Origin: an uncultured Phycisphaerales bacterium
GTDB taxonomy: Bacteria > Planctomycetota > Phycisphaerae > Tepidisphaerales > Tepidisphaeraceae
NCBI GenBank assembly: GCA_963758525.1
Contig: CAVWVQ010000001.1
Coordinates: 62,502-126,501, forward strand
Reading direction: 5' to 3'
Length of the DNA stretch: 64,000 nucleotides
The stretch's first letter is position 1; each line of letters starts with the position of its first letter. Below the pieces are notes generated by a model that saw nothing but the letters and a program-made list of their open reading frames with translations, did not search any database and was not told the origin of the DNA. Made by a program: the position numbers and the translations under genes. Shown one piece after another: positions 1 to 64,000 of the stretch.

Positions 1-489
1 TGGTTCGGATTGTCGCAGACCGCCGGGCAGTTCCTGCTGCTGGGCGTCGCGGCTGCGGTTCTCCTGCTGTTCGGCTTTGCCCTGCGATGGACGGCCGCGG
101 GACGCACCATCTATGCCGTCGGATCTGACCTTGAAGCAGCGCGCCTGGCGGGTATTCGGCCGCGCCGGGTGATCTTCCTGGTCTTCATGCTGATGGGCGG
201 ACTCGTCGGGCTTGCCGCACTCCTCAGCGCCGTGCGTTCTCCCGACGTCGATCCAAGCGTCGGCACCGGATGGGAGCTGACGGTGATTGCGGCGGTCGTG
301 GTCGGCGGAGCCGCCATCTCCGGCGGCCGCGGAACCCTGGCGGGAACTTTGATCGGGGTGGCTCTCCTGGCGACCGTCGGCCCGGCGCTGGAATTTCTCG
401 GCGTCCCGTCGCAATGGGAGAAGGCTGTCCGCGGGTTGATCATCCTCATCGCCGTCGCGTCCGACGGCATCTTCCGGAGGTCGGACTAA
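1..489 (+). CDS. Sugar ABC transporter permease (RbsC/CUT2-like), C-terminal part; 5' end lies outside the window
   Basis: Frame 1 is open from base 1 (track ORF 10..489). Multi-TM Gly/Ala/Leu-rich sequence ending ...AAVVVGGAAISGGRGTLAGTLIGVALL..., the conserved tail of ribose/rhamnose-type permeases. A second permease starts 4 nt after its stop. Confidence 0.8.
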   Translation, partial: WFGLSQTAGQFLLLGVAAAVLLLFGFALRWTAAGRTIYAVGSDLEAARLAGIRPRRVIFLVFMLMGGLVGLAALLSAVRSPDVDPSVGTGWELTVIAAVVVGGAAISGGRGTLAGTLIGVALLATVGPALEFLGVPSQWEKAVRGLIILIAVASDGIFRRSD

Positions 490-492
490 CCC

Positions 493-1557
493 ATGTCGAT
501 TTCCGCCCCAGCGCCATCGAGCCTCCCCGCGCCGCAACCCGCGCTGCGATCTGCGTCGCGGCCGCGCCTGCTCAAGCCGCAGCAATTGGTCCTCGCGCTG
601 CTTCTCGCCGGCGAGGTTGTGGCCTTTGCGACCACCGGTAGCAACTTTCTCTCCTGGAACAATCTCTTTGAGATCACGCGCAACAGCGTCGAACTGGGGC
701 TCCTCGCGCTGGCGATGACGCCGGTCATTATCACCGGCGGGATCGATCTTTCCGTCGGCTCATTGATGTCGCTCTCCGCGGTGCTGCTGGGCAAAATGTG
801 GCACGATGCGGGAGTGCCGATCTGGCCGGCGGTTGGATTGACGCTGGTGTTCGCAACGTTCGCCGGCGGCCTCAATGCGATGCTGATCACACGACTGCGC
901 ATTCCACCATTGATCGTCACGCTCGGAACCTATTCGCTGTTCAGCGGATTAGCCGAGGGCGTGGCGCACGGCCGGGACAATCCGTCCAACTTTCCCGCGC
1001 CCTTCGTTTCCCTGGGCAACGGGTACATCGGTCCGGTTCCCGTGCAGGTGATTCTGCTGCTGCTCGGCATCGCCTTCTTCGGCGTCCTCGTGCATCGCGC
1101 CGCCATCGGCCGGGCAATTTCCGCGATCGGTTTCTCTCCCGAAGGAGCGCGGTATGCGGGAATCGCGGTTGAGCGAAAAGTCGCTCTCACCTATGTGCTG
1201 GCCGGCCTGTGCGCGGGGTTGGCGGCGATCGTTGCCGTCGCCCGCGTCAACACGGCAAAGGCCGACACCGGGGCGGGCTACGAGCTGTGGGCGATTACCG
1301 CCGTCGTGCTCGGCGGAACGTCGATCTTCGGCGGCCGCGGCAACGTTGTCGGGACCGTCATGGGGCTCTTTGCCATTGTCATTTTGCAGAACGGTCTGAG
1401 AATGGCGGACCGTCCCACCTGGCTGACGAGCCATCTGGGAGGTGAGCTGGCGGGAATCCTCACCGGCCTTCTGCTGCTGTTTTCCATTGGTCTGGATTGG
1501 CGTCCATCGGCGTCTGCCGCGGCAGGCGCATCGCAACCGAACGCCCAGGAGTTTCAC
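493..1557 (+). CDS. Sugar ABC transporter permease (RbsC/CUT2-like)
   Basis: First 355 codons of track ORF 493..2622: many hydrophobic segments and the ...AVVLGGTSIFGGRGNVVGTVMGL... motif. As sequenced there is no stop before the binding-protein gene. A frame-2 TGA at 1559..1561 overlapping ATG 1558 suggests the real stop was lost to an indel near 1500. Confidence 0.7.
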
Positions 1558-2622
1558 ATGAAGAATTCGCAAGTCGCGGTGCTGTCCATCGTCATTCTCG
1601 CAGCCGCCATGATCGTCAGCGGCGGCAACTTCCTGCTGGTTAAGCTCCTGTCGCAGAACAACTGCTCCATCGTTCCCGGCGGAGCGACAGCCGGCCCCGC
1701 GACTGCGGAGCCGGCGAGGCGCGTGAAAATCGCGATGATGCCCAAGAGCAAAGGCAACGCCTATTTCGTCGCAGCCCAGAAAGGCGCCCAAGACGCCGCC
1801 AACCAGCTTGGCGTGGATCTCATCTGGGATGGCCCGACCAACACCAACCCCGCCGAGCAGAGCCGGATCATCGATACGTGGATCAACCGCGGCGTTGACG
1901 TGATTGCCGTCGCCTGCGAAGACGGCAAGAGTCTGGCGACTTCTCTCCGCAAAGCCCGCGCAAAGGGGATCAAGGTGCTTACGTTCGATTCCGACAGCGA
2001 ACCAGATGCGCGCGATTTCTTCGTCAATCAGGCGACTCCCCAAGGCATCGGCTCAACGCTCATGGACAACGCCGCCAAGGCGATGGACAACAAGGGCGAG
2101 TTCGCGATCATCACCGCCTCGCTCAATTCGACAAACATGAACGAGTGGGTGAAGAACATCAAAAAACGACTGGCCGAGAAGTATCCCGACATCACCCTGG
2201 CCGACATTCGGCCCTGCGATGATCAGCAAGACAAGGCATTCGACGAAGCCAACACGCTGCTCAATTCGCGAAAAAATCTGAAGCTGATCATGGCCATCTG
2301 CTCGCCGGCGGTTCCCGGCGCTGCCGAGGCGGTGAAGCAGTCCGGACGCAAAGACGTGAAGGTGATGGGGCTTGGGCTTCCCAACGATAACAAGCGTTAC
2401 GTTCACGAGGGAGTGACCGACGACATCGTGCTGTGGAACACCGTCGACCTGGGATACCTGACGGTGCTGGCCGGCGATGATCTCGCAACCGGCAAGCTCA
2501 AGCCCGGCGACGTGTCGATGGACGGAGGCCGCCTGGGCAAGATAGAAATTCAGGGGAGCGACATCCTGCTCGGCAAACCGTTCACGTTTAATAAGGAAAA
2601 TATTGATCAGTTCGATTTCTGA
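1558..2622 (+). CDS. Periplasmic sugar-binding protein of the ABC transporter (RhaS/RbsB-like, type I PBP fold)
   Basis: ATG 1558 is preceded by AGGAG (1547..1551). Signal-anchor MKNSQVAVLSIVILAAAMIV is followed by KIAMMPKSKGNAYF..., DVIAVACEDG..., KVLTFDSD... and EFAIITASLNS..., typical of ribose/rhamnose-type binding proteins. Confidence 0.8.
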   Translation: MKNSQVAVLSIVILAAAMIVSGGNFLLVKLLSQNNCSIVPGGATAGPATAEPARRVKIAMMPKSKGNAYFVAAQKGAQDAANQLGVDLIWDGPTNTNPAEQSRIIDTWINRGVDVIAVACEDGKSLATSLRKARAKGIKVLTFDSDSEPDARDFFVNQATPQGIGSTLMDNAAKAMDNKGEFAIITASLNSTNMNEWVKNIKKRLAEKYPDITLADIRPCDDQQDKAFDEANTLLNSRKNLKLIMAICSPAVPGAAEAVKQSGRKDVKVMGLGLPNDNKRYVHEGVTDDIVLWNTVDLGYLTVLAGDDLATGKLKPGDVSMDGGRLGKIEIQGSDILLGKPFTFNKENIDQFDF

Positions 2623-2697
2623 TCTCTTTTGTCCGAGGCTGGCGGTTGGCAAAGAAGTCGCTGAGAAACGCACACCGGACGTTCCCAACTTTCATAA

Positions 2698-3585
2698 ATG
2701 CCAACGGCCTGCTTCGATAACTGCCGGCGCGATATAGAATGCGATGACATGGTCGTCGCGCCGCACCATCGACACTCTGATCATCCGCCGATCTCGGTTG
2801 GGAGCGTCAGTTTTCTCAACGCCAAGCCGTTGATTTACGGGCTGGAGTCCGATCCTGACATCGCACTATCGCTCGCAGTTCCGTCTCGCCTGCTGGACGG
2901 ACTCATGAGCGGTGCGATGGATGTCGCGCTGTTGCCGGTAATCGACTACCAACGAATGGATGGCCTGCGCGTGTTGACCAGCGGAGGGATTGGGTGCGAG
3001 GGGCCGACGCTGACCGTTCGACTTTTCAGTCCGATGCCGCTGGAGCGCGCGGAAGTGGTCGCGTGCGATGCTGACAGCCACACCTCCGTCGCGCTGGCGC
3101 GGGTAATCTTCGCCGAGCGATATCACACCAGACCGAGGTTCATCGACCTGGGCCCTGGCGTGGATCTGCCGCCTGGCGCCGCCCGCCTGCTCATCGGGGA
3201 CAAAGTCGTCTGCGACGAGCCGAAGGAACTGCCCTATCAACTCGACCTCGGGGACGCCTGGAAGCAGTTAACGGGCGAGCCGTTCGTCTTCGCCTGCTGG
3301 ATGGCTCGGCCTGGTGTAAATCTGGGGGATTTACCTGATCGGCTGATTCGGGCCAAGCAGCGCGGCCTCAAACACGTCGAATCCATCATTGCAGAGCACG
3401 CTGTCCCGCGCGGTTGGCCTGCCAGCACGGCACGCCGTTACCTTCTGCAGCACCTCAAGTTCGATATCGGGGGGAGGGAGTTGGCGGCAATCAGCAGCTT
3501 CCACCAATTGGCTTTCAAGCACGGTGCGCTGGAGCAGGAACCCCACCCGTTGCATATCATAGGGGCTTCGACGCCTGCAACTTGA
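2698..3585 (+). CDS. mqnA: Chorismate dehydratase MqnA (futalosine menaquinone pathway)
   Basis: 295-aa ORF. ...ISVGSVSFLNAKPLIYGL..., ...DVALLPVIDY... and ...PFVFACWMARPGV... fit the MqnA/VitK2_biosynth family as I know it. ATG 2749 is a plausible alternative start. Confidence 0.7.
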   Translation: MPTACFDNCRRDIECDDMVVAPHHRHSDHPPISVGSVSFLNAKPLIYGLESDPDIALSLAVPSRLLDGLMSGAMDVALLPVIDYQRMDGLRVLTSGGIGCEGPTLTVRLFSPMPLERAEVVACDADSHTSVALARVIFAERYHTRPRFIDLGPGVDLPPGAARLLIGDKVVCDEPKELPYQLDLGDAWKQLTGEPFVFACWMARPGVNLGDLPDRLIRAKQRGLKHVESIIAEHAVPRGWPASTARRYLLQHLKFDIGGRELAAISSFHQLAFKHGALEQEPHPLHIIGASTPAT

Positions 3586-3748
3586 CCCAAGCGTTCGAGT
3601 AACTACTGATAATTGCCTAAAGAACCGATCCAAACAGGAGGCGTATTTCCGCACGTTGCGGAACGGATCGGTCGCCGTTCGGCGGCATTCCCCTGGAGGC
3701 CTGGCGTGAAGTCCGAGCCATCGCAATGGCGGTCTGTCAGTCTTGTCC

Positions 3749-3851
3749 GTGCAATAAAGCCCGGGCAAGACGATCTCGCTGCGCACGATATTCGACTGGC
3801 GATGTGGTCCGAGACTCTGAGTGCAATAAAGCCCGGGCAAGACGATCTCGC
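3749..3851. repeat. Pair of perfect 31-bp direct repeats
   Basis: GTGCAATAAAGCCCGGGCAAGACGATCTCGC occurs at 3749..3779 and again at 3821..3851, with a 41-bp spacer, in non-coding DNA. Confidence 0.9.
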
Positions 3852-3955
3852 CGCGCCGTCAACCTCCCCGTCTTCCGCACGTTTCCCGCGCATACCCGCC
3901 GAGCAAGCGCAGGGCGCGACATACCGGGCAGCGCGGCTGTGTAAATGACCTCAAC

Positions 3956-4026
3956 GTAGGGCGGGATTCATCCCGCCGCGCCTTCCGCAAGACGGCAGAC
4001 CATGGCGGGATAAATCCCGCCCTACA
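3956..4026. repeat. Paired-hairpin palindromic element, family A (copy 1 of 4)
   Basis: GTAGGGCGGGATTCATCCCGCC (3956..3977), a 27-nt spacer, then GGCGGGATAAATCCCGCCCTAC (4005..4026). Each half is a hairpin and the halves are mutual inverted repeats. Confidence 0.9.
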
Positions 4027-4042
4027 CCAGACAGACCCGCAA

Positions 4043-7000
4043 ATGCCGGTGGAATGTACTGCTATCCCTCCCCCGGATTACCAGGGGAAGGGACAACGCT
4101 TTGCGCGAAGGGGAGTAGCCGCCCGATTTGCCCCCGGACTATCCGTCCACCTCGCGTTCGGTCTGTTCCTGATCCTGTCATTTCCACCGGCGCTTGTGCT
4201 GGCAGATCGCCCCGTTTCCGTCGACACGCCTGTCGCGGCTCCGCAGGCAGTCGACCCTGCCGCCAAGAAACTCGTGGCAGCCGACGGGCTATTGCAGCGG
4301 AATCTCTTCAAGCTCGCGGCTGACGAGTACGAGCAATTTCTCCACGATTATCCGCAGGACGCGCAAATCACCGCCGGCCGCTACGGCCTGGCGATCTGCC
4401 GATATCGGCTCAGCCAGTTTGATCTGGCGGCGCCGCTGCTGCGGCAGGTTCTTTCCGATCAGCAGTTCGGCCAGACCGACCAGGTGCTGGCATTGCTCGG
4501 ATATTGCGAAATGTCCGGCAGGGATTACGACGATGCGATCCAGCACTTCGATCAGCTCATCGCTAAATACCCGCAGAGCCCCCAGACCGATCCTGCCCGG
4601 CTTTATCGCGCCAATCGCTCTATCTGTCAGGCAAACCCAAAGAGTCGGCTGACGCATGCCAGGAATTTCTGCAAACGCATTCCAAGGGCGCCGACGCCGC
4701 CACGGCGATCTATTTTCTCGCCCTCTCGAATAAATCGCTCGGCCAGAACGATCAGGCTCTCTCACAACTCGATCGGTTGACGCGCGACTTTCCCGATTCG
4801 CCATACCGATTCGATGCCATGCTCCTCAGCGGCCAGGTCATGGAAGCACAAGGCAAGACCGAGCCGGCCCTCGACCGCTATCGTAGCCTTTTGGCGATCG
4901 CGCCGGCGGCGCGCAAAGCCAACGCGCATTACACGCTGGGCCTGGCGCTCTTCAAAGCGCAAAAGCTGGAAGAATCGGCGAAGGAGCTTTCCGCTGCCGC
5001 CAACGACCCGACCAACACCACCTACGCGACCTCTGCCAAGCTGCAATTGGGCCTGGTCGATCTTGCCCTGGGGCGCGTGCCTGACGCTCGCGACATCTTT
5101 ACGACACTGGTCGCCGATCCATCGCACGCCACGGAGGCCAAATATGGAATCGCCCAATGCGATCTGGCCGAGAAGAAATTCACCTCCGCCGAGGCCGGTC
5201 TCCAGGAATTGCTGGACCAGCAGCCTGCGCCGCCCAATCGACCGCAAATCGCGCTCTATCACGCCATTTGCCTGATGGAGCTGACGAAATACGCCGAGGC
5301 GTCCAAAGAGCTCGATGCGCTGGCGGATGCATCACCCGCCGGTCCGATCGCCGCCGAGGCGTTGTATCGCTCCGCATATTCGCTCCACAAGCTCGGCAAC
5401 TACGACGCCAGCCACGACCGATGCCAGCGGGTTCTCAAGTTGCCGCCGTCGGCGATGACCGCTCCCTCAGCCGAGCTCGACGCGGAAAATCAGTTTCTGC
5501 TCGGCAGCTACGCCGATGCGCACCACGCGTTCGACGCGCTCATTCCGCAAACGAGGGACGAACAGCGGCAATTGCTCTTCCGCCTCCGAAGCGCGCAATG
5601 CGACTATTACGCCGGCAAGTTTGCCGCGGCAGTCGAAGAACTCGCGCCGCTGGCTGATGATCCGCGCGTCGCGCAGTCGCCCGATTTGCAGCAGGCGATC
5701 TTTCTGCTCGGAGACGCTCAGTTGCAGCTCGGCAAAAATGCCGAGGCCGAAGCTGCTCTCAAAAAATTCGCGACGCTGGGAGCGGGTGACACGCGGGAGG
5801 CGCAATACAAGCTGTCAGTGGCCGAGTTGCGTGACGGACACACCGCCGCGGCGACTGCACTTCTCGAGACGCTGGCAAACGGTCCCGCCGACTCCCCGTG
5901 GGTTCAGCGCAGCCTGCTGGCGCTCGGGCAGATTCGCTGCAAAGCCGGGCAGTCCGAGACGGCCTCTGAGGTGTTGAACAAACTGCTCGACGCGAAGCCT
6001 CCGGCCGACCTGGCGGCCTCCGCTGAATATCTGCTCGCCTGGATCGACTTCGATGCCAGGCGATTCGCACAAGCCGCCGACAGGTGGAGCGCGGTGCACG
6101 AAAAGTCACCCGATCCTGCGCTGGCATCTGATGCCGCATTCCAGCGCGCCATCGCGTTGCAGCAGGCGAATCAGAACGACGATGCCGCTGCCGCGTTCAT
6201 CGCGTTTGCTGATGCCTATCCGAAATCGCCCGACGCGACGCGCGCGCGCCAATCCGCCGCGGCGATTTTGTCCGCGAAAGGAAAGAACCGGGAAGCGCTG
6301 CGCATCCTCGCCGGGCTTGGCAAGGAACCTTCCGCATCCGACAGTGTTCTCTACGACCTCGCCTGGGCGCAGCGCAAGGCATCGGACGTGCCCGCTGCTG
6401 AAGAAACGTATCGCCGGATTGTGTCGCAATATCCGGAGGGCGCGATCGCGCCGCTGGCGCGCACGGAAATCGCGGAGTTGCTCTACAACGATAAGAATTA
6501 CACGCAGGCGGCCGCCATGCTCTGGCCGGTGGTGGACGGCCGAAAAGGTGACCCCAAGGTGCTTGCCGCCGCCGGGTATCGGCTGGGCTGGTGCTATCAG
6601 AAGCTGGGCGATTTCGATAAAGCCGCCACTTGCTTCCGCGATTTTGCGGCGAGCTTCCCCCAGGATGAGATGGCGCCGTCAGCGATGCTGCAATCGGCGA
6701 TGGCTGACGCCGACGCCGGCCGGGACGATCAGGCGCAGGCAGAACTCGTCGCCATGCTGAAAGCGTATCCGCATCATAAAGATGCCCCGGTAGCGATTCT
6801 GAAGCTCGCCGACGTGCAGGCGGCGCAGGGCGACTTTGCCGCGTCATTGCAGACGGCGCAGGCTTTTCTGACGAAGTATCCCGGCCATGCGCTCTCGTAT
6901 CGAGCGCAGTTTTGCGCCGGCTGGGCGCTGGAAAATCAAAAGAAATACGCGCCGGCCAGGGCCGCATACCAATTGGTCATTGCCGCGAGCAATGGGGAAA

Positions 7001-7269
7001 CCGCCGCCCGCGCCCAGTTTCAAACCGGCGAGACGTTTCTGGCCGAGCAGAAATTCGAACAGGCGATCCCCGCGTTTCTCGCCGTCGAGGATGTCTATGC
7101 CTATCCGAAGTGGTCCGCGAGGGCATTATTCGAGGCCGGCCGGACATTCGAGCAACTCAAGCAACCCGATCAGGCGAGGTCGCAATACAGCCAGGTGGTC
7201 ACCAAGTATAAAAGCGCGCCGGAAGCGGAGCTTGCCGCGGGGCGGCTCAAGTCGATCAGCGGCTCATAG
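4043..7269 (+). CDS. Large TPR-repeat protein (about 1075 aa), frame-broken near 4610-4622
   Basis: ORF 4043..4780 (frame 2) joins the frame-1 reading that is open from 4567 to 7269 (track ORF 4777..7269). The join reads ...IAKYPQSPQTDPARLYRA then SLYLSGKPKESADACQEFLQTH.... TPR-like helix pairs run throughout. N-terminus is signal-like (LAFGLFLILSFPPALVLA). The first codons overlap a family-B repeat, so the start is uncertain. Confidence 0.7.
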
Positions 7270-7293
7270 CCGGCGCTTTCGTATTGAAATCAA

Positions 7294-8082
7294 ATGGGAA
7301 GGATGAACGTGAGACGGCAATCAATCTTCGCAGGATGCGCGGCAATCTTGTCAGCCTCGACGGCCTTCGCCCAAGAGGTCGGGGCGCAAGCCGCTACCGC
7401 TACGACCCAGCCCGCGACCAACACGAGCATGCCCCTGATCGAGCTGTTTATCAAAGGCGGGATCTTCATGTACCCGCTGGCGGCATGCAGCATCATCGCG
7501 GTGGCGATTATCTTCGAACGCATGCTCTCCCTTCGCCGCAGCCAGGTGATTCCCAAAAATTTCATGAAGGGCCTGCGCGGCGTGACGCGCGATCTGCGCG
7601 AAGACCGCCAGCGCGCGCTCGATTATTGCCGGCAGAAGGATTCGCCGATCGCGCGGATGATCGCCGCCGGGATCAAGCGCATCCCCCGCGGCTTCGCCGC
7701 CGCCGAGAAAGCGATCGAAGATGCCGGCGCCAATGAAGCGCTGAAGCTTCGTCGCAACATGCGATTTCTCTACGCCATCGGCAGCGTCGCCACGCTGCTG
7801 GGTCTGATCGGCACCATTTACGGCATGATCAAAGCATTTCAGGCTGCCGCCGCGGCCGGCGTCGGACGCATCAACGAACTCTCAACCGGGATTTACCTGG
7901 CGATGGTCAACACTTTCTCCGGCCTGGCTGTCGCGATCGTGGTGACGATCTTCTACTACTTCTTCGTGGGACGCATCGAACGTCTCATTTCAGAGCTCAA
8001 CGACGAGTTGACCGATTTCTCCGATCAGTTCGGCTTCAACGCCGAATCCGACCGGCAGTTGCGGACGACGTCCACGTTGTGA
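7294..8082 (+). CDS. MotA/TolQ/ExbB-family proton channel protein
   Basis: 262 aa with ...LFIKGGIFMYPLAACSIIAVAIIFERMLSLRR... and C-terminal ...TGIYLAMVNTFSGLAVAIVVTIFYYFF..., hallmarks of the ExbB/TolQ family. An ExbD-type gene follows. Confidence 0.85.
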   Translation: MGRMNVRRQSIFAGCAAILSASTAFAQEVGAQAATATTQPATNTSMPLIELFIKGGIFMYPLAACSIIAVAIIFERMLSLRRSQVIPKNFMKGLRGVTRDLREDRQRALDYCRQKDSPIARMIAAGIKRIPRGFAAAEKAIEDAGANEALKLRRNMRFLYAIGSVATLLGLIGTIYGMIKAFQAAAAAGVGRINELSTGIYLAMVNTFSGLAVAIVVTIFYYFFVGRIERLISELNDELTDFSDQFGFNAESDRQLRTTSTL

Positions 8083-8103
8083 CGTGAGATCGTTTAGTGA
8101 ACT

Positions 8104-8163
8104 GGGAAATCTGAGATTGAAATTTGAACTGTGAAATCTGAGATTTGAAATTTGAAATCTCAA
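8104..8163. repeat. AT-rich tandem/inverted repeat in the exbB-exbD spacer
   Basis: GAAATCTGAGATTGAAATTTGAA (8106..8128) and GAAATCTGAGATTTGAAATTTGAAATCTC (8133..8161). This is a local low-GC island that contains the palindrome GAGATTTGAAATTTGAAATCTC. Confidence 0.8.
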
Positions 8164-8180
8164 AACAGCGAGTGTTCCCC

Positions 8181-8609
8181 ATGAGGATTCGAGATCCACT
8201 GCACGAGGCCGAAGAACCCTACAACCTGGTTCCATTGACGGACATGGTCTTCAACCTGCTGATTTTTTTCATGGCCGCCACAACGTTTACCCAGGTCGAA
8301 AAGGAGCTCGGCATCGAGCTGCCGCACGTGTCGACGCTGACGCCGCTCTCGGCACCGCCGAAGCAGTTGATCATCAACATCAAGCAGGACGGAACGACGG
8401 TCGTGGCGGGAAGAACGTACTCGCCGATGGAACTGATCCCGCTGGTGCAGGCGCTGATGCGAAAAGATCCCGAGGGCGCCGTAATCATTCGAACTGATGA
8501 GCGAACGGTCATGCGTCACTTTGCGGACGTGACGCGCATCTGCAAGCAGCAGGGCGTGCAGGAAGCGAAGATCGTGTATCTCGAGGATCAGCCCAAAGCG
8601 CAGCAATGA
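8181..8609 (+). CDS. ExbD/TolR-family biopolymer transport protein
   Basis: ...YNLVPLTDMVFNLLIFFMAATTF... single TM plus a periplasmic domain. I prefer ATG 8181; the track ORF starts at TTG 8145, inside the AT-rich repeat. Confidence 0.85.
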   Translation: MRIRDPLHEAEEPYNLVPLTDMVFNLLIFFMAATTFTQVEKELGIELPHVSTLTPLSAPPKQLIINIKQDGTTVVAGRTYSPMELIPLVQALMRKDPEGAVIIRTDERTVMRHFADVTRICKQQGVQEAKIVYLEDQPKAQQ

Positions 8610-8632
8610 TTGCGAAAGGTTGAAGCTGAATC

Positions 8633-11073
8633 GTGGCCGTCGTTACTCCCAGATTTCGCCCCATCCCCAAGCCTGCCAGGCCGCGCTGGCGCTTCATCCG
8701 CGTCTTCGTGTATCTGATGGCACTGTCCGCGGCTGGCGCCGTCTCACTCTGCTGGTTCGTCGGCCTGCCGCAATCCTGGGCGGATGTCATCGCCGCGCAC
8801 CTGCAGGGACCCGCTGCTCAACTGCAGCGTCTGATGCCGTTGCTCAGTCACGGCCATCCGCTGCCCAAGCTTGGATGGAGCGGCTGGGCGATGGTGGCGT
8901 CGATGGCCGTGATCATCCCGCTGGTGCTTTTTCTCCGTGGGAACAACCGCCGCAACAATATGCTGCAGCGGTGCCTGGTGCTCTCGCTGCTGATTCATGC
9001 GCTGATCTCGTTTGGGTTGAGTTCGATTGTCGTCACCCAGCACGTGAGCCATTACGTGAAGCAGGAAACCGGCGTCGATCTGTCGCTCACCTTGCCCAGG
9101 AGCGTCGAGCTGGCCTTGTCGCTGCGCAATCCGCGCAGCAGTGAAGGTCCGCAGGCAACCGCCCCGCGCGATCTGAATCCATCGCTCAATCCGCTGCAGC
9201 AGCCGCATGCGCCGGCTGCGGTGCCGGTGGACGTGCCGCTGAACACCGCCGTGAGCGGTCGCGGCTCGGCAGCGTCGCTCATTGCTCCGCCATTGGTGGT
9301 CCCCGCGCCACCGCCATCGATAACGGCAGGCCCCACGGCCTTGGTGCCGCTCGCCGCGCCCCCGATGGCGTCGTTGACCGACATCCCGCTGCCTTCGCCT
9401 GTGAGTCAGCAGGAGCTTCAGCCAACCGTGACAACCCCGGGGCCGGAACTGCTGACCAAATCCGGGATCAGTTCGGCGCCGTTTCCCCCACCCAGCGCGC
9501 ACGGCGTGACGCTGGAAGCTGGAGGGGAGAGCGCCGCGGATCATGTCGAATCCCTGGCCGCGCCAGCGCCAATCCAGTCGCCGCAGATCAAAGCTCCGCT
9601 CATTACCGGCGGGCCCTCGGCGCTGGCGCAAGTGACAGCGGGCCCGCAGGTCAGCGCACCGCCGACACCGCTTCCCAAAGTCAGCGCCGCGCCGACGCCC
9701 GATCTGCTCGCGTCCGCCGATCCGGGAGCCGGCGACGATGCGGAGTTGGGGCGATCCGCGGAAATCGGCGCCGGCGCCGCCGGTGTGCGCTTCGCGCCGA
9801 TCAAATCCGGTCCGCGCGAGCTTCCCGGCAGCATCGGAACTGGCGCAGACCCCGGACCGGCCGTCGTGATGCCTCCAGTGCCAGGCAATCTCGCTCCCGC
9901 TTTGCCGGTGCAGATCGTAAAGCTGAACACCGACGATCTGGTCGTTCCCAACGTGCCGCTGATTCCCGCGCCGCCGGTCGCGCCGACCATGCATCGCGCG
10001 ATGGTGGCCGTCACTCCGTTTCAGCGCGCCCCCGAGCAGCGCAAGGGTCGCATCGCCAAGCTCGGCGGCACCCCCCAGTCGGAAGAGGCGGTCGATCACG
10101 CGCTCAAATTCCTCGCCCGCCAGCAGGAGCCCGACGGCCGGTGGACCGTGGTGCACGATGAGAGCGCGCCCGGAAAACGCGCATACACGCCGCACGACAT
10201 GGCATTCACGGGTCTGGCCCTGCTGACCTTCCTCGCCCGCGACAATTCTCCCTTCGAGCCCGGACCTTATCGCGAAACGCTGCGGAAGGGTTTGAACTAT
10301 CTCCTGATCAATCAGTCTGCAGATGGCGATCTTCGCGGGCCTCCTGAGTTTCGCGGCGCAGCATCGCAGCAGGCAAACCTGTACGACCACGCCATCGCGA
10401 TGCTCGCCATCGCCGAATGTGCACTACTCACGGGCGATGCCCGCCTCGCCTCAAGCGCACGTGCCGGCGCGCGGTTCATCGTCAGCGCCCAGGACACCGA
10501 CGGCGGAGGATGGCGCTACGCCCCGGCGCAACCGGCGACACCAGCGTCTTCGGCTGGGAGATCATGGCCCTCCACACCGCCGAGTTGCTCGGCTTCGAAA
10601 TCCCTCCTAATTCACGCGGGCTGGCACATCACTACATCGCCAATGCCTCCGCGGGCCCGGGCAACGTCTTCGCAAGTTATCAACCCGGCCTCGATCCCAC
10701 CCAGACCATGACTTCCGAGATGATCTTCGCCAGAATCCTTCTCGGCGACCACTTCTCCGACTCGCAGGTGCAGGACGCTTCCGACTTTCTCGCCCGCTAC
10801 GCTCCGGACGCCGCGCATCCCGACCTCTATTGCTGGTATTACGCGTCCCTCTGCATGTTGCAGATGAACAGCCCCGCCTGGAGCGACTGGAATGCTCGCA
10901 CCCGCGATACCCTGATCCAACTGCAAACCCGAGGCGGCTTCGCCGACGGATGCTGGGAGATCGACGCCAAGGGAATTGACCGCGCCGGCTATATCTTCAC
11001 CACCGCAATCGCGACGCTCACGCTCGAGGTGTATTACCGATACGCCCCAGGACTCGCCGAAGCGCCGCGCTGA
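8633..11073 (+). CDS. Membrane-anchored Pro-rich protein with C-terminal prenyltransferase/terpene-cyclase-like repeats (TonB-shaped), frame-broken near 10515-10540
   Basis: ORFs 8633..10711 and 10417..11073 join as ...DTDGGGWRYAP then GATGDTSVFGWEIMALHTAELL.... N-terminal TM segments are followed by a long Pro/Ala/Ser-rich spacer. The C-terminal part has repeats LKFLARQQEPDGRW, YLLINQSADGDLRG, FIVSAQDTDGGGWRY and DGCWEID. Confidence 0.6.
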
Positions 11074-11087
11074 ATTCTGCTTGAAAG

Positions 11088-12410
11088 TCAATTCTCCTTT
11101 GCCAGCCTCGTGAACAACTCTCCCCGTTCCTCAAAGTTCACGAACTGATCCTGGCTGGCGCACCCGGTGCTGAGCAGAATGACATCATCTGGCGCGGCGA
11201 TCTGCCCGGCGATCTTCATGGCAGTGGGCAGATCGCCGCATTCATAAACGTTTGCCGCGCCTTGATGCGTCGGCGAACTGGCCATCAGCGATGCGATCTG
11301 ACTGCCCGTGGCACCGATGCACAGCGCCGCCTTGGCACGCTCGACCAGCGCGTTGCACATCGCGGTCAGCGCCAGGCCCTTGTCCTTCCCGCCGACGATC
11401 TGGATCACGCGCTTCGGAGCAAACGCCTCGAGCGCGGCAATGGCTGCTTCGGGAATCGTCGCGATCGAATCATTGAAGTACCTCACGCCGTTGGATTCAT
11501 GCACCAGTTGCAGGCGGTGGGGCAGTCCGGCAAACGCACGGACGGCTTCCTGCGCGTCAGCTTGCGTGATGCCCAGAAGCGAGGCCGCGGCAAACGCGGC
11601 CTGCGCGTTGGACTGGTTGTGCCGCCCGGGAATGATCAATTCAAAGGGCTCGCGGTTCTCGGTCGTGAAATAAATCACCCGGCCCGCCGTCGCTTTCGCC
11701 CAACCGACGGATGCCGCGTCCTCCGCGTTGAGCACCGCGAAATCATCCGGCCGCTGAAAGCGGAGGATATTTTTCTTCGCCTCCAGATACGCCCGCGCCG
11801 AGCCGTGCCAGTCGAGATGATCACTGGCGAGCATCGTCACCACGCTCACATGCGGTGACCACCGCATCGGCGCGAGATATTCCAGCATGAAGCTGGAAAG
11901 CTCCAGCACCACCAGATGCGTCTTATCGATCTGATGCAGTTCATTGAGCAATGGCCGACCGATATTGCCGCCCACCCATGTCGTGAACCGCTTCTTGAGC
12001 ATCTCCCCAAGCAGGGCGGCAGTGGTCGATTTTCCCTTGCTCCCGGTGACGCCCAGTATCGTCGCCGGGCAACGCTCGATGAACAGACGGATCTCGGTAG
12101 TGACTTCCACTCCCGCTTCCGTCGCGGCCCGAAGGTATTCGTTGCTCGGCGCAAAAGCGGGAGACGCGATGACCAGATCCGCCTCCGCAAAGTCCTCGGT
12201 GCGATGCCCTCCCAGATGAAACTCGATCGGCAACCCCGCGAGCTGCTCCATCGAGCTGGCGAGCTTTTCCGGCTGGGCCTGATCGGTGACGATCACCCGC
12301 GCCCCGTGCTGCACAAGCCATCGCGCCGCGGCGATCTGCCCGCCGAAGCGGCCAAGGCCCGCCACGGTCACCCGCTTGTTCTCAATGTCCTGCATAACGC
12401 TGAGTCTCAA
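11088..12410 (-). CDS. murD: UDP-N-acetylmuramoylalanine--D-glutamate ligase
   Basis: 440 aa. N-terminal ...VTVAGLGRFGGQIAAARWLVQHGARVIVTD... and P-loop ...ILGVTGSKGKSTTAALLGEML... give the Mur ligase architecture typical of MurD. Confidence 0.9.
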   Translation of the reverse strand: MRLSVMQDIENKRVTVAGLGRFGGQIAAARWLVQHGARVIVTDQAQPEKLASSMEQLAGLPIEFHLGGHRTEDFAEADLVIASPAFAPSNEYLRAATEAGVEVTTEIRLFIERCPATILGVTGSKGKSTTAALLGEMLKKRFTTWVGGNIGRPLLNELHQIDKTHLVVLELSSFMLEYLAPMRWSPHVSVVTMLASDHLDWHGSARAYLEAKKNILRFQRPDDFAVLNAEDAASVGWAKATAGRVIYFTTENREPFELIIPGRHNQSNAQAAFAAASLLGITQADAQEAVRAFAGLPHRLQLVHESNGVRYFNDSIATIPEAAIAALEAFAPKRVIQIVGGKDKGLALTAMCNALVERAKAALCIGATGSQIASLMASSPTHQGAANVYECGDLPTAMKIAGQIAAPDDVILLSTGCASQDQFVNFEERGELFTRLAKEN

Positions 12411-12440
12411 TCATTCGACGTCGGCGGAGGGCGGCTCCCC

Positions 12441-12497
12441 TGTAGCACGGCCGTCCCGGCTGTGATTCCAACGCCCCAGCCGAGACGGCTGTGCTCC
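12441..12497. repeat. Paired-inverted palindromic element, family D (copy 1 of 2)
   Basis: ...GGCCGTCCCGGCTGTG, a spacer, then CAGCCGAGACGGCTGTGC.... The same two half-sites recur at 29001..29075, and the halves are imperfect inverted repeats of each other. Confidence 0.8.
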
Positions 12498-12592
12498 AGG
12501 ATTGCGTCATTCATCCTTACGGAATTGATCAAGTTATTCACACGCGAGCACTCGGCGAGGCAATCGTTCGACACGCTTTCGTGGAAACGCCT

Positions 12593-13544
12593 TTACGGTT
12601 TCAACACACCGGCAATATCCGACTTCATGTCCAGCACCGCCGCCTCGACGCACATCTCCCAATTGCTCCCGAAGCGATCGGCATATTTCTTCTCGCGATG
12701 TGCATAGAGGATGCTGCGGCTGGCCGACACCAGCGCACCGCGCCCATCGATAAATGCTGCGCGGGTCATTTCGCCTGTCGCGCCCTGCGCCGTAGCCCGG
12801 CAGCAGAAACATCGACTGCGGCAGCCGTGCCCGCAAGCTCTGCATCGTCTGCGGCTGCGTCGCTCCGACGACCGCGCCCACCGAGCTGAATCCCTTCGAT
12901 CCGACTAATCCATCTGCAGCCGCGATCAGCTTCAATCGATCGGCCAGCATCTCCGACCACGTGCGGCCGTCCTCCAGCCGGGCGTCCTGCAACTCGCCGG
13001 AGCCGGGGTTGCTTGTTCGCACCAGGACGAACAACCCCTTGTCGAAGTCGCGGGCGGTTTTGACGAATGGGGCGATCGTGTCCAACCCGCAGAACGGATT
13101 GATCGTGATCGCATCCGGCATGAAAACATCTTCCGACGGACCGGCCCCGCGAATCCCCGGATCGACCAGATGCCCGACGGCGTACGCCGCCGCGGTGCTG
13201 CCGATGTCTCCCCGCTTCACGTCCCCGATCACCAGCAGCCCCTGTTCCGAGGCTTCGCCGATCAGGCTGAAGTACGACTCCACGCCGTCCCATTGCCATT
13301 GCTCGAAGTATGCGGACTGAAACTTCACGCACGGAACATGCGGCGAGACGATCTGCAACACGCGCGTGGTAAACGCAAAGACCGCGTCGATCACCGCCTC
13401 GTGATCGTTGGCATCGCGCTTTGCGGCATCGCCCGCGATCGCCTCCGGCAACATCTCGTAGATCGGATCGATCCCCACGCAGATCGGACAGCCCTTGGCC
13501 TCAATCGCGTCGAGCAAACGGTCGGCAAAATTCTCAGACATCAA
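12593..13544 (-). CDS. pyrF: Orotidine-5'-phosphate decarboxylase (type 2), frame-broken near 12780-12790
   Basis: Track ORF 12534..13544 reads as PyrF up to ...SMFLLPGYGA (...CVGIDP..., ...VIGDVKRGDIGSTA...). Shifting frame at the CCC/GGG run restores ...GATGEMTRAAFIDGRGALVSASRSILYAH...VLKP with a stop at 12593. Confidence 0.8.
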
Positions 13545-13634
13545 TATTCCATAGAATTAATGTGAACGGGTCCGATCCATGCAGCCGTCGAGCAAGCCCG
13601 GCGGCTAAAGCGCGGTTTCACGACCCGGGATTCG

Positions 13635-13738
13635 CCCACCACGCCGAGTCTGAGGTACTCCGAAGGCTCGGATTTCCGGGCGTTCGATCCGAGCCTTCGG
13701 GGTACCTCAGACTCGGCGTGGGGTTGTGAAACGGGCTC
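13635..13738. repeat. Family C element: inverted pair (copies 1 and 2)
   Basis: 13681..13738 reads CGTTCGATCCGAGCCTTCGGGGTACCTCAGACTCGGCGTGGGGTTGTGAAACGGGCTC. Its partial inverse lies at 13635..13673. A near-identical third copy is at 20298..20355. Confidence 0.85.
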
Positions 13739-13760
13739 CAAACGGAGCCCGGGGCCGCAA

Positions 13761-14231
13761 TCAGTCTTCCGGCTGCCTCGCCCGTTCGTCGAGCACGCTT
13801 TGCAGACGTTCCACGTCCGCGCCGCACGTCCGCAGCGCTGCGCGGATTTCCGATTCGGGATCCTCCAGCAACGCCCGCAGCAGCAGCCGGGTGGAGACGC
13901 GCGGCTCGCGCGCGGCTTGTGCGCCGGTCAATGCCGCGTTCACCGCCTGCTTGGCATTGGGAGACAGCGGCAGATTCCCCGTTACCACCGGCGGCTCGGC
14001 GCAGTGAGGCAGCGCGTCGACGAGGCTGCCGCGCAGCTCATCGATATTCACTTCGCTGCCGCGCAGGGCGTGCACCGCCTCTGATTGATGATCCAAGGCA
14101 TGGTCCGTCCCGAGGATCCCCAGCAGCAGGTGCTCGGTTCCCACGAAGTCCTGGTTGAGCTGCCGGGCTTGCGCCTCGGCTGACTCCAGTGCCAGACGAA
14201 GCTGCTCGGTCATTGCTTCACGCATGGCCAA
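13761..14231 (-). CDS. Clp N-terminal (Clp_R) repeat domain protein, stand-alone
   Basis: 156 aa. ...AQARQLNQDFVGTEHLLLGILG... and a second repeat ...LSPNAKQAVNAALTGAQAAREPRVSTRLLLRALLED... match the double Clp_N repeat. No AAA module follows. Confidence 0.7.
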   Translation of the reverse strand: MAMREAMTEQLRLALESAEAQARQLNQDFVGTEHLLLGILGTDHALDHQSEAVHALRGSEVNIDELRGSLVDALPHCAEPPVVTGNLPLSPNAKQAVNAALTGAQAAREPRVSTRLLLRALLEDPESEIRAALRTCGADVERLQSVLDERARQPED

Positions 14232-14421
14232 TGCTCCAACTTTTCCGGGGCGATTCTAACAACCCCCGCGCGGCGCGTCATTGTGAAAATGGGCAACGCG
14301 CGGGGGTCAGAGAACGAGCGCGAGTACGCGCATCCACTCGACTTTTAGCCGCTGCCCACGGGCAGCATCTCATTTGCACAGCCGCGTACTCGCGGCCGTT
14401 CATCCGATTGATTGGAATGAC

Positions 14422-14496
14422 TTATCGCTTACGGCGATCGCGGCGGGCCTTGCGCTTCTTGCTGCCGATTTTACGGCGGCGGCGGGGCTTGGACAT
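14422..14496 (-). CDS. 24-aa extremely basic peptide (MSKPRRRRKIGSKKRKARRDRRKR)
   Basis: An ATG at 14496..14494 lies 8 nt downstream of AAGGAAAGGAG on the minus strand, and the stop is at 14424..14422. Too short for the ORF track as its own entry; it forms the tail of shadow ORF 14422..14778. Confidence 0.45.
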   Translation of the reverse strand: MSKPRRRRKIGSKKRKARRDRRKR

Positions 14497-14921
14497 TGCG
14501 GGAGCTCCTTTCCTTGATGCTTCCACTGATTGAATTTTCAGACCGAACCTCAAACGTAGCGGGGTAAAATAGCGTGCCACGCGCCCTCCGTCCACTGACG
14601 CAGCCGTGTGCGCGGGTTCCGGCGCGTTCCGGGGGCGCAGCCGAATTCCCTGCAGCACGTTGTGGTGCGGCCTTCCAGGCTGCAATTGCGCCCCTTCTGA
14701 ACCGCAGTCTGCTCCTTCTCGGAAGGAATTCCCGGACACCCGTTCCGGGGCGGGAACTCTGGTGCCGGTTCGCACCACGCGACCCCTGCAAAGTGCAAAC
14801 GCATTCCTTCACCCACCCCGGAAGTTTGTGCACGTTTACTGCGCGTTATGGGGCGTAGCTCAAGTCAGGCACGAGAGTTGCTAAACGCTCTTTGGAATCA
14901 ACCGGGCCAGGAGACTGCCCA

Positions 14922-15215
14922 ATGATTAAGCTTGAACCGGGGAATGTGCTTCTCAAGCCCTCACAACGCAGGCAGGTAATGACCGGCCTTCGCCGATCTT
15001 CCCGCCTTGGCGATCGCCTTGGCAATTTCGATCTGACGATTTCAATGCAGCGCAGCGGCAGGTTCTACGAACTGCGCGCCGATGTGCATGCCGCCGCTTC
15101 CGACTTCGGATGCCGGTCCCGTCGTCACGATTGGCAAACCGCCCTGCGTGAGTTGTCGGCTGACATCACCCGGCAGTTGCACGACCTCTGCGTCCACGGC
15201 CCCGCTCTGGCATAG
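14922..15215 (+). CDS. Hypothetical protein, weak resemblance to HPF/RaiA ribosome-hibernation fold
   Basis: ATG 14922 is preceded by AGGAG (14909..14913). The 97-aa sequence ...FDLTISMQRSGRFYELRADVH...WQTALRELSADITRQL... has the beta-alpha-beta pattern and C-terminal helix of YfiA/HPF. The similarity was judged by eye only. Confidence 0.3.
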   Translation: MIKLEPGNVLLKPSQRRQVMTGLRRSSRLGDRLGNFDLTISMQRSGRFYELRADVHAAASDFGCRSRRHDWQTALRELSADITRQLHDLCVHGPALA

Positions 15216-15448
15216 AGCCGAGGCCGACAAACCGGAAGTTGTGTACGACCCAAAGCGTTGCAAGGATGCGGCGCCGATGGTGCTGCTCCCTCCGAGTTTT
15301 TGGTCGTCACTGTTGCGAAGCCACAAGGGCGCTCTGTCCCGAATAAAGCGACCAGAGGCAGTCGGAGCGACGACCAGACGCCGGTTCAACCCGCGAGTCG
15401 GCCCGTCTTGCAAACCCCCGTGCTGTGCGCTATTCTTCGGCATCAGCC

Positions 15449-15520
15449 GCCGAAGTAGCTCAACGGCAGAGCACCGCTTTCGTAAAGCGGGGGTTAAGGG
15501 TTCAAATCCCTTCTTCGGCT
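15449..15520 (+). tRNA. tRNA-Thr (anticodon CGT)
   Basis: Manual cloverleaf: acceptor GCCGAAG/CTTCGGC, D stem GCTC/GAGC, anticodon stem CCGCT/AGCGG with loop TTCGTAA, T arm AAGGG-TTCAAAT-CCCTT, discriminator T. CCA is not encoded. Confidence 0.85.
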
Positions 15521-15856
15521 TGTTCGACTTATCGCAGAAGGGCTCGTGATAGGCGATATCGTTTCCCAAACGAGTCCCTCCGCGGGATACGACCTTAAGC
15601 GATCCGGCCTCCCGATCGCAGGCATTGCTCTTCCTCAAGCAAGCCCACAAAGACTGCGTTACGACGCGTTTTGGGTAATTGCAGCCCTCAAGGCGATCCT
15701 ACGCGCCCGCGGCCGCGACTGCGTCTGGGCTTCTGGCTTCGGACTCCTCCACTATTGAACGCGGTTGAACGCGGAAAGGCTTGTTCGCGTGAGCGTTCTA
15801 TGGTCAAAACGCCTTGTCCAGCGGACAATGGGTTTGGCGGAGGGAAGACCGAAGCG

Positions 15857-16957
15857 ATGCTTGATCCTATCCATGCACGCGCTCGCCAGCAGCGCCTCCT
15901 TGCCGCGATGCAGACGCGCCGGCTGGATGCCGCTGTCATCGGGTGGCGCTCCCATGTTTCCTATCTCACGACGCACATTCCGTTCTGGCTGCATGAGTCG
16001 GCGCTTGTACTGTTCGCGGATGGGCGTTCGCTGCTGATTGCGGCCAAGGACTCGGCAATTCGGTTTGCCACAAACGATGTGCTGTTCTATGACGCCAATT
16101 GGCTGGGGACGCAACGGGAGAATCAGGCGGGGCTTGTTGCAGAACAAGTGACCGCTCAGCTTCGCCGGCGCGGGGTGCGAATTGTGGGGATCGACGCGTC
16201 GGGCGTGAGTGCGGCGGTCGCGCAGCGGATGGATGGCACATGCGCCGCAATTGATGACGAACTGCTGCGGATGCGCCGGCGCAAAGACACCGACGAGCTT
16301 GCGCTGATGCGCAAGGCGATCTCCTGCTGCGGCTCGATGTATGCTCACGCCCGGCGGCTGATCGAGCCGGGGGTTCCGGAGCTGCGCGTTTTTGGCGAGC
16401 TTCACACGGTTGCAGTGGACATCGCGGGCGAGCCGCTCTCGGCATACCTGGGCAATGACTTTGCGAGCGGCGCGATGGGCGGGCCTCCGCGCAAGGCGCA
16501 CGCGGCGGAGGCGGGCCAGATCTATATTCTCGATCTGGGCCCGGCGTATCGCGGTTATTTCTCGGACACCGCGCGATGCGTCTGCGTCGATCGCAAGCCG
16601 ACGGATGCTCAACTTCGCGCCTGGGAAGTCATGCTTGGAGTGTTTCCGATCATCGAGCGGATGGCTCGTCCGGGAGTTCGTTGCCGCGATCTGTTCGATG
16701 CGGCCGAGGCTCATCTGCGCGAGGAGCATGGGTCGTCGATGGTGCATCACCTGGGTCACGGCGTGGGACTTTCGCCGCACGAATTTCCGCATCTGAATCC
16801 GCGTTATGATGACGTGCTGTCGGAAGGGGAAGTGTTCACGTGCGAGCCGGGGATTTACAATGACACGCTGAATGCCGGGCTGCGGCTGGAGAATATGTAT
16901 CTTGTGACGGCAGACGGCGTGGAGAACATGACGCCGTTTCCGATGGAACTGGCTTAA
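15857..16957 (+). CDS. M24-family metallopeptidase (Xaa-Pro aminopeptidase/creatinase-like)
   Basis: ...ELALMRKAISCC..., ...ILDLGPAYRGYFSDTARC..., ...HHLGHGVGLSPHE..., ...VFTCEPGIY... and ...LRLENMYLVT... form the pita-bread metal-ligand pattern. The upstream part of track ORF 15671.. looks non-coding, so ATG 15857 is preferred. Confidence 0.8.
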   Translation: MLDPIHARARQQRLLAAMQTRRLDAAVIGWRSHVSYLTTHIPFWLHESALVLFADGRSLLIAAKDSAIRFATNDVLFYDANWLGTQRENQAGLVAEQVTAQLRRRGVRIVGIDASGVSAAVAQRMDGTCAAIDDELLRMRRRKDTDELALMRKAISCCGSMYAHARRLIEPGVPELRVFGELHTVAVDIAGEPLSAYLGNDFASGAMGGPPRKAHAAEAGQIYILDLGPAYRGYFSDTARCVCVDRKPTDAQLRAWEVMLGVFPIIERMARPGVRCRDLFDAAEAHLREEHGSSMVHHLGHGVGLSPHEFPHLNPRYDDVLSEGEVFTCEPGIYNDTLNAGLRLENMYLVTADGVENMTPFPMELA

Positions 16958-18111
16958 TGACGGTCTCTCGCGACACATTTGAACGATATCGGCAGAAGGG
17001 GCTGGACGCCCGCCGCGCGGGGCAGTGGGATACTGCCCGCATCTATCTTCTGGAAGCCGCCCGCGCGATGGCCGCTTTGAGCAAAACTGCGCAGGGAGAA
17101 GACCTGCGCGAGGCGCGCCGGCAAACCGCGCAGCGGCTGCTCGATTTGGCGCACGACTGCGACACCGCGGCGAAGGAAGGACGCAGAACCTCCACCTTGC
17201 CGCGCCGTGTGCCTGGGAAAGCCGCGCCGGACGCGGTGGGGGAGTCGGACGGCGAGACTTCGGCCCAGCAATGGATCGTAAAGGAAAAACCGGCGCTGCG
17301 ATTCAGCGACGTGGCCGGGCTTGAGGATGTGAAGGAAGACATCCGGCTGAAGATGATCTACCCGTTCGAGCATCCGGAGCTGGCGGAGAAATTCGGAATC
17401 CGCGCGGGGGGCGGCGTGCTGTTATACGGGCCTCCGGGCACCGGCAAGACGCTGTTAGCCAAGGCCACCGCCGGCGAGATTGACGCCACGTTCTTCCGCA
17501 TTTCGCCGGCGGATGTGCTGAGCAAGTGGGTGGGTGAAGCCGAGCAGAACATCAAGAAGCTGTTCGACGCCGCGGCCGCCGAGCCGCGCAGCATCATCTT
17601 TATCGATGAGATCGAGGCGCTGGTTCCCGCGCGGCGGGATGAGGGTTCGAGCGTGATGCAGCGGGTGGTGCCGCAGATTCTGCAGGGGGTCGAAGGGTTC
17701 GACAAAAAGGCGAACCGCTCGCTGCTGCTGATGGGCGCGACTAATGTCCCCTGGCAACTCGACCCGGCGATGCTGCGACCGGGGCGATTTGATGAAAAGG
17801 TGTATATCCCGCTGCCGGACGTTACCGCCCGGCGGAAGATGCTCGACATGTATCTGTCGCACCGCCCGGTTGACGCGGCGGTGAATCTCGATGAACTGGC
17901 CCAGCAGCTTGAAGGTTTCAGCGGAGCAGACGTGAAGTACATCTGCGACCGCGCCGCGACGATCCCGTTTCTCCAGAGTGTCGCGACCGGCCGGGAAGGC
18001 GCCATTACACGCGAGATTCTTTCAGATGTTGTTAAGGACGCGACGCCGTCGGTGACGCCCGATATGCTCGGTCGGTTCCATCAATGGTCGCAGACCGCTG
18101 CGACCGAGTGA
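16957..18111 (+). CDS. AAA+ ATPase, Vps4/katanin-like (MIT-like N-domain plus single classic-clade AAA module)
   Basis: Walker A GPPGTGKT, Walker B IIFIDEIE, ...RPGRFDEKVYIPLPD..., and tail ...ATPSVTPDMLGRFHQWSQ.... The N-terminal 75 aa are helical (YRQKGLDARRAGQWDTARIYLLEAARAMAAL...). The ATG overlaps the peptidase stop (TAATG). Confidence 0.75.
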   Translation: MTVSRDTFERYRQKGLDARRAGQWDTARIYLLEAARAMAALSKTAQGEDLREARRQTAQRLLDLAHDCDTAAKEGRRTSTLPRRVPGKAAPDAVGESDGETSAQQWIVKEKPALRFSDVAGLEDVKEDIRLKMIYPFEHPELAEKFGIRAGGGVLLYGPPGTGKTLLAKATAGEIDATFFRISPADVLSKWVGEAEQNIKKLFDAAAAEPRSIIFIDEIEALVPARRDEGSSVMQRVVPQILQGVEGFDKKANRSLLLMGATNVPWQLDPAMLRPGRFDEKVYIPLPDVTARRKMLDMYLSHRPVDAAVNLDELAQQLEGFSGADVKYICDRAATIPFLQSVATGREGAITREILSDVVKDATPSVTPDMLGRFHQWSQTAATE

Positions 18112-18169
18112 AGCGCTGATCGTTGCACACGAAAGATTGCGCCATTTCATTCAAACGGAGGTTTCTTCC

Positions 18170-18868
18170 ATGCACATCCGCCGAGTCCTTCCGATTCTTG
18201 CGATCGTGTTTGCGTTTTCGGCCATCGTCCGCGCCGACGCGAAGTATCTGACGCCGGATGACATCACCGCGACGATTGCGCTTCTCTCTCCGCCGCCGGA
18301 AGACGGATCGCCCGAGCAGAAAGCGGAGATTCAGACGCTGCTGGATTTTCAGCAAAAGCGCACGCCCGAGGACGTCGCGCGGGCGGAGAAGAATTCCCAT
18401 TTAAGCGGCTTCATGTTTGCAGATGTGCTCGGCGAGTGGTTCAACGCGAAGGAACTTCCCGTGACGGCCAAGTTCCTGTCGTCCGTCGCCCCCGAGAGCA
18501 AAGCGGTGGTCGTGGCGGCCAAGCCGAAGTTCCATCGCGTTCGACCGTACGTGACGGATCCGCGCATTCAGCCATCGTTGGAAAAGGAAACGGGCTTCTG
18601 TTATCCGAGCGGCCACGCGACCGGCGGAATGACCTATGCCCTGATTCTGGCGGAGATGTTTCCCGATCAGAAGGACGCGCTGATCGCCCGCGGCAAACAG
18701 ATCGGCGAAGACCGCGAAGTTGGCGGCATGCACTACCCCAGCGACGTGGCGGCCGGGCAGACCATCGCCGCGGAGATCGTCAAGCGGCTCCTGGCAAATC
18801 CGGAATTTCACGCGGCGCTGGAGAAGGCGGTCGAGGAATGTCACGCGGATGCGCATGCGGGAAAGTAG
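18170..18868 (+). CDS. Class A acid phosphatase (PAP2 family), secreted
   Basis: ATG 18170 follows GGAGG. Signal peptide MHIRRVLPILAIVFAFSAIVRA. PAP2 motifs are KPKFHRVRPY, YPSGHA and REVGGMHYPSDV. Confidence 0.85.
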   Translation: MHIRRVLPILAIVFAFSAIVRADAKYLTPDDITATIALLSPPPEDGSPEQKAEIQTLLDFQQKRTPEDVARAEKNSHLSGFMFADVLGEWFNAKELPVTAKFLSSVAPESKAVVVAAKPKFHRVRPYVTDPRIQPSLEKETGFCYPSGHATGGMTYALILAEMFPDQKDALIARGKQIGEDREVGGMHYPSDVAAGQTIAAEIVKRLLANPEFHAALEKAVEECHADAHAGK

Positions 18869-18975
18869 GGATGCGCAGGGAGAGAACGCTTCGCGCCGCT
18901 TGGCGCCGTGAATAGAAAGCGCTTTCAGAACCTGCTTAGCCGGGCCTCGCAGTTAGGGCCCAGTTTTGCTGCGGT

Positions 18976-19090
18976 CCCTTCTCCCGGTACGCCGGGAGAA
19001 GGTTAGGATGGGGGTGATTTCGAGCACCAAATGCTCTCGAATTCCAAATCACCCTCACCCCCAGCCCTCTCCCGGAGTACCGGGAGAGGG
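18976..19090. repeat. Family B element: inverted pair (CCCTCTCCCGG-nnnn-CCGGGAGAGGG hairpin plus G-rich tail)
   Basis: 18976..19019 reads CCCTTCTCCCGGTACGCCGGGAGAAGGTTAGGATGGGGGTGATT. Its inverse lies at 19047..19090. Related copies occur at 56562..56602 and 4066..4092, with a degenerate one at 57811..57829. Confidence 0.85.
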
Positions 19091-19142
19091 GGTAAAGAAA
19101 CGAGCTCTAAGTACACATCCCCATAAGTAAGGGACCATCAAT

Positions 19143-19210
19143 GTAGGGCGGGATTTATCCCGCCGGATGCCTCCGCCGGAAGCGAATCGGCGGGATAAAT
19201 CCCGCCCTAC
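19143..19210. repeat. Paired-hairpin palindromic element, family A (copy 2 of 4)
   Basis: GTAGGGCGGGATTTATCCCGCC (19143..19164), a spacer, then GGCGGGATAAATCCCGCCCTAC (19189..19210). Confidence 0.9.
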
Positions 19211-19281
19211 ATGTGGCCCTCTTTCAATGGGGAGATGTACTAAGCAGTTGACGGAGTGCCGGCGAGATTTTCCAGGGTGGG

Positions 19282-19348
19282 TGTACCCGCGTGTACTCGC
19301 CCCCCGGATTTTCTCGGAAAGCATGGTGGGCGAGTACACGCGGGTACA
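19282..19348. repeat. Perfect 19-21 bp inverted repeat just 3' of the MOSC gene
   Basis: GTACCCGCGTGTACTCGCC (19283..19301) pairs perfectly with GGCGAGTACACGCGGGTAC (19329..19347). No U-tract follows, so I do not call it a terminator. Confidence 0.8.
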
Positions 19349-19386
19349 ACCACCCCACATTCTCAGCGAGGTCGTGAATGCACTCC

Positions 19387-20184
19387 TCAATCTGCGGGAA
19401 TAACGCCCTCAACGGTGATCTCGTCTCCGACTTGCAGGATCTTGCTCGCCTCGGAGATCGGCACGAGGGTGTTGACGGCAAGCCGGTAGTAGTGATTGAA
19501 GCGGGACTGCTCGGCCCATGGCGGAAGCGTCTGCCTGCGGCGCTCGGCGAAGGTTTTCGCGAAGTTCGGATACCCTTCGCCCGTCAACGGATCGCGCGGA
19601 GGCACGGCGCAGCGTTGACACGGGTTGTTCCCGTGAAAGAGAACGTCGCCGATGCGAAACTGGATGCGGGATCCTTTGGTTGTGTACAGCCTCTCCTCCC
19701 AGAACGGCGCGGGCGCCGAGAGTTCCAAGTTGGTCCGGAGCCGCAGGCGAAGCTGCGACACATCCAGAGGTGGAAACCAGCTCGCGACTTCGGCGAGCGT
19801 GGCGGTTGAAATGATGGTGGGGCCGGGGCAGTCCAGATCGTCGGGGAAACCGACCTCGGAATTGTGTTTCAGCGTGACGGGGAATCCGAAGAACTCGGTC
19901 AGCCATTCGTGAAGCTCCGATCGCTGCCGATCTATCTGAAATTGAGCGCAGGCCGTCGCGTCTGGTCTGCGCAGAGAGAGAACATTGGTGACCGGATCGT
20001 AGGCTGAGCGCAGAAGATGGATTTTCGCGTGCCGTTTGCCGTTGACGAATTTGTCTTCGGAGTCGAACAGGCCGAACGCGCGATCGCCGGCCAGCGCGCC
20101 GGACTTGAGCACTGATATTTGCTGAACGGAAACGGGTTCGAGGGATTTAATGGGATAGATCAGGATTCGCGACAAATGTGGCAT
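19387..20184 (-). CDS. MOSC domain-containing protein
   Basis: MPHLSRILIYPIKSLEP... (MOSC N-terminal beta-barrel) and C-terminal ...NPCQRCAVPPRDPLTGE... (MOSC Cys motif). ATG 20184 is preferred over the longer track ORF. Confidence 0.8.
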   Translation of the reverse strand: MPHLSRILIYPIKSLEPVSVQQISVLKSGALAGDRAFGLFDSEDKFVNGKRHAKIHLLRSAYDPVTNVLSLRRPDATACAQFQIDRQRSELHEWLTEFFGFPVTLKHNSEVGFPDDLDCPGPTIISTATLAEVASWFPPLDVSQLRLRLRTNLELSAPAPFWEERLYTTKGSRIQFRIGDVLFHGNNPCQRCAVPPRDPLTGEGYPNFAKTFAERRRQTLPPWAEQSRFNHYYRLAVNTLVPISEASKILQVGDEITVEGVIPAD

Positions 20185-20297
20185 GCCGGCCCGCGGGTTG
20201 GAAGTTGGCGGATCAACATCCATGCGCGGAGAGTTTCTCCGCGCATGGATTGTTTGTCACGTCTCAAAGCGACTAAATGAGCTTGCGCGAACACGCA

Positions 20298-20355
20298 CGT
20301 TCGATCCGAGCCTTCGGAGTACCTCAGACTCGGCGTGGGGTTGTCAAACGGGCTC
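20298..20355. repeat. Family C element (copy 3)
   Basis: CGTTCGATCCGAGCCTTCGGAGTACCTCAGACTCGGCGTGGGGTTGTCAAACGGGCTC differs at 2 positions from 13681..13738. It ends 9 nt from the permease stop codon. Confidence 0.9.
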
Positions 20356-20364
20356 GATGCGGCG

Positions 20365-21885
20365 TTATGCCATCACTACCTCGCCGCCGGCGTCGGCGAG
20401 CGGTTCGGGAGTTGGCACGGGAGCTGAGGACATTGCCTTTTCCTCCAGCACCAGCCGGACGCTTTCGATTTCGCTTGTGCTCTTGCTGCGGATGGCGATG
20501 AGCACGACGCCGACGAGCAGATAGGTCCCGAAGATATAGGGGAACCAGTTCATCGGATAAGGAGGTTGTGGCCAGATCGTGCCGACGATCGGAACCGCCA
20601 AAAGGAGAATCGCAATGACGGCGACAATCACGTGGTACGGCTTCATTTCGCCGATCTTCTTTAGATAGAACGGCGTGGCCAAAGAGATCAGCACATACGC
20701 GCCGCAGAAGCCCATGGCGCCGAAGAGCCCGGCATAGTTAAACTCGTCAAACGGGGCTCCGATCTGCAACTGTTGCACCGCGCCGGCATAAGACGCAAGC
20801 ATGAACACCGACGGGATGAGAAACTGGATGATGGCAAACGTTGTGATCGCAAAGTGAGGTGTGAGATTGCTCTTATGCGAGCTGCCCATGGAAATGTGAA
20901 AGATCCCGTAGCGGCCCATGGTAAACATGATGCGCGAGCCTGCGTTCAGGCAGGACATGGCCAAGGCGAAGAAACTGGTCATGGCGCCGATGGAAATGAT
21001 GACGCCCATCCACTTGACGCCGAGGTTTTCGCTCAGGGTGGAGAGCGGGGCAGTGAGCGCATCGAGCGTCGGGGTGTTGTTGGCCAGGGCGTGGGTTTCG
21101 ACGTAGGTGATGAATACGAAAAAAGCCCCGGTGAGGAGAAGGCTGGCAATGACCGCCCGGGGGATGGTGATCAGAGGCTTCTTCGCTTCCTCGCCGAAGG
21201 CGGTGGCGCATTCGAACCCGACGAGACTGAAGATTGCCACCACGACGCCCAGGTCGAAGTCCTTCAGTCCGTGCTGGGAGATCGGGTGAAGCTGCGCGGT
21301 ATCCACGGCCCCGGTCTTGGCGATGGCCAGGATCGCGAGGATCAGAATCACCGCGACCGAGACCCCTTCGAAGATCAGCATGAGGATCGTTGAAAAGGTG
21401 ATGTCCTTGTAAGCCAGAAACCATGCACAGGCCACGCAGATGAGAAAGAGGGTGATGGACGGATGCGACAGATAACCCGTGGCTCCGGCCTGCGTGAGCA
21501 GGAGGGAAGCGAAGTGCGTGAAACCGGTGACCCCGGCGATTCCGATGAACATGTACGCCCAAATGAGACACCAGCCGGACATGCCGCCGATCTTCGGACC
21601 CAGTCCCTTGACGGTGTATTCGTACATGCTCCCGGCGGAGGTGTATCGCTTGGCGAACTGATTCAGGCTGAAGGCGACGAACAGCAGCAAGATCGTGCCA
21701 AAGAGATAGCAGAGCCACCCGGCCGTTCCGGCGCTGGCGAACATGAGGGGCACGATGAGGGCGGCGGTCATGCTCGGGGAGATCAGCGCGATCGCCTGCG
21801 CGAGCACCTCCCAGAAATTCAGGGCATTGGATTTCAGTTTGGTGTGGGTGTTCTTGACTGTCGCTGCATAATCTAACGCGCTCAT
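20365..21885 (-). CDS. APC-superfamily amino acid permease
   Basis: About 12 hydrophobic segments with an N-terminal ...LKSNALNFWEVLAQAIALISPSMTAAL... motif region. ATG 21885 lies 7 nt after AAGGAG on the minus strand. Confidence 0.8.
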   Translation of the reverse strand: MSALDYAATVKNTHTKLKSNALNFWEVLAQAIALISPSMTAALIVPLMFASAGTAGWLCYLFGTILLLFVAFSLNQFAKRYTSAGSMYEYTVKGLGPKIGGMSGWCLIWAYMFIGIAGVTGFTHFASLLLTQAGATGYLSHPSITLFLICVACAWFLAYKDITFSTILMLIFEGVSVAVILILAILAIAKTGAVDTAQLHPISQHGLKDFDLGVVVAIFSLVGFECATAFGEEAKKPLITIPRAVIASLLLTGAFFVFITYVETHALANNTPTLDALTAPLSTLSENLGVKWMGVIISIGAMTSFFALAMSCLNAGSRIMFTMGRYGIFHISMGSSHKSNLTPHFAITTFAIIQFLIPSVFMLASYAGAVQQLQIGAPFDEFNYAGLFGAMGFCGAYVLISLATPFYLKKIGEMKPYHVIVAVIAILLLAVPIVGTIWPQPPYPMNWFPYIFGTYLLVGVVLIAIRSKSTSEIESVRLVLEEKAMSSAPVPTPEPLADAGGEVVMA

Positions 21886-22026
21886 GGCAAACTCCTTAAA
21901 AGCCCTCAACCTGCATGAAGGCCGTTCCGGGGCAACGCACCGTCAGATCCGGCCTCAATGCGGGTTTCCTCTGCGCCGCAGGTTTTCGGTCGTTTCCTGT
22001 TCCGCCGTGCGAGTGATATGCCGGGC

Positions 22027-22674
22027 CTACCCTGCAAGGCCCGCGGTCAATTGGTGCGTCAGCTCGTGATTGCGGCGAGACGTGCCCGCCGCATTGAGAG
22101 AGACTGGTATCGGGCATGCAACGAGAATGATCTTTGCGTCGTTGCCGCCCAGCGCGGTGAGGCGATGGGGAAGGCGCGAGTCGAAATGCGCCGAATCGCC
22201 AGGTTGGAGAACATGGTGCGCGCCGTCGACGGAAACCCGCAGGCTTCCGGCGAGGACGTGCAGCCACTCTTCGCCGTCGTGCTGATAGGTTTCGTCTCCC
22301 GGCCGGTCAGCGGGAATGGTGACGGCAAGCGGTTGGATGTTGAACGGTTTGGTTGAGCCGCTCAAGGGAACAAACTGGAGGTTGTTGATGGATTTCGGAA
22401 TGGCATTTTCGCCGCGAACGATAATGCAGTCGGACGAGCGGTCGGGCTGCTCGAACAAGGCGGCAACCGATACGTCAAAAGCGTTGGCGATCGAGCACAA
22501 CGCGACGAGAGACGGCTGCCGTTCGCCAGCTTCGAGCCGGCTCAAGTAAGGGCGCGACAGCCCCGTTCGCCCGGCGAGTTCTTCCAGCGTCCAGGTTCGC
22601 GACTCCCGCATCGAGTGAAGACGCGCTCCCAGCGACTGCATGGTTTGCCGAGCATGGTCGTGGATCGTTGCCAT
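22027..22674 (-). CDS. XRE-family HTH transcriptional regulator with C-terminal cupin domain
   Basis: HTH ...WTLEELAGRTGLSRPYLSRLEAGERQPSLVALCSIANAFDV..., then cupin ...HDGEEWLHVLAGSLRVSVDG...GDSAHFDSRLPH.... Confidence 0.85.
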   Translation of the reverse strand: MATIHDHARQTMQSLGARLHSMRESRTWTLEELAGRTGLSRPYLSRLEAGERQPSLVALCSIANAFDVSVAALFEQPDRSSDCIIVRGENAIPKSINNLQFVPLSGSTKPFNIQPLAVTIPADRPGDETYQHDGEEWLHVLAGSLRVSVDGAHHVLQPGDSAHFDSRLPHRLTALGGNDAKIILVACPIPVSLNAAGTSRRNHELTHQLTAGLAG

Positions 22675-22828
22675 TCAGGTGGCGCATTTTAACGGGAGTT
22701 GCCTGTGTGTCAACAAAAATCGCCAAAGACGCGTAAAGTTATCGCTATGGCAACTTGCGGCGGTTCGGAAGCGGTCGGGGGTTTCGGTTTGCGCTGCTTT
22801 ACGGTTGCGGTATAGTCGGGTGCTACGA

Positions 22829-24737
22829 ATGAGCGATTTACGGGAGCAGTTGCAAAACCTCTTCGGGCTGGACGACTTTCGTCCCGCGCAGCGCGAGGTG
22901 ATTGAAGATGTGATTGGTGGCAAAGACGTGATGTGCGTCATGCCGACCGGATCGGGGAAGAGCCTCTGTTATCAGCTTCCGGCGGCGGTGCAGCAGGGGC
23001 TGTGCGTGGTCGTTTCCCCGTTGATTTCGCTCATGGAGGATCAGGTTCAGCAACTGCGGGACGAGGGGATCCCCGCGGCGATGCTCAACAGCAGCTTGAG
23101 CCCCGCAATGCGGCGCGAGGTCGTGCGCGAGCTGGAAGCCGGGTTCCAGGGATTGCTGTACGTCGCCCCCGAGCGGTTCTTTACCCCCGATTTCCAGGAG
23201 CTTGCCTCTCAACTGCGCCCGATCCTTTTTGCGGTCGACGAAGCACACTGCGTCAGCCAGTGGGGCCACGATTTTCGACCTGAATATCTAAAGCTCGGCG
23301 AGGTGCGGCGTCAGCTCGGCTCTCCGCCGTGCATCGCGGTGACGGCAACGGCCACGCATGACGTGCGCCTCGACATCATCCGCCAGCTCGGGCTGCGGGA
23401 GCCCAATGTCGTCATCACCGGCTTCGATCGGCCGAATCTCAGCTATCAGGTGCGCCGGACCGCGAAAAATGCAGAGCGCGATTACGAGTTGCTTTCGCTG
23501 CTCAAGGCGGAGCCCGGGAGCATCATCATCTATTGCTCGACGCGCAAAGCCGTCGACGCGGTTTCGCTTCTGGCGGCGGAGTCGATGCGCGACCGGGTGG
23601 TCTGCAGCTATCACGCGGGCATGGAGATGGGGGATCGAACCGCCAGCCAGGAGCGGTTCATGCAGACGCCCGGCGCCATCGCGGTCGCCACCAATGCGTT
23701 TGGCATGGGGATCAACAAGCCGGACGTTCGGCTGATTATTCATTACAACCTGCCGGGCACCCTCGAAGCCTATTACCAGGAAGCCGGCCGCGGCGGGCGC
23801 GACGGCCTGCCCGCGCAGTGCGTCCTTCTATTTGGCTATCAGGACCGCTACACGCAGGAATATTTCATCGATCGGATTGGAGAAGACCATCCCGGCGATC
23901 CGCGACGCATCGCGCAACTCAAGGCACATGCGACGCAAAAGCTCGATCTGATGATCGGCTACGCCCAGACGCATCGCTGCCGACGGCAGATGATCCTCGA
24001 CTATTTCGGTGATGAGACAAAAGCCGTCGCATGTCACTGCGACGTTTGCGGCGTCGGTGATCTCTCGATGCCCGCGGCACCGATCGCGATCGTTTCCGAC
24101 GAGGCGATTCTCCTGGTGCGTCAGCTTCTCTCCGGGATCGCCCGTCTGCGCGGAAACTTCGGTGTCGGCGTTGTTGCCGAGGTGCTCGCGGGGGCGGACA
24201 ACGAAAAAACACAGCGATGGGGTTTCGACAAGTTGACGGTCTTCGGTCTGCTGCGTGCGTACCCGGTCAAGCGAATCATTGCAATGCTGCACCGCCTGAT
24301 GGATGCGGGCCTGGCGCGACAGCGCGATCCTGATGGGGTGAAATTCCGACCGGTGATCGAGTTGACGCCGGTCGGCATTCGGGTGATGAAAGCCGAGCAA
24401 CCGCCCCCCGTGAGCCTCGCCGATCTGGCGCCGCGCGCCGCGGCAGGGTGGATCGTGAATCGTCGTCGTCTCGAATGATCCCCGGCGCGCGGAAGCTCGA
24501 GCGGTCGAGTCGTTGGATCCGGACGCCGAGCAGCGATTCGAACGGCTGCGATCGTTGCGTCTGCAACTGGCAAAGTCGCGCCAGGTGCCGCCTTATTGCA
24601 TCTGTCACGACAGCACGCTGAAGGAAATTGCCGTCGCCGCGCCAAATGATCTGTCGGGATTGGAGCAAGTGAAGGGAATGGGGCCGTACAAAGTAAAGAC
24701 GTACGGCCCCGCGTTTCTGGAGGCGGTGCGGGGTTGA
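22829..24737 (+). CDS. recQ: ATP-dependent DNA helicase RecQ (HRDC domain in a different frame; break near 24440-24460)
   Basis: ATG 22829 gives MSDLREQLQNLFGLDDFRPAQREVI...MPTGSGKSLCYQLPA...VDEAHCVSQWGHDFRPEY.... The helicase ORF stops at 24478. Frame 3 is open from 24459 and encodes an HRDC domain (...RLRSLRLQLAKSRQVPPYCICHDSTLKEIA...) up to 24737. Confidence 0.85.
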
Positions 24738-24764
24738 AGTCCCCAATTCTGAGGTGAGAAGACC

Positions 24765-26122
24765 ATGGCTGCAGGAGACGACACCATCGCGGGCTTGCGC
24801 GACGCATTGCGGGTTTCCCCCAACAATCTGCCGCTGCGCCAGCATCTGGCGGACACGCTCTGCGGCCTTGGGAGATATGACGAGGCGGAGGCGGAATACA
24901 AGGCCGCCATCAGCCTCTCGCCGGAGAATCCAAAGATCAAGCTTGGGCTGGCCCGCGCGTTTTACCTGCAGGGGAAAAACTCGGCCGCCCTGGTGATCGT
25001 GGAGGAAATGCTCAAAAGCCCTTCTCCGCCGGGCGCGGCGCTGGTGCTGCATGCAAGGCTGCTCGAGCGGACGGGGGAAATCGAGCGCGCGGTTCGGCAG
25101 TACAAGCGAGGCGTGAGCGACGATCCTTCGGCCGGCGATCCCGAATTTGCCGCGCGTCTGGGCATCCGAGCAAGCTCTGATGCCGGCGACGACGAGAGTG
25201 GCGAGGTCGTCGATGGCCGCGTCCGCGCCTCCCGCGAGCATGCGGCAACGCCGGGTGACGCCGAAGTGGAACGGCCGAAGATCAAGTTCAAGGACGTCGG
25301 CGGGATGGATGCGGTCAAGGACGACATCCGCATGAAGATCATCCACCCGATGAGTCATCCCGAACTCTACAAAGCCTACGGCAAAGCGATCGGCGGGGGG
25401 ATTTTGATGTACGGGCCGCCGGGCTGCGGCAAGACCCATCTGGCCCGTGCCACCGCGGGGGAGATCGAGGCCAATTTCATTTCCGTCGGCATCAGCGATG
25501 TTCTGGACATGTGGATCGGCTCGAGCGAGCGCAATCTCCATCAACTTTTTGCGCAGGCGCGCCGCAATCAACCGTGCGTGCTGTTCTTCGATGAGGTCGA
25601 CGCGCTGGCGGCGAGCCGTGCCGACATGCGCGCAGCGCCGGGCGGCACATGATCAACCAGTTTCTCGCCGAAATGGACGGCATCGGCGCATCCAACGAGG
25701 GCGTGCTGACTCTCGCGGCGACCAATGCTCCCTGGCACGTCGATGCCGCGTTTCGCAGGCCCGGGCGATTCGATCGCATCCTGTTTGTGCCGCCGCCCGA
25801 CGCGGCGGCGCGGGCGGCGATTCTGAGAATCCATCTGGCCGGCAAACCCGTCGATGCGATCGATCACGAGCATCTGGCGAAAAAGACCGAGGGGTTTTCC
25901 GGCGCCGACCTCAAGGCGGTGATCGACGCGGCCGTGGACGAAAAGCTTCGGCAGGCGATGAAGATCGGGCGGCCCGAGCCGATGACAACGCGCGATCTCG
26001 TCGCGGCGGCGGCGGGGATCAAGCCGTCGACGAAGGAATGGTTTGCGACGGCCAGAAATTATGCGCTCTATTCCAACCAGGGCGGGACGTACGACGACAT
26101 TCTCAAATATCTGAAGATGTGA
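24765..26122 (+). CDS. TPR-domain AAA+ ATPase (classic clade), frame-broken near 25625-25650
   Basis: ORFs 24765..25652 and 25649..26122 join across ...VDALAASRADMR then ...HMINQFLAEMDG.... N-terminal TPRs precede Walker A GPPGCGKT, Walker B VLFFDEVD and ...RRPGRFDRILFVPPPD.... Confidence 0.75.
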
Positions 26123-26129
26123 CTGCTTC

Positions 26130-27413
26130 ATGAGCAATGAGCGCGGCTCCATTTTGTATCAGACCGGCCGGCACGAGGCGGCGGAACAGGAATTCCGCGC
26201 CGCGTTGGCGCAGGACTCATCCAATGCGCTGTCGCACGCGATGCTCGGGCTCTGCCTCGCCCGGCGCGAGGCCTACGACGAGGCGACCGCCGAAGCGCAA
26301 GAGGCGATCCGGCTGCGTCCGGACTGGCATTTCGGATATTCAACCCTGGCTCACGTTCTGCTCGATCGCGAGCGCCTCAAGCCAGCCGCCGAGGCGATCG
26401 TCAAGGCCATCGAGATCGATTCGTTCAATGCCGGCTATCACGGATTGCTGGCGACGATTCGCCTGCAGCAGCGGCTGTGGCTGGCGGCGCTGGCGGCCGC
26501 CGACGCGGGGTTGCAGATCGATCCGGAAAACCAGTTCTGCCTGAACGCGCGGGCGCAGGCCCTGGTGAAGCTGGGTCGCAGCGACGAAGCGAGCCTGACG
26601 ATTGACGGCGCATTGCGGAAGGATCCCGAAAACGCCGTGACGCATGCCAACCAGGGGTGGGCGCTGCTGCATGCCGGCAAACACCGCGAAGCGATCGTTC
26701 ACTTTCGCGAGGCGTTGCGGCTCAAGCCGGAAATGGAGTGGGCCAAGGCCGGGCTGGTCGAGTCTCTCAAGGCGCGCAATATCATTTACCGGCTGATGCT
26801 CAAGTATTTCCTTTTCATGTCGCGCCTGCGCGGAAGAGCGCAATGGGCGATCATCGTCGGCGGATACGTCGGCTATCAGATCCTGGTGGCGGTCAAAGAC
26901 GCGCATCCGGAACTGAGAGTGCTGCTTCTGCCGCTGATCATCGCCTACGCGGTCTTTGCGATCATGACCTGGATTGCCCGGCCGTTGTTTGATCTGATGC
27001 TGCGCCTCCACCCCTACGGACGCTATGCACTCTCGCGCGATCAGACGATGGGCGCCAATTTGGTCGGCGGAACAATCGCTGTCGCTCTGGCGATCGCGAC
27101 CGCGGGGTTGGCGCGGCACGACAGCAATCTGCTCACCTCGGCGGTGCTTTGCGGAATGTTGCTGCTGCCGATCTCCACCATTTACTCCAGGCCCTCCGGC
27201 TGGCCGAGGCAGGCGATGACGCTCTACTGCGGCGCCCTCGCGTTCGTCGGCGTCGCGATAGCCGTCGCCGGTTGGCGCCTCCATCGCGCGGGGCTCCCCG
27301 CCAGCGATTTTCTGTTCAACATGCGCCAGCAACTGATCACGCTGTTTCTGTTCGGCGTTTTCCTCAACGGGTGGGTCGCCAACGCGCTGACGGCCGTTCG
27401 CGTGAAGAAGTAG
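26130..27413 (+). CDS. TPR-repeat protein with C-terminal polytopic membrane domain
   Basis: About 215 aa of TPR helices (...GRHEAAEQEFRAALAQD..., ...HREAIVHFREALRLKPE...) are followed by 5-6 hydrophobic segments. It starts 8 nt after the TPR-AAA gene. Confidence 0.65.
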   Translation: MSNERGSILYQTGRHEAAEQEFRAALAQDSSNALSHAMLGLCLARREAYDEATAEAQEAIRLRPDWHFGYSTLAHVLLDRERLKPAAEAIVKAIEIDSFNAGYHGLLATIRLQQRLWLAALAAADAGLQIDPENQFCLNARAQALVKLGRSDEASLTIDGALRKDPENAVTHANQGWALLHAGKHREAIVHFREALRLKPEMEWAKAGLVESLKARNIIYRLMLKYFLFMSRLRGRAQWAIIVGGYVGYQILVAVKDAHPELRVLLLPLIIAYAVFAIMTWIARPLFDLMLRLHPYGRYALSRDQTMGANLVGGTIAVALAIATAGLARHDSNLLTSAVLCGMLLLPISTIYSRPSGWPRQAMTLYCGALAFVGVAIAVAGWRLHRAGLPASDFLFNMRQQLITLFLFGVFLNGWVANALTAVRVKK

Positions 27414-27500
27414 TTCGATGATTCCGTGTTCGCACCGGCAGCTCGATGATCCTATTATTTGGCGGCAGTGACTCCGGATTTCTTTGAATTTCGAGAGAAG

Positions 27501-28934
27501 ATGACGGCGCGGAAGCGCGTCGTCGACAAGCCCTCGGGCGCGTCTGACGCCGGGGCGGCAGGCGCGATGAGCGTCAGCGAGCTGACCGCCCGGATCGACC
27601 GCGTGCTGAGGGAGGGATTTGCTGATGTACTGCTGGTGCGGGGGGAGATCAGTAACTTTTCGCGGAACGCCACTTCGGGGCATCTGTATTTCACGCTGAA
27701 GGATGCTCAATCCTGCCTCGACTGCGTGATGTGGAAATCGGACGCGGCGCGGATGAAATTCGCGCCTGCGGAGGGGATGGAATTGGTTGCGACCGGCCGG
27801 CTGGGAGTGTTCGGGAAGCGGGGCCGCTATCAACTCTACGTGACGTCACTGCGCCCGGTCGGGCAGGGAGCGCTGGAACTGGCGTTTCAACAGATGCGCG
27901 CCAAGCTGGCGGCAGAGGGTCTCTTCGATGCGGATCGCAAGCGCAGCATTCCCGCATATCCGCTGAGCATCGTGCTGGTCACCAGCCGCGAAGGCGCGGC
28001 CCTGGCGGACATCCTGAAAGTCCTCAGACGATTTCCCTGGGTTCGGCTCCGGCTGTACGCGGTGCCGGTGCAGGGAGACGGGGCGGCGGCGCGGATCGCG
28101 GCCGCGCTGCATCACCTGAGCAGGACGCTTGAGCGAGGTGGCGGCGACGTGGTGCTGCTGGCACGGGGCGGAGGATCCCTGGAAGACCTGTGGGCGTTCA
28201 ACGAAGAGGCGGTCGCGCGAGCGATTGCCGCCTGCCCGGTGCCGGTCATTACCGGGATCGGGCACGAGGTGGACGTTTCCATTGCGGATCTGGTCGCGGA
28301 CTATCATGCGCACACGCCGACCGAGGCCGCCCAGGTCATCTCGACCAAATGGCGCGACGTCCACGAGGTTCTGGATACGGATGCGCTGCGGCTCAATCGC
28401 GCGCTGAAGATGCGAGTGCAGGAGGCGCGGCAGTTCCTTGCCGGGGTGGAGCGCCATGAATTTTTCCGCCGGCCGTTTGAGCAGATCAATTTCCGACGGC
28501 AGCTTCTCGATGACCGCCAGCGGGGGGTGACGATTGCGCTGCAAAATCGGCTGCGTCTGGCGGAACAGCGACTCGGCGCGGCTGCGGCGCGTCTTTCCGC
28601 GCGACATCCGCGCGTTGTGCTGGAGCTTGGGCAGCAGCGCGCCAATGGGCTGTCAGCGCGGCTGGCGCGGAGCCAGGGATCGCTGTTCGCGCACTGGAAG
28701 GAGCGAATCAGCGCGACCGCAGCGCGATTGAATGCACTGAGCCCCCGCGCCGTTCTGGCGCGCGGCTACTCGATGACAACCCGCGCGGATGGAACCTTGA
28801 TTCGTTCGACCTCAGAAGTGCGGCAGGGGGATCGGCTGCTGACCCGGCTGGTGGACGGGGTCGTCAAATCGGTTGCGCAGAATTCAGCTCAGATGGAACT
28901 GTTTGAGCCGACGGCGGGCGGAGAATCTCGGTAG
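27501..28934 (+). CDS. xseA: Exodeoxyribonuclease VII large subunit
   Basis: ...MSVSELTARIDRVLREGFADVLLVRGEISNFSRNATSGHLYFTLKD... (OB fold), ...IVLVTSREGAALADIL... and ...LARGGGSLEDLWAFNEE.... ATG 27501 is preferred over the TTG at 27459. Confidence 0.85.
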   Translation: MTARKRVVDKPSGASDAGAAGAMSVSELTARIDRVLREGFADVLLVRGEISNFSRNATSGHLYFTLKDAQSCLDCVMWKSDAARMKFAPAEGMELVATGRLGVFGKRGRYQLYVTSLRPVGQGALELAFQQMRAKLAAEGLFDADRKRSIPAYPLSIVLVTSREGAALADILKVLRRFPWVRLRLYAVPVQGDGAAARIAAALHHLSRTLERGGGDVVLLARGGGSLEDLWAFNEEAVARAIAACPVPVITGIGHEVDVSIADLVADYHAHTPTEAAQVISTKWRDVHEVLDTDALRLNRALKMRVQEARQFLAGVERHEFFRRPFEQINFRRQLLDDRQRGVTIALQNRLRLAEQRLGAAAARLSARHPRVVLELGQQRANGLSARLARSQGSLFAHWKERISATAARLNALSPRAVLARGYSMTTRADGTLIRSTSEVRQGDRLLTRLVDGVVKSVAQNSAQMELFEPTAGGESR

Positions 28935-29000
28935 TAGGGGGCCGCACATGGATCACTTGCTCCAATAAGTGCGAAGCCAGCGGAGAGCAATTCTCCCTTG

Positions 29001-29075
29001 CAGCCCGGCCGTCCCGGCTGTGTTTCCGGGCCAGATGGCTATGAATTGGGCCACAGCCGAGACGGCTGTGCCACG
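29001..29075. repeat. Paired-inverted palindromic element, family D (copy 2 of 2)
   Basis: CCCGGCCGTCCCGGCTGTG, a spacer, then CACAGCCGAGACGGCTGTGCC. It shares both half-sites with 12441..12497. Confidence 0.8.
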
Positions 29076-29139
29076 TAATGCGTTACTTGTGACTTTGAAA
29101 TTGATCGAGCTGTTCGTGCGCGAGCATGAAGCTGGCGCT

Positions 29140-30123
29140 TTAGACGAACGCGCAAGCGCGGTCGCCGTCCTGTTCAGAAGAGTGCTGACCGCCGGGAAGA
29201 GAGCTTGCTCCGCCGCCCACGCCTCCCGCAGGTTCGCGGCTGGCTTCGCGGCGAATCTGCTTCTGGATGTGCTCGAGCTTGCGGCCGACCATTCCCATCG
29301 AATCGGGACGCTTCATCGGCGCGGTCCGAACGCAGTTCATGACCAGATCCGAAAGCGACACCGGCACACCTGGGTTCAGTTCCCGCGGCGATGGGATTGC
29401 CTCGTCCAGGAGAAAGCTGTTCTCCTTTTTGCCAACCCGAAAGAGCGTTGGAATATTCTTGCCGGTCAGCGCCCAGTAAAGCGTCGCTCCGAAGTTGAAG
29501 ACGTCGGTTCGATTCGTGACAGGCCCGCGCTCGACCTGCTCGGGAGCGATGTAATCGGGCGTTCCCTGCACGCGCTCTTTAACGAGCCCGATTTTACAGG
29601 TCTGGCCCAGATCGATCACTTTCACATTGCCCTCGGCCGAGCGGAGAATATTGTTGGGCTTCAGATCGCAGTGAACGTAGCCGGCGGCGTTGAGCGCCTC
29701 CATGGCATGCGCGACTTTGATGAAGCAGTCGAGCGTCGAGTCCAGCGAGGAGGTCGGGCGCATTTCCAGCGATTGACCGTCAAACAGCTCCAGGATGAGA
29801 GCCGCTTCGGTCGGTTTGCGAAAAAGCGTGCGGTTGCTCATTAATTCGATCGAGCGGCGCAGTCCGGGATGCACCACGGCCCGCCCGATTTCGAATTCCG
29901 CGTCGAGCTGGGCGAAAAAGCGATCAGACTTGTCATTTGTCCGCACGACATGCTTCAGAGCGTAGATCTGGCGCGTCTTGGGATCACTGACGGCGTAGAT
30001 CTCGCTTGCGGCGCCGGTCCCCAGGTGCGCAAGAACCTCATATCCAAATAAGACAGCCGGCAATGGCGGCTGTGTCAGCGTCGTCTTAACGGCGGAGTAG
30101 CCCATTTTCCTTCCCACATCCAT
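29140..30123 (-). CDS. Ser/Thr protein kinase (Hanks type), short single-domain form
   Basis: ...LGTGAASEIYAV...IYALKHV..., catalytic loop YVHCDLKPNNIL, ...VIDLGQ... and ...GTPDYIAPEQ.... Confidence 0.85.
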   Translation of the reverse strand: MDVGRKMGYSAVKTTLTQPPLPAVLFGYEVLAHLGTGAASEIYAVSDPKTRQIYALKHVVRTNDKSDRFFAQLDAEFEIGRAVVHPGLRRSIELMSNRTLFRKPTEAALILELFDGQSLEMRPTSSLDSTLDCFIKVAHAMEALNAAGYVHCDLKPNNILRSAEGNVKVIDLGQTCKIGLVKERVQGTPDYIAPEQVERGPVTNRTDVFNFGATLYWALTGKNIPTLFRVGKKENSFLLDEAIPSPRELNPGVPVSLSDLVMNCVRTAPMKRPDSMGMVGRKLEHIQKQIRREASREPAGGVGGGASSLPGGQHSSEQDGDRACAFV

Positions 30124-30223
30124 TCAGAGCGGAACCAGCCGAATACACAGACCGAAGCACGCTCTGCCATACATACGCACGGACGGGGCAAATATTCGCG
30201 TAACAAGTCAAAATTTGAGGTGA

Positions 30224-30264
30224 CAACAAAAAATGGCGGGGCCAATGGCATCCATTGGCCCCGC
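30224..30264 (-). terminator. Rho-independent terminator after atpA
   Basis: On the minus strand, GCGGGGCCAATGG-ATG-CCATTGGCCCCGC forms a 13-bp perfect stem (30236..30264) and is followed by CATTTTTTGTTG. It lies about 40 nt downstream of the repaired atpA stop. Confidence 0.85.
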
Positions 30265-30301
30265 GCAAACAGCTATAAATTCCGACGTTGGAAGCGGGTG
30301 A

Positions 30302-31811
<1,510 letters not shown>

Positions 31812-31863
31812 TCAATTCTCCGGACGTTGAAAGTTGCTTCTGTGTAATTCCGTAACAAGACGC

Positions 31864-32421
31864 CTACCTGGGAGCGGCGGCGAACAGTTTCTCCTCGATT
31901 GCCTTGAGCTGATAACGGACGCTCGCGTCGATCATCTGGTCCTTCACCCGCAGAATCATTCCGCCGATGATCGCGTCGTCGACCTTCTGATGGACGAAGG
32001 CGTATTTCCCCATCGCGCTTCCGATCTGCTGACGGACGCGTTCGAGATCTTCATCGCTCAGACGCTGCGCCACGGTCAATTCGACCTCGACGTTCCCGAT
32101 TTTCTCATCCAGCAGGTCGCGATATGCCGCGGCAATCTCCGCGAGATGGCTCAATCGCCCGTGCCGGTCGAGCACGCGCAGGAAGTCCATCACCAGCGGG
32201 GACGCGGTACTGGCAAAAATATGTTCCAGCGTCGCGGTCCGCTGCGAACGCTTGATCGCCGGGTCGGAGAGGAACGCGCCGAAAGCGGGGTCGGAATCGA
32301 GCACCTGCCGGATCGCGGCCAATTCGTCGCCGACGGGCTGCGCCACGTTCTGCTCGGCGGCAAGTTCCATCATCGCCCGCGCGTAGGAGATCGAGATGGC
32401 AGTGGGCTGACTGAGTGCCAT
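31864..32421 (-). CDS. atpH: F1 ATP synthase delta (OSCP) subunit
   Basis: 185 aa. ...SYARAMMELA... at the N-terminus and ...IIGGMILRVKDQMIDASVRYQL... at the C-terminus. Position is between atpF and atpA. Confidence 0.85.
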   Translation of the reverse strand: MALSQPTAISISYARAMMELAAEQNVAQPVGDELAAIRQVLDSDPAFGAFLSDPAIKRSQRTATLEHIFASTASPLVMDFLRVLDRHGRLSHLAEIAAAYRDLLDEKIGNVEVELTVAQRLSDEDLERVRQQIGSAMGKYAFVHQKVDDAIIGGMILRVKDQMIDASVRYQLKAIEEKLFAAAPR

Positions 32422-33005
32422 CAGTTCTTCCCTACTTTCGCGAACTGCTCGATGCTCTGATTGACCAGATCACGCTGATCGTCGGGATTCAGATTCCGCC
32501 GGAGAATTTTCTCGGCGACGCTTGTCGCAAGCTGCGCTGCCTGCTGGTAGATGTCCGAAAGCGCCTGCGTACGGGCGGCCTCGATATCCCGCAGGGCGCG
32601 TTCCTTGATTTCTTCGCCTTCCTGCTGGGCGTTCGTGCGGATCTGCGCCGCCAGACGTTCGCCGTCGGCGGTGGCTTTGGCGAGCACCTCGCGCACCTGC
32701 TCAGCGGCAGTTGCAAGCTGCCCGTTGTAGTCCTTGAGCGTCTGTTCCGCCTTGAGGCGGGCGGTTTCGGCATCGGCAATGTCCTTGCGGATGCGCGACT
32801 CGCGCACTTTGAGACCGGCCAGCACGTTTTTCCATGCGGTGCTGTAGAGGAAGATCGCCAGCACGATGAAAATGAACATGACCCACAGCCCGCCGACAAC
32901 ATTGAGGTCGAGCAGCTCGGCTTTGGGCTCTGCCGTCTCGGCAGCATGCAGGGGGATGGCCAATGCCATCAGCACCGCGTTCATTGCAAAAAACTTCTTG
33001 AGCAT
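32421..33005 (-). CDS. atpF: F0 ATP synthase subunit b
   Basis: A signal/TM segment is followed by a long charged helix (...IRKDIADAETARLKAEQTLKDYNGQLA...). Operon position supports the call. Confidence 0.8.
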   Translation of the reverse strand: MLKKFFAMNAVLMALAIPLHAAETAEPKAELLDLNVVGGLWVMFIFIVLAIFLYSTAWKNVLAGLKVRESRIRKDIADAETARLKAEQTLKDYNGQLATAAEQVREVLAKATADGERLAAQIRTNAQQEGEEIKERALRDIEAARTQALSDIYQQAAQLATSVAEKILRRNLNPDDQRDLVNQSIEQFAKVGKN

Positions 33006-33085
33006 CTTGCCACCTCGTCAGGGACCAGAACGTATCTCACGAATGCGTCCGCCGGGGTTTTATCCCGGCGGACGCGCAATGGTGC

Positions 33086-33355
33086 TTAGACCGCGTGTGC
33101 GAGCACGAACGCGAGAATGATCGCGGTGAAGGTGAAACCTTCAATGAGAGCCGCTGCGATGATCATCTGGGTGCCGATGCGACCCCCGGCTTCGGGCTGG
33201 CGTGCGATGCCTTCCATCGCGGAGCCACCAATTTGGCCGATGCCGCGACCGCCGCCGACAACTGCGATACCCATGCCGATGCCGGCGCCGGCGATGGCAA
33301 GGCCCTTGTCCGAGATCAGAGCGTCGGCCAGGGGGAGTAGGACTGTGGAAACCAT
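33086..33355 (-). CDS. atpE: F0 ATP synthase subunit c
   Basis: An 89-aa hairpin protein from ATG 33355: ...GAGIGMGIAVVGGG...ARQPE...MIIAAALIEGFTF..., with the conserved carboxylate in IEG. Confidence 0.85.
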   Translation of the reverse strand: MVSTVLLPLADALISDKGLAIAGAGIGMGIAVVGGGRGIGQIGGSAMEGIARQPEAGGRIGTQMIIAAALIEGFTFTAIILAFVLAHAV

Positions 33356-33565
33356 GATGCTTCTCCTGCGGGCAAAAGCCCGTGAAATTTCGCGTCGTTG
33401 GGGCCGGATGAAAGTTGCCCTGCGACGCGACATGAATAATGCCGAGCTTGGTGTTTGGGACGCCTGGAGTCGGCTTTCCTGGCGAGGCTCGTTATGTGCT
33501 CACTTTTCCTGTTGAATCGCGCTTCTGCACCTCGCTTAGCGGCTGCCGCGAGGGCAGCGCTGGTT

Positions 33566-34675
33566 TCAATGCTCCGGCGCCACTGCGCTCGCGAGGAACA
33601 GCGTGGTCAAAAATGTGAAAATGTATGCCTGCAGAAACGCGACGAAAATTTCCAGCAGTTGAATGCACAGATCGAGCAGCCCGATCGGCACGCCGACGAC
33701 AAAGTGAAGAATGCCCAGCGGTATCCCGACGATCAGGCTGATGAGCACCGCCAGCAACACGTGTCCGGCAACCATGTTCGCAAACAGTCGAATGCACAGG
33801 GCGAACGGCTTGATGATCGCGCCCAGCAATTCCAGCGCGAGGAGCAGAGCGAACATCGGGAGGTCCGCCGCCCACAGCAGTTTCGATTCGCCCTCTTTGG
33901 GGCGGAAGACATGCGGAGCGAAATTCCAGAGATAGATCGGAACGGCCAGCACGATCGCCAGCACGGGCGACATGATTGTGCCGGATGCCTCCTCGGCATG
34001 CGACTTGGGCGGATGACCGCCGAATTCATCGTCGTGATAATGCGCCGTCGGATTCATTACCGCGCGGAAATCGCCGGGAAGGTCCGCGGCGAGACCTTCG
34101 CCGCGGGCATGCTCCAAATCCTGGGAGGCCTCGTGCGGCGGATGGCCGTCGGAGGTGTGTTCCTCGTGATGGCCGTGTTCATGCCCGTAGGTGCCGTTCA
34201 TCAACTTCTGGGCAATGACATCGATTCCGTGGGCGTGAATGAAGAAAAACGCGCAGATCGCCAGCGCCGCGGTTGTCGGCACGGTGCCCGTCGCGGCGCC
34301 GCCGAGATGTTCGATTTTCCCGCCCGTAATCAGTTCGAAAAACGTGGCAAACGGAATGCATCCCAGGACATTGCAGAACAGAATGAAGAAGAAGACGGTC
34401 CAGAGAAACGGTACGAAGCGGTCGGTGTTCTCCTTGAGCGCCGGGCGAAAAACCTCCAGCCGGAGAAATTCCAGGATCGATTCGAAGAGATTCTTGGCGC
34501 CGGTCGGCGGTCCGCTGTCCGGTTTGGGAAAGAGCTTCGGAAAAATCCAGGCCATCAGCACCGCGGCGACCAATGACATCACCATCGGATTGTTGACGTG
34601 CAGCGGCCCGATGCTGAAGAGGGTGTGCGGAAGGACTTCGTCGAGAGGATCGGATACGCCAAGGAGCATTTGCAT
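33566..34675 (-). CDS. atpB: F0 ATP synthase subunit a, with a long His-rich insertion
   Basis: Conserved ...ALCIRLFANMVAGHVLL... (essential Arg) and ...LEIFVAFLQAYIFTFL.... At 369 aa it is longer than usual because of a His/acidic segment at about aa 157-233. Confidence 0.85.
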   Translation of the reverse strand: MQMLLGVSDPLDEVLPHTLFSIGPLHVNNPMVMSLVAAVLMAWIFPKLFPKPDSGPPTGAKNLFESILEFLRLEVFRPALKENTDRFVPFLWTVFFFILFCNVLGCIPFATFFELITGGKIEHLGGAATGTVPTTAALAICAFFFIHAHGIDVIAQKLMNGTYGHEHGHHEEHTSDGHPPHEASQDLEHARGEGLAADLPGDFRAVMNPTAHYHDDEFGGHPPKSHAEEASGTIMSPVLAIVLAVPIYLWNFAPHVFRPKEGESKLLWAADLPMFALLLALELLGAIIKPFALCIRLFANMVAGHVLLAVLISLIVGIPLGILHFVVGVPIGLLDLCIQLLEIFVAFLQAYIFTFLTTLFLASAVAPEH

Positions 34676-34690
34676 GATTGCTGATGCCTT

Positions 34691-35086
34691 CTAATGCGAA
34701 AGTGATTCCATCGTCCCGGCCGGCGTCCGCAGCCTGCTCACAAACACGCCGCTTGTTGCAAACAGTGTTATCCAATACAGGGCCAGCATCCAGTAGACAA
34801 ACGCGTCGGCCGGCCGCAGCAGCAGAATAATCGCGCACGCTCCGGCAAGTGAAACCGCCAGGTGCAGAATCGAACCCAGAAATGCGGCCTGAAATCTCGA
34901 CGCATGACCAGGGTGGGAAAGACGAAGGATCGGAGTAATTCCAAGCATCGCCGCCAGCGTGGCAAGGGTCGCGGCCATGAGCAATTCGTGCGAATGAGGG
35001 TTCACCCCGACCGCGCGGCAGACCCCCGCTCCGGTCGCCGCAGCAACAATCACCACCAACGGACTGAGCAGCATCGAACGGAGCAC
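34691..35086 (-). CDS. Small 4-TM protein in the AtpI position of the atp operon
   Basis: 131 aa with four hydrophobic segments, immediately upstream of atpB. Assigned by position and topology only. Confidence 0.5.
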   Translation of the reverse strand: MLRSMLLSPLVVIVAAATGAGVCRAVGVNPHSHELLMAATLATLAAMLGITPILRLSHPGHASRFQAAFLGSILHLAVSLAGACAIILLLRPADAFVYWMLALYWITLFATSGVFVSRLRTPAGTMESLSH

Positions 35087-35092
35087 CGCGAT

Positions 35093-35302
35093 TCAATCCT
35101 TATTCATCCGGCTCACATCCCTGATGAGCAGGTACATGCCTGCCGCACATCCAATGAGCAGACCGATGAGCGTTCCCCAGGGACTTGATCCATGATGTCG
35201 ATCCCACCAGGCGCCGACCACGGCTCCCAGTCCGGTTCCCACGGCAACCTCAAAGCCGTAGGACAACCCTTTACCCCATCCGCCCTGGTCATCGCCAGCC
35301 AT
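35093..35302 (-). CDS. AtpZ/ATPase_gene1-like small membrane protein
   Basis: 69 aa: ...GLSYGFEVAVGTGLGAVVGAWWDRHHGSSPWGTLIGLLIGCAAGMYLLI.... This is a two-TM pattern typical of AtpZ, and it is the first gene of the atp block. Confidence 0.6.
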   Translation of the reverse strand: MAGDDQGGWGKGLSYGFEVAVGTGLGAVVGAWWDRHHGSSPWGTLIGLLIGCAAGMYLLIRDVSRMNKD

Positions 35303-35506
35303 TCAGGCTCCCACTGTCGCGACACTTGTCAGTGGCGCGGCGCGAAAGACTTTGGTGATTTTCCAGAGCATCCATCCGGGCGCGGACAACTTAGTGAGAA
35401 TGCCAACCAAGGTCAAGACGGGGGACAATGGACGCATGGGTTCAATGCACTGCGGACTGGATGAACAGTCCGGCGGGGCAGCGGTCTTTTTCCCCCACGG
35501 GAAAAG

Positions 35507-35678
35507 GAACCGAGGGTGCAAGCACCGCTCGGCGTTCAATCTCGGAACCTGCGCGCTCCACTGCGTCAACGTCCCCGAACGCCGAGGGTGCTTGCACATT
35601 TGGGCGATCGAACTGGAGACGTGGGCGGGATCTGCGTCAACGTCCCCGAACGCCGAGGGTGCTTGCACCCTCGGTTCC
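35507..35678. repeat. Family F: 37-bp perfect direct repeat pair plus an inverted half-copy
   Basis: CTGCGTCAACGTCCCCGAACGCCGAGGGTGCTTGCAC occurs at 35561..35597 and 35632..35668. An inverted core GAACCGAGGGTGCAAGCACCGCTCGGCGTTC lies at 35507..35537. The core CCGAGGGTGC-TT-GCACCCTCGG is a 10-bp hairpin. Confidence 0.9.
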
Positions 35679-35736
35679 GAAAGGTTCCCAAACGCGATTT
35701 CGTAACGAAAAATTCCCTGACAAAGCACTCGTAGCT

Positions 35737-35742
35737 TATAAT
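35737..35742 (+). promoter_or_regulatory. Possible -10 box (TATAAT) implying a leaderless FHA-gene transcript
   Basis: A perfect TATAAT sits 6 nt upstream of ATG 35749. There is no Shine-Dalgarno sequence and no good -35 box (CTGACA at only 14-nt spacing). Confidence 0.25.
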
Positions 35743-35748
35743 CCATCC

Positions 35749-37227
35749 ATGGGTCTTCAGGCGAGACTGCGCCATGCGATGGGGGAGCGGGTGCTGGAAA
35801 TTCCATTGAGCGTCGCGGACCGGCCTTTTGTCATCGGTCGCGGACCGGATGCAAATTTGATCGTCCCTTCCGTCTCGGTGGCGCAACGGCAATGTGTGCT
35901 CTTCGTGAGCGACGGACAATGGGTGATTCAGGAATGGACGCCGGGAGGCACGCGAATCAACGGCCACGCGCCTGATGGACCCACGCCGCTTTGCGTGGGC
36001 GATGTGCTGACGATCGGCGCGGAGGGAACCGCCGCCACATTGGAGATCGACCCCGGCGGCGCTGAGTCCGGCCGTGCCGGGAGCCCGGCGTTGGATGGGG
36101 TCCGCTCGCCGCTACTGCGGCCCGCGCCGTCGCACGGGGAACGCGCTCAACCCGCTCCCGCGCTGGCGGCACGACCGCGGCCCGTGCCGCCGAGGACGAT
36201 CGCAGCTTCCTTTCAGCAGCTGGGGTCTGCTCCGCCCCCGCCGAAACAAATCCGCAAGGCGCCGGCAGCGGCAGGGGACCCGGACGGGGAGGTTGTTGAT
36301 TGGGTTCCAGCGGTTGATTCCGTGGAGGGGATCACGCTCGGGCACTCGCGGAAGAAGTCATCGCTGATACCGCTGTTGATCTGCATGGTGCTGGCGGCGG
36401 GGATCATCGGTGGCACCGCATGGTTTGTCGTGGAGCAGCTTCAGCATCCGCAGGTCGTGGTGATCGGTGCGCTAACGCCTCCGGGAGCCGGACCGAAGAA
36501 GCCGGCGACCGCGAGCGAAGGGGCCGAGACGAGTTCTTCCGATCCGACCGCCGATGCGCCCGGCGCAGGTTCGCCCAGCGCAGATGCGCCCGGCGCCGGT
36601 CCGCCCAGCGCGGATGCGCCCGGCGCAGGTTCGCCCAGCGCAGATGCGCCCAGCGCCGGTCCGCCCAGCGCAGATGCGCCAGACAATGGTGGTTCGCCCG
36701 CCCCGTCCGCTTCGGACGATCCGGACGCCCAATCGGGCGATCTGGATTGGACCGATGTGATGGTCGCGCGCGACCTGCCGGACCCCGCCCCCGCGATCGT
36801 TCGATACGAAGACTATCGCCGGCGCAATCCCGGCAAACATGACAAAACGCTTCGCCAATTCGAGGCCGAGGCGTTCGACAGGTTGTGGTGGCGGCGGATC
36901 GCGCAGTTGTGTCATCGCCGCGTGCGGCTGGCCGTGGAAATCGAAGCCAAGAAGAAGGCGATCGCCGAAGAAAGTGATGCCTCCTTCAAAGCGCGACTTC
37001 AGTTGGAATTGGCCTCGCTGCAGCAGGATGAAAAAGCATCGAGCGACGCCTTGCACAACGACATGGGCTTCGATGCCGCCGACCCGCCCGACCTCGACGA
37101 CGAAAAAGCGATTGCCGCCGCGCGGGCAAATCGAAACAAGCAGAAATACGCAGAGTGGTCAAAGGACATCGGAACGTATGTTCGCAATCACGCCGGGGCG
37201 ACGCCGTGGGGGGATGAGGATTTGTGA
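35749..37227 (+). CDS. FHA-domain membrane protein with Pro/Ala tandem repeats and a coiled-coil C-terminal domain
   Basis: From ATG 35749: ...RPFVIGRGPDANLIVPSVSVAQRQCVLFVSDGQWVIQEWTPGGTRINGH...GDVLTIG... (FHA). TM segment LIPLLICMVLAAGIIGGTAWFVV. DAPGAG(S/P)PSA repeats. Charged helical C-terminus. Confidence 0.8.
   Translation: MGLQARLRHAMGERVLEIPLSVADRPFVIGRGPDANLIVPSVSVAQRQCVLFVSDGQWVIQEWTPGGTRINGHAPDGPTPLCVGDVLTIGAEGTAATLEIDPGGAESGRAGSPALDGVRSPLLRPAPSHGERAQPAPALAARPRPVPPRTIAASFQQLGSAPPPPKQIRKAPAAAGDPDGEVVDWVPAVDSVEGITLGHSRKKSSLIPLLICMVLAAGIIGGTAWFVVEQLQHPQVVVIGALTPPGAGPKKPATASEGAETSSSDPTADAPGAGSPSADAPGAGPPSADAPGAGSPSADAPSAGPPSADAPDNGGSPAPSASDDPDAQSGDLDWTDVMVARDLPDPAPAIVRYEDYRRRNPGKHDKTLRQFEAEAFDRLWWRRIAQLCHRRVRLAVEIEAKKKAIAEESDASFKARLQLELASLQQDEKASSDALHNDMGFDAADPPDLDDEKAIAAARANRNKQKYAEWSKDIGTYVRNHAGATPWGDEDL
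36553..36684 (+). repeat. 30-bp tandem repeat (about 4.4 copies, 60-bp higher-order unit) inside the FHA gene
   Basis: GATGCGCCCGGCGCAGGTTCGCCCAGCGCA alternates with GATGCGCCCGGCGCCGGTCCGCCCAGCGCG. Units 1 and 3 are identical. The repeat encodes (DAPGAGSPSA/DAPGAGPPSA)n. Confidence 0.9.
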
Positions 37228-37250
37228 AAATCACCAATCACAAGCCCGAC

Positions 37251-38003
37251 CTACCACGTCAGCGCATCCAGATGCCGCTGAATGTCCCCCGCGCTTCCAA
37301 AGCGCTCGAGGATCAGTGAATCTTTTTGTCCGCGAATGATGTCCTTCACCACCTTCGGCTGGCGGCTGTATCGCTTTCGCCCTCCGACGATCGTGTAAAA
37401 CACTTCGATCAGATTCAGAACGTCCTTGTGGATCTTGCTGCGCGTCGGCCGGCCGAGATCGAAGAAGTCGAGCAGCTTTACTTCAAAGCCGATGCCGCGC
37501 CGGCGGATCATGATGTTGTCGTCGTGAATGTCGCCGTGATATTCTCCCACCGCGTGAATCGGCGCGATTCCCTTGGCCAGCACGTAAAGCACGTGGAGCG
37601 CCTCGAAAGTGGTCAGCCGGTGCTCGCGCTGGGCAACGAGAAACTCGCTGAGCTTCTGGCCCTCAACCAGTTCGCTGATCACCACCATGACTTTCCGCCG
37701 ACGGAAGTAGGCGATCTCCTGATGGTGATACTGCATGAGAATGGGACAGTGCCGCAGCGCGTCGAGCTTGCGTGCGTATGCGATGGCGGCTTTGCCCATC
37801 GGGTCGCGATGGGGGTAATAGAACTTGGCCGCGCGGCGGATGCCCGTCGCCCGCTCGACGATCGAGTAGACTTCCCCTTCCCATCCGCTTCCCAGCAACC
37901 CCTCGATCAGATATTTGCCTGCGACGCTCCGCCCCGGCGGGAAGTCGAATCGTTTCACTTTGCCGGGCCTGTACATACGCTCATATTGGGAGCCGCCGGG
38001 CAA
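37251..38003 (-). CDS. Small atypical protein kinase (RIO/Bud32/Kdo-kinase-like catalytic loop)
   Basis: 250 aa. ...LLGSGWEGEVYSI...RRAAKFYY..., catalytic HGDIHDDNIMI and ...KLLDFFDLG.... There are no extra domains. Convergent with the FHA gene. Confidence 0.65.
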   Translation of the reverse strand: MPGGSQYERMYRPGKVKRFDFPPGRSVAGKYLIEGLLGSGWEGEVYSIVERATGIRRAAKFYYPHRDPMGKAAIAYARKLDALRHCPILMQYHHQEIAYFRRRKVMVVISELVEGQKLSEFLVAQREHRLTTFEALHVLYVLAKGIAPIHAVGEYHGDIHDDNIMIRRRGIGFEVKLLDFFDLGRPTRSKIHKDVLNLIEVFYTIVGGRKRYSRQPKVVKDIIRGQKDSLILERFGSAGDIQRHLDALTW

Positions 38004-38166
38004 TTTTCAATCGGGGCCGGCCGGCAGTGGATTTTGATGAAAAATCGCCGGTCGTAGACAGAAAGGCCTTCCCAGAGTCCCGCGACCGAGGAACACTGTG
38101 CACCTTTGCACACCGTTCCAGCAACGTCACGTTCATCGCGAGAAACCTCTGCGCACTGAAACATTC

Positions 38167-38302
38167 CCCGTGGCACGGGCGTCCCGCCCGTGTTAGCGAC
38201 GCCGAAAATAGAGAAGCGTTGGATCAACCCGCGGAATCTGATTTGTCTTACTTCTCATGCAACCAGCATGGGCGGGACGCGCGGGACGCACATGCCACGG
38301 GG
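38167..38302. repeat. Family E: imperfect inverted pair in the divergent promoter region
   Basis: CCCCGTGGCACGGGCGTCCCGCCCGTG (38167..38193) is matched by the reverse complement of 38267..38302, CCCCGTGGCATGTGCGTCCCGCGCGTCCCGCCCATG. Confidence 0.7.
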
Positions 38303-38374
38303 ACGCCCTATTGAAACGCGATCCGCATTTATAGCCCAACGCTTTGCGGCCGAATTCGCTACAATTCTGCGCCG

Positions 38375-38764
38375 ATGGATTTTCTCAAAAGCATCGGCGG
38401 GAAAATCGTCACCGGGCTGGTGGCGCTGGCAGTGATCGCGGCAGGGGTCTCCTGGTTTGAGATGGACCCGGGCACGCGGCATGCCATCGCCTCTGACGCT
38501 GGCCGTATTCTTGCGTGGTCCGGAGTTGTCATCCTCCTGCCGTGGGTGACGTTCTTCCTCATCGGCGCCGTGGCGCGGCAGGAGAGCAACCTCGCGGGAG
38601 CCTTGCTGGTGACGGGATATACGATCGTCGAGGCGGTCGTGCTGGCGTGGTTGTTTGGGTGGTCGCTCCGCGGGGCGATGCCGTGGGTCTTCTTTTCGGC
38701 GGCAGTTTTGTTGGCCGCGGCGTATAATCTTTTCACGTGCGACTGGATCGCCGAGAAATTGTGA
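38375..38764 (+). CDS. Small 4-TM membrane protein (first gene of the kinase/zinc-ribbon/Snf7-like operon)
   Basis: 129 aa with four hydrophobic segments. Its stop lies 4 nt before the kinase ATG. I recognise no family. Confidence 0.55.
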   Translation: MDFLKSIGGKIVTGLVALAVIAAGVSWFEMDPGTRHAIASDAGRILAWSGVVILLPWVTFFLIGAVARQESNLAGALLVTGYTIVEAVVLAWLFGWSLRGAMPWVFFSAAVLLAAAYNLFTCDWIAEKL

Positions 38765-38768
38765 AGCC

Positions 38769-39824
38769 ATGATTACTCCAAATCAACGCGTCGGCGAATA
38801 CGTTCTGCAGGAAAGGATTAGCGCCGGCACTTTTGGCGAGGTTTGGAAGGCGCATCACCACGTCTGGAGCGACCAGATCGTGGCGATGAAAATCCCCACC
38901 GATCCGCAATACATCCGAAACCTCCAGCGCGAAGGCGTCACCATTCACGGGCTGGTTCATCCCAACATCGTGCGCACGTTGGCGTTCGATCCGTTTGCCG
39001 AGGTCGCGTATCTGGCGATGGAATACATTCCCGGCACCAGCCTTCGACCGGTGATTCAGAGCCGCAAGCTCAAACCGGACGACGCGGTAGCCATCATGCG
39101 GCAGGTGCTTGCGGGGCTCTCGTTTGCCCATGAGCGCGGGGTCGTGCATCGCGATATCAAGCCGGAGAATATCCTCGTCCACGAGCGCGTCGCCCAGGAA
39201 GGATATTCGTCGCCGGGGTTGATCAAGGTGACGGATTTCGGATTGGGCCAGACGTCGCAGACGATGGCGGCGGGGTCGATCGCGTACTCGGCGTCCCTGC
39301 AGACGCCGCAGGCGCAGGAAATCGCCGGCACGCTCGACTACATGGCGCCCGAGCAACGGAGCGTCCAGGAGAAAATTGACGGACGCACCGATCTCTACGC
39401 CTGCGGCGTGGTCCTTTACGAGATGCTCACCGGCGAACGACCAGCCGGCACAGAACTGCCCAGCGAGCTGAATCACGCCGTTTCGCGGCAACTCGACGAA
39501 GCGTTCCGTCGCTCCTACTCCCGGCTGGATAAGCGATTTGCTTCCGCGGCGGAGTTTGCCAAGGCGCTGGGCGGCCCGCCGCCCGTCCCGCAGACGGCGC
39601 CGCGGAGCGTGCCGTTGAATATGATGTTGCTGGAAAAGCGGGCGTGCCCGCAATGTCGTCAGTCGGTGGAAGCGGCGGACCAGTTCTGCATGCACTGCGG
39701 CGTGCAGCTGGTCGAAAACGTTCGCCGCTGTCCGCAGTGCGGCGCGTATCCCGATCTGACGGACCAGTATTGTATTTTTTGCGGACAGACGCTCAGCCGC
39801 ACTCCGATGCCGGCCGCGAGGTAA
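38769..39824 (+). CDS. Ser/Thr protein kinase (Hanks type) with C-terminal double zinc ribbon
   Basis: From ATG 38769: ...ISAGTFGEVWKA...VAMKI..., HRDIKPENIL, TDFGLG, GTLDYMAPEQ. The C-terminus reads CPQCRQ...CMHCG...CPQCGA...CIFCG. Confidence 0.85.
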   Translation: MITPNQRVGEYVLQERISAGTFGEVWKAHHHVWSDQIVAMKIPTDPQYIRNLQREGVTIHGLVHPNIVRTLAFDPFAEVAYLAMEYIPGTSLRPVIQSRKLKPDDAVAIMRQVLAGLSFAHERGVVHRDIKPENILVHERVAQEGYSSPGLIKVTDFGLGQTSQTMAAGSIAYSASLQTPQAQEIAGTLDYMAPEQRSVQEKIDGRTDLYACGVVLYEMLTGERPAGTELPSELNHAVSRQLDEAFRRSYSRLDKRFASAAEFAKALGGPPPVPQTAPRSVPLNMMLLEKRACPQCRQSVEAADQFCMHCGVQLVENVRRCPQCGAYPDLTDQYCIFCGQTLSRTPMPAAR

Positions 39825-39830
39825 AGAATC

Positions 39831-40112
39831 ATGGTGCATGTAGCCGTTGGCGCGGTGCTGTTTGCGGCCTTGATGGTCATCACCGCGGTGCTCTTCACGA
39901 TCTGGCTGGTGGCCCTGGTGGCGCGCTGGATGTGGCGCCTGGTGATGGGCGGCACTTCGCGTTCGTCATATTCTTCCAAGGGTGTTCTCGACACACGGAT
40001 GTGCAGCCGCGACCGCTGCCGGGCGGTAAATCCATCGCAGGCACAATTCTGTCGTCGCTGCGGCACCAGCTTGAACGACGCCGCCGCCGTCGGACGGCGC
40101 GTCGCCGTCTGA
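39831..40112 (+). CDS. Single-pass membrane protein with C-terminal zinc ribbon
   Basis: 93 aa. TM region VAVGAVLFAALMVITAVLFTIWLVALVA, then CSRDRC...FCRRCG. It starts 7 nt after the kinase stop. Confidence 0.6.
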   Translation: MVHVAVGAVLFAALMVITAVLFTIWLVALVARWMWRLVMGGTSRSSYSSKGVLDTRMCSRDRCRAVNPSQAQFCRRCGTSLNDAAAVGRRVAV

Positions 40113-40130
40113 TCTTCACGGAGACGATGC

Positions 40131-41062
40131 GTGAGTATGACCGTGCCCACGTCAACTGCCGCCCCGGTCGATCCCCCGGCGATGGATCCTCAATCGCAGA
40201 TGGTGCGAGCCGCCGGTTCAACCGGGTGGGGCGTGATCACTTCGGCGATCGTCGGCGCGGTTTCCTTTGGCATACTTCCCGCATTCCGCTGGTCTGGACA
40301 ATTCGCCGACATCGCCGAACGCGAAGCATCGCGCTTTCGCGGTCCGGTCCGCTGGGCGATCGCAATCGATGGATCGCAGCGGACCGCGCAGGAACTGAAC
40401 GAGCGCGTTCTCGCGTCGCTCCGCGCTGGTACCTTACGGTTTTCAGCTACGCGCTGGTCGTATACGTTGCCGTTACTTTCTCGCTGGAATTTCTCAGGCA
40501 ATCGTTTTCGATCGATCGGCTGATGCTCTATACCTATTCCTACGCGAGGCCTGAATCCGATTTCATGTGGAACGTTTTTGACGCGGACCGATGGGCTCGA
40601 TCGGAACACGCTCGCGCAGCGCATATGCTCTGGTGCGTCGCGCTGTCCGTTGCGTATGGAGCCCATTGGCTGCAGGTCCGTTGGCATCGAAAGGCCGTTC
40701 GGCGGTTTGTTCGCACCTTCAATCGCGTCGTTCAACCGCGCGGCATCCTCCCCGTGCAAATGCGCGAGCCGGGCGCCTTTCATCCGATGCTGGTCGTGGG
40801 AGCCATTCTGTTTGGTTCGTTTGGCGCCTGGTGGGGAATCCCCATGCTGCTGGCCGCTTCGGCTCAGAGTCGATATACCTTGATAACGCGCCGGTCGCTT
40901 GCAGTGCAGTTTGCCGACCGCATGAGCAAAAGAGCGGTGCAGCGCACGGTCGAAAGGCGCTGCCCAACGCAGGGCTGCCGGGCGCTGCTTCCGCCGCCCG
41001 CGAAATTTTGTCCGCAGTGCGGAGCGCGGGTGCCAGAGCCGATGATCGATCAGGTGGGTTAG
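40131..41062 (+). CDS. Polytopic membrane protein with C-terminal zinc ribbon, frame-broken near 40410-40430
   Basis: ORF 40131..40523 (...ELNERVLASLRA) joins the frame-2 reading (WYLTVFSYALVVYVAVTF...), which is the tail of track ORF 39644..41062. It ends ...RRCPTQGCRALLPPPAKFCPQCGARV.... Confidence 0.55.
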
Positions 41063-41065
41063 TCC

Positions 41066-41206
41066 ATGCCGCAAATGTATCGAATGCTCGCGGTGATTGG
41101 GTGGACGTGGTGCATCGGGTTCTTCCTTTTCCTTGCATTCAAGCTGTGCCGTTTGCCGAGGCGGACGGATGCAGCAAATTCGGATGAGTCTTCGCGAGTT
41201 GCCTGA
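41066..41206 (+). CDS. 46-aa single-TM micro-protein
   Basis: MPQMYRMLAVIGWTWCIGFFLFLAFKLCRLPRRTDAANSDESSRVA. The ATG lies 4 nt after the previous stop, and its TGA overlaps the next ATG (TGATG at 41204..41208). It is below the ORF-track length cut-off. Confidence 0.45.
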   Translation: MPQMYRMLAVIGWTWCIGFFLFLAFKLCRLPRRTDAANSDESSRVA

Positions 41207-42669
41207 TGAGCAGTACCGATCCCCTGATTCACCGCGAGCTTGAAGAGCAGATGATTCGGCACGTCGAACGCCTGCTCACCGATGATCGTCTTCGCATCGA
41301 TACCGCGATCGGCCGCCGTCCGGTCATGACGTTTATCAACAGCCCGGTGAAATCGGATCATGCGGTCGAGCTCAAGCGCCTGATGAGCGAGATGAATGTG
41401 CCGGACCGCGAGTTGCAGGCGAAGATGCCGGTCGGTCTTTCGCTCGAGGTCGCGCTGACGCGCAGGAAGCTCTTCATTTTTACGCAGACGGTGGGGCGCT
41501 TGCGCGTGTTGTGCGTCCCGCCCATGCGCGCCCTGATTGGCGGTGAAGTCCCCAGGCCGATGACGACCGGCGAGTTGCAAAAGGTGCTCGCTTCACAACC
41601 GCCGTCGACTCCCGGAGCGCCGACGACGATATTAATCGTCTCGACCAGCGGCTACACGCTTGAGGCACACGAAGCGGCCGAGCGCCGCACCGATCGCACC
41701 GTTATACTGGCTGAGCCGAACGACGCCGGCGGGTGGACCATTACCGGTCCGGCCGAAACCAAGGCGTTGACTGATCTGTTCGATCCGGAGGTGGAGGACG
41801 AGAAGCGCAGCCGCGTTCGCGAGCAGATTGAAGAGGAGAAGATGAATCTCTCCGGCGCCGGCATCGCCACCGACAAGCTCGCGGCGCGAATGCAGCTTCC
41901 GGTGCAGTTTGTCGAGGGCGAGCTGAAGGCCTACGCCAAGGCCAACCCCGGCCTGGTCGCCCGGCGACTGGATGGCCGGGTTGTTCTCTTTCGCGAGGGG
42001 TCGGGTCCGCCGGCACTCGCCGCTGGAGGTTCATCCATGCCGTTGATCGATCGCGTCAAAACACTCTTTGCCCGCAAGGGCGAGGTCGAGAAAAAAATCG
42101 CGTTTCTCTCCGAGCGCCGCACCGCTCTCTCGCAGCAGCGCGAACGTTCCTACGAAGAGATGGCGGGTATCGAGCAGCAGGAAGCGCAGCTCAAACGCCA
42201 GTTCGGCGAGGCGACCGGTACGATCACCAAGAAGCGGGTCACGAGCCAGCTTCTGCAGATGCGAAAGGATCTGGAGCGACGCCAGCAGCTTCTCTCGGTG
42301 CTGAATCAGCAGGTGGATGTCGTAAGCACGCATCTGCACAATCTGGAGCTCGTTCAGCAGGGCCAGACCGCGAAGCTGCCGGATGCGGATGAGATGACCG
42401 CCGACGCGGTCAAAGCCGAGGAGATGCTCGCGGAACTTGAAGCCAACAGTGAATTATCCGCGTCAATCGGACAGACCGGCGGAATCGCGGGGCTCAACGC
42501 CGAGGAACAGGCGCTTTACGAAGAACTCGAGCGCGAAATGAATCCCGCGAAATCCATCCCCGCGTCCTCCCCCGGGCGAAAGATCGCATCGAAGCAGGAT
42601 GAGCCGGCTCGTCCCGAGCCGACTTCCGCCCCCTCGCGGCAGCGTCGCGGCGAAGCCGAGCCCGGATAA
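41206..42669 (+). CDS. Multidomain protein: unknown N-terminal globular region plus C-terminal Snf7/ESCRT-III-like coiled coil
   Basis: 487 aa. From about aa 275: MPLIDRVKTLFARKGEVEKKIAFLSERRTALSQQRERSYEEM...LLQMRKDLERRQQLLSVLNQQVDVVSTHLHNLELVQQ...MTADAVKAEEMLAELEA...EEQALYEELEREM. This region is a paralogue of the next gene. Confidence 0.5.
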   Translation: MSSTDPLIHRELEEQMIRHVERLLTDDRLRIDTAIGRRPVMTFINSPVKSDHAVELKRLMSEMNVPDRELQAKMPVGLSLEVALTRRKLFIFTQTVGRLRVLCVPPMRALIGGEVPRPMTTGELQKVLASQPPSTPGAPTTILIVSTSGYTLEAHEAAERRTDRTVILAEPNDAGGWTITGPAETKALTDLFDPEVEDEKRSRVREQIEEEKMNLSGAGIATDKLAARMQLPVQFVEGELKAYAKANPGLVARRLDGRVVLFREGSGPPALAAGGSSMPLIDRVKTLFARKGEVEKKIAFLSERRTALSQQRERSYEEMAGIEQQEAQLKRQFGEATGTITKKRVTSQLLQMRKDLERRQQLLSVLNQQVDVVSTHLHNLELVQQGQTAKLPDADEMTADAVKAEEMLAELEANSELSASIGQTGGIAGLNAEEQALYEELEREMNPAKSIPASSPGRKIASKQDEPARPEPTSAPSRQRRGEAEPG

Positions 42670-42672
42670 ACC

Positions 42673-43286
42673 ATGGCACTGATCGACAAGTTGTTCAATC
42701 GCAAGAAGACGCTCAGCGAGCTGGACCGACAGGAGCTGCGCAAGGAAGAAATCCTGCTCGGCAAGCAGCGCGATCGTCTGTTCAAGAAGATCGAGAAGAT
42801 CAGCCAGGACAAGCAGCGCATTTTCAAGCAGGGATCCGAGCAGAAATCGCCCGAGCTGCGCAAGCGCTTGCGCAGGACTTTGAGTTGCAGACCCAGGAGC
42901 AGCTCATGGCCGCCCGTGAGCTGAATCTGCGCAGCAAAGAGCTGATGACCGTCAGCCGGCTGCGCATGGTCCGCGAAAACAAAGACGGCGGCCGGGCGCT
43001 GGGCCGGCTGAATGTCACGGACAAGGACGTTGCGCGGATCAGCCAGTGGATCGAAGACGACTCGGTCACGCAGGACATGTATCAGGAACGGCTCGACACA
43101 CTGCTGGAGTTGGGCGCTCAATCCGATAAAGACGCCGTCGCCCAGGCCGGGCTCACCGGCGCCGGCCAGGAGCTGATGCAGCTTTGGGACCAGCTCGATC
43201 GGGGGTCGATCAAGCAGGAAGAGGCGTTTGACGAAGCGGATAAAGCGGTGCGCCGACGAAATGCATCGATGGAAGGGGAGAGGTGA
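42673..43286 (+). CDS. Snf7/ESCRT-III-like coiled-coil protein (about 204 aa), frame-broken near 42865-42872
   Basis: ORFs 42673..42924 and 42885..43286 join as ...SPELRKRL then AQDFELQTQEQLMAAREL.... MALIDKLFNRKKTLSELDRQELRKEEILLGKQRDRLFKKIEK... resembles the Snf7/CHMP4 helix-1 region as I remember it. Confidence 0.5.
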
Positions 43287-43295
43287 CAAGCAAAT

Positions 43296-43544
43296 CCGAA
43301 TGACGAAACCAGAAACCAGAATCAAGCCCGAATGACGAAACCCGAAACCAGAATCAAGCCCGAATGCTCGAATGACGAAGCCCGAAACGAAGTTAGACCG
43401 CCGATTTCCTGGAACAATCGCGTCGCGGGGAGGACGATGACATCGCGGAGCGTAGCGTTCCCTGCCTTTGTTTCGTCATTCGGTCATTCGTCATTTGGGT
43501 TTGATTGATTCTGGTTTCTGGTTTCGTCATTCGGGTTTCCGTCG
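43296..43544. repeat. Family G: large imperfect inverted repeat with internal 32-bp tandem units
   Basis: The left arm (43296..43392) holds CCGAATGACGAAACC(A/C)GAAACCAGAATCAAGC twice (43296..43327 and 43328..43359) plus a degenerate unit. The right arm (43467..43544) is its inverse (...GATTCTGGTTTCTGGTTTCGTCATTCGG...). Confidence 0.85.
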
Positions 43545-43613
43545 TTCCCCGCGCCTCCCGTTCTGCGCCTCCCGTTCTTGCAGTACTGCGGTCCCGGTCC
43601 TAAACTTGCGAAT

Positions 43614-43704
43614 GTTCGCTAGGGGTGGTTCGGGCCACTTGGCCCGCACCTGAGAACAAACCCTTGGAACCTGATCCGGGCCGAACCGGCGTAGGGAAGC
43701 GAAT
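43614..43704 (+). promoter_or_regulatory. TPP (THI-box) riboswitch upstream of thiC
   Basis: P1 TTCGCT (43615..43620) pairs with AGCGAA (43698..43703). Conserved ...AGGGGTG...CTGAGA...ACCCTTGGAACCTGATCCGGG...CCGGCGTAGGGAAG.... A CCTTCTCTCC tract downstream could sequester the AAGGAG SD at 43766. Confidence 0.85.
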
Positions 43705-43776
43705 CGTTGGCTTATCCCTTCTCTCCGCGCGGTACATTCCGGTCCAGTTTGAAAATGAAATGCTAAAGGAGTTGCC

Positions 43777-45513
43777 ATGAGTCAGTCGCATGTGCAGGCA
43801 GATGGATCGTTTGTACTTCCGCCTCTCGGGGATAATCCATCAACCGATCGGCAGGGGACCTCGCCCGGCTCGTTCGCACAGCGCGGCCGCATCGGGACGC
43901 CGTGGACGTTCAGCTCTCCTGACACGCCGGGCATGCCGGGCGTTTCCGACGTCACGGCACTGGACTTCGCGTCGCCGAAAGATCGCGATGGCAAAACACA
44001 GCTTGAAGAGGCGCGCAGCGGACGAATCTCGGCGGAGATGAAACGCGTGGCGCTGCGCGAGCCGCATCTCACGGCCGATCAGATTCGCTTTGAGGTCGCG
44101 ACCGGCCGCATGATCGTGCCGGCCAACAAGGTGCATCTGGGCTATAAGCTCGAGCCGATGTGCATCGGGCGCGCGGGGCTGACCAAGGTGAACGCCAACA
44201 TGGGCGCGTCGCCGGTGTCGTCGGGAACTGAAGAGGAAGTGGAGAAGCTCAAGTGGGCCGAGCGGTGGGGCGCGGACACGGTGATGGATCTTTCCACCGG
44301 CGGCAATCTCGACGCCTGCCGCGAGGCGATCATACAAAACAGCACCGTTCCCATCGGCACCGTCCCGATTTATTCGATGATCATCGGACGCTCGCTGGAG
44401 GACCTTACGTACGATCTGATTTTGAAGGAGATCGAGAAGCAGGCGAAGCAGGGCGTCGACTATTTCACAATCCACGCCGGCGTGCTGAAGGAGCATCTGC
44501 CGTTTGTCCGCAAGCGCCTGATCGGCATCGTCAGCCGGGGCGGAAGTTTGCTGGCGAAGTGGATGCTGCATCACAACAAGCAGAACCCGATGTACGAAAT
44601 CTTCGACGACATCTGCGCCATCATGCGCGAGTATGACGTCAGCTTTTCCCTCGGCGACGGCCTCCGCCCAGGCGGCCTGGCTGATGCAACGGATCAGGCG
44701 CAGCTTCTGGAGCTTCGCACGCTTGGGGAGTTGACCGAGCGCGCCTGGGCCAACGGATGCCAGGTGATGGTCGAAGGCCCCGGGCACGTTCCGCTCGATC
44801 AGATTGAATACAACATGAAGCTGCAGCGCCAGCTCTGTCATGGCGCCCCGTTTTACGTTCTCGGGCCGCTGGTGACCGACATTTTTCCCGGCTACGACCA
44901 CATCACCAGTTGCATCGGCGCCACCAGCGCCGGCTATCACGGCGCGAGCATGCTCTGCTACGTCACGCCCAAGGAGCACCTGGGACTTCCCAAGAAGGAC
45001 GATGTGAAGCAGGGGTGCGTTGCCTACAAGATCGCCGCGCACGCGGCGGACGTCGCATTGGGAATCCCCGGTACGCGCGATCGCGACGATGAACTCACCA
45101 AGGCGCGAGCCGCGCTCAACTGGCAGCGCCATTTCGATCTCAGCTTCGATCCCGACCTGGCCCGCGCCTATCACGACGAAGACCTGGAAGTGGACACTGA
45201 CTTTTGCGCCATGTGCGGGCACGACTGGTGCTCGGTCCGCATCAGCAAGGAAATCGTGGAGTTTTATAGCGGAAAGGATGAACAGGCCCAGCCCGCCAAA
45301 CGCGCGCTTGCTTCACCGGGCATCAACGTCGCCGGCGCGGAGATTCTTGAAAAGCGCGGCGTTCTGACGCAGGAACAGATCCACCAACTCGCCCACAAAG
45401 GAAAGAAAGCCGCTTGTCACAGCGACAACGTAGGTGATGAGACGGCCGCAAAACTCGTTCAGGTGAACACGCTCAAGGCACATGGGGTCGCGGTGAATGA
45501 GAGCGGGTTGTAG
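43777..45513 (+). CDS. thiC: Phosphomethylpyrimidine synthase
   Basis: 578 aa. ...[13 protein letters not shown]...[13 protein letters not shown]...IGTVPIY...FTIHAG...EGPGHVP...[10 protein letters not shown]... are ThiC radical-SAM hallmarks. Confidence 0.95.
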
Positions 45514-45665
45514 TGGTTCTTGGCGCTATTACGCTATAGGACCGAGGTGACGCTCACCCCCGGGCAGGCGGTTGTGCTGCGATTAAGCGGTGGCCACGAG
45601 CTGACCGTGCCGGTTGCCGATTTGCTTCCGTAACTCTTGTCACCGCGCAGCGCCTATCATTCCGC

Positions 45666-46286
45666 ATGATGCGACGCCGCACCTTGATCAAATGGCTGGG
45701 ATTCGCCGGGGCGGAACTATTCCTCTTCGGATGTGACGGCGCAACCGCGAAGCAGCCGGAAAAGGAGAACTCTGCAATGCCCGCGACAACCCAGAGCACA
45801 ATTGTCAAAGTGAAGGTGTTCAACTCCAAAGGACAGCTCGTCGGTCCGATCGAGATGCCAAAAGTGATCAAGACGGACGCGGAGTGGCAAAAGCTGCTCA
45901 CCCAAGACCAGTACGAGATCGCGCGGGCGAAGGGAACCGAACGGCCCTTCTGCGGCACGCTGCTGGATAATCACAAAACCGGGATTTACACCTGCATCTG
46001 TTGCGGCCTGCCGCTCTTCTCCTCCGACTCGAAATTCAATTCCGGCACCGGCTGGCCGAGCTTTTTTGCGCCGGTCGCCGAGGAGAATGTCACCGAGCAC
46101 ACGGACAATTCGCTGTTCATGAGCCGAACGGAGATCCTCTGCACGCGATGCGATTGCCATCTCGGTCATGTCTTTGACGACGGTCCCAAGCCCACGGGTT
46201 TGCGATTCTGTGTAAATTCCGAATCACTCTCCTTCACGCTCAGCACCGATCTGGCCAAGATCGCTGATCCCGCCGCGGCGTCATGA
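45666..46286 (+). CDS. msrB: Peptide-methionine (R)-S-oxide reductase with N-terminal export signal
   Basis: ...GIYTCICCGLPLFSSDSKFNSGTGWPSF...CTRCDCHLGHVFDDGP...RFCVNS.... A twin-Arg-like MMRRRTLIKWLGFAGA leader precedes the domain. Confidence 0.9.
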   Translation: MMRRRTLIKWLGFAGAELFLFGCDGATAKQPEKENSAMPATTQSTIVKVKVFNSKGQLVGPIEMPKVIKTDAEWQKLLTQDQYEIARAKGTERPFCGTLLDNHKTGIYTCICCGLPLFSSDSKFNSGTGWPSFFAPVAEENVTEHTDNSLFMSRTEILCTRCDCHLGHVFDDGPKPTGLRFCVNSESLSFTLSTDLAKIADPAAAS

Positions 46287-46408
46287 TTTGTTGTGGTGCA
46301 GACGTTCAGGCTGCAACCCAGCGGCAGGCTGGAAGCCTGCACCACAAAAATGCAGCCAGCGGTCATCGGGGTGCGATCTTAATTGTGGCGATTGCGGATC
46401 TTGCGATG

Positions 46409-46477
46409 GTAGGGCGGGATTGATCCCGCCGCTTTCTCGGCCGGGCCAACAAATCGGCGGGATGAATCCCGCCCTAC
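46409..46477. repeat. Paired-hairpin palindromic element, family A (copy 3 of 4)
   Basis: GTAGGGCGGGATTGATCCCGCC (46409..46430), a spacer, then GGCGGGATGAATCCCGCCCTAC (46456..46477). Confidence 0.9.
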
Positions 46478-46577
46478 TCGGAGCTGATCGCCACTTTCGA
46501 GCGCCACACCCCGGTCATCCAACTGGCGGCTCCCGGCGTTTGACGGTTGGCTGCGAATCCTCTATTAAACTTCGCGA

Positions 46578-47246
46578 ATGATCATCACGATCGATGGTCC
46601 CGCGGGCACGGGCAAATCAACTGTCGCTCAGCGGGTCGCTGAGCGCATCGGGTTCGATTTCCTCGATACGGGGGCGATGTATCGAGCCGTCGGTCTGGAG
46701 GCGGTGCGCAGAGGCGCGAAGCTCGAAGACGCGCGCGAGCTCGCGTTCATGGTCAGACATTGCCGGATCCGTTTTGACTGGAGCCAGCGCCCCCCGGGCC
46801 TGTTGCTCAACGACGTGCCGGTGGGGCATTTGCTGCGCGGCACGGAGGTGACGCGCGCGGCATCTTTCGTGGCGAGGGTGCCGGCCGTGCGGGAGCAGTT
46901 GGTGGGCGAGCAGCAGCAGATCGGCCGGGAGCATGGGAATCTGCTCACGGAAGGACGCGACCAGGGAACGGTGGTATTTCCAGATGCGGCCCTGAAGGTC
47001 TATCTCGACGCCACTCCGCAGGAGCGCGCCCGCCGGCGGGTCGCACAATTTCGAGCGCGTGGAGAAATCGTTGAGCTCGGCACCGTGCTCGCGGAGATTC
47101 TCGAGCGCGACCAGCGCGATGAGGCCCGCACCATCGGCCCGCTGGCGGTGCCGTCTGGGGCGGTCTTGATCGACACCACGAACATTTCCACCGAACAGGT
47201 GGTTGACGAGATCGTCCGCCACGCGAAATCGCGAGGGGCCCAGTGA
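46578..47246 (+). CDS. cmk: Cytidylate kinase
   Basis: MIITIDGPAGTGKSTVAQRVAERIGFDFLDTGAMYRAV... and ...EGRDQGTVVFPDA.... Confidence 0.9.
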   Translation: MIITIDGPAGTGKSTVAQRVAERIGFDFLDTGAMYRAVGLEAVRRGAKLEDARELAFMVRHCRIRFDWSQRPPGLLLNDVPVGHLLRGTEVTRAASFVARVPAVREQLVGEQQQIGREHGNLLTEGRDQGTVVFPDAALKVYLDATPQERARRRVAQFRARGEIVELGTVLAEILERDQRDEARTIGPLAVPSGAVLIDTTNISTEQVVDEIVRHAKSRGAQ

Positions 47247-47905
47247 GCGGAACATCCGCTGGCACGGCTGCAGAGCCGGTCGTGAGGAGAGGCGCGCGCA
47301 AATCCGTCATGTGGAATCTGACGCGCATCTTCTGTCGGATCATCTGCTCGGTATTTTTCGACCTGAAAACCTACGGCGTCAAAAACGTCCCCAAAACCGG
47401 CGGCGTTCTGCTCGTCTCCAACCACCAGAGCTATCTGGACCCGGTCCTCATCGGCGTCCAGGTCTTTCGTCCCATCAGCTACCTGGCCAAGTCCGAGCTG
47501 TTCGAAAACCCCATCTTCGGCTGGTTTATTCGCGGGCTGAACGCCTTTCCCGTCCGGCAGGGAGCCGGCGATGTCGGCGCGGTGAAAGAAACGATCCTGC
47601 GCCTGCAGGAGGGCGGTGCACTGAACATCTTCCCGGAGGGATCCCGTTCAGAAGACGGAGCGCTTCAGCCCATCGAGAAGGGCGCAAGCCTGGTGATCCG
47701 GCGGGCGAAAGTGCCGGTTGTTCCCGTCGTCATTCAAGGATCGTTCCGCGCCTGGCCGCGCGGGCAGATCATGTTCCGCAGTGCGCCGATCCGCCTTTTG
47801 TACGGCAAGCCGATGGAATTGGCGCACCTTCGCCCCGACGAGATCGGCCGGACGATCGATGCGACATTCCGTTCGATGCTGGAGGAGTTGAAGAAGCGCA
47901 AATAG
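47243..47905 (+). CDS. plsC: 1-acyl-sn-glycerol-3-phosphate acyltransferase
   Basis: ...LLVSNHQSYLDPVLIG... (HX4D) and ...IFPEGSRSEDG.... There is a 4-nt overlap with cmk. Confidence 0.85.
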   Translation: MSGTSAGTAAEPVVRRGARKSVMWNLTRIFCRIICSVFFDLKTYGVKNVPKTGGVLLVSNHQSYLDPVLIGVQVFRPISYLAKSELFENPIFGWFIRGLNAFPVRQGAGDVGAVKETILRLQEGGALNIFPEGSRSEDGALQPIEKGASLVIRRAKVPVVPVVIQGSFRAWPRGQIMFRSAPIRLLYGKPMELAHLRPDEIGRTIDATFRSMLEELKKRK

Positions 47906-47924
47906 CCGCCTTCGAGACAGGTGG

Positions 47925-48007
47925 GGTTCAGGGTGTCAGGGTTCAGAAAAGAAGGGCGGTCGCAATTCTTCCCCGAATCCTGACACCTGAACCCGGACAC
48001 CCTGAAC
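47925..48007. repeat. Nested inverted repeat between convergent genes (possible bidirectional terminator)
   Basis: GTTCAGGGTGTC (47926..47937) pairs perfectly with GACACCCTGAAC (47996..48007). Inner partial repeats are CAGGGTTCAG and CTGACACCTGAACC. No clear U-tract is present. Confidence 0.6.
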
Positions 48008-48010
48008 TCT

Positions 48011-49546
48011 CTACTGATCCGCCGCCGGCCCGACGATGATCCGGCCTTTGTGCGGGCGAGTGGTGGGTTGGGTCGTCGATTGCGTAGTCGTTTGAGTTGC
48101 CGGCGGGGCGAGGTCGATGTCGATCTGTCCGCAGTAATATCGCCAGCCTCGGCCAAGGAGCAGTTGGTCTTTGAGCATCTCGGCAATGCCGGCCTTTACC
48201 AGGCCTTCAAACCGCACTCTCTTGTTCACGATCACGGTGATCGGCGCTCTCAGATTGACCATCTGGTCGTTCAGGTAAATCCGGAACGACTCGACATTGT
48301 CGGTGGTGACATTGAATCGGTTCGCCTGGACAGTCGCATCCAGCCGCCAGGGATTCTGATCTACGACCATGTACCCACTTCCGTGGCGAAAATAGAGACG
48401 GCGATCGTCGCCGGGAGAAAACGGCTGCCAGATTTGCACCCAGTCATTCCGGTTGAACACGCTGTCCGGACGATTCGACTGAAGTGAGACCGACTTCGGA
48501 TAGAGCTCGCGCGTGCGGGCGCGCAATTTCCCATAACACTCCTCAATCACCGCGTCGCTGGGCGCGTGACCCAGGTCTTTGGTTTCGACGAATTCAACGT
48601 CGAGCTTCAGTGCCCGCAGCGCCTTGACCAGTGACTTGGAAGCGATGGGTTTGATGATGTCATCGCTGTCATCGCACCAGACGACCGGCAGCACATTCGA
48701 AAGATTCATGAGCCGAAGCCGCTGCCAATCGGCGCTGGCCGCTCCGGCCAGCGGATTGATGGCGGCGAAATACGTCGGGCAGTGCAGCGCCAGATTCCAG
48801 ACCGCATGCGCGGCTTCGGAGTGACCGATCAAATAGACGCGCGCAGGATCGATGTTGACGCGATCGGCCACATCGATCACCGGCTGCAGCGCGTCGTTCA
48901 TTCCCGCGTAGCCCGGCCCATACAACTCCTTGAGATCCAGCAGCGGCATCACCACGACAGCGTCGTCGTGACGAGCCAACTCCTCCTTGATCCAGGCGGT
49001 GTAGATCTTGACGATGTCCTTCGCATCCGGCGGAGGCTCGGTCACAAACGCCTGAGTGGTCGGCAATTTCACCACCAGCGGCCAAGGCCGGGAGCGATCG
49101 TATGCGGGCGGGAGCCCGACGAAGTATTTGGCGTCGTACGGCCCGCGTTTCTGGTTGATGTAATAGACGCCGCCGCCGGCCAGAGCCGGCCAGTGCGTTC
49201 GCAGCCGAACGAGTCGTCCCACGGCAACGGGATCGAGTCCAAGCTGCTCAATCTGTTGCGCGATGCCGTTGCGATCTTTGGACGTCGCGGCCGCGAAATA
49301 TTCTTCGATCAGGTGATGCGCAGACAACAGCTTGATGGAGTCGCTGGGACGAAACGCATCGCCCAATTCGGTGCGATACATCGCGACCAGTGCATCATCG
49401 GGAATGACAGCCCCAACGGGCGCTGCCGCCGCCTGAGTCGTTGCTTGCCCTTTCGCAGGTGATATGAACGAAGCAGCCGCTATTGCGCAAAGCAGCGCCT
49501 TCACAGCCGCGCGACATCCGATCGATCGCTCCCGTGTCTGCGTCAC
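48011..49546 (-). CDS. Secreted alpha/beta-hydrolase-fold protein (esterase/peptidase-like)
   Basis: It has a signal peptide. The nucleophile-elbow-like motif YLIGHSEAA, then ...VVWCDDSDD... and ...DLGHAP..., come in Ser-Asp-His order. A C-terminal extra domain and a Thr/Gln-rich tail follow. The family was not recognised precisely. Confidence 0.45.
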   Translation of the reverse strand: MTQTRERSIGCRAAVKALLCAIAAASFISPAKGQATTQAAAAPVGAVIPDDALVAMYRTELGDAFRPSDSIKLLSAHHLIEEYFAAATSKDRNGIAQQIEQLGLDPVAVGRLVRLRTHWPALAGGGVYYINQKRGPYDAKYFVGLPPAYDRSRPWPLVVKLPTTQAFVTEPPPDAKDIVKIYTAWIKEELARHDDAVVVMPLLDLKELYGPGYAGMNDALQPVIDVADRVNIDPARVYLIGHSEAAHAVWNLALHCPTYFAAINPLAGAASADWQRLRLMNLSNVLPVVWCDDSDDIIKPIASKSLVKALRALKLDVEFVETKDLGHAPSDAVIEECYGKLRARTRELYPKSVSLQSNRPDSVFNRNDWVQIWQPFSPGDDRRLYFRHGSGYMVVDQNPWRLDATVQANRFNVTTDNVESFRIYLNDQMVNLRAPITVIVNKRVRFEGLVKAGIAEMLKDQLLLGRGWRYYCGQIDIDLAPPATQTTTQSTTQPTTRPHKGRIIVGPAADQ

Positions 49547-49588
49547 ATTTCGATTACCAGATGAACGGGCGCGAGTACCGCGGCGCCT

Positions 49589-50071
49589 TCACGCTTCTTC
49601 GATCGTCACGCTCTTGAGTGTATCGCCCTGACGCGTGGCGTCGACAACTTCCTGTCCGCTGCTCACCTGGCCGAATACCGTATGCTTTCCATCAAGCCAG
49701 TCGGTGGCGATGTGGGTGATGAAAAACTGGCTTCCGTTGGTATTCGGGCCGGCGTTGGCCATCGAGAGCGACCCGCGCTGATGCTTGTGGGGGTTGTTGC
49801 GGGTTTCGTCGCCGAATTTATATCCCGGTCCGCCAGCGCCTGTTCCTTCCGGGTCGCCGCCCTGAATCATGAAATCCGCGATAACTCGATGAAACTTCAG
49901 CCCGTCGTAGAACTTGTCCCTGGCGAGAAACACGAAGTTGTTGACGGTCTGCGGCGCTTCCTTCGGGAAGAGCTGGCAAACGATTTTGCCGCGCGACGTC
50001 TCGAACGTCGCGGTGTATTTCTTACTGGCATCGATCTGCATCGCCGGAGCGGCGGCGTACTTCTTGGGCAT
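49589..50071 (-). CDS. Peptidyl-prolyl cis-trans isomerase, cyclophilin type
   Basis: ...FHRVIADFMIQGGDPEGTGAGGPGYKFGDE...LSMANAGPNTNGSQFFI.... ATG 50071 is preferred over the GTG at 50095. Confidence 0.9.
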   Translation of the reverse strand: MPKKYAAAPAMQIDASKKYTATFETSRGKIVCQLFPKEAPQTVNNFVFLARDKFYDGLKFHRVIADFMIQGGDPEGTGAGGPGYKFGDETRNNPHKHQRGSLSMANAGPNTNGSQFFITHIATDWLDGKHTVFGQVSSGQEVVDATRQGDTLKSVTIEEA

Positions 50072-50120
50072 AGGTCGGTCTCCCTTGTTGCACACAAGCT
50101 TTCACGTCGGCGGCTGCTTG

Positions 50121-51389
50121 TCAACTAATGCGCAACCGTTCCACGAAATCATCAAGGATCGCGCGCGCTGCGCTTTCTGCAATTACCGCGGGCCGGTAGG
50201 TCAGTGCCAGAGTCAATTTACCGTTCATTTCCGTTGTGCTGAGCACTGCGGGGGCGATCGGGCCAGTCGGCGAGATGCGAACGTAATCCAAGACTCCGCT
50301 GCCCAGTGGCTCGTCGCGGGCCAGGCTGACACTTGAAAGCCCCGCCGCCAGCGGCATGCTCTTGCGATAGAAATGATAGAGCCGCCGCCGCGGCATGAAT
50401 CGGCCCAGTGCGAGCCCCGCGTTGACCCATACAGTGCATGCCGGCGCAATGCCGCTGCTGCGCAGCATTGCGGTCTGCTTCCGCACCTTCTTCAGCAATT
50501 GGCCCCGGCTGGAAAAATCATTTGGCGCAGACGATGCTGGTAAATCCGAGAAACAAACCGAACGTATTGGATAGATTTCGGACGGCATACGGCCGAAGGT
50601 TGACGATGCATCCCACCGCAACGTCGCGCCGATTCTGCCGCGGCTGCAATGGCACATGCCGGCGCACGGTTTCGAGCAGTGCCGTCAGCATCACATCGCT
50701 CACGCGCGTTTGCCGCGATTGACAATCGCGCCGCAACTGGTCGATCAGACCATCGGGCATCGTCCCAGCATGACGCGCACCGGATAATCGCCCGCTCCGC
50801 TCGTGACTGGCTTTTGCGCTGATCTGAGACGGTGGTGGCCCCGGATGAACGTGCTGACCGTCTGATCCAGTTGCACCTTCGCATTGCGGCCCGTGAACAG
50901 CTTCCAGTAGCTGCCGTTTGTGTGTGTCAACGGCTCGATTCGCGACGTTGAATCGCCGGCGAGGGACGCGAGCCAATCCCGCATCAGCATCCGGATGGAA
51001 ACGCTGTCGGCGACGCAGTGACGGTACGTGAGCCCGATCCAGGTGTTCTCGCCGTCGCGCAGCAGGAATGGTCGAAAGGGATGGCCATCAACATCGCTCG
51101 CGAACGTGCGATTCAACTCAAATGACAGGTGCTCGTCCAGAGCATCAGACGGCGTCAACAGCGTGGTCGACGTATCACTCGGCGCGCGGGCGGGAATTTC
51201 GCTTTGAGTATGACCATTGATCCGCCCCGTCACCAGGTGGAGCGCGCCTGATGCCAACTCCCACGCTCGCCTCACGTCGTCCTCTGCCATCCTTCCGCGA
51301 AGCTTCACGGCCTGCGCGGCATTGTATGGATGTACCGTCTCCCAACTCTGGAACAGCTTCTGCACGACATTCAAGGATGCGGCTTTCAT
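50121..51389 (-). CDS. Condensation/acyltransferase-like (HxxxD) protein, two frame breaks (near 50760 and 50520)
   Basis: Three overlapping minus-strand ORFs (50745..51452, 50518..50976, 50121..50657) read through as one protein. ...WIGLTYRHCVADSVSIRMLM... has the HxxxD motif of condensation/WS-DGAT/PapA5-type acyltransferases. Confidence 0.45.
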
Positions 51390-51417
51390 CGCGAAACTAC
51401 TCACATCCGTCACGAAT

Positions 51418-52103
51418 TCACCCGGCCCGCAACTTGGGCACGAACCCGCCAACCTGCGCGCGATAACGCGCGTACACTTTGCCGTGCGATCGCAACATGT
51501 GCTGTTCCTCCCGCCACGCTTCCCAATGCAGCAGAATCAAGTGGAGGAGGCCGGCAATTAAAAGCAACGGCGAGGGAATCGCCAGGAGCGACGCAAGCAT
51601 CATCATCTGCGACAACGCGTAGATCGGGTGTCGAAGCCAGGCGTATGGACCGCTGGCAATCATCTCGGTTTGCTCCGCGGGATCGATGCCCATCCGCCAG
51701 GACCTGCCCATTTGTCTCCAGCAAAATATCGTGGCGATGAAACAGCCGCCTGCAAGTAACGCGCCGCTCCAAGCGGCGATCGGATCGTGCCAAAAAGGGC
51801 GCACGATGCCGCGCGGCAGTCGTGACAGAGCCGTGACAAACGGCGTTACGATCCAGATTCCCACGACCGGAGTCCAGATGATGCGAAGAACCCGGCCGAG
51901 GAACTCGGCAGGAACCAGGTTCGCCGCTCGACCGGTCTTGCGACGCGCTTTCGCGCCATTCTCCCGACACGCATCCAATAGGCGCCGATGACTGTTCCAA
52001 GCAGCAGCCACGCAACCCGCTCGCTTGTGGCGCAAGGTTCCAGCTTGCTCGCCAACGGCAGACTCGAAGCCTGCGCCACAAGAGGGAGCAATCGATTCGA
52101 CAT
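51418..52103 (-). CDS. Isoprenylcysteine carboxyl methyltransferase (ICMT)/phospholipid methyltransferase-family membrane protein, frame-broken near 51940-51960
   Basis: ...SGPYAWLRHPIYALSQMMMLASLL...EAWREEQHMLRSHGKVYARYRAQV... is the C-terminal signature. The N-terminus continues in another frame (MSNRLLPL...VAWLLLGTVIGAYWMRVGRMA...). ATG 52103 overlaps the birA stop (TGATG). Confidence 0.6.
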
Positions 52104-52947
52104 CACCGCAGGGTCACCTGTCCAGAAATGATTCGATGGACGGTCCGTCCGTCGCTGAGCAGCAGCCTTCCGGTGCTGTCGAGCCCCTGGCACTTGCCGG
52201 ACAGGACCGCGTCGTCCGGTGCATTGGAAATGCTGATCCGCCTTCCGACCAGCGCATGATGTGAATCATACTCTTTCAGGACAGCCGCGAATGGATGATC
52301 GCTTCCTCGCTTCAGCACCGCGCGGAGATGCGAAGCGATCAGCAGCAGCGCATCGTTCGGATTGATCGGCGCGCCGCGCACTTGCGCGAGAGTCGTCATG
52401 CGCTGTCGCAAGGGCAGGGGGCGCGAGAAACATCGACGTTCAGATTCAGACCGATGCCAACGAGATCGGCTTTGAGTATGCGTTCGCAGAGCAGCCCGCC
52501 GATTTTGCGATCTCCAAAGAGGAGATCGTTGGGCCACTTCAGGAGGATCTCCTGACTCCCGCTCAGCTCCGCGGCCGCGTTGCGAACCGCCAGCCCCGCG
52601 ATCAGCGGCAGTTGGTGCGGTGCGATCTGCTCATCGATCGGCAGCGCGATGGTCACGGTCAGGCATCCAGCCGCAGACCACCAGACGTTATCGCCGCGCC
52701 CGCGGCCCGCGGTCTGCCGGCCAGCGAGCACCACCGCCGGCGCAAAAAGATCACCGCGACGGCGCAGGGCGGCCGCGTGATCGTTGGTGCTTCGCAGGCG
52801 GGTAAACCAGTGCAGTCGAAAAGGTTTCAGCCCGCGTCGTAGTCGCGCAAGATCGAATCCTGCGGTGTGTCTCAGTGCCGTATCAACGGCGGCGCTGGAC
52901 GGGGCGTTCGTCAGCGTTGGCTTTCGCAGATCAACCCTCCAGGACAA
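52103..52947 (-). CDS. birA: Biotin--[acetyl-CoA-carboxylase] ligase, frame-broken at the C5/G5 run 52416..52420
   Basis: ...VVLAGRQTAGRGRGDNVWWS...LKWPNDLLFGDRKIGGLLCE...GIGLNLNV.... It continues in another frame as ...RPLPLRQRMTTLAQV...LSGKCQGLDSTGRLLL.... Confidence 0.8.
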
Positions 52948-55900
52948 TCAGCAGATCCTTGGCGCTGACAACCGATCCCGCCTTCACCAGCACATCGCCG
53001 ATCTTCGCGTCCCGCGGACTGTACACCGCCGTCTCCATCTTCATCGCCTCGATCGACAGCAGCCGTTCTCCGGTTTTCACGTCCTGCCCTTTCTTCACCA
53101 TCACGCTCGAGACTTTGCCCGGCATCGGCGCGGCAACGTGATTGAGATCATCCGGATCGGCCTTGGGCTGCCGGTGCAGTTTCCCTTCCAAAGAACGGTC
53201 CGGGACGTTGACTTCGCGCGGCTGGCCGTTGAGCTCGAAAAAGACCGTTCGCAGGCCGTCCGCACGCGCGTCGCCGGTCGTGAGGTACTTGATGATCAGC
53301 GTCTTGCCCGGCTCGATCTCGACGGAAATCTCCTCGCCGCTCTGCAGGCCGTAGAAGAATGCCGGAGTCGGAATCACGCTGGTGTTGTCGTACCTCTGCA
53401 GATGCTTCGCGTAATCGAGATAGACCTGCGGGTAGAGCACGTAGGACACGGCATCGATGTCGCGTACGTCCTGCTTGAGCTTTTGCTGCAATTCCGTTTT
53501 CACCGCCGTAAAATCCGCCTTGGGAAGCTTGGCGCCGGGGCGTCCCTTTATCGGTTGGACATCCGCATTTTTGAGGATGATGCGCTGAAGCACCTTCGGC
53601 CAGCCGCCCTCGGGTTGCCCGAGCATTCCCTGCATCATCTCCACGACGCTGCGCGGAAAATTGAGCTTCTTTTCGGGCGCCAGCACGTCCATCGCGGACA
53701 GTCCGTTGGTAACCATGAATAGTGCGAGATCGCCGACCACTTTGCTCGAGGGCGTCACCTTCACGATGTCGCCCAGCAGTTCGTTCACCTGCGCGTACGC
53801 CCGGGCAATTTCCTCCCAGCGCCCTTCAAGACCCAGGCTCCGCGCCTGCTGGCGAAGATTCGTATATTGACCGCCCGGCATCTCGTGCTGATACACCTCG
53901 GCCGTTCCGGCTTTCATCTCTTCTTCAAACGGATAGTAATATTCGCGGACGCCTTCCCAATAGCGGCTCAGGCGATTGAGCGCCTCGAGATCGAGCGCGG
54001 AATCGCGCGCCGTATGCTGCAGCGCCGCGACCAGCGAATTCAGATTCGGCTGACTGGTCATCCCGCTCATGGCCGCCAGCGCCCCGTCAACGATGTCGAC
54101 GCCGGCATCGCTGGCGCGCAACACGCTCGCGGCGTTGACGCCGCTCGTATCGTGCGTGTGAAAATGAATCGGCACGCCCACCTCATCGCGGAGGGCTTTG
54201 ACCAGCGCGTAGGCCGCGTATGGCTTGCACAGCCCCGCCATGTCCTTGATGCCGAGAATATGCGTTCCCATGTTGACCAATTCCTTGGCCATCGAAACGT
54301 AATATTTGAGGCTGTATTTGGTGCGCCGCGGATCGAGGATATCGCCCGTGTAGCAGATGGCGGCCTCGCAGAGGGAGTCAGTTTTCTCCCGCACCGCTTC
54401 GATCGCAACCTTCATGTTTTCGGTCCAGTTCAGCGAATCGAAGATGCGGAAGACGTCGATGCCGTGTGCTCCGGCTGCCTTGACGAATTCGCGGACGACG
54501 TTGTCGGGATAATTGGTGTAGCCGACCGCGTTGCTCGCCCGCAGAAGCATCTGAAAAAGAATGTTCGGCACGCGCGTCCGAAGTTGGTCGAGCCGATCCC
54601 ACGGATCCTCCTGCAGAAAGCGCATGGCTGTGTCAAATGTCGCCCCGCCCCACATTTCCAGGCTGAACAGGCCCGGCGTCAGATGCGCGACGGCGTCGGC
54701 GATCGCCAGCATGTCGTGCGTCCGGACGCGCGTTGCCAGCAGCGACTGGTGCGCGTCGCGCATCGTCGTGTCGGTGAACAGCAATCGCTTCTGCTTGCGC
54801 GTCCACTCGGCAAATTTCTCGGGGCCAAGCTCGCGAAGCCTGTCGCGCGTCCCCGCGGGCGGACGCGTTGCCTGCGGATAGGCGGGAATAATCAGTTCCG
54901 GCATGCGGCGATGCGGGTCGAGCTTCTCCTTGACCTCTGGCCGGCCATTGATGATGACGTCGCCCAGATAGCTGAGGATCTTCGTCGCCCGATCGCGACG
55001 CGGCCGGAAGTGAAACAGCTCCGGCGTGTTGTCGATAAACGTCGTCAGGGCGTCGCCACTGACAAACGTCTTGTGCGAAAGAAGATTTTCGAGAAACGGG
55101 ATATTGGTTTTGACGCCGCGCACGCGAAATTCGCGCAGCGCCCTGTCCATGCGCAGGATGCTTTCGCCAAACGTGCTGCCCCAGGTGGTGACTTTCACCA
55201 GCAGCGAGTCGAAGTAGGGTGTGATCACGGCGCCGCCAAAACCGTTGCCTCCATCGAGCCGAACGGCAAAACCGCCAGGAGAGCGGTAGGTGGTCAATCT
55301 TCCATAGTCGGGGATGAAATGATTCTCCGGATCTTCGGTGGTGATCCGGCACTGGATCGCGCAGCCGCGCGTTTCGATCTTCTCCTGTGGCGGAATGCTT
55401 AGCGGAGCCTCGTGCAACTTGAATCCCTGCGCGACGAGGATCTGGCTCTTGACGATGTCGATGCCGGTCACAACTTCCGTCACCGTGTGTTCGACCTGCA
55501 CGCGCGGATTCACTTCAATGAAGAAAAACTCGTGCCGATCCAGATCGAGCAGGAACTCCACGGTCCCGGCATTGCGATAATCCGCACCTTTGCAGAGCCG
55601 CACCGCTGATTCGCAGATCGCTTTGCGAAGTTCGAGAGGAAGGTTGATGCTGGGGGCAATCTCGACCACCTTCTGATGGCGGCGTTGGACGGAGCAGTCG
55701 CGCTCCCACAGATGAACGAGGTTGCCATGCTCGTCGCCGAGAATCTGCACTTCGATATGCTTGGCCCGCGCGACATATCGCTCGATGAAAACTTCTCCGC
55801 GGCCGAAAGCGGCCCCCGCTTCCCGCTGCGCCTCTTCGAGCCTGGGCATCAGTTCCTCGGCGGTGCGGACCACGCGCATCCCGCGCCCGCCGCCGCCGAA

Positions 55901-56386
55901 GCTGGCTTTGATGATGAGGGGATAGCCGATTTGCTTGGCGGCGGCCTTTACGTCAGCCGGATCGCTCAGCCCATGCTCCGTGCCGGGAAGCGTCGGGACG
56001 TTGGTTTTCTTCGCGAGCCGTTTGGCGGCCGTTTTGTCCCCGAAGGTTTCCAAAAGCTGCGGCGTCGGTCCGACGAAGGTGATGCCGTTATCCTTGCAAG
56101 CCTGTGCCAGCCCCGCATTCTCGGCAAGGAATCCGTAACCGGGATGGATCGCGTCCACGCCGTGCTGCGTGGCGATTGCCATCAGCGCCGCAATATCCAA
56201 ATATCCTTTGACCGGGCTGCCCCCTTCCGGCGGGCCGATCAGGTAGGACTCATCCGCTTTGAAGCGATGCAGCGAGAAGCGATCTTCATAGCTGTAGACA
56301 GCGACGGTATCGAGCCCGAGCTCGGTAGCCGCGCGAAAAATACGAATCGCGATTTCACTTCGATTGGCGACGAGGAGCTTGCGCAT
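52931..56386 (-). CDS. pyc: Pyruvate carboxylase (single-chain: biotin carboxylase + carboxyltransferase + BCCP)
   Basis: From ATG 56386: MRKLLVANRSEIAIRIFRAA.... ATP-grasp, ...FTDTTMRDAHQSLLATR... and a C-terminal ...LSIEAMKMET... biotinyl-Lys motif. The 80 upstream codons of the track ORF translate a family-B repeat and are not coding. Confidence 0.9.
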   Translation of the reverse strand: MRKLLVANRSEIAIRIFRAATELGLDTVAVYSYEDRFSLHRFKADESYLIGPPEGGSPVKGYLDIAALMAIATQHGVDAIHPGYGFLAENAGLAQACKDNGITFVGPTPQLLETFGDKTAAKRLAKKTNVPTLPGTEHGLSDPADVKAAAKQIGYPLIIKASFGGGGRGMRVVRTAEELMPRLEEAQREAGAAFGRGEVFIERYVARAKHIEVQILGDEHGNLVHLWERDCSVQRRHQKVVEIAPSINLPLELRKAICESAVRLCKGADYRNAGTVEFLLDLDRHEFFFIEVNPRVQVEHTVTEVVTGIDIVKSQILVAQGFKLHEAPLSIPPQEKIETRGCAIQCRITTEDPENHFIPDYGRLTTYRSPGGFAVRLDGGNGFGGAVITPYFDSLLVKVTTWGSTFGESILRMDRALREFRVRGVKTNIPFLENLLSHKTFVSGDALTTFIDNTPELFHFRPRRDRATKILSYLGDVIINGRPEVKEKLDPHRRMPELIIPAYPQATRPPAGTRDRLRELGPEKFAEWTRKQKRLLFTDTTMRDAHQSLLATRVRTHDMLAIADAVAHLTPGLFSLEMWGGATFDTAMRFLQEDPWDRLDQLRTRVPNILFQMLLRASNAVGYTNYPDNVVREFVKAAGAHGIDVFRIFDSLNWTENMKVAIEAVREKTDSLCEAAICYTGDILDPRRTKYSLKYYVSMAKELVNMGTHILGIKDMAGLCKPYAAYALVKALRDEVGVPIHFHTHDTSGVNAASVLRASDAGVDIVDGALAAMSGMTSQPNLNSLVAALQHTARDSALDLEALNRLSRYWEGVREYYYPFEEEMKAGTAEVYQHEMPGGQYTNLRQQARSLGLEGRWEEIARAYAQVNELLGDIVKVTPSSKVVGDLALFMVTNGLSAMDVLAPEKKLNFPRSVVEMMQGMLGQPEGGWPKVLQRIILKNADVQPIKGRPGAKLPKADFTAVKTELQQKLKQDVRDIDAVSYVLYPQVYLDYAKHLQRYDNTSVIPTPAFFYGLQSGEEISVEIEPGKTLIIKYLTTGDARADGLRTVFFELNGQPREVNVPDRSLEGKLHRQPKADPDDLNHVAAPMPGKVSSVMVKKGQDVKTGERLLSIEAMKMETAVYSPRDAKIGDVLVKAGSVVSAKDLLIVLEG

Positions 56387-56561
56387 CAGATCCCTGGAAG
56401 CAGAAGGAAGGCGGTTAAACGCCGGCGCATCACCGCGCCGGCGAGGTCGGCGGTATTGTGAGAAACTGCCGGTGATTTGCAAGGGAAAGCGACGGAGAGC
56501 GAACGGGTCAGGCGTGCGCGAATCCCCGGGGCGAGGTGCTTCACGGCGATATCCGCTCTTC

Positions 56562-56602
56562 CCCCTCCCCTGGTACTCCGGGGGAGGGTTGGGGTGGGGG
56601 TT
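56562..56602. repeat. Family B element (single copy)
   Basis: CCCCTCCCCTGGTACTCCGGGGGAGGGTTGGGGTGGGGGTT has the same hairpin plus G-rich tail as 18976..19090. Confidence 0.85.
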
Positions 56603-56851
56603 CGTCCGTCCGGCGGGCCACGGCACACTTACGATTCTCCTCCCACCTCAGTCCTCCCCGCGGGTACGAGGGGGGGAGGCAAGACAACTCTGCCCGGAAA
56701 ACGCACGCCCGACGGGTCCTCGAGAAAATGTCCGATGGGAGATCGCGCGTATGGCTTGCAACCCACAAGGCCGACTACATTACGGACAGCACGATCTTGT
56801 TTACGGGGAAAATCGCCTTGTCCCTGTTTCGCAACGAGAGGTTGATCATCG

Positions 56852-57681
56852 ATGCCCGAACTTCCAGAACATCACTCCAGAACGGCTCACGCCGGGCATC
56901 AAGACCGGCCAAAGCCCTGGAAGACACTGCGGGCTTCCGTTCCATACCGCTGGCTGCGGCCGATTCTGTTCGTCGACTGGCTCACGCAATGGGCCGTATA
57001 CGCGATGAGCCATGTGTCGCTGCTGGAACTGCTGGAATATTGCGGCAGCTTTTCCATCCTCATCGCGGTGATCTTCTACTTCAAGGACGGCCCGGAACGA
57101 ACGAAACTGAAGCACTACCAGGCCTGGCAGGTCATCAACACCGCGCAGGGAAAGGGAGGCAGCGGAGGGCGCACCGACGCGCTGCACGAGTTGAACGAAG
57201 ATCACGTGCCGCTGGTGGGCGTGGATGTCTCCGATGCATTTCTGCAGAAGGTCGATCTCAAAGATGCCGATCTTCGCCGGTCCGACTTCCACGGAGCCGA
57301 CCTCAAAGGCGCCCAGTTGTCGGGCGCGAGTTTTGAGCAGGGGGAATTGGAGTCAGCGAACCTGCGGGAAGCCGACTTGTCGAAGGTAAACCTGACCAGC
57401 GCCCGGATAGCCGACGCCGATCTCACCAATGCGAATCTCACCGGCGTCCTTCTGCACGACGCGACATTTGATCGAGCGGATTTGCGCGGCGTGAACCTCG
57501 CGGGGGCACGGCAATGGGACGCCATCAGGAGTCTGACGCTCGCCAACATCCACGGGGTTCGCAACGCTCCGGAGGGCTTCGTCGACTGGCGCTGCACCGC
57601 GGAGCGGTCGACACCGAATCAGATGACGCGTGGGAGCAGCAGATCAGCTCCCAAAAGGTGACGCCGGCGACGAAGCCTTAA
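56852..57681 (+). CDS. Membrane-anchored pentapeptide-repeat protein, frame-broken near 57585-57595
   Basis: N-terminal TM (...LELLEYCGSFSILIAVIFYF...), then ...VDLKDADLRRSDFHGADLKGAQLSGASFEQGELESANLREADLSKVNLTSARIADADLTNANL.... The alternative frame restores ...WALHRGAVDTESDDAWEQQISSQKV... with a stop at 57681. Confidence 0.8.
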
Positions 57682-57956
57682 ATGACCTTGCGCTCACGCG
57701 CTGTCAATCTCCCACGTTCTGCGCGAATTCATGCGGATGAAAAAATCCGGTCTGACGCGGCGTGCGCGAATTTCCGGGTGCAACCTGTTCGCGGCGATAC
57801 CCCGCTTTTGCCCCCTCCCCTGGTAGTGGACGCCGCAATGATTGAAGGTAAAGTCTTTGGCTCCTGCGTCTGAGATCAGAGGGATCGCGGAATGCCGCGG
57901 AGCGACGGGATTGCTGTTCTCAAGCGGGATTGCTTTTCTCAAAAAGGAGGCCGTTC

Positions 57957-58895
57957 GTGGCGATCAACGAGAACCTGACGGAGTTCCAAGGGAAACGAGT
58001 CGAAGAGTTCGATCCCGAGCCGTTGCTTGGCGACGCTCGCACGGTGGCATACCGCATTCGTCTTGATTGGGACGAGGGCCAGGGCGGGACACGGTGGGTC
58101 GACAAGTTTGCCCAACTGCTTGAGAAGCCCGATTCCCGGCAGATTGAGACGCTGATCATCGGAGCGTGGGAAAACACCGCCGGCGGGACCGACTCGTCGT
58201 CCATCGTCGAAGCCCTGGTCGCCGCGCGGGACGTTCTTCCCAAGCTCAAGCATCTGTTCTTCGGAGACATCATCATGGAGGAGAGCGAAATTTCCTGGAT
58301 CAACCAGACCGACATGTCTCCGCTCTTTGAGGCTTACCAGGGCCTGGAGCATCTCACGATCCGCGGCGGAATGAATCTTTCGGTCGGTCGCATTCGCCAT
58401 CAGAAACTGCGCGAGCTGATCATTCAGACCGGGGGCTTGCCCCCGCAGGCGATTCATGAGATCACCGCCTCGGAACTTCCTGCGCTGGAACATCTGGAGC
58501 TTTGGCTCGGAGAGCCCAATTATGGGGGAGACGCCACCGCGGAGGACCTGGCGGCGCTGCTTCGCGGCGATCGTTTTCCAAAACTCAAATATCTGGGCAT
58601 CAAAGACAGCACCGTTGCTGACGAGATCGCGGCTGTTCTTGCCAACTCTCCGATTCTTGGAAAGTTGGATGTGCTCGATCTGTCTCTCGGCACGCTCGGC
58701 GACGAAGGGGCCGGTGCTCTGCTGGCCTCACCGCACATTCGCGGTCTGAAAAAGTTGGATGTGCACCACCACTTCATCTCGGATGATTTGGTGACAGAGT
58801 TGCAATCCCTGGGAATCGAAATCGATGCCGGCGACAAGCAGGAACTCCAGGAATGGGGCGGTGAACAGCATCGATTCATCGCGGTGAGCGAGTGA
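57957..58895 (+). CDS. Leucine-rich-repeat-type cytoplasmic protein, STM4015-like
   Basis: GTG 57957 lies 6 nt after AAGGAGG. ...IETLIIGAWEN..., ...LKHLFFGDI..., ...LEHLTIRGG..., ...LEHLELWLG..., ...LKYLGIKDS... and ...LDVLDLSLGTLGDEGAGALL... repeats. First gene of a 5-gene overlapping operon. Confidence 0.6.
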   Translation: MAINENLTEFQGKRVEEFDPEPLLGDARTVAYRIRLDWDEGQGGTRWVDKFAQLLEKPDSRQIETLIIGAWENTAGGTDSSSIVEALVAARDVLPKLKHLFFGDIIMEESEISWINQTDMSPLFEAYQGLEHLTIRGGMNLSVGRIRHQKLRELIIQTGGLPPQAIHEITASELPALEHLELWLGEPNYGGDATAEDLAALLRGDRFPKLKYLGIKDSTVADEIAAVLANSPILGKLDVLDLSLGTLGDEGAGALLASPHIRGLKKLDVHHHFISDDLVTELQSLGIEIDAGDKQELQEWGGEQHRFIAVSE

Positions 58896-60096
58896 ACGCG
58901 GGCGCAGCGGCGCACCTGATTCCCCGAGACGGGCGGCCGCCGCGTTTCGTTGTCATCGGTATTCCCGGCTCGAGGCGGGTTGAGCTGTTTGATGCCGCCT
59001 TGCAACGGCAAGGCATTGCTGCATCGCTCTTGGTCCCATGGCTGCAGTGGATTGAGGGCTCGCATGCACTTGCCGGCACCTTGCGGGCCGGGGACATCGT
59101 TCGCATCGAGTCCCCGGGTCAGGATTTTGCCGTGGAACGCGCCATTCTCCGCGAAGGTATTGAGTCCGCCGAAGACGACAGATGCGCAATGCTCGGCGCT
59201 GCGGAACTGGCGCGGCTGGATTTCGACAGAGGGCGAATTCTTTGCCCGCGCCAGTGGTATCTCGGATTCGCGCGGTTGCTCGGCCGCCTGAAGAACGAGC
59301 TTTCCGAAATCAATGATCTGGTTCTGATGAACGACTGCGATGACATCGCCCTGATGTTTGATAAGCCGTCGTGTCACCTGGCCATGTTGGAAGCTGGGAT
59401 TTCCGTCCCCGCGTCATTGGGTCAGCCCAATTGCTATGACGAATTGGTCGCGGAGATGGTGCGCAGAAAAATCCATCGCGTCTTCGTAAAGCTCGCCCAC
59501 GGATCAAGCGGATCGGGAGTGGTTGCCTATCAGACGGATGGACGGCGGCACCTGGCCTGGACGACGGTTGAAACAGCGCGCAGTGCTGACGGCATCGGAT
59601 TGTACAATACCCGCAAGCTGCGCCGCCTCAGCGGCCACCTCGAAATTGCCCGGCTCATTGACGAACTCTGCCGGCACCGGGTGCACGTCGAGACCTGGAT
59701 TCCCAAGGCCGGGATCGAGGGAATGGTGTTCGATCTGCGCGTGGTGATGATCGCGGCCGCGCCGCGCAGGTGGTTGCTCGACTCAGCAATACGCCGGTCA
59801 CCAATCTGCATCTGCTGAATCAGCGGCGTGCTGGGTCGCTCGTGCGCGCCCGCATGGGGGAATCGGCCTGGCACGGCCTGATGAACACTTGCACCGATGC
59901 CATGCGACTTTTCCCTGGCAGCCTGCACGCGGGTATCGATCTGGCGGTCACACCCGATCTGAGGCACCATGCGGTTCTGGAGATCAACGCTTTCGGCGAT
60001 CTGATTCCCGGAGTTCTGCATGAGGGCATGGAAACCCACGACACGGAAATTCAGGCGATGATGACAAGTCACCTGACGCAAGGGGCCATTTCGTGA
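58892..60096 (+). CDS. ATP-grasp (RimK-like) protein, STM4014-like, frame-broken near 59750-59770
   Basis: ORFs 58892..59818 and 59770..60096 join as ...FDLRVVMIA then ...AAQVVARLSNTPVTNLHLLNQR...AVLEINAFGDL.... ...VFVKLAHGSSGSGVVAY... fits an ATP-grasp B-loop region. Confidence 0.6.
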
Positions 60097-60896
60097 ACGT
60101 TGCATCGATGATCGGGAGCCACGATATCCTCCTGGTGACGCTCGATACGCTGCGCTATGACGCGGCGGTCGAAGCGATGGAGCGTGGTCTCACGCCAGCG
60201 CTGCGCAGCGTTTGTCCCGGCGGTCGCTGGGAACTTCGGCACTCGCCAGGATCGTTTACCTACTCCGCACATCACGCGTTCTTTGCCGGCTTTCTCCCCA
60301 CTCCGGCCGCGCCGGGAACGCATCCGCGTCTTTTCGCCGCGCGATTCGTCGGAAGTGAATCCACCGGCGCCCAGACTGCCGTGTTTGATGCCCCGGATAT
60401 CGTCGCCGGCGTCGCACACGCCGGGTATCACACGGTCTGCATCGGAGGCGTCGGTTTCTTCAACAAGCAGACGCCGCTCGGATCGGTCTTGCCGTCGCTA
60501 TTTGCCGAGAGCCACTGGAGCCCGGAAATGGGCGTGACGTCGCGCGATTCGACGCAACGGCAATTTGAGTTGGCAAGCGCGATCATCGCAGAGTTGCCCC
60601 CTGACCGGCGCCTCATGCTGTTCCTGAACGTCTCCGCGATTCACCAGCCAAACTGCATCTACGTTCCAGGCGCCGCGGTCGACGACAAGCAAACGATGAT
60701 CGCGGCACTGGCGTATGCCGATTGCTGGCTGGGGCGTCTGTTCGAGATGATGCGTCGCCGAGCGCCGCTGCTGGGGGTCGTCTGTTCCGATCATGGAACT
60801 GCCTACGGCGAGGACGGGTTCTGCGGCCATCGGATCGCCTCCCCGGTGGTCTGGAACGTTCCGTATGCGGAATTTGTCCTGGAGAAACTGCGATGA
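60093..60896 (+). CDS. Alkaline-phosphatase/sulfatase-fold hydrolase, STM4013-like
   Basis: ...HDILLVTLDTLRYDA... (metal-site Asp motif), ...FTYSAHHAFFAG... and ...VCSDHGTAYGEDG.... GTGA overlap upstream and ATGA overlap downstream. Confidence 0.55.
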   Translation: MNVASMIGSHDILLVTLDTLRYDAAVEAMERGLTPALRSVCPGGRWELRHSPGSFTYSAHHAFFAGFLPTPAAPGTHPRLFAARFVGSESTGAQTAVFDAPDIVAGVAHAGYHTVCIGGVGFFNKQTPLGSVLPSLFAESHWSPEMGVTSRDSTQRQFELASAIIAELPPDRRLMLFLNVSAIHQPNCIYVPGAAVDDKQTMIAALAYADCWLGRLFEMMRRRAPLLGVVCSDHGTAYGEDGFCGHRIASPVVWNVPYAEFVLEKLR

Positions 60897-62230
60897 GCCT
60901 CGCGCAGTTTCCGCTCACCGTCGCCTCGCTGAAATCGGCAACGCCGTACGCGGCCTACTCGTATTCCTATCCGCACAAGACGGCCTACCGCCCGATCTCA
61001 CCCGCGCTGAGCCTTCACGATGCCTGGAAGAACGAGGCTGTCGATTCCCTGTTCCTTTACGTTCACCTCCCGTTCTGCGAGATGCGCTGCGGATTTTGCA
61101 ATCTCTTCACCACTGCAAACCCATCGGAAGACGTGGTTGACGTTTATCTGCAGGCGCTGCAGAGGCATTGCCGGCGGATCAGCAACGCGATCGCCTCGCC
61201 GCGATTCGCGCGATTCGCGATCGGCGGCGGAACGCCCACCTTTCTATTGGCACGGCAACTTCAACGACTCTTCGATCTGCTCGCCCGCGATCCCGCCGTC
61301 GATCCGCGGCAAACGCCAACTTCCGTCGAAACGTCGCCGCGCACCGCGGATGACGATCGTCTTGGCGTGCTGAAGGATCGCGGCGTCAGCCGGATCAGTA
61401 TCGGGGTGCAGAGCATGATCGACAGCGAAGTAAACGCGGCCGGCCGCGCGCAAAAGGAGCAGTGGGTCACCGCGGCGATCGACCGCATCCGAAAACACGG
61501 ATTTGCCACGCTGAACGTTGATCTCATGTACGGTTTGCCAGGACAGAGCGCTGCGTCTTTCGCGCAATCGCTGAAGCGTGTTCTGAAGTTTCGGCCCGAG
61601 GAATTGTACCTCTATCCGTTATACGTGCGGCCGCTGACCGGACTGGATCGATGGGGCGAGCAGCCGGCAGATCAGCTCCGGTTGGACTGCTATCGGGCAG
61701 GACGCGACCTGTTGCTCGCGGGCGGTTACGAGCAACTGTCGATGCGCATGTTCCGGGCGAGTTGGGCGCCCGATCAGGGCGGACCAGTGTATTGTTGCCA
61801 GGACGACGGAATGGTCGGGCTCGGCTGCGGAGCGAGGTCTTACACAACCGGGCTTCACTACTCGAGCGAATATGCCGTCGGCGCTGCGGGCGTGAAAGCG
61901 ATCCTGCGCGATTACCTCACCAAGACCGATGCTGATTTCGATCGCATCTCATACGGCTGCTTTCTCGACGGCACGGAACAGCAGCGAAGGTACATCATCA
62001 AGTCGCTTCTTCGATCCGAGGGCTTGAGCGAAGCTGCCTACGTGAGACGATTTGGTAGGGAATTGCTGATCGACGTGCCGGAGATAACCGACTTGGTTCA
62101 GGAACGACTGGTGGAACGGAATGGCTCTCTTCGATTAACAGAAAGCGGGATGGAGCGATCAGATGCGATTGGCCCATATCTCTATTCCGGCGCGGTGAAG
62201 CAGATGATGGATGATTACGAGCTTCATTGA
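60893..62230 (+). CDS. HemN-like radical SAM protein, STM4012-like
   Basis: ...SLFLYVHLPFCEMRCGFCNLFT... (CxxxCxxC), ...FAIGGGTPTFL..., ...ISIGVQS... and ...NVDLMYGLPGQS..., the coproporphyrinogen-III-oxidase-like family pattern. Confidence 0.75.
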   Translation: MSLAQFPLTVASLKSATPYAAYSYSYPHKTAYRPISPALSLHDAWKNEAVDSLFLYVHLPFCEMRCGFCNLFTTANPSEDVVDVYLQALQRHCRRISNAIASPRFARFAIGGGTPTFLLARQLQRLFDLLARDPAVDPRQTPTSVETSPRTADDDRLGVLKDRGVSRISIGVQSMIDSEVNAAGRAQKEQWVTAAIDRIRKHGFATLNVDLMYGLPGQSAASFAQSLKRVLKFRPEELYLYPLYVRPLTGLDRWGEQPADQLRLDCYRAGRDLLLAGGYEQLSMRMFRASWAPDQGGPVYCCQDDGMVGLGCGARSYTTGLHYSSEYAVGAAGVKAILRDYLTKTDADFDRISYGCFLDGTEQQRRYIIKSLLRSEGLSEAAYVRRFGRELLIDVPEITDLVQERLVERNGSLRLTESGMERSDAIGPYLYSGAVKQMMDDYELH

Positions 62231-63147
62231 TGACGTCATACACTATTTTGTATCGCGGCCCGCTTTCGAGTTGCAATTACGGTTGCGGCTATTGTCCCTT
62301 TGCAAAGCGAAGTGAAACCCATGCCCAGTTGCAGGGCGATCGGGATGCGCTGGAGCGATTTGTCGAGTGGATTTCACGACAGAATATTTGCGACACCGAC
62401 ATTTCCGTATTGTTTACCCCCTGGGGCGAGGCGCTGATCCGCCGCTGGTATCAGGATGCGATTGTGGATTTGAGCAATCGAACGTACGTCCGCAAAGTTG
62501 CGATTCAGACCAATCTCTCTGGTTCGCTTGATTGGCTCCACCGTTGCGACCTGCAGAAGCTGGGGCTCTGGTGCACGTATCATCCGCGAGAAACGCCGCG
62601 ACAACGATTTCTGGAGCAGTGCCGAAAGCTCGACGAAGCCGGCGTTCGATACAGCGTCGGCGTCGTCGGAGTCAGGGAACACCTTGACGAGATTGAGGCC
62701 ATGCGAAATCTTCTGCACCCGGGCGTCTACCTGTGGGTCAACGCTTACAAGCGCGTGGACGACTACTACACCGGCGATGAACCATCCCGGCTCGCCGCTA
62801 TCGATCCTCTCTTCCCCGTGAATAACACGCGTCACGCGAGCTTCGGCGAGCGATGCAACGCGGGCGAAACGGTTTTTTCCGTGGACGGCGACGGGAATAT
62901 CCGCCGCTGCCATTTCATCAATGAAGTGATCGGCAACATCTACAACCCGGATTGGGCCCGGTGCCTGCAGCCACGAACCTGCACGAATCAAACCTGCGGC
63001 TGCCACATCGGCTACGTCCACATGCCGCGCCTTGGGCTGCAAACTGTCTTTGATGATGGGCTGCTGGAGCGAATTCCACGGTCTCGCGCAGCCGCTTTCG
63101 CTCTTCCCGTACTGCCGCGGCCCAGTGCCGACACTGCGAACGAATGA
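62230..63147 (+). CDS. Radical SAM protein, STM4011-like
   Basis: MTSYTILYRGPLSSCNYGCGYCPFAKR... has a CxxxCxxC cluster at the extreme N-terminus. The C-terminal part is Cys-rich (...CTNQTCGCHIGY...). ATG 62230 overlaps the preceding stop (TGATG). Confidence 0.7.
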   Translation: MTSYTILYRGPLSSCNYGCGYCPFAKRSETHAQLQGDRDALERFVEWISRQNICDTDISVLFTPWGEALIRRWYQDAIVDLSNRTYVRKVAIQTNLSGSLDWLHRCDLQKLGLWCTYHPRETPRQRFLEQCRKLDEAGVRYSVGVVGVREHLDEIEAMRNLLHPGVYLWVNAYKRVDDYYTGDEPSRLAAIDPLFPVNNTRHASFGERCNAGETVFSVDGDGNIRRCHFINEVIGNIYNPDWARCLQPRTCTNQTCGCHIGYVHMPRLGLQTVFDDGLLERIPRSRAAAFALPVLPRPSADTANE

Positions 63148-63235
63148 ATGACGTAACGTGGGATACCTACCGCCGTTTTGTTGCCTAGCCTCGAGTGCTT
63201 CGCTCCATCAGAATTTGCGGGGCGATTGATCCGCG

Positions 63236-63293
63236 GTAGGGCGGGATTCATCCCGCCGCAACTTGAGAGGCGGCGGGATGAATCCCGCCCTAC
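63236..63293. repeat. Paired-hairpin palindromic element, family A (copy 4 of 4)
   Basis: GTAGGGCGGGATTCATCCCGCC (63236..63257), a 14-nt spacer, then GGCGGGATGAATCCCGCCCTAC (63272..63293). Confidence 0.9.
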
Positions 63294-63344
63294 ACCCGCA
63301 GTTTCAAGCGAATGATCCACTGGTTCTTCCGTCTGCGTCGGTGC

Positions 63345-64000
63345 CTACGTTTCGCTCAGCGGTCGATATTGATCCGGGTCATCAAAACCGGCGATCCACG
63401 CCGCCGCCTGATGGCACGTTGCCGTGGTCGGAGGAACTCTCAGAACGTAGCGTCGGGCGGTGGAGGGGCAGATGACGCTGAGGCAAACAAGATCCTCGTC
63501 CCCTTCCATCGGAACTTTCACCAGCCTTCTCGGGCCGCCCGCATCGCGATCTTCGTCGAGCGTCTGGGCGTTCGCGTCAGCCAGGAACTTTTGATACCCC
63601 ATGCGCTCAAGCATCACCCTGCGTTTTTCAGCATTGGGTTCCGCAAGAATCTCCTGCGAAGTAATGGTTTCGGACAGGAACGCGATTCGCGCATCGACGG
63701 GGACCCCGCGCCAGCGAATCTGAACGCCGTAGAGCGAGCAGGGCAGCGACGTGACTCCCGTGCCCGCAACGTCAATCCAGGATGAAACCCGCAATCCTTC
63801 CGGGAGGCTTCTCAGATTGGTGCAGTCGCGCAAATCCAATTGGGCAATGCGACACAGCCACGAAGGGAGTTCGCGAAGCTGGGCGCACCCGCGAGCGGTC
63901 AGCCGCCCGACCGAAACTGACGCGTGCGCCGGCCATCGCTCAAGCCCCGTGCAGCCGCTCACATCAAGGAAGTAAGTGTCCAGCCCCTCCGGCAGCTCGG
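63345..64000 (-). CDS. LRR protein with conserved C-terminal domain of unknown function; N-terminus outside the window
   Basis: The frame stays open to base 64000 (...LPEGLDTYFLDVSGCTGLERWP...). LRR units are LRELPSWL..LDLRDCTNLRSLPEGL. The C-terminal part ...RRVMLERMGYQKFL...YVLRVPPTTATCHQAAAWIAGFD...YRPLSET looks like a recurring DUF seen at LRR protein ends. Confidence 0.55.
   Translation of the reverse strand, partial: ELPEGLDTYFLDVSGCTGLERWPAHASVSVGRLTARGCAQLRELPSWLCRIAQLDLRDCTNLRSLPEGLRVSSWIDVAGTGVTSLPCSLYGVQIRWRGVPVDARIAFLSETITSQEILAEPNAEKRRVMLERMGYQKFLADANAQTLDEDRDAGGPRRLVKVPMEGDEDLVCLSVICPSTARRYVLRVPPTTATCHQAAAWIAGFDDPDQYRPLSET

Follow-up and report, generated by a model that had tools for sequence, protein, structure and literature searches.

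This locus raises the question of whether a run of kinase, zinc-ribbon and helical-protein genes in a planctomycete genome makes up one system, and whether the helical proteins in it are relatives of ESCRT-III. The window (the whole stretch of DNA that was analysed) is 64,000 nt long, and a first-pass annotation had marked nine adjoining genes in it as an undescribed system with an FHA reader, two kinases and two Snf7/ESCRT-III-like proteins. From sequence comparisons and gene neighbourhoods, we find that positions 37251..43286 are a gene cassette kept across one planctomycete order, made of kinases, zinc-ribbon membrane proteins and two proteins that are probably divergent relatives of ESCRT-III.

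Layout of the block

The open reading frames are where the first-pass annotation had placed them and the junctions of the operon also stand (in order, from g3 to g9, they are 4, 6, 18, 3, -1 and 3 nt), but two of the nine genes turned out to be frame-shifted. The cassette genes and the other features that matter here are as follows, with the evidence in brackets.

16957..18111, plus strand: AAA ATPase of 384 aa, a candidate Vps4/CdvC-like partner (Pfam, identity to a Vps4_C-bearing ATPase)
24765..26040, plus strand: gene of a TPR-AAA ATPase, interrupted near 25640 by a further -1 frame change (Pfam, tblastn)
35749..37227, plus strand: FHA-TM protein that contains a low-complexity repeat; adjoins the cassette without being a conserved member (Pfam FHA)
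37251..37976, minus strand: g2, small stand-alone protein kinase (Pfam Pkinase, motifs, synteny)
38375..38764, plus strand: g3, polytopic membrane protein of 129 aa with about 4 TM segments, the operon's first gene (ORF, synteny)
38769..39824, plus strand: g4, Hanks-type Ser/Thr kinase without TM segments, with a double zinc ribbon at the C-terminus (Pfam Pkinase and DZR)
39831..40112, plus strand: g5, 93 aa, predicted TM segment at the N-terminus and a single zinc ribbon of 4 Cys on the cytoplasmic side (weak DZR and Zn_Ribbon_1 matches, synteny)
40131..41062, plus strand: g6, 4-TM protein of ~310 aa with a C-terminal zinc ribbon and a 1-nt deletion near 40401 (tblastn against L001)
41066..41206, plus strand: g7, single-TM micro-protein of 46 aa (shared motif in the g6-g8 gap)
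41206..42669, plus strand: g8, fusion protein of 487 aa (AF2, hhalign to separate operon proteins)
42673..43286, plus strand: g9, putative ESCRT-III-like protein of 204 aa ('E3B' family) with a 1-nt deletion after 42864 (L001 alignment, hhalign)
43271..43559, no strand: long imperfect inverted repeat (repeat search, motif count, RNA fold)

The g2 kinase is convergent with the FHA gene and divergent from the operon. Pfam Pkinase matches 37251..38003 with 52.3 bits, and the G-loop GSGWEGEVY, AAK, HGDIHDDN and DFF are kept in 33 sequences. Because a methionine is conserved there, we place the start of g2 at the ATG at 37976, which is probably right and gives 241 aa as in L001. On g4, Pfam reports Pkinase at 143 bits and DZR at 33.9 bits, and 51 sequences keep both Cys pairs along with the motifs HRDxKPEN, DFG and APE. 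Both kinases are thus of Hanks type (PF00069), with profile scores above cutoff and G-loop, Lys, HRD..N and DFG-type motifs. The zinc-ribbon matches on g5 and on the C-terminus of g6 are below the Pfam cutoffs; their Cys pairs are conserved, and in g5 the pattern C....C...NP..A.fCrrCG is found in 44 sequences.

The intervals of g6 and g9 are 932 and 614 nt long, neither of which is a multiple of 3, and are not single open reading frames. Against the intact orthologues in the closest relative, L001 (306 and 204 aa), there are -1 frame changes near 40401 in g6 and after 42864 in g9, where AAGG is read as AAG. For g6, the 306-aa orthologue is covered by two tblastn segments, one in frame +3 and the other in frame +2. 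For g9, the window and L001 differ by 54 synonymous-only codons versus 4 amino-acid changes.

The large inverted repeat that had been reported at the operon end is there, with arms at 43271-43325 and 43505-43559. It directly follows the end of g9, which it overlaps by 16 nt, and is built from the motif CGAATGACGAAAC (five copies versus 0.22 expected). Its RNA fold has -133 kcal/mol and z = -8.3, and the element is probably a terminator or a repeat element.

Conservation across the Tepidisphaerales

A survey of gene neighbourhoods bore out the proposal that the gene set is a conserved cassette. The order of small kinase, 4-TM protein, kinase with DZR, TM zinc-ribbon protein, 4-TM zinc-ribbon protein, micro-ORF, 487-aa protein and 204-aa protein recurs in about 50 species-level Tepidisphaerales genomes, with the full order in ~50 of the 80 loci fetched, and the cultured Fontivita pretiosa B-254 is among the genomes that have it. 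A relative of g9 is encoded in 114 species-level genomes. The survey shows that the cassette was inherited as a unit across the order Tepidisphaerales. Where we checked the site (the window, L001 and L002), the cassette adjoins ATP synthase genes in the same place.

The kinase g2 adjoins the operon in ~33 loci, typically ~100-400 nt upstream of the 4-TM gene, and is among the best conserved cassette genes (69-93% identity in the loci tabulated). About 50 loci carry the 4-TM protein g3 in the corresponding place (42-82% identity), with the conserved motifs PW, sN.Ag and YNl..CDWiAEk. Both g5 and g6 are syntenic as well, g5 in relatives and g6 in most loci at 23-46% identity. A small TM ORF fills the gap between g6 and g8 in 42 of 49 loci, and these g7-type micro-ORFs share the motif Y.IL..GW.W...(F/Y)L..R.RR.

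The FHA gene is different. Pfam confirmed the FHA domain on 35749..37227 (32.9 bits, cutoff 20.7), as it did both kinases, but the gene is beside the kinase in just 3-4 of the ~33 kinase-containing loci (L001, L002 and L014, with a weak match in L008). The cassette does not include the FHA gene as a conserved member, and the combination of an FHA reader with two kinases stands only for the two kinases.

Helical proteins and their Vps4-type neighbours

The AF2 model of g8 (pLDDT 76) and profile comparisons divide the protein into an N-terminal alpha/beta domain (~1-195), a winged helix (~222-263) and a C-terminal ESCRT-III-like helical hairpin (~280-445, the 'E3A' family) with helices at 280-335, 339-384, 394-425 and 432-445. 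All of its 677 homologues are annotated as hypothetical. The N-terminal part aligns with a separate 279-aa winged-helix (WH) protein of Vps4-containing operons (hhalign P = 2e-10) and the C-terminal part with a separate 220-aa protein, E3A, of such operons (P = 5e-10). These alignments show, at the level of homology, that g8 is a fusion of the winged-helix adaptor protein and the E3A family, which are two genes of the Vps4-containing operons.

For g9 we found 1763 homologues, and the best 120 of these 1763 are all at least 78% identical. The g9 family matches E3B and E3B' of the Vps4 operons with P = 3e-28 and 2e-29, and E3B matches E3A at family level with hhalign P = 2e-7, which supports the earlier claim that the helical proteins g8 and g9 are distant paralogues of each other. 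The AF2 model of g9 (pLDDT 68) has helices at 19-56, 60-105, 117-128, 134-159, 163-176 and 182-197, that is, a hairpin of 38 + 46 residues followed by four shorter helices. The helices predicted for g8 and g9 are compatible with the ESCRT-III fold, in which a long alpha1/alpha2 hairpin precedes the shorter helices alpha3-alpha5(6). Its N-terminus bears a MALIDKLFNRKK helix, read from the sequence. Across 48 diverse relatives, no columns of the family other than F51, G54 and A67 are invariant or nearly so, and in a profile alignment these three fall on the K-G...A-K hairpin-tip consensus of ESCRT-III. The N-terminal amphipathic motif and the hairpin-tip K-x-G ... A-(K/R) are a signature of ESCRT-III and fall short of proof.

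Direct profile-profile comparison of g9/E3B with ESCRT-III gives weak signals in register, overall between P = 5e-5 and 3e-3 (5.2e-5, 4.8e-4 and 1.8e-3 in three alignments, the last spanning 120 columns), and reversed-sequence controls give P >= 0.02. In the same set-up the accepted ESCRT-III/PspA link scores P = 0.045-0.08 and the Tepidisphaerales Snf7 family P = 1.6e-3; the positive control, Snf7_199 against eukaryotic ESCRT-III, scores P = 4e-7. The eukaryotic target consisted of five sequences that were checked against the PDB. These P-values shift with the alignment used, and spurious similarity arises easily among coiled-coil-like sequences. Taken by itself, E3A gives no profile-profile signal with ESCRT-III and is linked to it only through E3B.

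The test set beforehand, a direct match to an ESCRT-III profile, failed in the Pfam, PDB profile and Foldseek searches, none of which reached significance. Pfam Snf7 (PF03357) scores E = 0.5 and 10.5 bits on the g9 fragment of the window and matches 0 of 39 intact g9 orthologues, 0 of 48 members of the E3B' family and not g8; it does match 3 of 48 distant g9 relatives (best E = 2.5e-4). HMM searches of the helical proteins against the PDB gave no match. Foldseek returned E >= 0.14, with coiled coils of SMC, F-BAR and YscO interspersed among the ESCRT-III entries, and its matches to CHMP3, Snf7, CdvB and Vipp1 (E 0.3-6) are not significant. PspA_IM30 (PF04012) has no Pfam match in the window proteins, the intact orthologues or the distant relatives, and hhalign to a thin two-sequence profile of E. 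coli PspA and Synechocystis Vipp1 gave P >= 0.15 for E3B and >= 0.23 for E3A. Since these direct searches give no call, we base the putative ESCRT-III identity of the helical proteins on genomic context.

That context is where the description of the two proteins as Snf7/ESCRT-III-like holds up: their families are encoded beside Pfam-detectable Snf7 proteins and Vps4_C ATPases. A conserved operon of 10-12 genes in other Planctomycetota (L084-L166) carries distant g9 homologues together with two AAA ATPases with Vps4_C (30.7 and 27.7 bits, cutoff 21.3) and a Snf7 protein, which Pfam detects at E = 4e-6 (26.9 bits versus a cutoff of 27.3) and which hhalign matches to eukaryotic ESCRT-III with P = 4e-7. 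There are one or two Vps4_C ATPases per operon in other Planctomycetota, and the linkage of ATPase to g9 relatives is seen in L084, L085, L086, L167 and L169. In the Tepidisphaerales a Snf7 gene is downstream of g9 in 61 of the 78 loci with room for it, and it is absent from the window and its nearest relatives. L169 unites the kinase with DZR, the TM zinc-ribbon protein, g8-like and g9-like proteins, Snf7 and a Vps4-like ATPase within its cassette. Orthologues of g4 with DZR are found in L167, L168 and L169, kinases with zinc ribbons flanking the module in L167 and L168 also, so that Hanks kinases and zinc ribbons recur beside it in at least three lineages.

The ATPase at 16957, which had been named as a possible partner, gained support as one. 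Its gene lies ~20 kb upstream of the cassette. The protein shares 51% identity along its entire length with the Vps4_C-bearing ATPase L085:13096 and 50.5% identity with the orthologous AAA protein encoded inside the L169 cassette. It has a single classical AAA domain (133.8 bits) with AAA_lid_3 and a helical N-terminal region that looks MIT-like, as judged by eye. No Vps4_C is listed for it at E <= 0.01; the 51%-identical orthologue scores 27.7 bits. Its best NCBIfam model is CdvC with 229 bits (cutoff 650), and CDC48 is almost equal with 226 bits. The second AAA gene that the first-pass annotation had named, at 24765, is a candidate partner only; Pfam finds TPR and a truncated AAA domain in it, and tblastn resumes in another frame at 25643-26032.

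A probable kinase-linked system and its alternatives

We consider it likely that the block represents the form which a bacterial ESCRT-III/Vps4-like membrane-remodelling system takes in the Tepidisphaerales, and it is probably a kinase-regulated variant of such a system. As had been suspected, we found no description of a kinase-linked bacterial system of this kind in the literature that we searched. Within the window, points against this reading are that there is no Snf7 gene, that the ATPase is distant and that two genes are frame-shifted.

In the proposed mechanism, g3, g5, g6 and g7 would together make up a cytoplasmic-membrane platform or sensor from which the g5 and g6 zinc ribbons point into the cytoplasm, and the soluble g4 kinase would dock there by means of its own double zinc ribbon. 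Together with g2 it would phosphorylate adaptor or filament proteins. Using short N-terminal amphipathic helices, g8 would nucleate a polymer on the membrane in which g9 takes part, as would Snf7 where it is encoded, and an MIT-like AAA ATPase would remodel or disassemble this polymer through conserved C-terminal helices. Such a system may serve to repair membranes, to pinch off vesicles or to make a cut linked to division. Ser/Thr kinases gating ESCRT-III polymer dynamics would resemble the eukaryotic control by Aurora B (CHMP4C) and ULK3 (IST1), with no homology beyond the kinase fold.

The closest known systems are the archaeal ESCRT-III/Vps4 loci (CdvABC of Crenarchaeota and the ESCRT-II/III/Vps4 loci of Asgard archaea). 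As in these, the Planctomycetota operons combine ~200-aa paralogues with a winged-helix protein and an MIT-like Vps4_C ATPase, and g8 appears to fuse a wH domain to an ESCRT-III-like core; in Sulfolobus CdvB the wH domain is at the C-terminus. L167 also has an SPFH-like, coiled-coil, zinc-ribbon protein resembling one in archaeal 'Meth_adaptin' ESCRT loci described by Makarova et al. (PMC10936438). Unlike the archaeal systems, the present one is in a bacterial host, has E3A and E3B proteins too divergent for Pfam, adds Hanks kinases, a small kinase and zinc-ribbon membrane proteins, and lacks CdvA and ubiquitin-like components; in the window the ATPase is also unlinked and Snf7 is missing. With PspA, Vipp1 (IM30) and LiaH the helical proteins share a predicted hairpin architecture and N-terminal amphipathic helix, but the cassette is without pspBC, pspF or liaI partners and its relatives sit with Vps4-type ATPases. 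As far as the accessible parts of a PSP survey go, it reports occasional bacterial Snf7-clade proteins and also the transfer to bacteria of Vps4-like AAA ATPases, which come with a TPR/6TM protein and with snf7 displaced; in those parts the only kinases are histidine kinases, and the survey nowhere contains 'FHA' or 'Planctomyc' (PMC11237479). The L085-type operon is similar in that its last genes code for a Vps4-like ATPase and a TPR protein. Compared with the loci in those parts of the survey, there are Snf7 and three further ESCRT-III-like paralogues here, and Hanks kinases in several lineages.

It is unlikely that g8 and g9 are instead lineage-specific coiled-coil scaffolds unrelated to ESCRT-III, in a Ser/Thr-kinase signalling module with membrane sensors whose Snf7/Vps4-like neighbourhood reflects a looser functional link, for example as adaptors or substrates and not filament subunits. 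The non-significant direct profile and structure matches would be explained by this, as would E3B' without a Pfam Snf7 match, E3A without a profile-profile signal and the SMC, F-BAR and YscO hairpins that rank alongside ESCRT-III in Foldseek. However, the size of ~200 aa, the hairpin geometry, the N-terminal amphipathic motif, the G/A signature at the hairpin tip and the acidic C-terminal half, whose terminal helix is conserved, are all in keeping with ESCRT-III, the in-register hhalign signals beat the reversed controls, and three to four ESCRT-III-like paralogues lie between the WH protein and the Vps4-like ATPases of the Vps4 operons, as in archaeal ESCRT loci.

Decay of the module in this genome, with real g6 and g9 frameshifts and loss of the adjacent Snf7 as pseudogenisation, is quite improbable. 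It would account for the shifts in 2 of 8 cassette genes and for the missing Snf7 gene in the window and its nearest relatives. Yet there is a third -1 shift in the unrelated TPR-AAA gene, suggesting that the assembly systematically drops bases; downstream of its shift, g9 has 44 synonymous versus 3 non-synonymous differences to L001; near-identical intact g9 copies (99%) exist in other samples; and relatives without an adjacent Snf7 gene keep g6, g8 and g9 intact. We take the two frameshifts to be most likely assembly indels. We give very little credence to a kinase-based anti-phage or abortive-infection system of the PD-T4-6, Stk2 or MADS kind with the helical proteins as membrane-disrupting effectors. 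Both kinases match the PADLOC PD-T4-6 and mad6 models, the 16957 ATPase matches IetA, and L001 and L169 have toxin-antitoxin pairs inserted within or close to the cassette, but the PADLOC matches are generic kinase and AAA similarity, and g3, g5, g6, g8, g9 and Snf7 match no defence model in PADLOC-DB 2.0. The cassette is conserved vertically and as closely as core genes usually are, with g9 98% identical in two genomes whose AtpZ-like proteins share 57% identity, and its constant site by the ATP synthase genes, as checked in the window, L001 and L002, is unlike that of mobile defence islands.

A 2025 review states that Vps4-type ATPases appear to be absent from bacteria (PMC7619361). If the ESCRT-III/Vps4-like reading is true, the cassette would belong to an ESCRT-III/Vps4-type system that the searched literature says bacteria lack.

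Reading frames of the cassette

The features referred to below are these, with the plus-strand operon genes given in order:

16957..18111, Vps4-like AAA ATPase gene, about 20 kb upstream of the cassette
35749..37227, FHA-TM gene
37251..37976, minus strand, small kinase (g2), 241 aa from its most likely start, a conserved ATG at 37976
g3, plus strand, 4-TM protein
38769..39824, plus strand, Hanks kinase with double zinc ribbon (g4, kinase-DZR)
g5, plus strand, TM protein with zinc ribbon (TM-ZnR)
40131..41062, plus strand, 4-TM protein with zinc ribbon (g6, 4TM-ZnR)
g7, plus strand, 46-aa TM peptide
g8, plus strand, 487-aa protein
42673..43286, plus strand, 204-aa protein (g9)
43271-43559, hairpin element

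The window has a G+C of ~61%, and its proteins have their named homologues in Tepidisphaeraceae and Humisphaera (class Phycisphaerae, Planctomycetota). All of the ORFs listed in the first-pass annotation were found, with operon junctions of 4, 6, 18, 3, -1 and 3 nt. Pfam confirmed the FHA domain on 35749..37227, the kinase domain of the small minus-strand gene, and both the kinase and the double zinc ribbon of g4. The zinc ribbons proposed for the two genes after g4 do have Pfam matches, but these are weak. The small kinase gene is convergent with the FHA gene, as had been described, but it is also divergent from the operon, which had been left out. Two genes are not the single ORFs they had been taken for, since g6 and g9 are each frame-shifted by -1, near 40401 and directly after 42864.

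At the shift after 42864 the closest relative we fetched, locus L001, has AAGG where the window has AAG, and the intact L001 counterparts of g6 and g9 encode 306 and 204 aa. A third -1 shift, near 25640, breaks an unrelated TPR-AAA gene. Between the window and L001, g9 has 54 synonymous-only codons against 4 amino-acid changes (44 synonymous against 3 non-synonymous 3' of the shift), and intact copies of g9 at 99% identity are known from other samples. Because of the third shift in an unrelated gene, the synonymous excess and these intact copies, we read the g6 and g9 frameshifts as probable, not proven, assembly deletions. All three shifts lie in genes that are otherwise conserved, and all fit single-base deletions. 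This points to assembly indel errors, and further genes in the window may be affected.

Conservation of the gene set

We scanned one genome per species for relatives of g9 and found one encoded in 114 genomes. The carriers with a taxon label are all Tepidisphaerales or unclassified Phycisphaerae, except for one contig binned as Acidobacteria, and the cultured Fontivita pretiosa B-254 carries the cassette (L024). We fetched 80 loci, and ~50 of them had sufficient upstream sequence for a comparison of gene order. These share the order 4-TM, kinase-DZR, TM-ZnR, 4TM-ZnR, 487-aa, 204-aa, and in ~33 of them the small kinase lies upstream of the operon and divergent from it. The survey across Tepidisphaerales loci thus bears out the suggestion that the gene set is a conserved cassette. 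The 46-aa TM peptide is a real gene too: 42 of 49 loci have a small TM ORF in this gap, and it carries the motif Y.IL..GW.W. Relatives keep the catalytic motifs of the two kinases and the Cys pairs of the zinc ribbons. The FHA protein had been counted as part of the system, but L001, L002 and L014 are the only loci where it is found beside the kinase (L008 gave a weak match); synteny rules it out as a cassette member and leaves it a mere neighbour.

The best 120 among the g9 matches listed are all at least 78% identical. Between the window and L001, g9 is 98% identical, whereas the AtpZ-like proteins are only 57% identical. Judged by these identities, the conservation of g9 resembles that of an essential core protein.

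As in L001, the FHA gene has genes for ATP synthase subunit a and small atp-associated proteins immediately upstream of it (33566-35302, minus strand). The FHA gene carries several copies of a tandem low-complexity repeat (DAPGAGSPSA / DAPGAGPPSA, ~36500-36720), placed after the TM segment and before the C-terminal helical region, and its orthologue in L001 was missed or split by the gene caller. There are also cases where selfish or mobile genes sit inside or beside an unbroken cassette: a PhdYeFM/PIN pair in the gap between the small kinase and the operon (L001 3404-4484), an NTP_transf_2/HEPN pair that separates Snf7 from the ATPase (L169 9324-10053), and a UPF0236 transposase-like gene that separates g9 from Snf7 (L003 11726-12742).

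The TEPIDISPHAERALES cassette normally extends past g9. In 61 of the 78 loci with room, the next gene, typically ~200 nt 3' of g9, encodes a ~201-aa protein that is 39% identical to planctomycete Snf7 (E = 1e-43). Four family HMMs found no Snf7 gene in the whole 64 kb of the window, and it is absent downstream of g9 in the nearest relatives as well (L001, L004-L013). The inverted repeat noticed 3' of g9 is real. The hairpin element at 43271-43559 consists of five copies of CGAATGACGAAAC, a motif absent from the rest of the window, and occupies the place that the Snf7 gene has in most relatives. It may be a terminator, a repeat element or the scar of a lost Snf7 gene.

Relatives in Vps4-type operons

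An exhaustive profile search returned only 183 g9-related clusters at 50% identity. In other Planctomycetota the relatives of g9 lie within a conserved operon of 10-12 genes. Here E3B is the family of g9, E3B' a related family, and E3A the family that joins the C-terminal part of g8 (residues 280-445, g8C) with a separate ~220-aa protein.

Genes of the conserved operon in other Planctomycetota, in order
1: 302-aa protein
2: ~608-aa protein, weak SPFH match in one member
3: 279-411-aa protein, N-terminal Cys-rich finger in some copies
4: E3A, helical, ~220 aa
5: E3B, ~212 aa
6: E3B', ~201 aa
7: AAA ATPase, ~405 aa
8: 199-aa protein, Pfam Snf7 match
9: second AAA ATPase, ~380 aa
10: 232-aa protein
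11: TPR protein

Both operon ATPases carry Vps4_C (30.7 and 27.7 bits, Pfam cutoff 21.3). The 199-aa protein covers nearly the whole Pfam Snf7 model at 26.9 bits (cutoff 27.3), and hhalign matched it to five eukaryotic ESCRT-III proteins with P = 4e-7. We took the scores of those five sequences against the PDB chains of CHMP3, Snf7, CHMP1B and CHMP2A, 196-259 bits, as validation.

In profile-profile comparisons, g9 matched E3B and E3B' with P ~1e-28, g8C matched E3A with P = 5e-10, and the N-terminal part of g8 matched the 279-aa operon protein with P = 2e-10. Because the two parts of g8 match two neighbouring operon proteins, g8 is, by these alignments, a fusion of two genes that are adjacent in the Vps4 operon. 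E3A and E3B are related to each other (P = 2e-7), in agreement with the proposal that the two helical proteins are paralogues. Two other proteins, P0391 (409 aa) and P0392 (420 aa), have about twice the normal length and about twice the bits, and are apparent tandem fusions of two E3B-type units.

Along its whole length, the product of 16957..18111 shares 51% identity with the operon's second Vps4-like ATPase. Among NCBIfam models CdvC scores best for it, under the cutoff and nearly level with CDC48. When phmmer was run with the AAA ATPases against the PDB, the scores were dominated by two-domain Cdc48/p97 chains, which made the search uninformative.

L169 is the most complete cassette that we have seen. 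It has g3-like, kinase-DZR (49% identical), g5-like, g8-like, g9-like (44%) and Snf7 (56%) genes, inserted toxin-antitoxin genes, an ATPase that shares 50.5% identity with the one in the window, and a homologue of the 608-aa protein. L168 has kinase-DZR, g6-like, g8-like, g9-like and Snf7 genes. The much more distant L167 has genes for E3B, a Vps4-like ATPase and Snf7; among the genes that flank them are two for large Hanks kinases, one of which gave a weak DZR match. Since kinase and zinc-ribbon genes accompany the module in all three loci, their coupling to it is recurrent and no single-lineage accident. A 528-aa flanking protein in L167 (14818-16404) appears, from its sequence, to have an SPFH-like region at the N-terminus, a zinc ribbon at the C-terminus and a long coiled coil, the same combination as in the archaeal 'Meth_adaptin' ESCRT loci (Makarova et al., PMC10936438).

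In two of the other-Planctomycetota loci (L084 8025-9050, L086 7972-9207), a winged-helix adaptor has at its N-terminus an 8-Cys finger that matches FYVE weakly (E = 0.006). Tepidisphaerales have zinc ribbons on the kinase and membrane proteins, whereas some other lineages have the Cys finger on the winged-helix adaptor, and this swap may be a clue to the partner of the ribbons. Elsewhere in the window (24765-27413), the frame-shifted TPR-AAA fusion gene is followed by a gene for a TPR protein (26130..27413). Identity between the AAA part of the fusion and the second Vps4-like ATPase reaches 47%, and the TPR protein matches the one that ends the L085-type Vps4 operon (28% over 196 aa, E = 3e-9). 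These genes may be a second relative of the system.

ESCRT-III likeness and possible function

A direct ESCRT-III profile match, by which the first-pass annotation had proposed to judge g8 and g9, was not obtained by Pfam, PDB profile or Foldseek searches. Pfam Snf7 scored E = 0.5 against the window g9 fragment and did not match 39 intact orthologues. Single-sequence and per-member Pfam scans gave no usable Snf7 or PspA match, and HMM-consensus sequences gave nothing against Pfam. The family profiles run against all PDB sequences gave chance matches only, with no ESCRT-III or PspA chain, and Foldseek with the AF2 models of g8 and g9 found no significant match in the PDB. The PDB profile search is too insensitive to refute the relationship because our positive control, the planctomycete Snf7 family, nearly fails there too: it matches Pfam Snf7 at E = 4e-6, yet the PDB search gave only CHMP2A at E = 0.35.

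With hhalign, g9/E3B aligned with ESCRT-III over 120 in-register columns at P = 1.8e-3, which became 5.2e-5 with merged profiles and 4.8e-4 with a larger merge; reversed-sequence controls stayed at P >= 0.02. In the same set-up the Tepidisphaerales Snf7 family reached P = 1.6e-3 and the accepted ESCRT-III/PspA relationship only 0.045-0.08. Across 48 diverse relatives of g9, the only invariant or near-invariant positions are F51, G54 and A67, and in the 120-column alignment they fall on the ESCRT-III hairpin-tip consensus K-G ... A-K. The N-terminus of g9, MALIDKLFNRKK, is similar to the helices found at the N-termini of CHMP, Vipp1 and PspA. AF2 models g9 as a hairpin of 38 and 46 residues with four shorter helices after it; for g8 it predicts an alpha/beta domain and a winged helix, then a hairpin of 56 and 46 residues and two further helices. 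These predicted architectures look right for the fold. A by-eye impression that the N-terminal alpha/beta domain of g8 is Mrr/PD-(D/E)xK-like was supported by no tool and we do not claim it.

A PspA-type identity was rejected from the hhalign results, and a defence system from PADLOC and the vertical conservation of the cassette. We believe that g9 quite probably belongs to the ESCRT-III superfamily, and we hold the same of g8C with slightly less confidence because its link to ESCRT-III runs only through E3B. The earlier observation stands for the ORFs and the cassette but not for the two broken ORFs, and its interpretation was largely right except for those ORFs, the FHA gene and the direct profile match. 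The block is best described as a putative new kinase-wired variant of a bacterial ESCRT-III/Vps4-type system.

Gene content and homology aside, the mechanism we propose is putative. Together with the micro-protein, the membrane proteins would form a platform. We place the zinc ribbons of g5 and g6 in the cytoplasm because positively charged stretches precede them, after the last TM segments, and the soluble kinase g4, which has two such ribbons, may dock on the same partner. The fusion protein g8 would join an adaptor (alpha/beta and winged helix) to a filament subunit; in archaeal ESCRT loci, ESCRT-II-like winged-helix proteins hold the position of its adaptor half. It could then seed co-polymers with g9 (and with Snf7 in genomes that have it), whose assembly would be gated by phosphorylation, and the Vps4-like ATPase would recycle the polymer.

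A 2025 review describes a Vps4-like ATPase as apparently absent from bacteria (PMC7619361). The PSP survey (PMC11237479) describes bacterial Snf7 proteins as rare, and Vps4-like transfers to bacteria with a TPR/6TM partner in which snf7 is displaced. The first-pass annotation knew of no described counterpart, and our literature search, incomplete in coverage, likewise gave no planctomycetal operon or kinase-linked form.

Phycisphaerae lack FtsZ and divide in a binary-fission-like manner, and the driving protein was left as an open question by Rivas-Marin et al. (PMC6952346). A Cdv-like role therefore deserves testing, as a speculative reading in which the cassette and the unlinked Vps4-like ATPase would do or complete division in these planctomycetes, timed and positioned by the Hanks kinases and zinc-ribbon membrane proteins, with ESCRT-III/Vps4 extending beyond archaea and eukaryotes. 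In its favor, Tepidisphaerales is an order within Phycisphaerae and g9 is conserved in the way an essential core protein would be; we still regard this as unlikely.

The relatives of the cassette are conserved bacterial operons that encode ATPases with Vps4_C, a Snf7 detected by Pfam, a protein with a winged helix and another three ESCRT-III-like paralogues, and the window appears to hold a derived form of them to which Hanks kinases are coupled. If this is confirmed, it would bring bacteria into the range of ESCRT-III/Vps4 machinery, provide a genetically simple case of kinase-gated ESCRT-III control, and bear on whether the system is ancient or was transferred from archaea. It would also give FtsZ-less planctomycetes a concrete candidate for membrane scission, with F. 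pretiosa B-254 as a cultured carrier.

Follow-up and report, generated by a model that had tools for sequence, protein, structure and literature searches.

In bacteria, the ESCRT-III superfamily is usually represented by PspA/Vipp1 (IM30). According to reviews, bacteria are without the combination of an ESCRT-III gene and a Vps4-like ATPase. The PspA systems reviewed are without a Vps4-like partner (PMC7619361). Ravi et al. (2024) described occasional bacterial Snf7 homologues, some beside AAA+ ATPases, with cases in Actinobacteria (an RND fusion), Deltaproteobacteria and Bacteroidetes, as well as archaeal-type VPS4-like ATPases that were transferred to bacteria, where a TPR-6TM protein stands in place of snf7 (PMC11237479). 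Planctomycetes are absent from the main text of that study, which describes neither a winged-helix (wH) fusion nor a link to a kinase nor an internal start (PMC11237479). In archaea, Makarova et al. (2024) described ESCRT neighbourhoods, the Meth_adaptin systems, that contain an SPFH/Band_7, coiled-coil and zinc-ribbon protein (PMC10936438).

The locus analysed here lies in a window of 64,000 nucleotides (the whole stretch of DNA that was studied) from an uncultured Phycisphaerales bacterium, placed here in Tepidisphaerales (Planctomycetota), and centres on two adjacent genes, ORF-A and ORF-B. Both are genuine conserved genes rather than chance ORFs. A protein search at E ≤ 1e-3 gave 677 relatives of ORF-A, the named ones belonging to Tepidisphaeraceae or Humisphaera, and 1730 relatives of ORF-B, which were present in 151 GTDB species genomes. 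We consider it reasonably likely that the Snf7/CHMP branch of the ESCRT-III superfamily includes ORF-B and also the C-terminal 210 aa of ORF-A, both as very divergent members, an estimate that covers the ESCRT-III identity, the cluster and the mechanism proposed below as one reading. As in archaeal and eukaryotic ESCRT-III (Snf7/CHMP/CdvB, PF03357) with Vps4/CdvC, the subunits have about 200 aa, an MxxLFGxxK-type N-terminal motif, a long α1/α2 hairpin and, towards the C-terminus, short helices; the genes of several paralogues lie together, the A-type paralogue being CHMP3-like with a MIM1-like C-terminal helix; and gene order ties them to a classical AAA ATPase that has a single AAA domain and a helical N-domain, one of its paralogues having a Vps4_C helix. 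Unlike those systems, the genes are bacterial (Planctomycetota), ORF-B and the C-domain of ORF-A fall under all curated thresholds, and the cluster additionally contains a Hanks-type kinase and zinc-ribbon membrane proteins. In related genomes, the same operon holds the pair, an evident ESCRT-III gene and the gene of a Vps4-like ATPase, unlike the picture of bacteria given in reviews.

Gene cluster around ORF-A and ORF-B

The features of the locus, with positions counted from the first nucleotide of the window, were:

16957..18111, plus strand: classical AAA ATPase, 384 aa, with a helical N-terminal domain, 23 kb from the pair (Pfam AAA 6.5e-39, AAA_lid_3 1.5e-8)
37251..38003, minus strand: divergently oriented gene of a kinase-like protein of 250 aa, flanking the cluster (Pfam Pkinase 6.9e-14; 82% identical to the L001 neighbour; 19/80 loci)
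38375..38764, plus strand: membrane protein of 129 aa, first in the conserved cluster (upstream in 51/80 loci; 55–64% identical to L001, L002)
38769..39824, plus strand: Hanks-type Ser/Thr kinase with a C-terminal double zinc ribbon (Pfam Pkinase 1.8e-41, DZR 6.4e-8; position kept in 51/80 loci)
39831..40112, plus strand: protein of 93 aa with a transmembrane segment and a zinc ribbon (Pfam DZR 1.5e-4; kept in 33/80 loci)
40131..41062, plus strand: zinc-ribbon membrane protein of about 310–330 aa, frame broken near 40330–40360 (Zn_Ribbon_1 C-terminal)
41206..42669, plus strand: ORF-A, 487 aa, one unbroken frame
41206..41850, plus strand: ORF-A residues 1–215, conserved α/β domain of no assigned family (pLDDT 85–95, invariant residues)
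41851..42003, plus strand: ORF-A residues 216–266, winged-helix-like unit (secondary structure predicted by AlphaFold2, AF2)
42024..42028, plus strand: internal Shine-Dalgarno sequence GGAGG, 8 nt ahead of the in-frame ATG (42037) of Met278
42037..42543, plus strand: ORF-A residues 278–446, ESCRT-III-like domain (AF2 and hhalign)
42643..42666, plus strand: C-terminal motif RRGEAEPG of ORF-A, family consensus RRxEPEAG (homologue alignment)
42673..43286, plus strand: ORF-B, divergent ESCRT-III-like protein ('B-type'), 204 aa after restoring one G
42864..42865, plus strand: 1-nt deletion (GG to G) splitting ORF-B (window DNA against intact homologues)

Neighbourhoods were counted in 80 GTDB species loci. 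ORF-A was immediately upstream of ORF-B in 71–73 of them, mostly with a gap of 0–100 nt, and its N- and C-terminal parts were in a single frame, i.e. fused, in 70 of 71 loci. The cluster was conserved across Tepidisphaerales and Phycisphaerae. The steadiest neighbours of the pair in Tepidisphaerales were the kinase and the zinc-ribbon proteins, not the ATPase. A 329-aa protein from L002 matched two frames of the broken gene at 40131..41062 (tblastn).

Downstream of ORF-B, 54 of the 80 species loci had a third gene. Its family matched CHMP3 (E = 7e-6) and Snf7 (1.7e-3) among PDB sequences and CHMP1B/2A/3 with 92–95% probability (hhalign); Pfam Snf7 matched 8 of 32 members, all below threshold. 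As judged from these profiles, the third gene clearly encodes a CHMP3-like ESCRT-III subunit ('A-type') with a MIM1-like C-terminal tail. The fullest cluster would comprise the small membrane protein, the Ser/Thr kinase with its double zinc ribbon, zinc-ribbon membrane proteins, ORF-A, ORF-B, the CHMP3-like subunit and a Vps4-like AAA ATPase. In the window, a third ESCRT-III-like gene was absent downstream of ORF-B, and an inverted-repeat element stands where it would be. Toxin-antitoxin pairs were inserted inside the cluster in some genomes.

Resemblance to ESCRT-III subunits

The preliminary description had read the pair as tandem Snf7/ESCRT-III-like paralogues with a helical-hairpin fold, and ORF-A does encode all peptides quoted there (TTILIVSTSGYTLEAHEAAERRTDRTVILAEPNDAGGW, IATDKLAARMQLPVQFVEGELKAYAKANPGLVARRLDGRVVLF, MPLIDRVKTLFARKGEVEKKIAFLSERR and EEQALYEELEREM). 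The AF2 models agreed with that fold: both proteins had a long α1/α2 hairpin with a conserved Gly at its tip, followed by short helices. In ORF-B (pLDDT 80), the hairpin (H19-56/H60-105) preceded five short helices, and in ORF-A (mean pLDDT 78) the helices of the ESCRT-III-like domain were at 280–335, 339–384, 394–424 and 432–445. With an N-terminal MxLID..F.RKK motif ahead of the hairpin and the short helices, the predicted layout of both proteins is that of ESCRT-III, as had been proposed for them. Direct reading of the N-termini gave MALIDKLFNRKK for ORF-B, MPLIDRVKTLFARKG for ORF-A from Met278 and MGLFKSKxERR for the third-gene family; the validated reference sequences of CHMP6, CHMP3 and CHMP2A have MGNLFGRKK, MGLFGKTQEK and MDLLFGRRK. 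The short hydrophobic and basic motif before α1 in ORF-A and ORF-B is putatively membrane-binding. Candidate C-terminal MIMs were a EEQALYEELERE helix and the RRxEPEAG end in ORF-A, a EAFEEADKAVRRR helix in ORF-B and ELGKLAGLRAELNSLK in the downstream family.

Profiles were compared with hhalign without secondary-structure scoring, against small reference sets that were entered by hand and afterwards validated by Pfam. The far group of ORF-B homologues matched the Snf7/CHMP reference with P = 1.2e-4 locally (probability 56%) and P = 4.6e-6 globally (71%), in an alignment that started at the N-terminus and spanned α1–α5. ORF-B matched CHMP2A with P = 2e-4 to 4e-5 (near group: probability 46%, P = 2e-4, 134 columns), and the C-domain of ORF-A matched the Snf7 reference with P = 4.4e-3 locally and 3.4e-4 globally. 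The probabilities for ORF-B and the ORF-A C-domain span 8–76%, under the usual standard of 90%. As controls, 60 unrelated coiled-coil comparisons all gave P ≥ 0.024 and reversed profiles gave P ≥ 0.0036. At these probabilities, the profiles of both families match Snf7/CHMP rather than PspA, in register and well past the coiled-coil controls. The match of ORF-B to a large alignment of the downstream ESCRT-III family was weak (P 0.008–0.035). Regarding tandem paralogy, the profiles of the ORF-A C-domain and the ORF-B far group proved distantly related (probability 76%, P = 2.4e-5, in register), but BLASTP detected no similarity between the two proteins.

In the ORF-B family (46 members), the best Pfam Snf7 score was 17.5 bits (E = 0.0035), against a gathering score of 27.3 bits; this match, in member P0378, was nearly full length (residues 28–189, HMM positions 12–158). 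Neither Snf7 nor PspA_IM30 was found in either window protein with Pfam, for Snf7 even at E ≤ 10, and Snf7 did not match consensus sequences of the ORF-B family. For ORF-A and ORF-B, NCBIfam returned noise, and when the profiles of both families were run as HMMs against PDB sequences, ESCRT-III was not among the matches. Neither protein was recognised by a curated model from Pfam, NCBIfam, PADLOC or the PDB sequence HMMs. Profile-versus-sequence searches of both window proteins gave insignificant, unrelated matches alone (SMC, DUF489, GatB, langerin), an outcome that the preliminary description had named as counting against its assignment. Its expectation that Foldseek would put Snf7/CHMP or PspA/Vipp1 on top was also not borne out, as both models gave nothing significant (all E > 0.07). 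About 20 of the top 50 PDB matches of the ORF-A model were ESCRT-III superfamily structures, none significant, and the ORF-B model retrieved zero.

The blank results of the curated models, PDB profile searches, Foldseek and BLASTP between ORF-A and ORF-B would also suit lineage-specific coiled-coil proteins unrelated to ESCRT-III, with a convergent hairpin; such proteins might, for instance, scaffold the kinase and the zinc-ribbon membrane proteins or serve as their adaptors. The kinase and zinc-ribbon proteins, not the ATPase, are indeed the most constant neighbours in Tepidisphaerales. We nevertheless regard this explanation as unlikely: the hhalign signals to Snf7/CHMP were full-length, in register and 2–4 orders of magnitude past the 60 coiled-coil and the reversed controls, the two proteins have a common N-terminal MxLxDxxF.RKK motif and the Gly at the hairpin tip, and the pair is tightly linked to the gene whose family matches CHMP3 and to AAA ATPases.

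ORF-B occupied two frames in the window (42673..42924, 83 aa, and 42885..43286, 133 aa). Intact 204-aa homologues with 98–99% identity read ...SPELRKALAQDFELQ..., with ELRKALAQDF across the break site. Because these read through, one G was taken to be missing in the window between 42864 and 42865 (aag-gcg to aag-cg). The repair proposed earlier was correct overall, with one wrong residue (RKRL, where the intact homologues have RKAL). Since two further genes in the 64 kb were frame-broken (40131..41062 and 24765..26122), the break in ORF-B is more likely an assembly indel than the mark of a pseudogene. That ORF-B is truly a pseudogene, in a pair decaying in this genome, would fit a frame that is genuinely broken in the window sequence and a third gene replaced by an inverted-repeat element. 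It appears doubtful, as one missing G is the sole damage in a gene otherwise 98–99% identical to intact homologues, the two other genes are unrelated and have similar single frame breaks, typical of assembly indels, and the nearest relatives, likewise without an adjacent third gene, retain an intact ORF-B.

N-terminal modules and apparent internal start of ORF-A

ORF-A consists of an N-terminal α/β domain, a winged-helix-like unit, the ESCRT-III-like helical domain, a disordered tail and a conserved C-terminal motif. The N-terminal extension of roughly 270 aa noticed earlier was thereby recovered in the AF2 model, with the winged-helix-like unit at its end. This unit (H222-229, H233-246, strands 250–255 and 258–263, pLDDT about 88–91) gave local Foldseek matches to wH proteins (GntR 6az6, ScpB 3w6j, SmtB 1smt, Pol III C39 wH 2dk5) with probabilities of 0.6–0.9 but sub-significant E values of 0.08–0.9, and no Pfam wH match was obtained for ORF-A. 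On the model, a winged helix is plausible. ESCRT-II has tandem wH units; ORF-A shows one. CdvB has its wH at the C-terminus, unlike ORF-A, in which it would be fused N-terminal of the ESCRT-III-like domain. A winged-helix component has been described in archaeal ESCRT loci (PMC10936438), and here too it would lie directly upstream. The α/β domain and the apparent internal translation start are further differences from archaeal and eukaryotic ESCRT-III.

Residues 1–215 had the motif STSGFTxEAHExAERRxDRTVxLxEPNxxGGW in the alignment of homologues and zero matches in Pfam, NCBIfam, PDB and Foldseek. A weak profile match (probability 56%, P = 1.1e-4) linked them to the C-terminal 300 aa of an HTH_17 protein (L003:5057-6289), the first gene of a distant operon. 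An Mrr-type nuclease resemblance of this region had been suggested, for which Pfam, PDB profiles and Foldseek gave no support. The Mrr-type or PD-(D/E)xK fold was not supported: Pfam gave neither Mrr_cat nor another nuclease at E ≤ 10, nucleases were absent from the PDB profile matches and top Foldseek matches of ORF-A, and the residues invariant among 60 homologues showed no D...(D/E)xK arrangement along the central strands. The TSGFTxEA...VxLxEP segment alone, as we take it, recalls the C-terminal half of Mrr_cat.

This faint likeness to the C-terminal half of restriction-endonuclease-like folds, seen by alignment reading, would be accommodated by an anti-phage or mobile-element system that couples a DNA-binding (wH), nuclease-like module to an AAA ATPase and to helical effectors acting on the membrane. 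Such a system would also agree with the excisionase-type HTH_17 domain on the homologous module in distant operons, with the one distant locus that adjoins a recombinase and primase element, and with the toxin-antitoxin insertions. We think it very unlikely, since the nuclease catalytic motif was not conserved, PADLOC was blank for ORF-A, ORF-B and other helical proteins and gave generic AAA matches alone for the ATPases, plasmids and phages had no homologues, and position and synteny were stable over 80 species loci of one class.

The apparent internal start of ORF-A is new in this analysis. Of 49 loci, 44 had an exact GGAGG 4–9 nt before an internal ATG that is invariant, and three more had a 4-mer there. 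The first Gly codon of the site was GGA, though the commonest Gly codon of ORF-A is GGC, and GGAGG preceded just 2 of the 35 ORF starts in the window. With this conserved GGAGG and ATG, ORF-A probably also gives a separate short product, starting at Met278 and containing the ESCRT-III-like domain only. At the other end, the RRGEAEPG motif sits beyond a variable disordered linker, and a distant Phycisphaeraceae homologue has it as ...KGRAEPEA; the motif may be a partner-binding peptide.

The AAA ATPase and the proposed mechanism

The preliminary description had linked the pair to the ATPase at 16957, and orthology and gene order in relatives upheld this. The window ATPase was 41–42% identical over its full length to the operon ATPases L003:6892-8001 (E 1e-97) and L005:10478-11599 (E 4e-103), and in eight of the 80 loci (L078, L081-L087) the cluster itself contained an orthologue with 50–54% identity. 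In divergent Phycisphaerae, the orthologue comes after the third gene of the cluster, and in distant relatives AAA ATPases directly flank the ORF-B homologue (4 of 6 loci examined). By sequence comparison, the window ATPase is the orthologue of the ATPase behind the ESCRT-III-like genes in other Phycisphaerae, and may have moved away in this genome to its present place 23 kb off.

In a distant operon, the second ATPase paralogue, and it alone, had Vps4_C above threshold (25.5 vs 21.3 bits); the domain scored 15.8 bits on an orthologue of the window ATPase and was not listed by Pfam for the window ATPase. Unlike Vps4/CdvC, the latter is nearer to Cdc48 D2 in sequence and unlinked to the pair in this genome; its nearest PDB sequences were D2 domains of Cdc48/p97/VAT, with Vps4 ranking lower. 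For the MIT-like domain attributed to it, the results were divided. An MIT match on the N-domain of an ATPase paralogue (Pfam E = 0.048, 55/66 positions) and a pooled hhalign comparison of 13 ATPase N-domains with an MIT reference entered by hand (P = 2.7e-5, reversed 0.016) were suggestive, but forward profiles were no better than reversed ones per subtype, and Pfam MIT did not match the window ATPase.

PspA/Vipp1-type (IM30, PF04012) proteins are likewise bacterial ESCRT-III superfamily members with a helical-hairpin core, and Vipp1 and PspA structures were among the sub-significant Foldseek matches of ORF-A, but it is highly unlikely that the pair are such envelope-stress effectors, i.e. 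lone membrane-repair proteins under kinase control, as PspA_IM30 was absent from the window proteins and the ORF-B family (Pfam), every profile of both families gave P = 0.11–0.97 against PspA, Vipp1 and LiaH references and 1e-3 to 5e-6 against Snf7/CHMP, with which the families align, sequence similarity to PspA/Vipp1 was likewise not found, and the third gene of the operon matches CHMP3 and Snf7 instead of PspA.

If the pair are Snf7/CHMP-type subunits, their helical hairpins and the MxLxDxxF.RKK motifs at their N-termini would let them co-polymerise at the cytoplasmic face of the membrane. The long ORF-A product could tether or nucleate the polymer through its winged-helix and α/β module, like ESCRT-II or CdvA, and the short product from the conserved internal Shine-Dalgarno sequence and ATG may be the source of untethered subunits. 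The AAA ATPase would disassemble or remodel the polymer, and the Ser/Thr kinase would regulate the process. The analysis itself shows that the genes and their order are conserved, which folds are predicted, how the profiles resemble one another and that a signal for an internal start is present; beyond this, we infer polymerisation, membrane binding, ATPase action on these proteins and two ORF-A isoforms.

Among free-living bacteria, FtsZ-independent division is known from Planctomycetes alone (PMC12673574, PMC5147048). There is a small chance that the pair belongs to a Planctomycetota machine of ESCRT-III and a Vps4-like ATPase for cytokinesis or large-scale membrane scission. The long ORF-A isoform would then nucleate the polymer at specific sites, its subunits would be ORF-B and the short isoform, and the linked Ser/Thr kinase would give cell-cycle control. 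A role in cytokinesis, if true, would resemble that of the Cdv system in archaea that have no FtsZ.

Unlike in the archaeal Meth_adaptin systems, the zinc ribbons of the window were on the kinase and small membrane proteins, and a Band_7, coiled-coil and Zn-ribbon protein was absent from the window and seen in one distant locus only. In that planctomycete operon (L003), as in the Meth_adaptin systems, such a protein is encoded beside the ESCRT-III-like genes, here together with two AAA ATPases.

Layout, frame break and direct searches

The source of the window was a bacterium of the Tepidisphaerales (class Phycisphaerae), and the named homologues of its adjoining genes ORF-A and ORF-B were from Tepidisphaeraceae, Humisphaera, Phycisphaerales or Planctomycetota. 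ORF-A combined an N-terminal module with an ESCRT-III-like C-domain, as modelled with AF2 (pLDDT 78).

ORF-A and its predicted parts
41206..42669, + strand: ORF-A, single open frame, 487 aa
Residues 1–215: alpha/beta domain (AF2, confident)
Residues 222–263: winged-helix-like unit (AF2)
Between the winged-helix-like unit and the helices: Gly-rich linker (AF2)
Residues 280–335, 339–384, 394–424 and 432–445: helices of the C-domain (AF2)
C-terminal tail: disordered, ending in the conserved RRxEPEAG motif (AF2 and alignment)

ORF-B started with an ATG at 42673, 3 bases past the ORF-A stop, and was split in the window into two frames of 83 and 133 aa. Since intact 204-aa homologues with 98–99% identity read ...SPELRKALAQDFELQ..., one G is missing between 42864 and 42865. 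The repaired ORF-B of the preliminary description was correct overall, with one residue wrong (R for A65 of the intact homologues). Two unrelated genes of the window carried similar single frame breaks: the zinc-ribbon membrane protein of the cluster (40131..41062, change near 40330–40360) and a TPR-plus-AAA ATPase (24765..26122, change near 25626–25634), the latter 48% identical to the classical AAA ATPase at 16957–18111 over part of the AAA domain. These breaks suggest an assembly prone to indels, and the break in ORF-B is therefore probably an assembly indel as well; that ORF-B is a true pseudogene in this genome is the less probable reading.

Direct searches did not recognize either protein. 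Pfam and NCBIfam gave sub-threshold noise only for both (DUF489, SMC, GatB), Pfam searches with the family consensus sequences gave no Snf7 match, and profile HMMs of both families matched no ESCRT-III or PspA protein among PDB sequences. The match of the ORF-A C-domain consensus to DUF489/HflD (E = 4e-4, 20.8 vs 26 bits, sub-threshold) was taken as a helical chance match. ORF-B had no BLASTP similarity to the C-terminal part of ORF-A. The preliminary description had proposed tandem Snf7/ESCRT-III-like genes; direct searches alone, with unrelated top profile matches and none to ESCRT-III, would count against that proposal. One member of the ORF-B family (P0378) aligned to Pfam Snf7 (residues 28–189 with positions 12–158, E = 0.0035). 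As an alternative, a defence or mobile system was considered; PADLOC had no match for ORF-A or ORF-B, and tblastn against plasmids and phages none.

In the AF2 model of ORF-B (pLDDT 80), a hairpin of 38- and 46-residue helices (19–56 and 60–105) was followed by five short helices. Foldseek returned nothing significant for either model against the PDB, or for the ORF-A model against viral structures. The ESCRT-III superfamily made up approximately 20 of the 50 best sub-threshold PDB matches of ORF-A (Vipp1, PspA, Asgard ESCRT-IIIB, CHMP2A/3, CdvB2, Snf7 and CHMP1B), and several further entries among these 50 were winged-helix proteins. An Mrr-type nuclease, earlier suggested for the N-domain of ORF-A, was rejected, as neither profile, fold nor motif supported it. 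The RRxEPEAG end (window 42643–42666, residues 480–487) followed a variable disordered Pro/Ala-rich linker and was kept even where the N-domain was only 26–29% identical (e.g. ...KGRAEPEA in the related locus L083). A partner protein may bind this end as a short linear motif.

Profile–profile comparison with the ESCRT-III superfamily

Among 1.84 billion representatives, searched exhaustively, only 180 were ORF-B relatives at E ≤ 1e-3. Two alignments were built from these, a diverse one (A3) and one restricted to the most distant members (A4). The references were seven ESCRT-III and three PspA-family sequences, and Pfam assigned all of them to their families with strong scores (Snf7 E 1e-16 to 1e-58; PspA_IM30 1e-48 to 1e-72). 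With hhalign, A4 matched the Snf7/CHMP reference with P = 1.2e-4 in local mode (116 columns) and 4.6e-6 in global mode. The alignment extended from the N-terminal LFG-type motif to alpha5; at the hairpin tip, a conserved Gly of A4 was paired with the KG of ESCRT-III. The near group of ORF-B matched CHMP2A (probability 46%, P = 2e-4, 134 columns). The ORF-A C-domain matched A4 in register (probability 76%, P = 2.4e-5) and the Snf7 reference globally with P = 3.4e-4.

One rival reading was that of coiled coils unrelated to ESCRT-III: 60 coiled-coil control comparisons (tropomyosin and coiled coils of the same loci) gave P of at least 0.024, and reversed-profile controls P of at least 0.0036. PspA-type proteins, present among the sub-threshold structural matches, were rejected on the hhalign results: neither family profile gave a signal to PspA, Vipp1 or LiaH (P = 0.11–0.97). 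Because the controls and the PspA-family comparisons scored worse, the profile signal of ORF-A and ORF-B appears to be genuine and confined to the Snf7 branch as judged from these alignments, at a level below the usual 90% probability standard.

The gene cluster in relatives

Genomic context is the strongest evidence for the ESCRT-III reading. A scan with a narrower ORF-B-family alignment than the most diverse one found ORF-B relatives in 151 GTDB species genomes, almost all Tepidisphaerales or Phycisphaerae. Gene order was counted in 80 fetched loci: ORF-A lay directly upstream of ORF-B in 71–73. It was a single-frame fusion in 70 of 71, and the distance to ORF-B was mostly 0–100 nt. Upstream, a membrane protein and a kinase with a double zinc ribbon were encoded in 51/80 loci, and a third gene of approximately 200 aa followed ORF-B in 54/80.

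The family of this third gene clearly belongs to ESCRT-III by its sequence profile, which matched PDB chains of CHMP3 along almost the whole length (E = 7e-6) and Snf7 (1.7e-3). Designer-PPR matches that ranked above CHMP3 were artefacts of repeats in which no single stretch was significant. The probability of hhalign matches to CHMP1B/2A/3 was 92–95%, and Pfam Snf7 was detected sub-threshold in 8/32 members. The C-terminus of the family (ELGKLAGLRAELNSLK) resembles a MIM1 helix. The ORF-A C-domain had no hhalign signal to this CHMP3-like family and is therefore grouped with ORF-B.

The cluster continued into an AAA ATPase 50–54% identical to the 16957–18111 protein in eight loci of divergent Phycisphaerae; the order in L083 was membrane protein, kinase, ORF-A, ORF-B, CHMP3-like gene, ATPase. 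In more distant Planctomycetota, the ORF-B homologue had a CHMP3-like gene and either one or two AAA ATPases at its flanks in 4/6 loci. These operons (L003:5057–13584, L004:8001–10407, L005:8001–11599 and L008:7001–9652) contained two paralogous AAA ATPases, a CHMP3-like gene of approximately 195 aa and zinc-ribbon-rich proteins. One of the two ATPases was 41–42% identical to the 16957 ATPase over the full length (E 1e-97, 4e-103), while the other passed the Pfam threshold for the Vps4 C-terminal helix. By sequence, the 16957 ATPase itself was closer to the D2 domains of Cdc48 than to Vps4, and Pfam assigned 13 ATPases to generic P-loop families only. Evidence for the MIT-like domain proposed earlier for the 16957 ATPase is suggestive only: in the comparison of the ATPase N-domains, reversed controls scored as well within each subtype. 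The C-terminal peptides RRxEPEAG, EAFEEADKAVRRR and ELGKLAGLRAELNSLK are candidate ligands of the ATPase N-domain. In L003, the last 300 residues of an HTH_17 protein aligned with the N-domain and winged helix of ORF-A (probability 56%, P = 1.1e-4); this locus also encoded an uncharacterised 443-aa protein and one with Band_7, coiled-coil and Zn-ribbon parts. Several distant operons were flanked by kinases that carried fused FGE-sulfatase domains.

In the reading that we consider fairly likely, ORF-B and the C-domain of ORF-A belong to the Snf7 branch of ESCRT-III as highly divergent members and would work at a membrane with the CHMP3-like subunit, a Vps4-like ATPase and a Ser/Thr kinase. Both would polymerise and bind membrane together with the CHMP3-like subunit, the ATPase would act on the polymer, and the kinase would control the system. 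In archaea, winged-helix proteins are encoded upstream of ESCRT-III genes (PMC10936438); by analogy, the N-terminal module of ORF-A would be an adaptor or nucleator. A more speculative and rather unlikely reading, drawn from the analogy to the Cdv system, is a role of the cluster in division or membrane scission.

According to reviews, PspA/Vipp1 are the bacterial ESCRT-III proteins and a Vps4-like ATPase appears to be absent from bacteria (PMC7619361). A broad survey described occasional Snf7 homologues in bacteria and VPS4-like ATPases acquired by transfer (PMC11237479), but no case in its main text was from Planctomycetes or had the architecture of this cluster, in which a CHMP3-like gene and a Vps4-like ATPase are combined with a Ser/Thr kinase and two further, more divergent proteins of ESCRT-III type, one of them carrying a fused winged-helix module. 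A literature search for an ESCRT-III or Vps4 system in Planctomycetes/Planctomycetota found no such report in the literature covered. If the ESCRT-III reading is true, the cluster is a clear exception among bacteria, conserved across one Planctomycetota class. It bears on the origin of ESCRT (ancient inheritance vs transfer from archaea), on how ESCRT-III polymers are nucleated, and on membrane remodelling and division in planctomycetes, all of which lack FtsZ and whose division mechanism is unsolved (PMC12673574, PMC5147048). The cluster is carried by the cultured Fontivita pretiosa B-254 (locus L029, complete genome), which makes the idea testable.

Probable internal start of ORF-A and variation of the cluster

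The ESCRT-III-like domain of ORF-A started at an invariant Met278 (MPLIDRVKTLFARKG), matching the N-terminus of ORF-B (MALIDKLFNRKK). A GGAGG was located 8 bases 5' of this ATG (42024–42028). The Met278 codon was ATG in 49/49 loci, with an exact GGAGG 4–9 nt upstream in 44 of them and a 4-mer in another 3. The Gly-Gly encoded by GGAGG always began with GGA, although GGC was the commonest Gly codon of ORF-A, and in the window GGAGG preceded only 2/35 ORF starts. From these sequence patterns, the conservation of GGAGG is selection at the nucleotide level, which argues for two isoforms of ORF-A, the 487-aa fusion and the 210-aa ESCRT-III-like domain alone. The conserved internal start would be a clean example of one gene with two isoforms, and is directly checkable.

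In the window and its closest relatives, the CHMP3-like gene was not adjacent to ORF-B. Here, ORF-B was followed by an inverted-repeat element and a thiC riboswitch. The long imperfect inverted repeat (43271–43390 and 43470–43559), directly after ORF-B, had arms of up to 55 nt at 80% or 34 nt at 94% complementarity and was built of direct repeat units of approximately 32 nt (CCGAATGACGAAACCAGAAACCAG...). Located at the usual site of the CHMP3-like gene, it could represent a repeat element or the scar of a deletion. The TPP riboswitch (43611–43714, + strand; Rfam RF00059, 64.1 bits vs a gathering score of 54.3) was directly followed by thiC (43777–45513; Pfam ThiC_Rad_SAM 1e-178).

On one Tepidisphaerales-like contig (L002:9694–10422), ORF-A was followed by genes for a DUF6655 lipoprotein and an AsmA-like protein and not by ORF-B, so ORF-B can be unlinked from ORF-A. 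Solitary distant ORF-B-family genes with no ATPase nearby (L006:1631–2227 and L007:7001–7597) neighboured UbiA and flavoprotein genes and an uncharacterised 285–343-aa gene followed by mutL; the family is thus not always in an ATPase operon. A 2999-nt contig labelled as an Acidobacteria MAG (L031, JACDDJ010000681.1) contained ORF-A, ORF-B and the third gene. Its proteins were 72–80% identical to those of locus L001 and its ORF-A parts 64–68% to the window; mis-binning is a more probable explanation than a true occurrence outside Planctomycetota. In some Phycisphaerae genomes, the otherwise contiguous cluster was broken between the CHMP3-like gene and the AAA ATPase by nucleotidyltransferase-like small ORFs (L078:11976–12708, L081:10761–11460 and L086:10778–11125), accompanied in L078 and L081 by a HEPN-like partner ORF; these two pairs were judged by eye to be toxin-antitoxin-like.

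Follow-up and report, generated by a model that had tools for sequence, protein, structure and literature searches.

Closest described systems

Ligation by an ATP-grasp enzyme to a protein with an acidic C-terminus ending in glutamate is known from RimK, which acts on S6, and from LysX and ArgX, which act on the amino-group carrier protein LysW. For LysW, the group so attached is then processed by further enzymes. A glutamyl-type residue forms the end of the carboxylate substrate in each of RimK, MptN, LysX and CofF. In MftA/MftC (mycofactocin) and PqqA/PqqE (PQQ), a SPASM/twitch-type radical SAM protein stands beside a conserved C-terminal Tyr/Glu motif. The cassette STM4015-4014-4013-4012-4011 shares features with all of these. 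It is a named and widespread gene set that is also found in Salmonella and some E. coli, and its chemistry has never been characterised. Full-text literature searches gave incidental mentions only and no paper that assigned it a function, which bears out the preliminary description of this DNA, where the function was given as unknown.

The locus analysed here is, with near certainty, a planctomycete-type copy of this cassette. It lies in the window, the whole stretch of 64,000 nucleotides that was analysed. The five families, their order, the strand and the overlapping junctions are the same as in Salmonella enterica LT2 and E. coli LF82, whereas the identity is low (33-34% at the amino acid level between STM4011 and the enterobacterial proteins). 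The enterobacterial cassette has a HAD-IIB protein as its sixth gene; in the window the ligase gene is frameshifted and a convergent LRR-DUF6745 gene follows.

Family assignment and gene layout

Each of the five window proteins exceeded the curated NCBIfam cut-off of its own model, in the order STM4015 (NF038076, 341 bits against 275), STM4014 (NF038074, 250 bits against 175 with the N-terminal half alone), STM4013 (NF038075, 392 against 250), STM4012 (NF006067, 576 against 380) and STM4011 (NF038073, 399 against 200). The likeness to Salmonella STM4015 to STM4011 had been named in the preliminary description, and the family models and the co-occurrence of the genes had been set beforehand as the points on which it could fail. 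None of the proteins missed its model, the order was identical and the genes travel together. In a sample of 80 genomes anchored on STM4014, 47 loci held all five genes, 40 of these with unchanged order and strand, across many phyla; among the loci with enough flanking DNA the count was 37 of 50. RefSeq annotation gives the same gene order in Salmonella, E. coli LF82, Deinococcus and Paenibacillus.

All genes of the cassette are on the + strand. A Shine-Dalgarno-like AGGAGG (57944..57949), read directly from the sequence, precedes the GTG start of STM4015 at 57957 by 7 nt. STM4015 (57957..58895, 312 aa) is an LRR protein with a match to Pfam LRR_At5g56370, and the codon of its last residue, Glu, overlaps with the GTG at 58892 from which STM4014 starts. 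The ligase gene is followed by the STM4013/SEN3800-family hydrolase (60093..60896, 267 aa), the HemN-like radical SAM protein STM4012 (60893..62230, 445 aa) and the radical SAM protein STM4011 (62230..63147, 305 aa), which has a Cys-rich, SPASM/twitch-like C-terminal part. These four open reading frames, the junction sequences GTGA (58892), GTGA (60093), ATGA (60893) and TGATG (62228) and the motifs quoted earlier were all found as described, and neither of the CX3CX2C clusters (CEMRCGFC, CNYGCGYC) is disrupted. That every junction is an overlap is less certain, because the one between STM4014 and STM4013 hinges on the GTG start at 60093. The gene call of the source assembly has 262 aa, consistent with a start at ATG 60108 and a gap of 11 nt to STM4014, whereas the closest relative (L086) uses the overlapping start. 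Stoichiometric co-translation of the cassette may at most be inferred from the overlaps.

Downstream, a perfect palindrome with 24-nt arms (63236..63293, fold energy -94 kcal/mol, z = -5.7) separates the convergent genes. The element, one of a REP-like family, is present at four sites in the window, with 16 matches found where 0.17 would be expected, and probably serves as a bidirectional terminator or stabiliser. The convergent gene, seen with its 3' part on the - strand (63345..64000, frame open to the window end), encodes an LRR protein with DUF6745 (PF20530, 9e-25); the cassette has this gene on its 3' side at 20 of 87 loci, spread over several phyla. A sixth-gene HAD-IIB was not found in the visible part of the window.

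The ligase gene is split by a missing base

The ATP-grasp ligase had been described as a single open reading frame from 58892 to 60096. At 1205 nt, this stretch is not divisible by 3 and cannot be one reading frame; two frames were found instead. The first (58892..59818, 308 codons) covers the NF038074 model positions 1-250 of 349, and its last approximately 18 codons are out-of-frame read-through. The second, in the -1/+2 frame (59764..60096, open from GTG 59770), covers positions 254-348 with 106 bits; the peptide SNTPVTNLHLLNQR, quoted earlier for the ligase, is present but encoded in this second frame. The DNA alignment with two intact relatives, the three-frame translation and the protein alignment place the break at 59763..59764, where one base is absent: the window reads CC-GCGCAG against CCGGCGCAC, and the missing base is a G of CCGGCG. 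The source contig (429,539 bp) records the same truncated product of 308 aa. All of the 119 homologues listed have 374-474 aa, and none shows this truncation. Since all listed relatives are intact, the break would be either a recent mutation that inactivates the gene or a mistake in the assembly; the window copy, with its STM4014 split, may be newly inactivated or mis-assembled at this base.

When the frame was repaired, the score rose to 376 bits and every invariant residue was retained, including K200 and E364/N366. Members of the family matched rimK_fam (18 of 22, best 3e-9), MptN (15 of 22) and LysX (3 of 22), always below the family cut-offs, and CofF was also matched; a PDB profile search with STM4014 reached RimK at an E-value of about 0.1 only. 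These matches suggest that STM4014 belongs to the RimK/LysX/MptN group, with a weak likeness to RimK and LysX.

STM4015 carries a near-invariant C-terminal tail

STM4015 ends with a conserved tail, R-Y-x-x-V-x-Glu-COOH, that follows an acidic linker. It was present in 87 of 89 locus-derived sequences and in 144 of 150 diverse representative ones, where the exceptions are truncated alignments. The conserved positions are R(-7), Y/F(-6) and E(-1), and in the window the tail reads R-F-I-A-V-S-E (codons at 58872..58892). In the linker of 15-31 residues, 33% are Asp/Glu, compared to 15% in the rest of the protein. Where WGR, Lon-N or additional LRR domains are fused, they stand on the N-terminal side, with the STM4015 domain invariably at the C-terminus. 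In 17 of 87 loci STM4015 occurs with 2-6 paralogues, and it is the sole component to do so; STM4014, STM4013 and STM4011 are always single. The tails of the second copies that were printed retain the R-Y...E ending, except for two degenerate copies. The end of STM4015 lies less than 200 nt 5' of STM4014 in 65 of 78 loci.

A partner protein of a RimK/LysX-type ligase would carry a conserved C-terminal Glu behind an acidic stretch, and STM4015 has one. From its sequence, STM4015 looks more like a substrate than a passive scaffold, and its tail might act as a core peptide. The preliminary description had seen no convincing precursor. Indeed, no conserved small upstream ORF (at least 50 aa), peptidase or PqqD-like domain was found at the compared loci; what had been overlooked is STM4015 itself, with its invariant tail and its multiple copies. 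The 11-codon ORF named as the only candidate (57838..57873) exists but is merely the last part of an ORF of 63 codons. No counterpart of it was found 5' of STM4015 in the closest relative. In that relative, the ORF upstream of STM4015 looks like a transposase/integrase remnant.

The cassette and the RimK-S6 and LysX/ArgX-LysW systems are alike in an ATP-grasp ligase, probably of one broad group, and in an acidic partner that ends in Glu, the ligation being a proposal for the cassette. The candidate carrier is an LRR protein of about 300 aa with a seven-residue conserved tail, whereas LysW is a 54-aa zinc-ribbon protein and S6 a ribosomal protein. Downstream of the ligation, the cassette offers two radical SAM proteins and a phosphoesterase, and a LysK-like release peptidase is absent. 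An assignment to the LysW pathway was rejected, with a 312-aa LRR protein as the candidate carrier and no LysZ/Y/J/K-type kinase, reductase, aminotransferase or release peptidase among the conserved neighbours. The multiple copies of the candidate substrate gene beside single-copy enzymes resemble RiPP pathways. Here, however, a folded LRR protein of large size would take the place of the "precursor", neither a peptidase nor a PqqD-like recognition domain was found, and ATP-grasp and alkaline-phosphatase-fold enzymes are added.

The three putative tailoring enzymes

The STM4013 model (AF2, pLDDT 84) has an alkaline-phosphatase-superfamily core with EptC, NPP and BcsG as the best PDB matches. 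Its invariant residues are D18, T56, H184, D233, H234 and H246, with Thr56 at the nucleophile position at the start of the helix 57-64. For STM4011 (AF2 model, pLDDT 89), the best PDB matches were anSME, at the top, and SkfB, viperin and EpeE; the fold also resembles BtrN, and seven further Cys are invariant. Viperin scored almost as high as the peptide-modifying enzymes. The enzymes anSME, SkfB and EpeE act on proteins or peptides, whereas viperin acts on a nucleotide and BtrN on a sugar.

STM4012 matched HemN (1olt, 1e-32) and NocN (9p2u, 1.6e-15) in the PDB by sequence. It shares with both the radical SAM core, a GGGTP-type second-SAM motif and the HemN_C domain; NocN is a class C radical SAM methyltransferase. 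The HemN, HemW and ChuW models were matched at about 1e-42 to 1e-38, but the scores stayed far below the cut-offs (TIGR00538 144 against 325, TIGR00539 146 against 205, TIGR04107 131 against 400), and STM4012 passed the cut-off of no characterised HemN-like family. Read by themselves, these matches might suggest that the cassette handles haem or tetrapyrroles, and the top rank of anSME, together with the weak Pfam Sulfatase matches recorded for relatives of STM4013, might suggest that STM4011 is an anSME-like maturase of STM4013. Either role is very improbable: STM4013 has no C/S-x-P-x-R formylglycine motif and has the invariant Thr56 in the nucleophile position, and no haem-related genes are conserved among the neighbours of the compared loci.

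Proposed pathway and its alternatives

We tentatively propose, at somewhat less than even confidence, that STM4015 is a substrate or carrier protein and not just a scaffold, that STM4014 ligates its C-terminal Glu and that the radical SAM proteins and the phosphoesterase or phosphoesterases tailor the product. STM4015 would present its acidic linker and the invariant tail to STM4014, encoded directly 3' and usually less than 200 nt away or overlapping. The ligase would convert the carboxylate of the terminal Glu into an acyl-phosphate and attach an amine there, either glutamate, as RimK does on S6, or another amino compound, as LysX does on LysW. The HemN-like STM4012 and the SPASM/twitch-like STM4011 would then remodel the tethered group or the tail, and the Thr-nucleophile phosphoesterase STM4013, joined in many genomes by a HAD phosphatase, would remove or transfer phosphate. 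The pathway would yield either a protein with a modification at its C-terminus or a metabolite assembled on a carrier protein.

This proposal is favoured because the tail is near-invariant, the domain always C-terminal and STM4015 the sole multi-copy component, because the gene of the RimK/MptN/LysX/CofF-like ligase lies close 3', and because the enzymes closest to STM4011 in structure have proteins or peptides as substrates. A 4014::4013 fusion (in locus L057) and a 4011::HAD-IIB fusion (in Bacteroides) indicate that the steps are linked. Several observations count against it: the similarity of STM4014 to RimK and LysX is weak, no amidase or peptidase for the release of a product is conserved in the cassette, it is not obvious what phosphoesterases would do in a pathway that involves peptides only, and viperin nearly equals the peptide-modifying enzymes in the fold search. 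Alternatively, the tail with its alternating Y-V-A-V-S-E pattern might be a docking motif or a beta-strand of structural importance.

The phosphoesterases could also belong to a small-molecule pathway, close to one reading of the preliminary description. Both radical SAM proteins, the ligase and the phosphoesterases would then act on a free metabolite to make a modified nucleoside, a cofactor or a phosphorylated metabolite, and the part of the LRR protein would be confined to scaffolding or regulation. Phosphatases are repeated companions of the cassette: a Cof-type HAD-IIB follows as sixth gene of the operon in Salmonella and E. coli and is found close by in Deinococcus, and a YjjG-like HAD-IA that looks like a nucleotidase is inserted between 4014 and 4013 in some Planctomycetota loci. 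The NPP/EptC-like core of STM4013 with its Thr nucleophile, the resemblance of STM4011 to viperin and BtrN, and MptN and CofF, relatives of STM4014 that act on cofactors, point the same way. We regard such a pathway as rather unlikely, as it leaves the invariant Glu tail, the multiplication of STM4015 only and the always C-terminal domain unexplained, and the neighbours at the compared loci include no conserved transporter or regulator.

The distribution is that of a patchy accessory element, with the cassette in 158 of 5426 complete E. coli genomes, copies on megaplasmids and decayed copies here and in Bacteroides. Together with LRR and WGR, which are typical sensor modules, the viperin-like fold of STM4011 and the nucleotidase-like HAD-IA, this could indicate an anti-phage or other conflict system in which STM4015 senses an invader through its LRR and, in some cases, WGR or Lon-N domains, and the enzymes make a toxic or chain-terminating nucleotide analogue of the kind that viperins produce. 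This is improbable. PADLOC 2.0 gave weak generic radical SAM matches only (PDC-M51A 2.8e-8; pVip 2e-3, the latter in line with the viperin-like fold), and in E. coli and Salmonella the cassette always lies at the same place in the chromosome, flanked by the yih cluster and typA, rather than in a defence island. The window contains no compositional island. The only two matches in a phage collection are Salmonella records, one of 5.9 kb that has no annotation and one of 156 kb whose title names a Salmonella strain; both look like chromosomal fragments.

The cross-genome comparison gives a new lead, the invariant tail of STM4015 as the suggested site of modification. It is possible, although still doubtful, that the cassette represents a new protein-templated radical-SAM chemistry, in which the C-terminus of an LRR protein would be extended by a ligase and then rebuilt by the radical SAM proteins and phosphoesterases. 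If this holds true, the product would be a C-terminal protein modification of a new kind or a carrier-bound metabolite.

Identity and layout of the gene cassette

The five plus-strand genes at 57957-63147 had been equated with the Salmonella STM4015..STM4011 set. This was correct: all five proteins scored above the curated NCBIfam cut-offs, with the models NF038076 for the LRR protein STM4015, NF038074 for the ATP-grasp protein STM4014, NF038075 for the hydrolase STM4013/SEN3800, and NF006067 and NF038073 for the radical SAM pair STM4012 and STM4011. In the ORF listing of the window, the ORFs 57957..58895, 60093..60896, 60893..62230 and 62230..63147 were found as proposed, the exception being 58892..60096, and the junctions GTGA at 58892, GTGA at 60093, ATGA at 60893 and TGATG at 62228 were all present. 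An AGGAGG is read upstream of the GTG at 57957. With an even GC content across the region, the cassette forms no compositional island, and the best matches of its proteins are from Planctomycetota, notably Tepidisphaeraceae and Phycisphaerae. We conclude that the gene cluster is real, was correctly identified and is already catalogued, and that the window copy is a new member of it with a broken ligase gene.

The sequence upstream was searched for a precursor peptide. The preliminary description had found its single candidate, an 11-codon ORF, unconvincing; the candidate forms the end of a 63-codon ORF that is not conserved. An upstream precursor was rejected as far as tested, as no conserved ORF of at least 50 aa precedes STM4015. 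In L086, the closest relative among the genome loci compared (L-numbers), the ORF upstream of STM4015 resembles a transposase or integrase remnant. No riboswitch or RNA motif was found within 56500-64000. The sigma-70 promoter scan gave 0 sites, and the terminator scan gave 9 against 6.2 expected, not above chance.

The STM4014 ligase gene is split by a one-base gap

The stretch 58892..60096 had been taken for one ORF, which it is not. Its 1205 nt consist of two plus-strand ORFs in different frames, 58892..59818 covering positions 1-250 of the NF038074 model and 59770..60096 covering positions 254-348. When the DNA was aligned with two intact relatives, one base was missing after 59763 (CC-GCGCAG vs CCGGCGCAC). 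With one base inserted, a 401-aa STM4014 was obtained that scored 376 bits, kept every invariant residue and aligned gap-free with 21 homologues. The other homologues are full-size with 374-474 aa (119 of 119 among the matches listed), and in L086, which is 70-80% identical in amino acids, the same five genes are present and the ligase, of 403 aa, is intact. A truncated product of 308 aa is recorded on the source contig, hence the break belongs to the deposited assembly. A programmed frameshift was rejected, since no slippery heptamer is present, the listed relatives are intact and the DNA alignment shows a plain one-base gap. As there is no slippery site, the break is either a mutation that arose very recently and inactivates the gene, or an error in base calling. 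With its ligase gene broken, the window copy should not serve as a reference for function unless the base call has been checked again. Overlapping ORF pairs elsewhere in the window were also scanned for split families, and most had no Pfam match.

The five genes occur together in distant bacteria

Co-occurrence of the five genes was checked by an STM4014-anchored scan with one genome per species. At least 584 stretches encoded a relative, and the best 80 loci were kept. All five genes were found together in 47 of these best 80 of at least 584, with canonical order on one strand in 40 of the 47; among the loci with enough flanking DNA, they were together in 37 of 50. According to the RefSeq annotation, the same gene order is present in Salmonella Senftenberg, E. 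coli LF82, Deinococcus taeanensis (on a megaplasmid) and Paenibacillus. The cassette together with a Cof HAD was found in 158 of 5426 complete E. coli genomes, always chromosomal and single-copy (for example NC_011993.1, 4128073-4133609). The carriers include the adherent-invasive strains LF82 and NRG 857C, and in LF82 the cassette lies between the yih cluster and typA.

Some loci are rearranged, with the STM4015-STM4014 pair apart from the STM4013-STM4012-STM4011 triple. A minimal three-gene system in Bacteroides (STM4015, STM4014 and STM4011-HAD) was considered and rejected. The 365-nt gap in the Bacteroides finegoldii locus contains remnants of both missing genes, 77 aa from the N-terminus of STM4013 and 58 aa from the C-terminus of STM4012 (L082:8587-8953), which shows the locus to be a deletion derivative, a second decayed cassette copy.

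The patchy distribution and the sensor-like domains would suit a defence system. However, PADLOC gave no matching system for the cassette and there is no defence-island context, which argues against this reading.

STM4015 proteins end in a conserved glutamate tail

The STM4015 homologues of the loci were extended to the stop codon (n=89). Glu is the last residue in 87 of the 89, with Arg at -7 in 81 and Tyr or Phe at -6 in 85, giving a tail R-Y-x-x-V-x-Glu. The linker of 15-31 residues in front of it is 33% acidic, compared with 15% elsewhere. An exhaustive search, independent of this set, covered 1.84 billion cluster representatives and gave 739 STM4015 relatives at E <= 1e-30. Among the best 150 of the 739, 144 had the same Glu-ended tail, and the six exceptions were alignments that stopped short of the C-terminus. 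The proteins of Salmonella, Bacteroides and Paenibacillus all retain the terminal Thr-Glu (...NAMYTE, ...YPMITE and ...YPSLTE, respectively). The STM4015 domain reaches the last residue in nearly all of these 150 relatives, even behind an N-terminal WGR domain (relatives P0442, P0397, P0418, P0475 and P0374 of this search), a Lon substrate-binding domain (P0484) or extra LRRs (P0453); one or more extra N-terminal domains are also present in the B. finegoldii protein (L082:6513-7586).

STM4015 is the sole component that is multiplied. Two to six paralogues were found in 17 of 87 loci, whereas STM4014, STM4013 and STM4011 were always single. The second copies for which the tail was printed end in Glu, save two degenerate ones, and most have R-Y at -7/-6. 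In 65 of 78 loci, STM4014 follows within 200 nt of the end of STM4015. Since many loci lack a stop/start overlap, such an overlap cannot account for the Glu. Taken together, these sequence features point to the C-terminal Glu tail of the LRR protein as the site of action.

Predicted activities of the four enzymes

The STM4014 members matched the families rimK_fam (18 of 22), MptN (15 of 22) and LysX (3 of 22) as well as CofF, the similarity to RimK being remote. To our knowledge, the carboxylate substrates of RimK, MptN, LysX and CofF all end in a glutamyl-type residue.

STM4013 had no sequence match in the PDB and STM4011 gave noise only, therefore fold searches were needed for both. The AF2 model of STM4013 (pLDDT 84) weakly matched cores of the alkaline phosphatase superfamily, with E from 5e-3 and a TM of about 0.55, among them EptC, the Xanthomonas NPP, BcsG, GALNS and phosphopentomutase. 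Residues D18 (after strand 1), T56 (where helix 57-64 begins), N179/H184, D233-H234 (following strand 226-232) and H246-R247 are invariant. They would suit a two-metal phosphoesterase that uses Thr as its nucleophile. A formylglycine motif is absent from STM4013, and sulfatase maturation was rejected on this ground.

The HemN-like assignment of STM4012 was confirmed by matches to PDB 1olt at 1e-32 and NocN at 1.6e-15. Haem chemistry was rejected, as the protein scores well under the cut-offs of the characterised HemN-like families. For STM4011 (AF2 model, pLDDT 89), the closest structures were anSME, SkfB, viperin, EpeE and BtrN, which places its model in the SPASM/twitch neighbourhood. Beyond the CX3CX2C cluster it has seven invariant Cys, including C209-x17-C227 with a Gly 4 residues before C227, and C251-x4-C256-x-C258.

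HAD phosphatases accompany the cassette in various arrangements. The operons of Salmonella and E. coli have a Cof-type HAD-IIB as their sixth gene, in Deinococcus a HAD lies near the cassette, and several Planctomycetota have a HAD-IA inserted between STM4014 and STM4013. In Bacteroides, a HAD-IIB is fused to STM4011 in a 521-aa protein. The HAD genes are at L081:9837-10571, L085:10839-11537, L082:8965-10530, L083:11279-12106 and L086:10476-11174, with further ones in L005, L021, L024, L027 and L040.

STM4015 as a possible substrate or carrier

The best-supported reading takes STM4015 as the substrate or carrier, and we infer the following steps. STM4014 would phosphorylate the terminal glutamyl carboxylate of STM4015 and then couple an amine. 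STM4012 and STM4011 would alter either the attached group or the Tyr/Val/Glu tail, and STM4013 and the HAD enzymes would handle a phosphate ester. Steps of this model are tied together by the STM4011::HAD-IIB fusion and by an STM4014::STM4013 fusion, a single 677-aa plus-strand ORF in a Phycisphaeraceae MAG (L057:9989-12022). Against the carrier model stand the remoteness of the RimK similarity, a release peptidase that is not conserved, and the phosphoesterase role, which it leaves unexplained. The tail could also be structural instead.

Alternatively, the enzymes could form a free-metabolite pathway with the LRR protein as a scaffold. The recurrent phosphatases speak for this, a HAD being found within 4 kb in 12 of 87 loci that span Pseudomonadota, Bacteroidota, Deinococcota and Planctomycetota, but such a pathway leaves the tail and the copy-number pattern unexplained.

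Neighbouring genes and elements in the window

Downstream of the cassette and convergent to it is the 3' part of an LRR+DUF6745 gene (63345-64000, minus strand), cut by the window end. In 20 of 87 loci, which come from several phyla and include a Deinococcus megaplasmid, the cassette is followed by the same gene. The DUF6745 proteins seen as examples have an end tail of their own, Y-R-P-x-x-E-T. In its operon, the DUF6745 gene is usually preceded by a gene for a 98-aa protein, seen in 17 of 87 loci (for example L086:10137-10433, L027:16117-16431 and L083:10882-11178, all on the minus strand), that had no Pfam or NCBIfam match. Its motifs are GE(V/A)TGHSHR and LPxGxYxVxQQREY; in the window its gene would fall beyond base 64000. 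In L086, the convergent set after the cassette consists of the DUF6745 gene, the 98-aa gene, a HAD-IA gene and three small genes.

The 197-nt spacer 3' of the cassette contains a perfect palindrome with 24-nt arms (63236-63293), a 24-bp hairpin between the convergent genes. It belongs to a family of REP-like intergenic elements, present in the window at four sites, 3960-4021, 19147-19206, 46413-46473 and 63240-63289. Each is an inverted pair of GGCGGGAT(T/A)(C/T/G/A)ATCCCGCC, which has 16 matches in the window against 0.17 expected.

On the other side, 296 nt upstream of the cassette, is an unrelated pentapeptide-repeat protein gene (56852-57661, plus strand) whose presence next to the cassette is not conserved among relatives. 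The translation of the long minus-strand ORF at 52931-56626, with biotin carboxylase and carboxyltransferase parts and an AMKME biotinyl motif, reads like a pyruvate carboxylase; its N-terminal extension from the listed GTG start is probably spurious. The plus strand also encodes a TPR-repeat protein (26130-27413) and a Ser/Thr protein kinase whose C-terminus has a double zinc ribbon (38655-39824).

Significance of the gene cluster

The literature was searched by gene names, family names, DUF6745, carrier-protein/ATP-grasp/radical-SAM combinations and LF82. No functional study of the cassette was found, and the searches for DUF6745, the combinations and LF82 gave nothing relevant. The gene and family names appear solely as table entries in a sigma-54 ChIP study, a positive-selection scan and an RNA-seq list, so the statement that the set has no assigned chemistry holds within the literature searched. 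The cassette is present in hundreds of species of many phyla, including Salmonella enterica and the adherent-invasive E. coli LF82. Although it encodes two radical SAM enzymes, neither a reaction nor a phenotype has been linked to it. The Glu tail and the multi-copy STM4015 turn "function unknown" into a concrete and cheap test in a tractable host.
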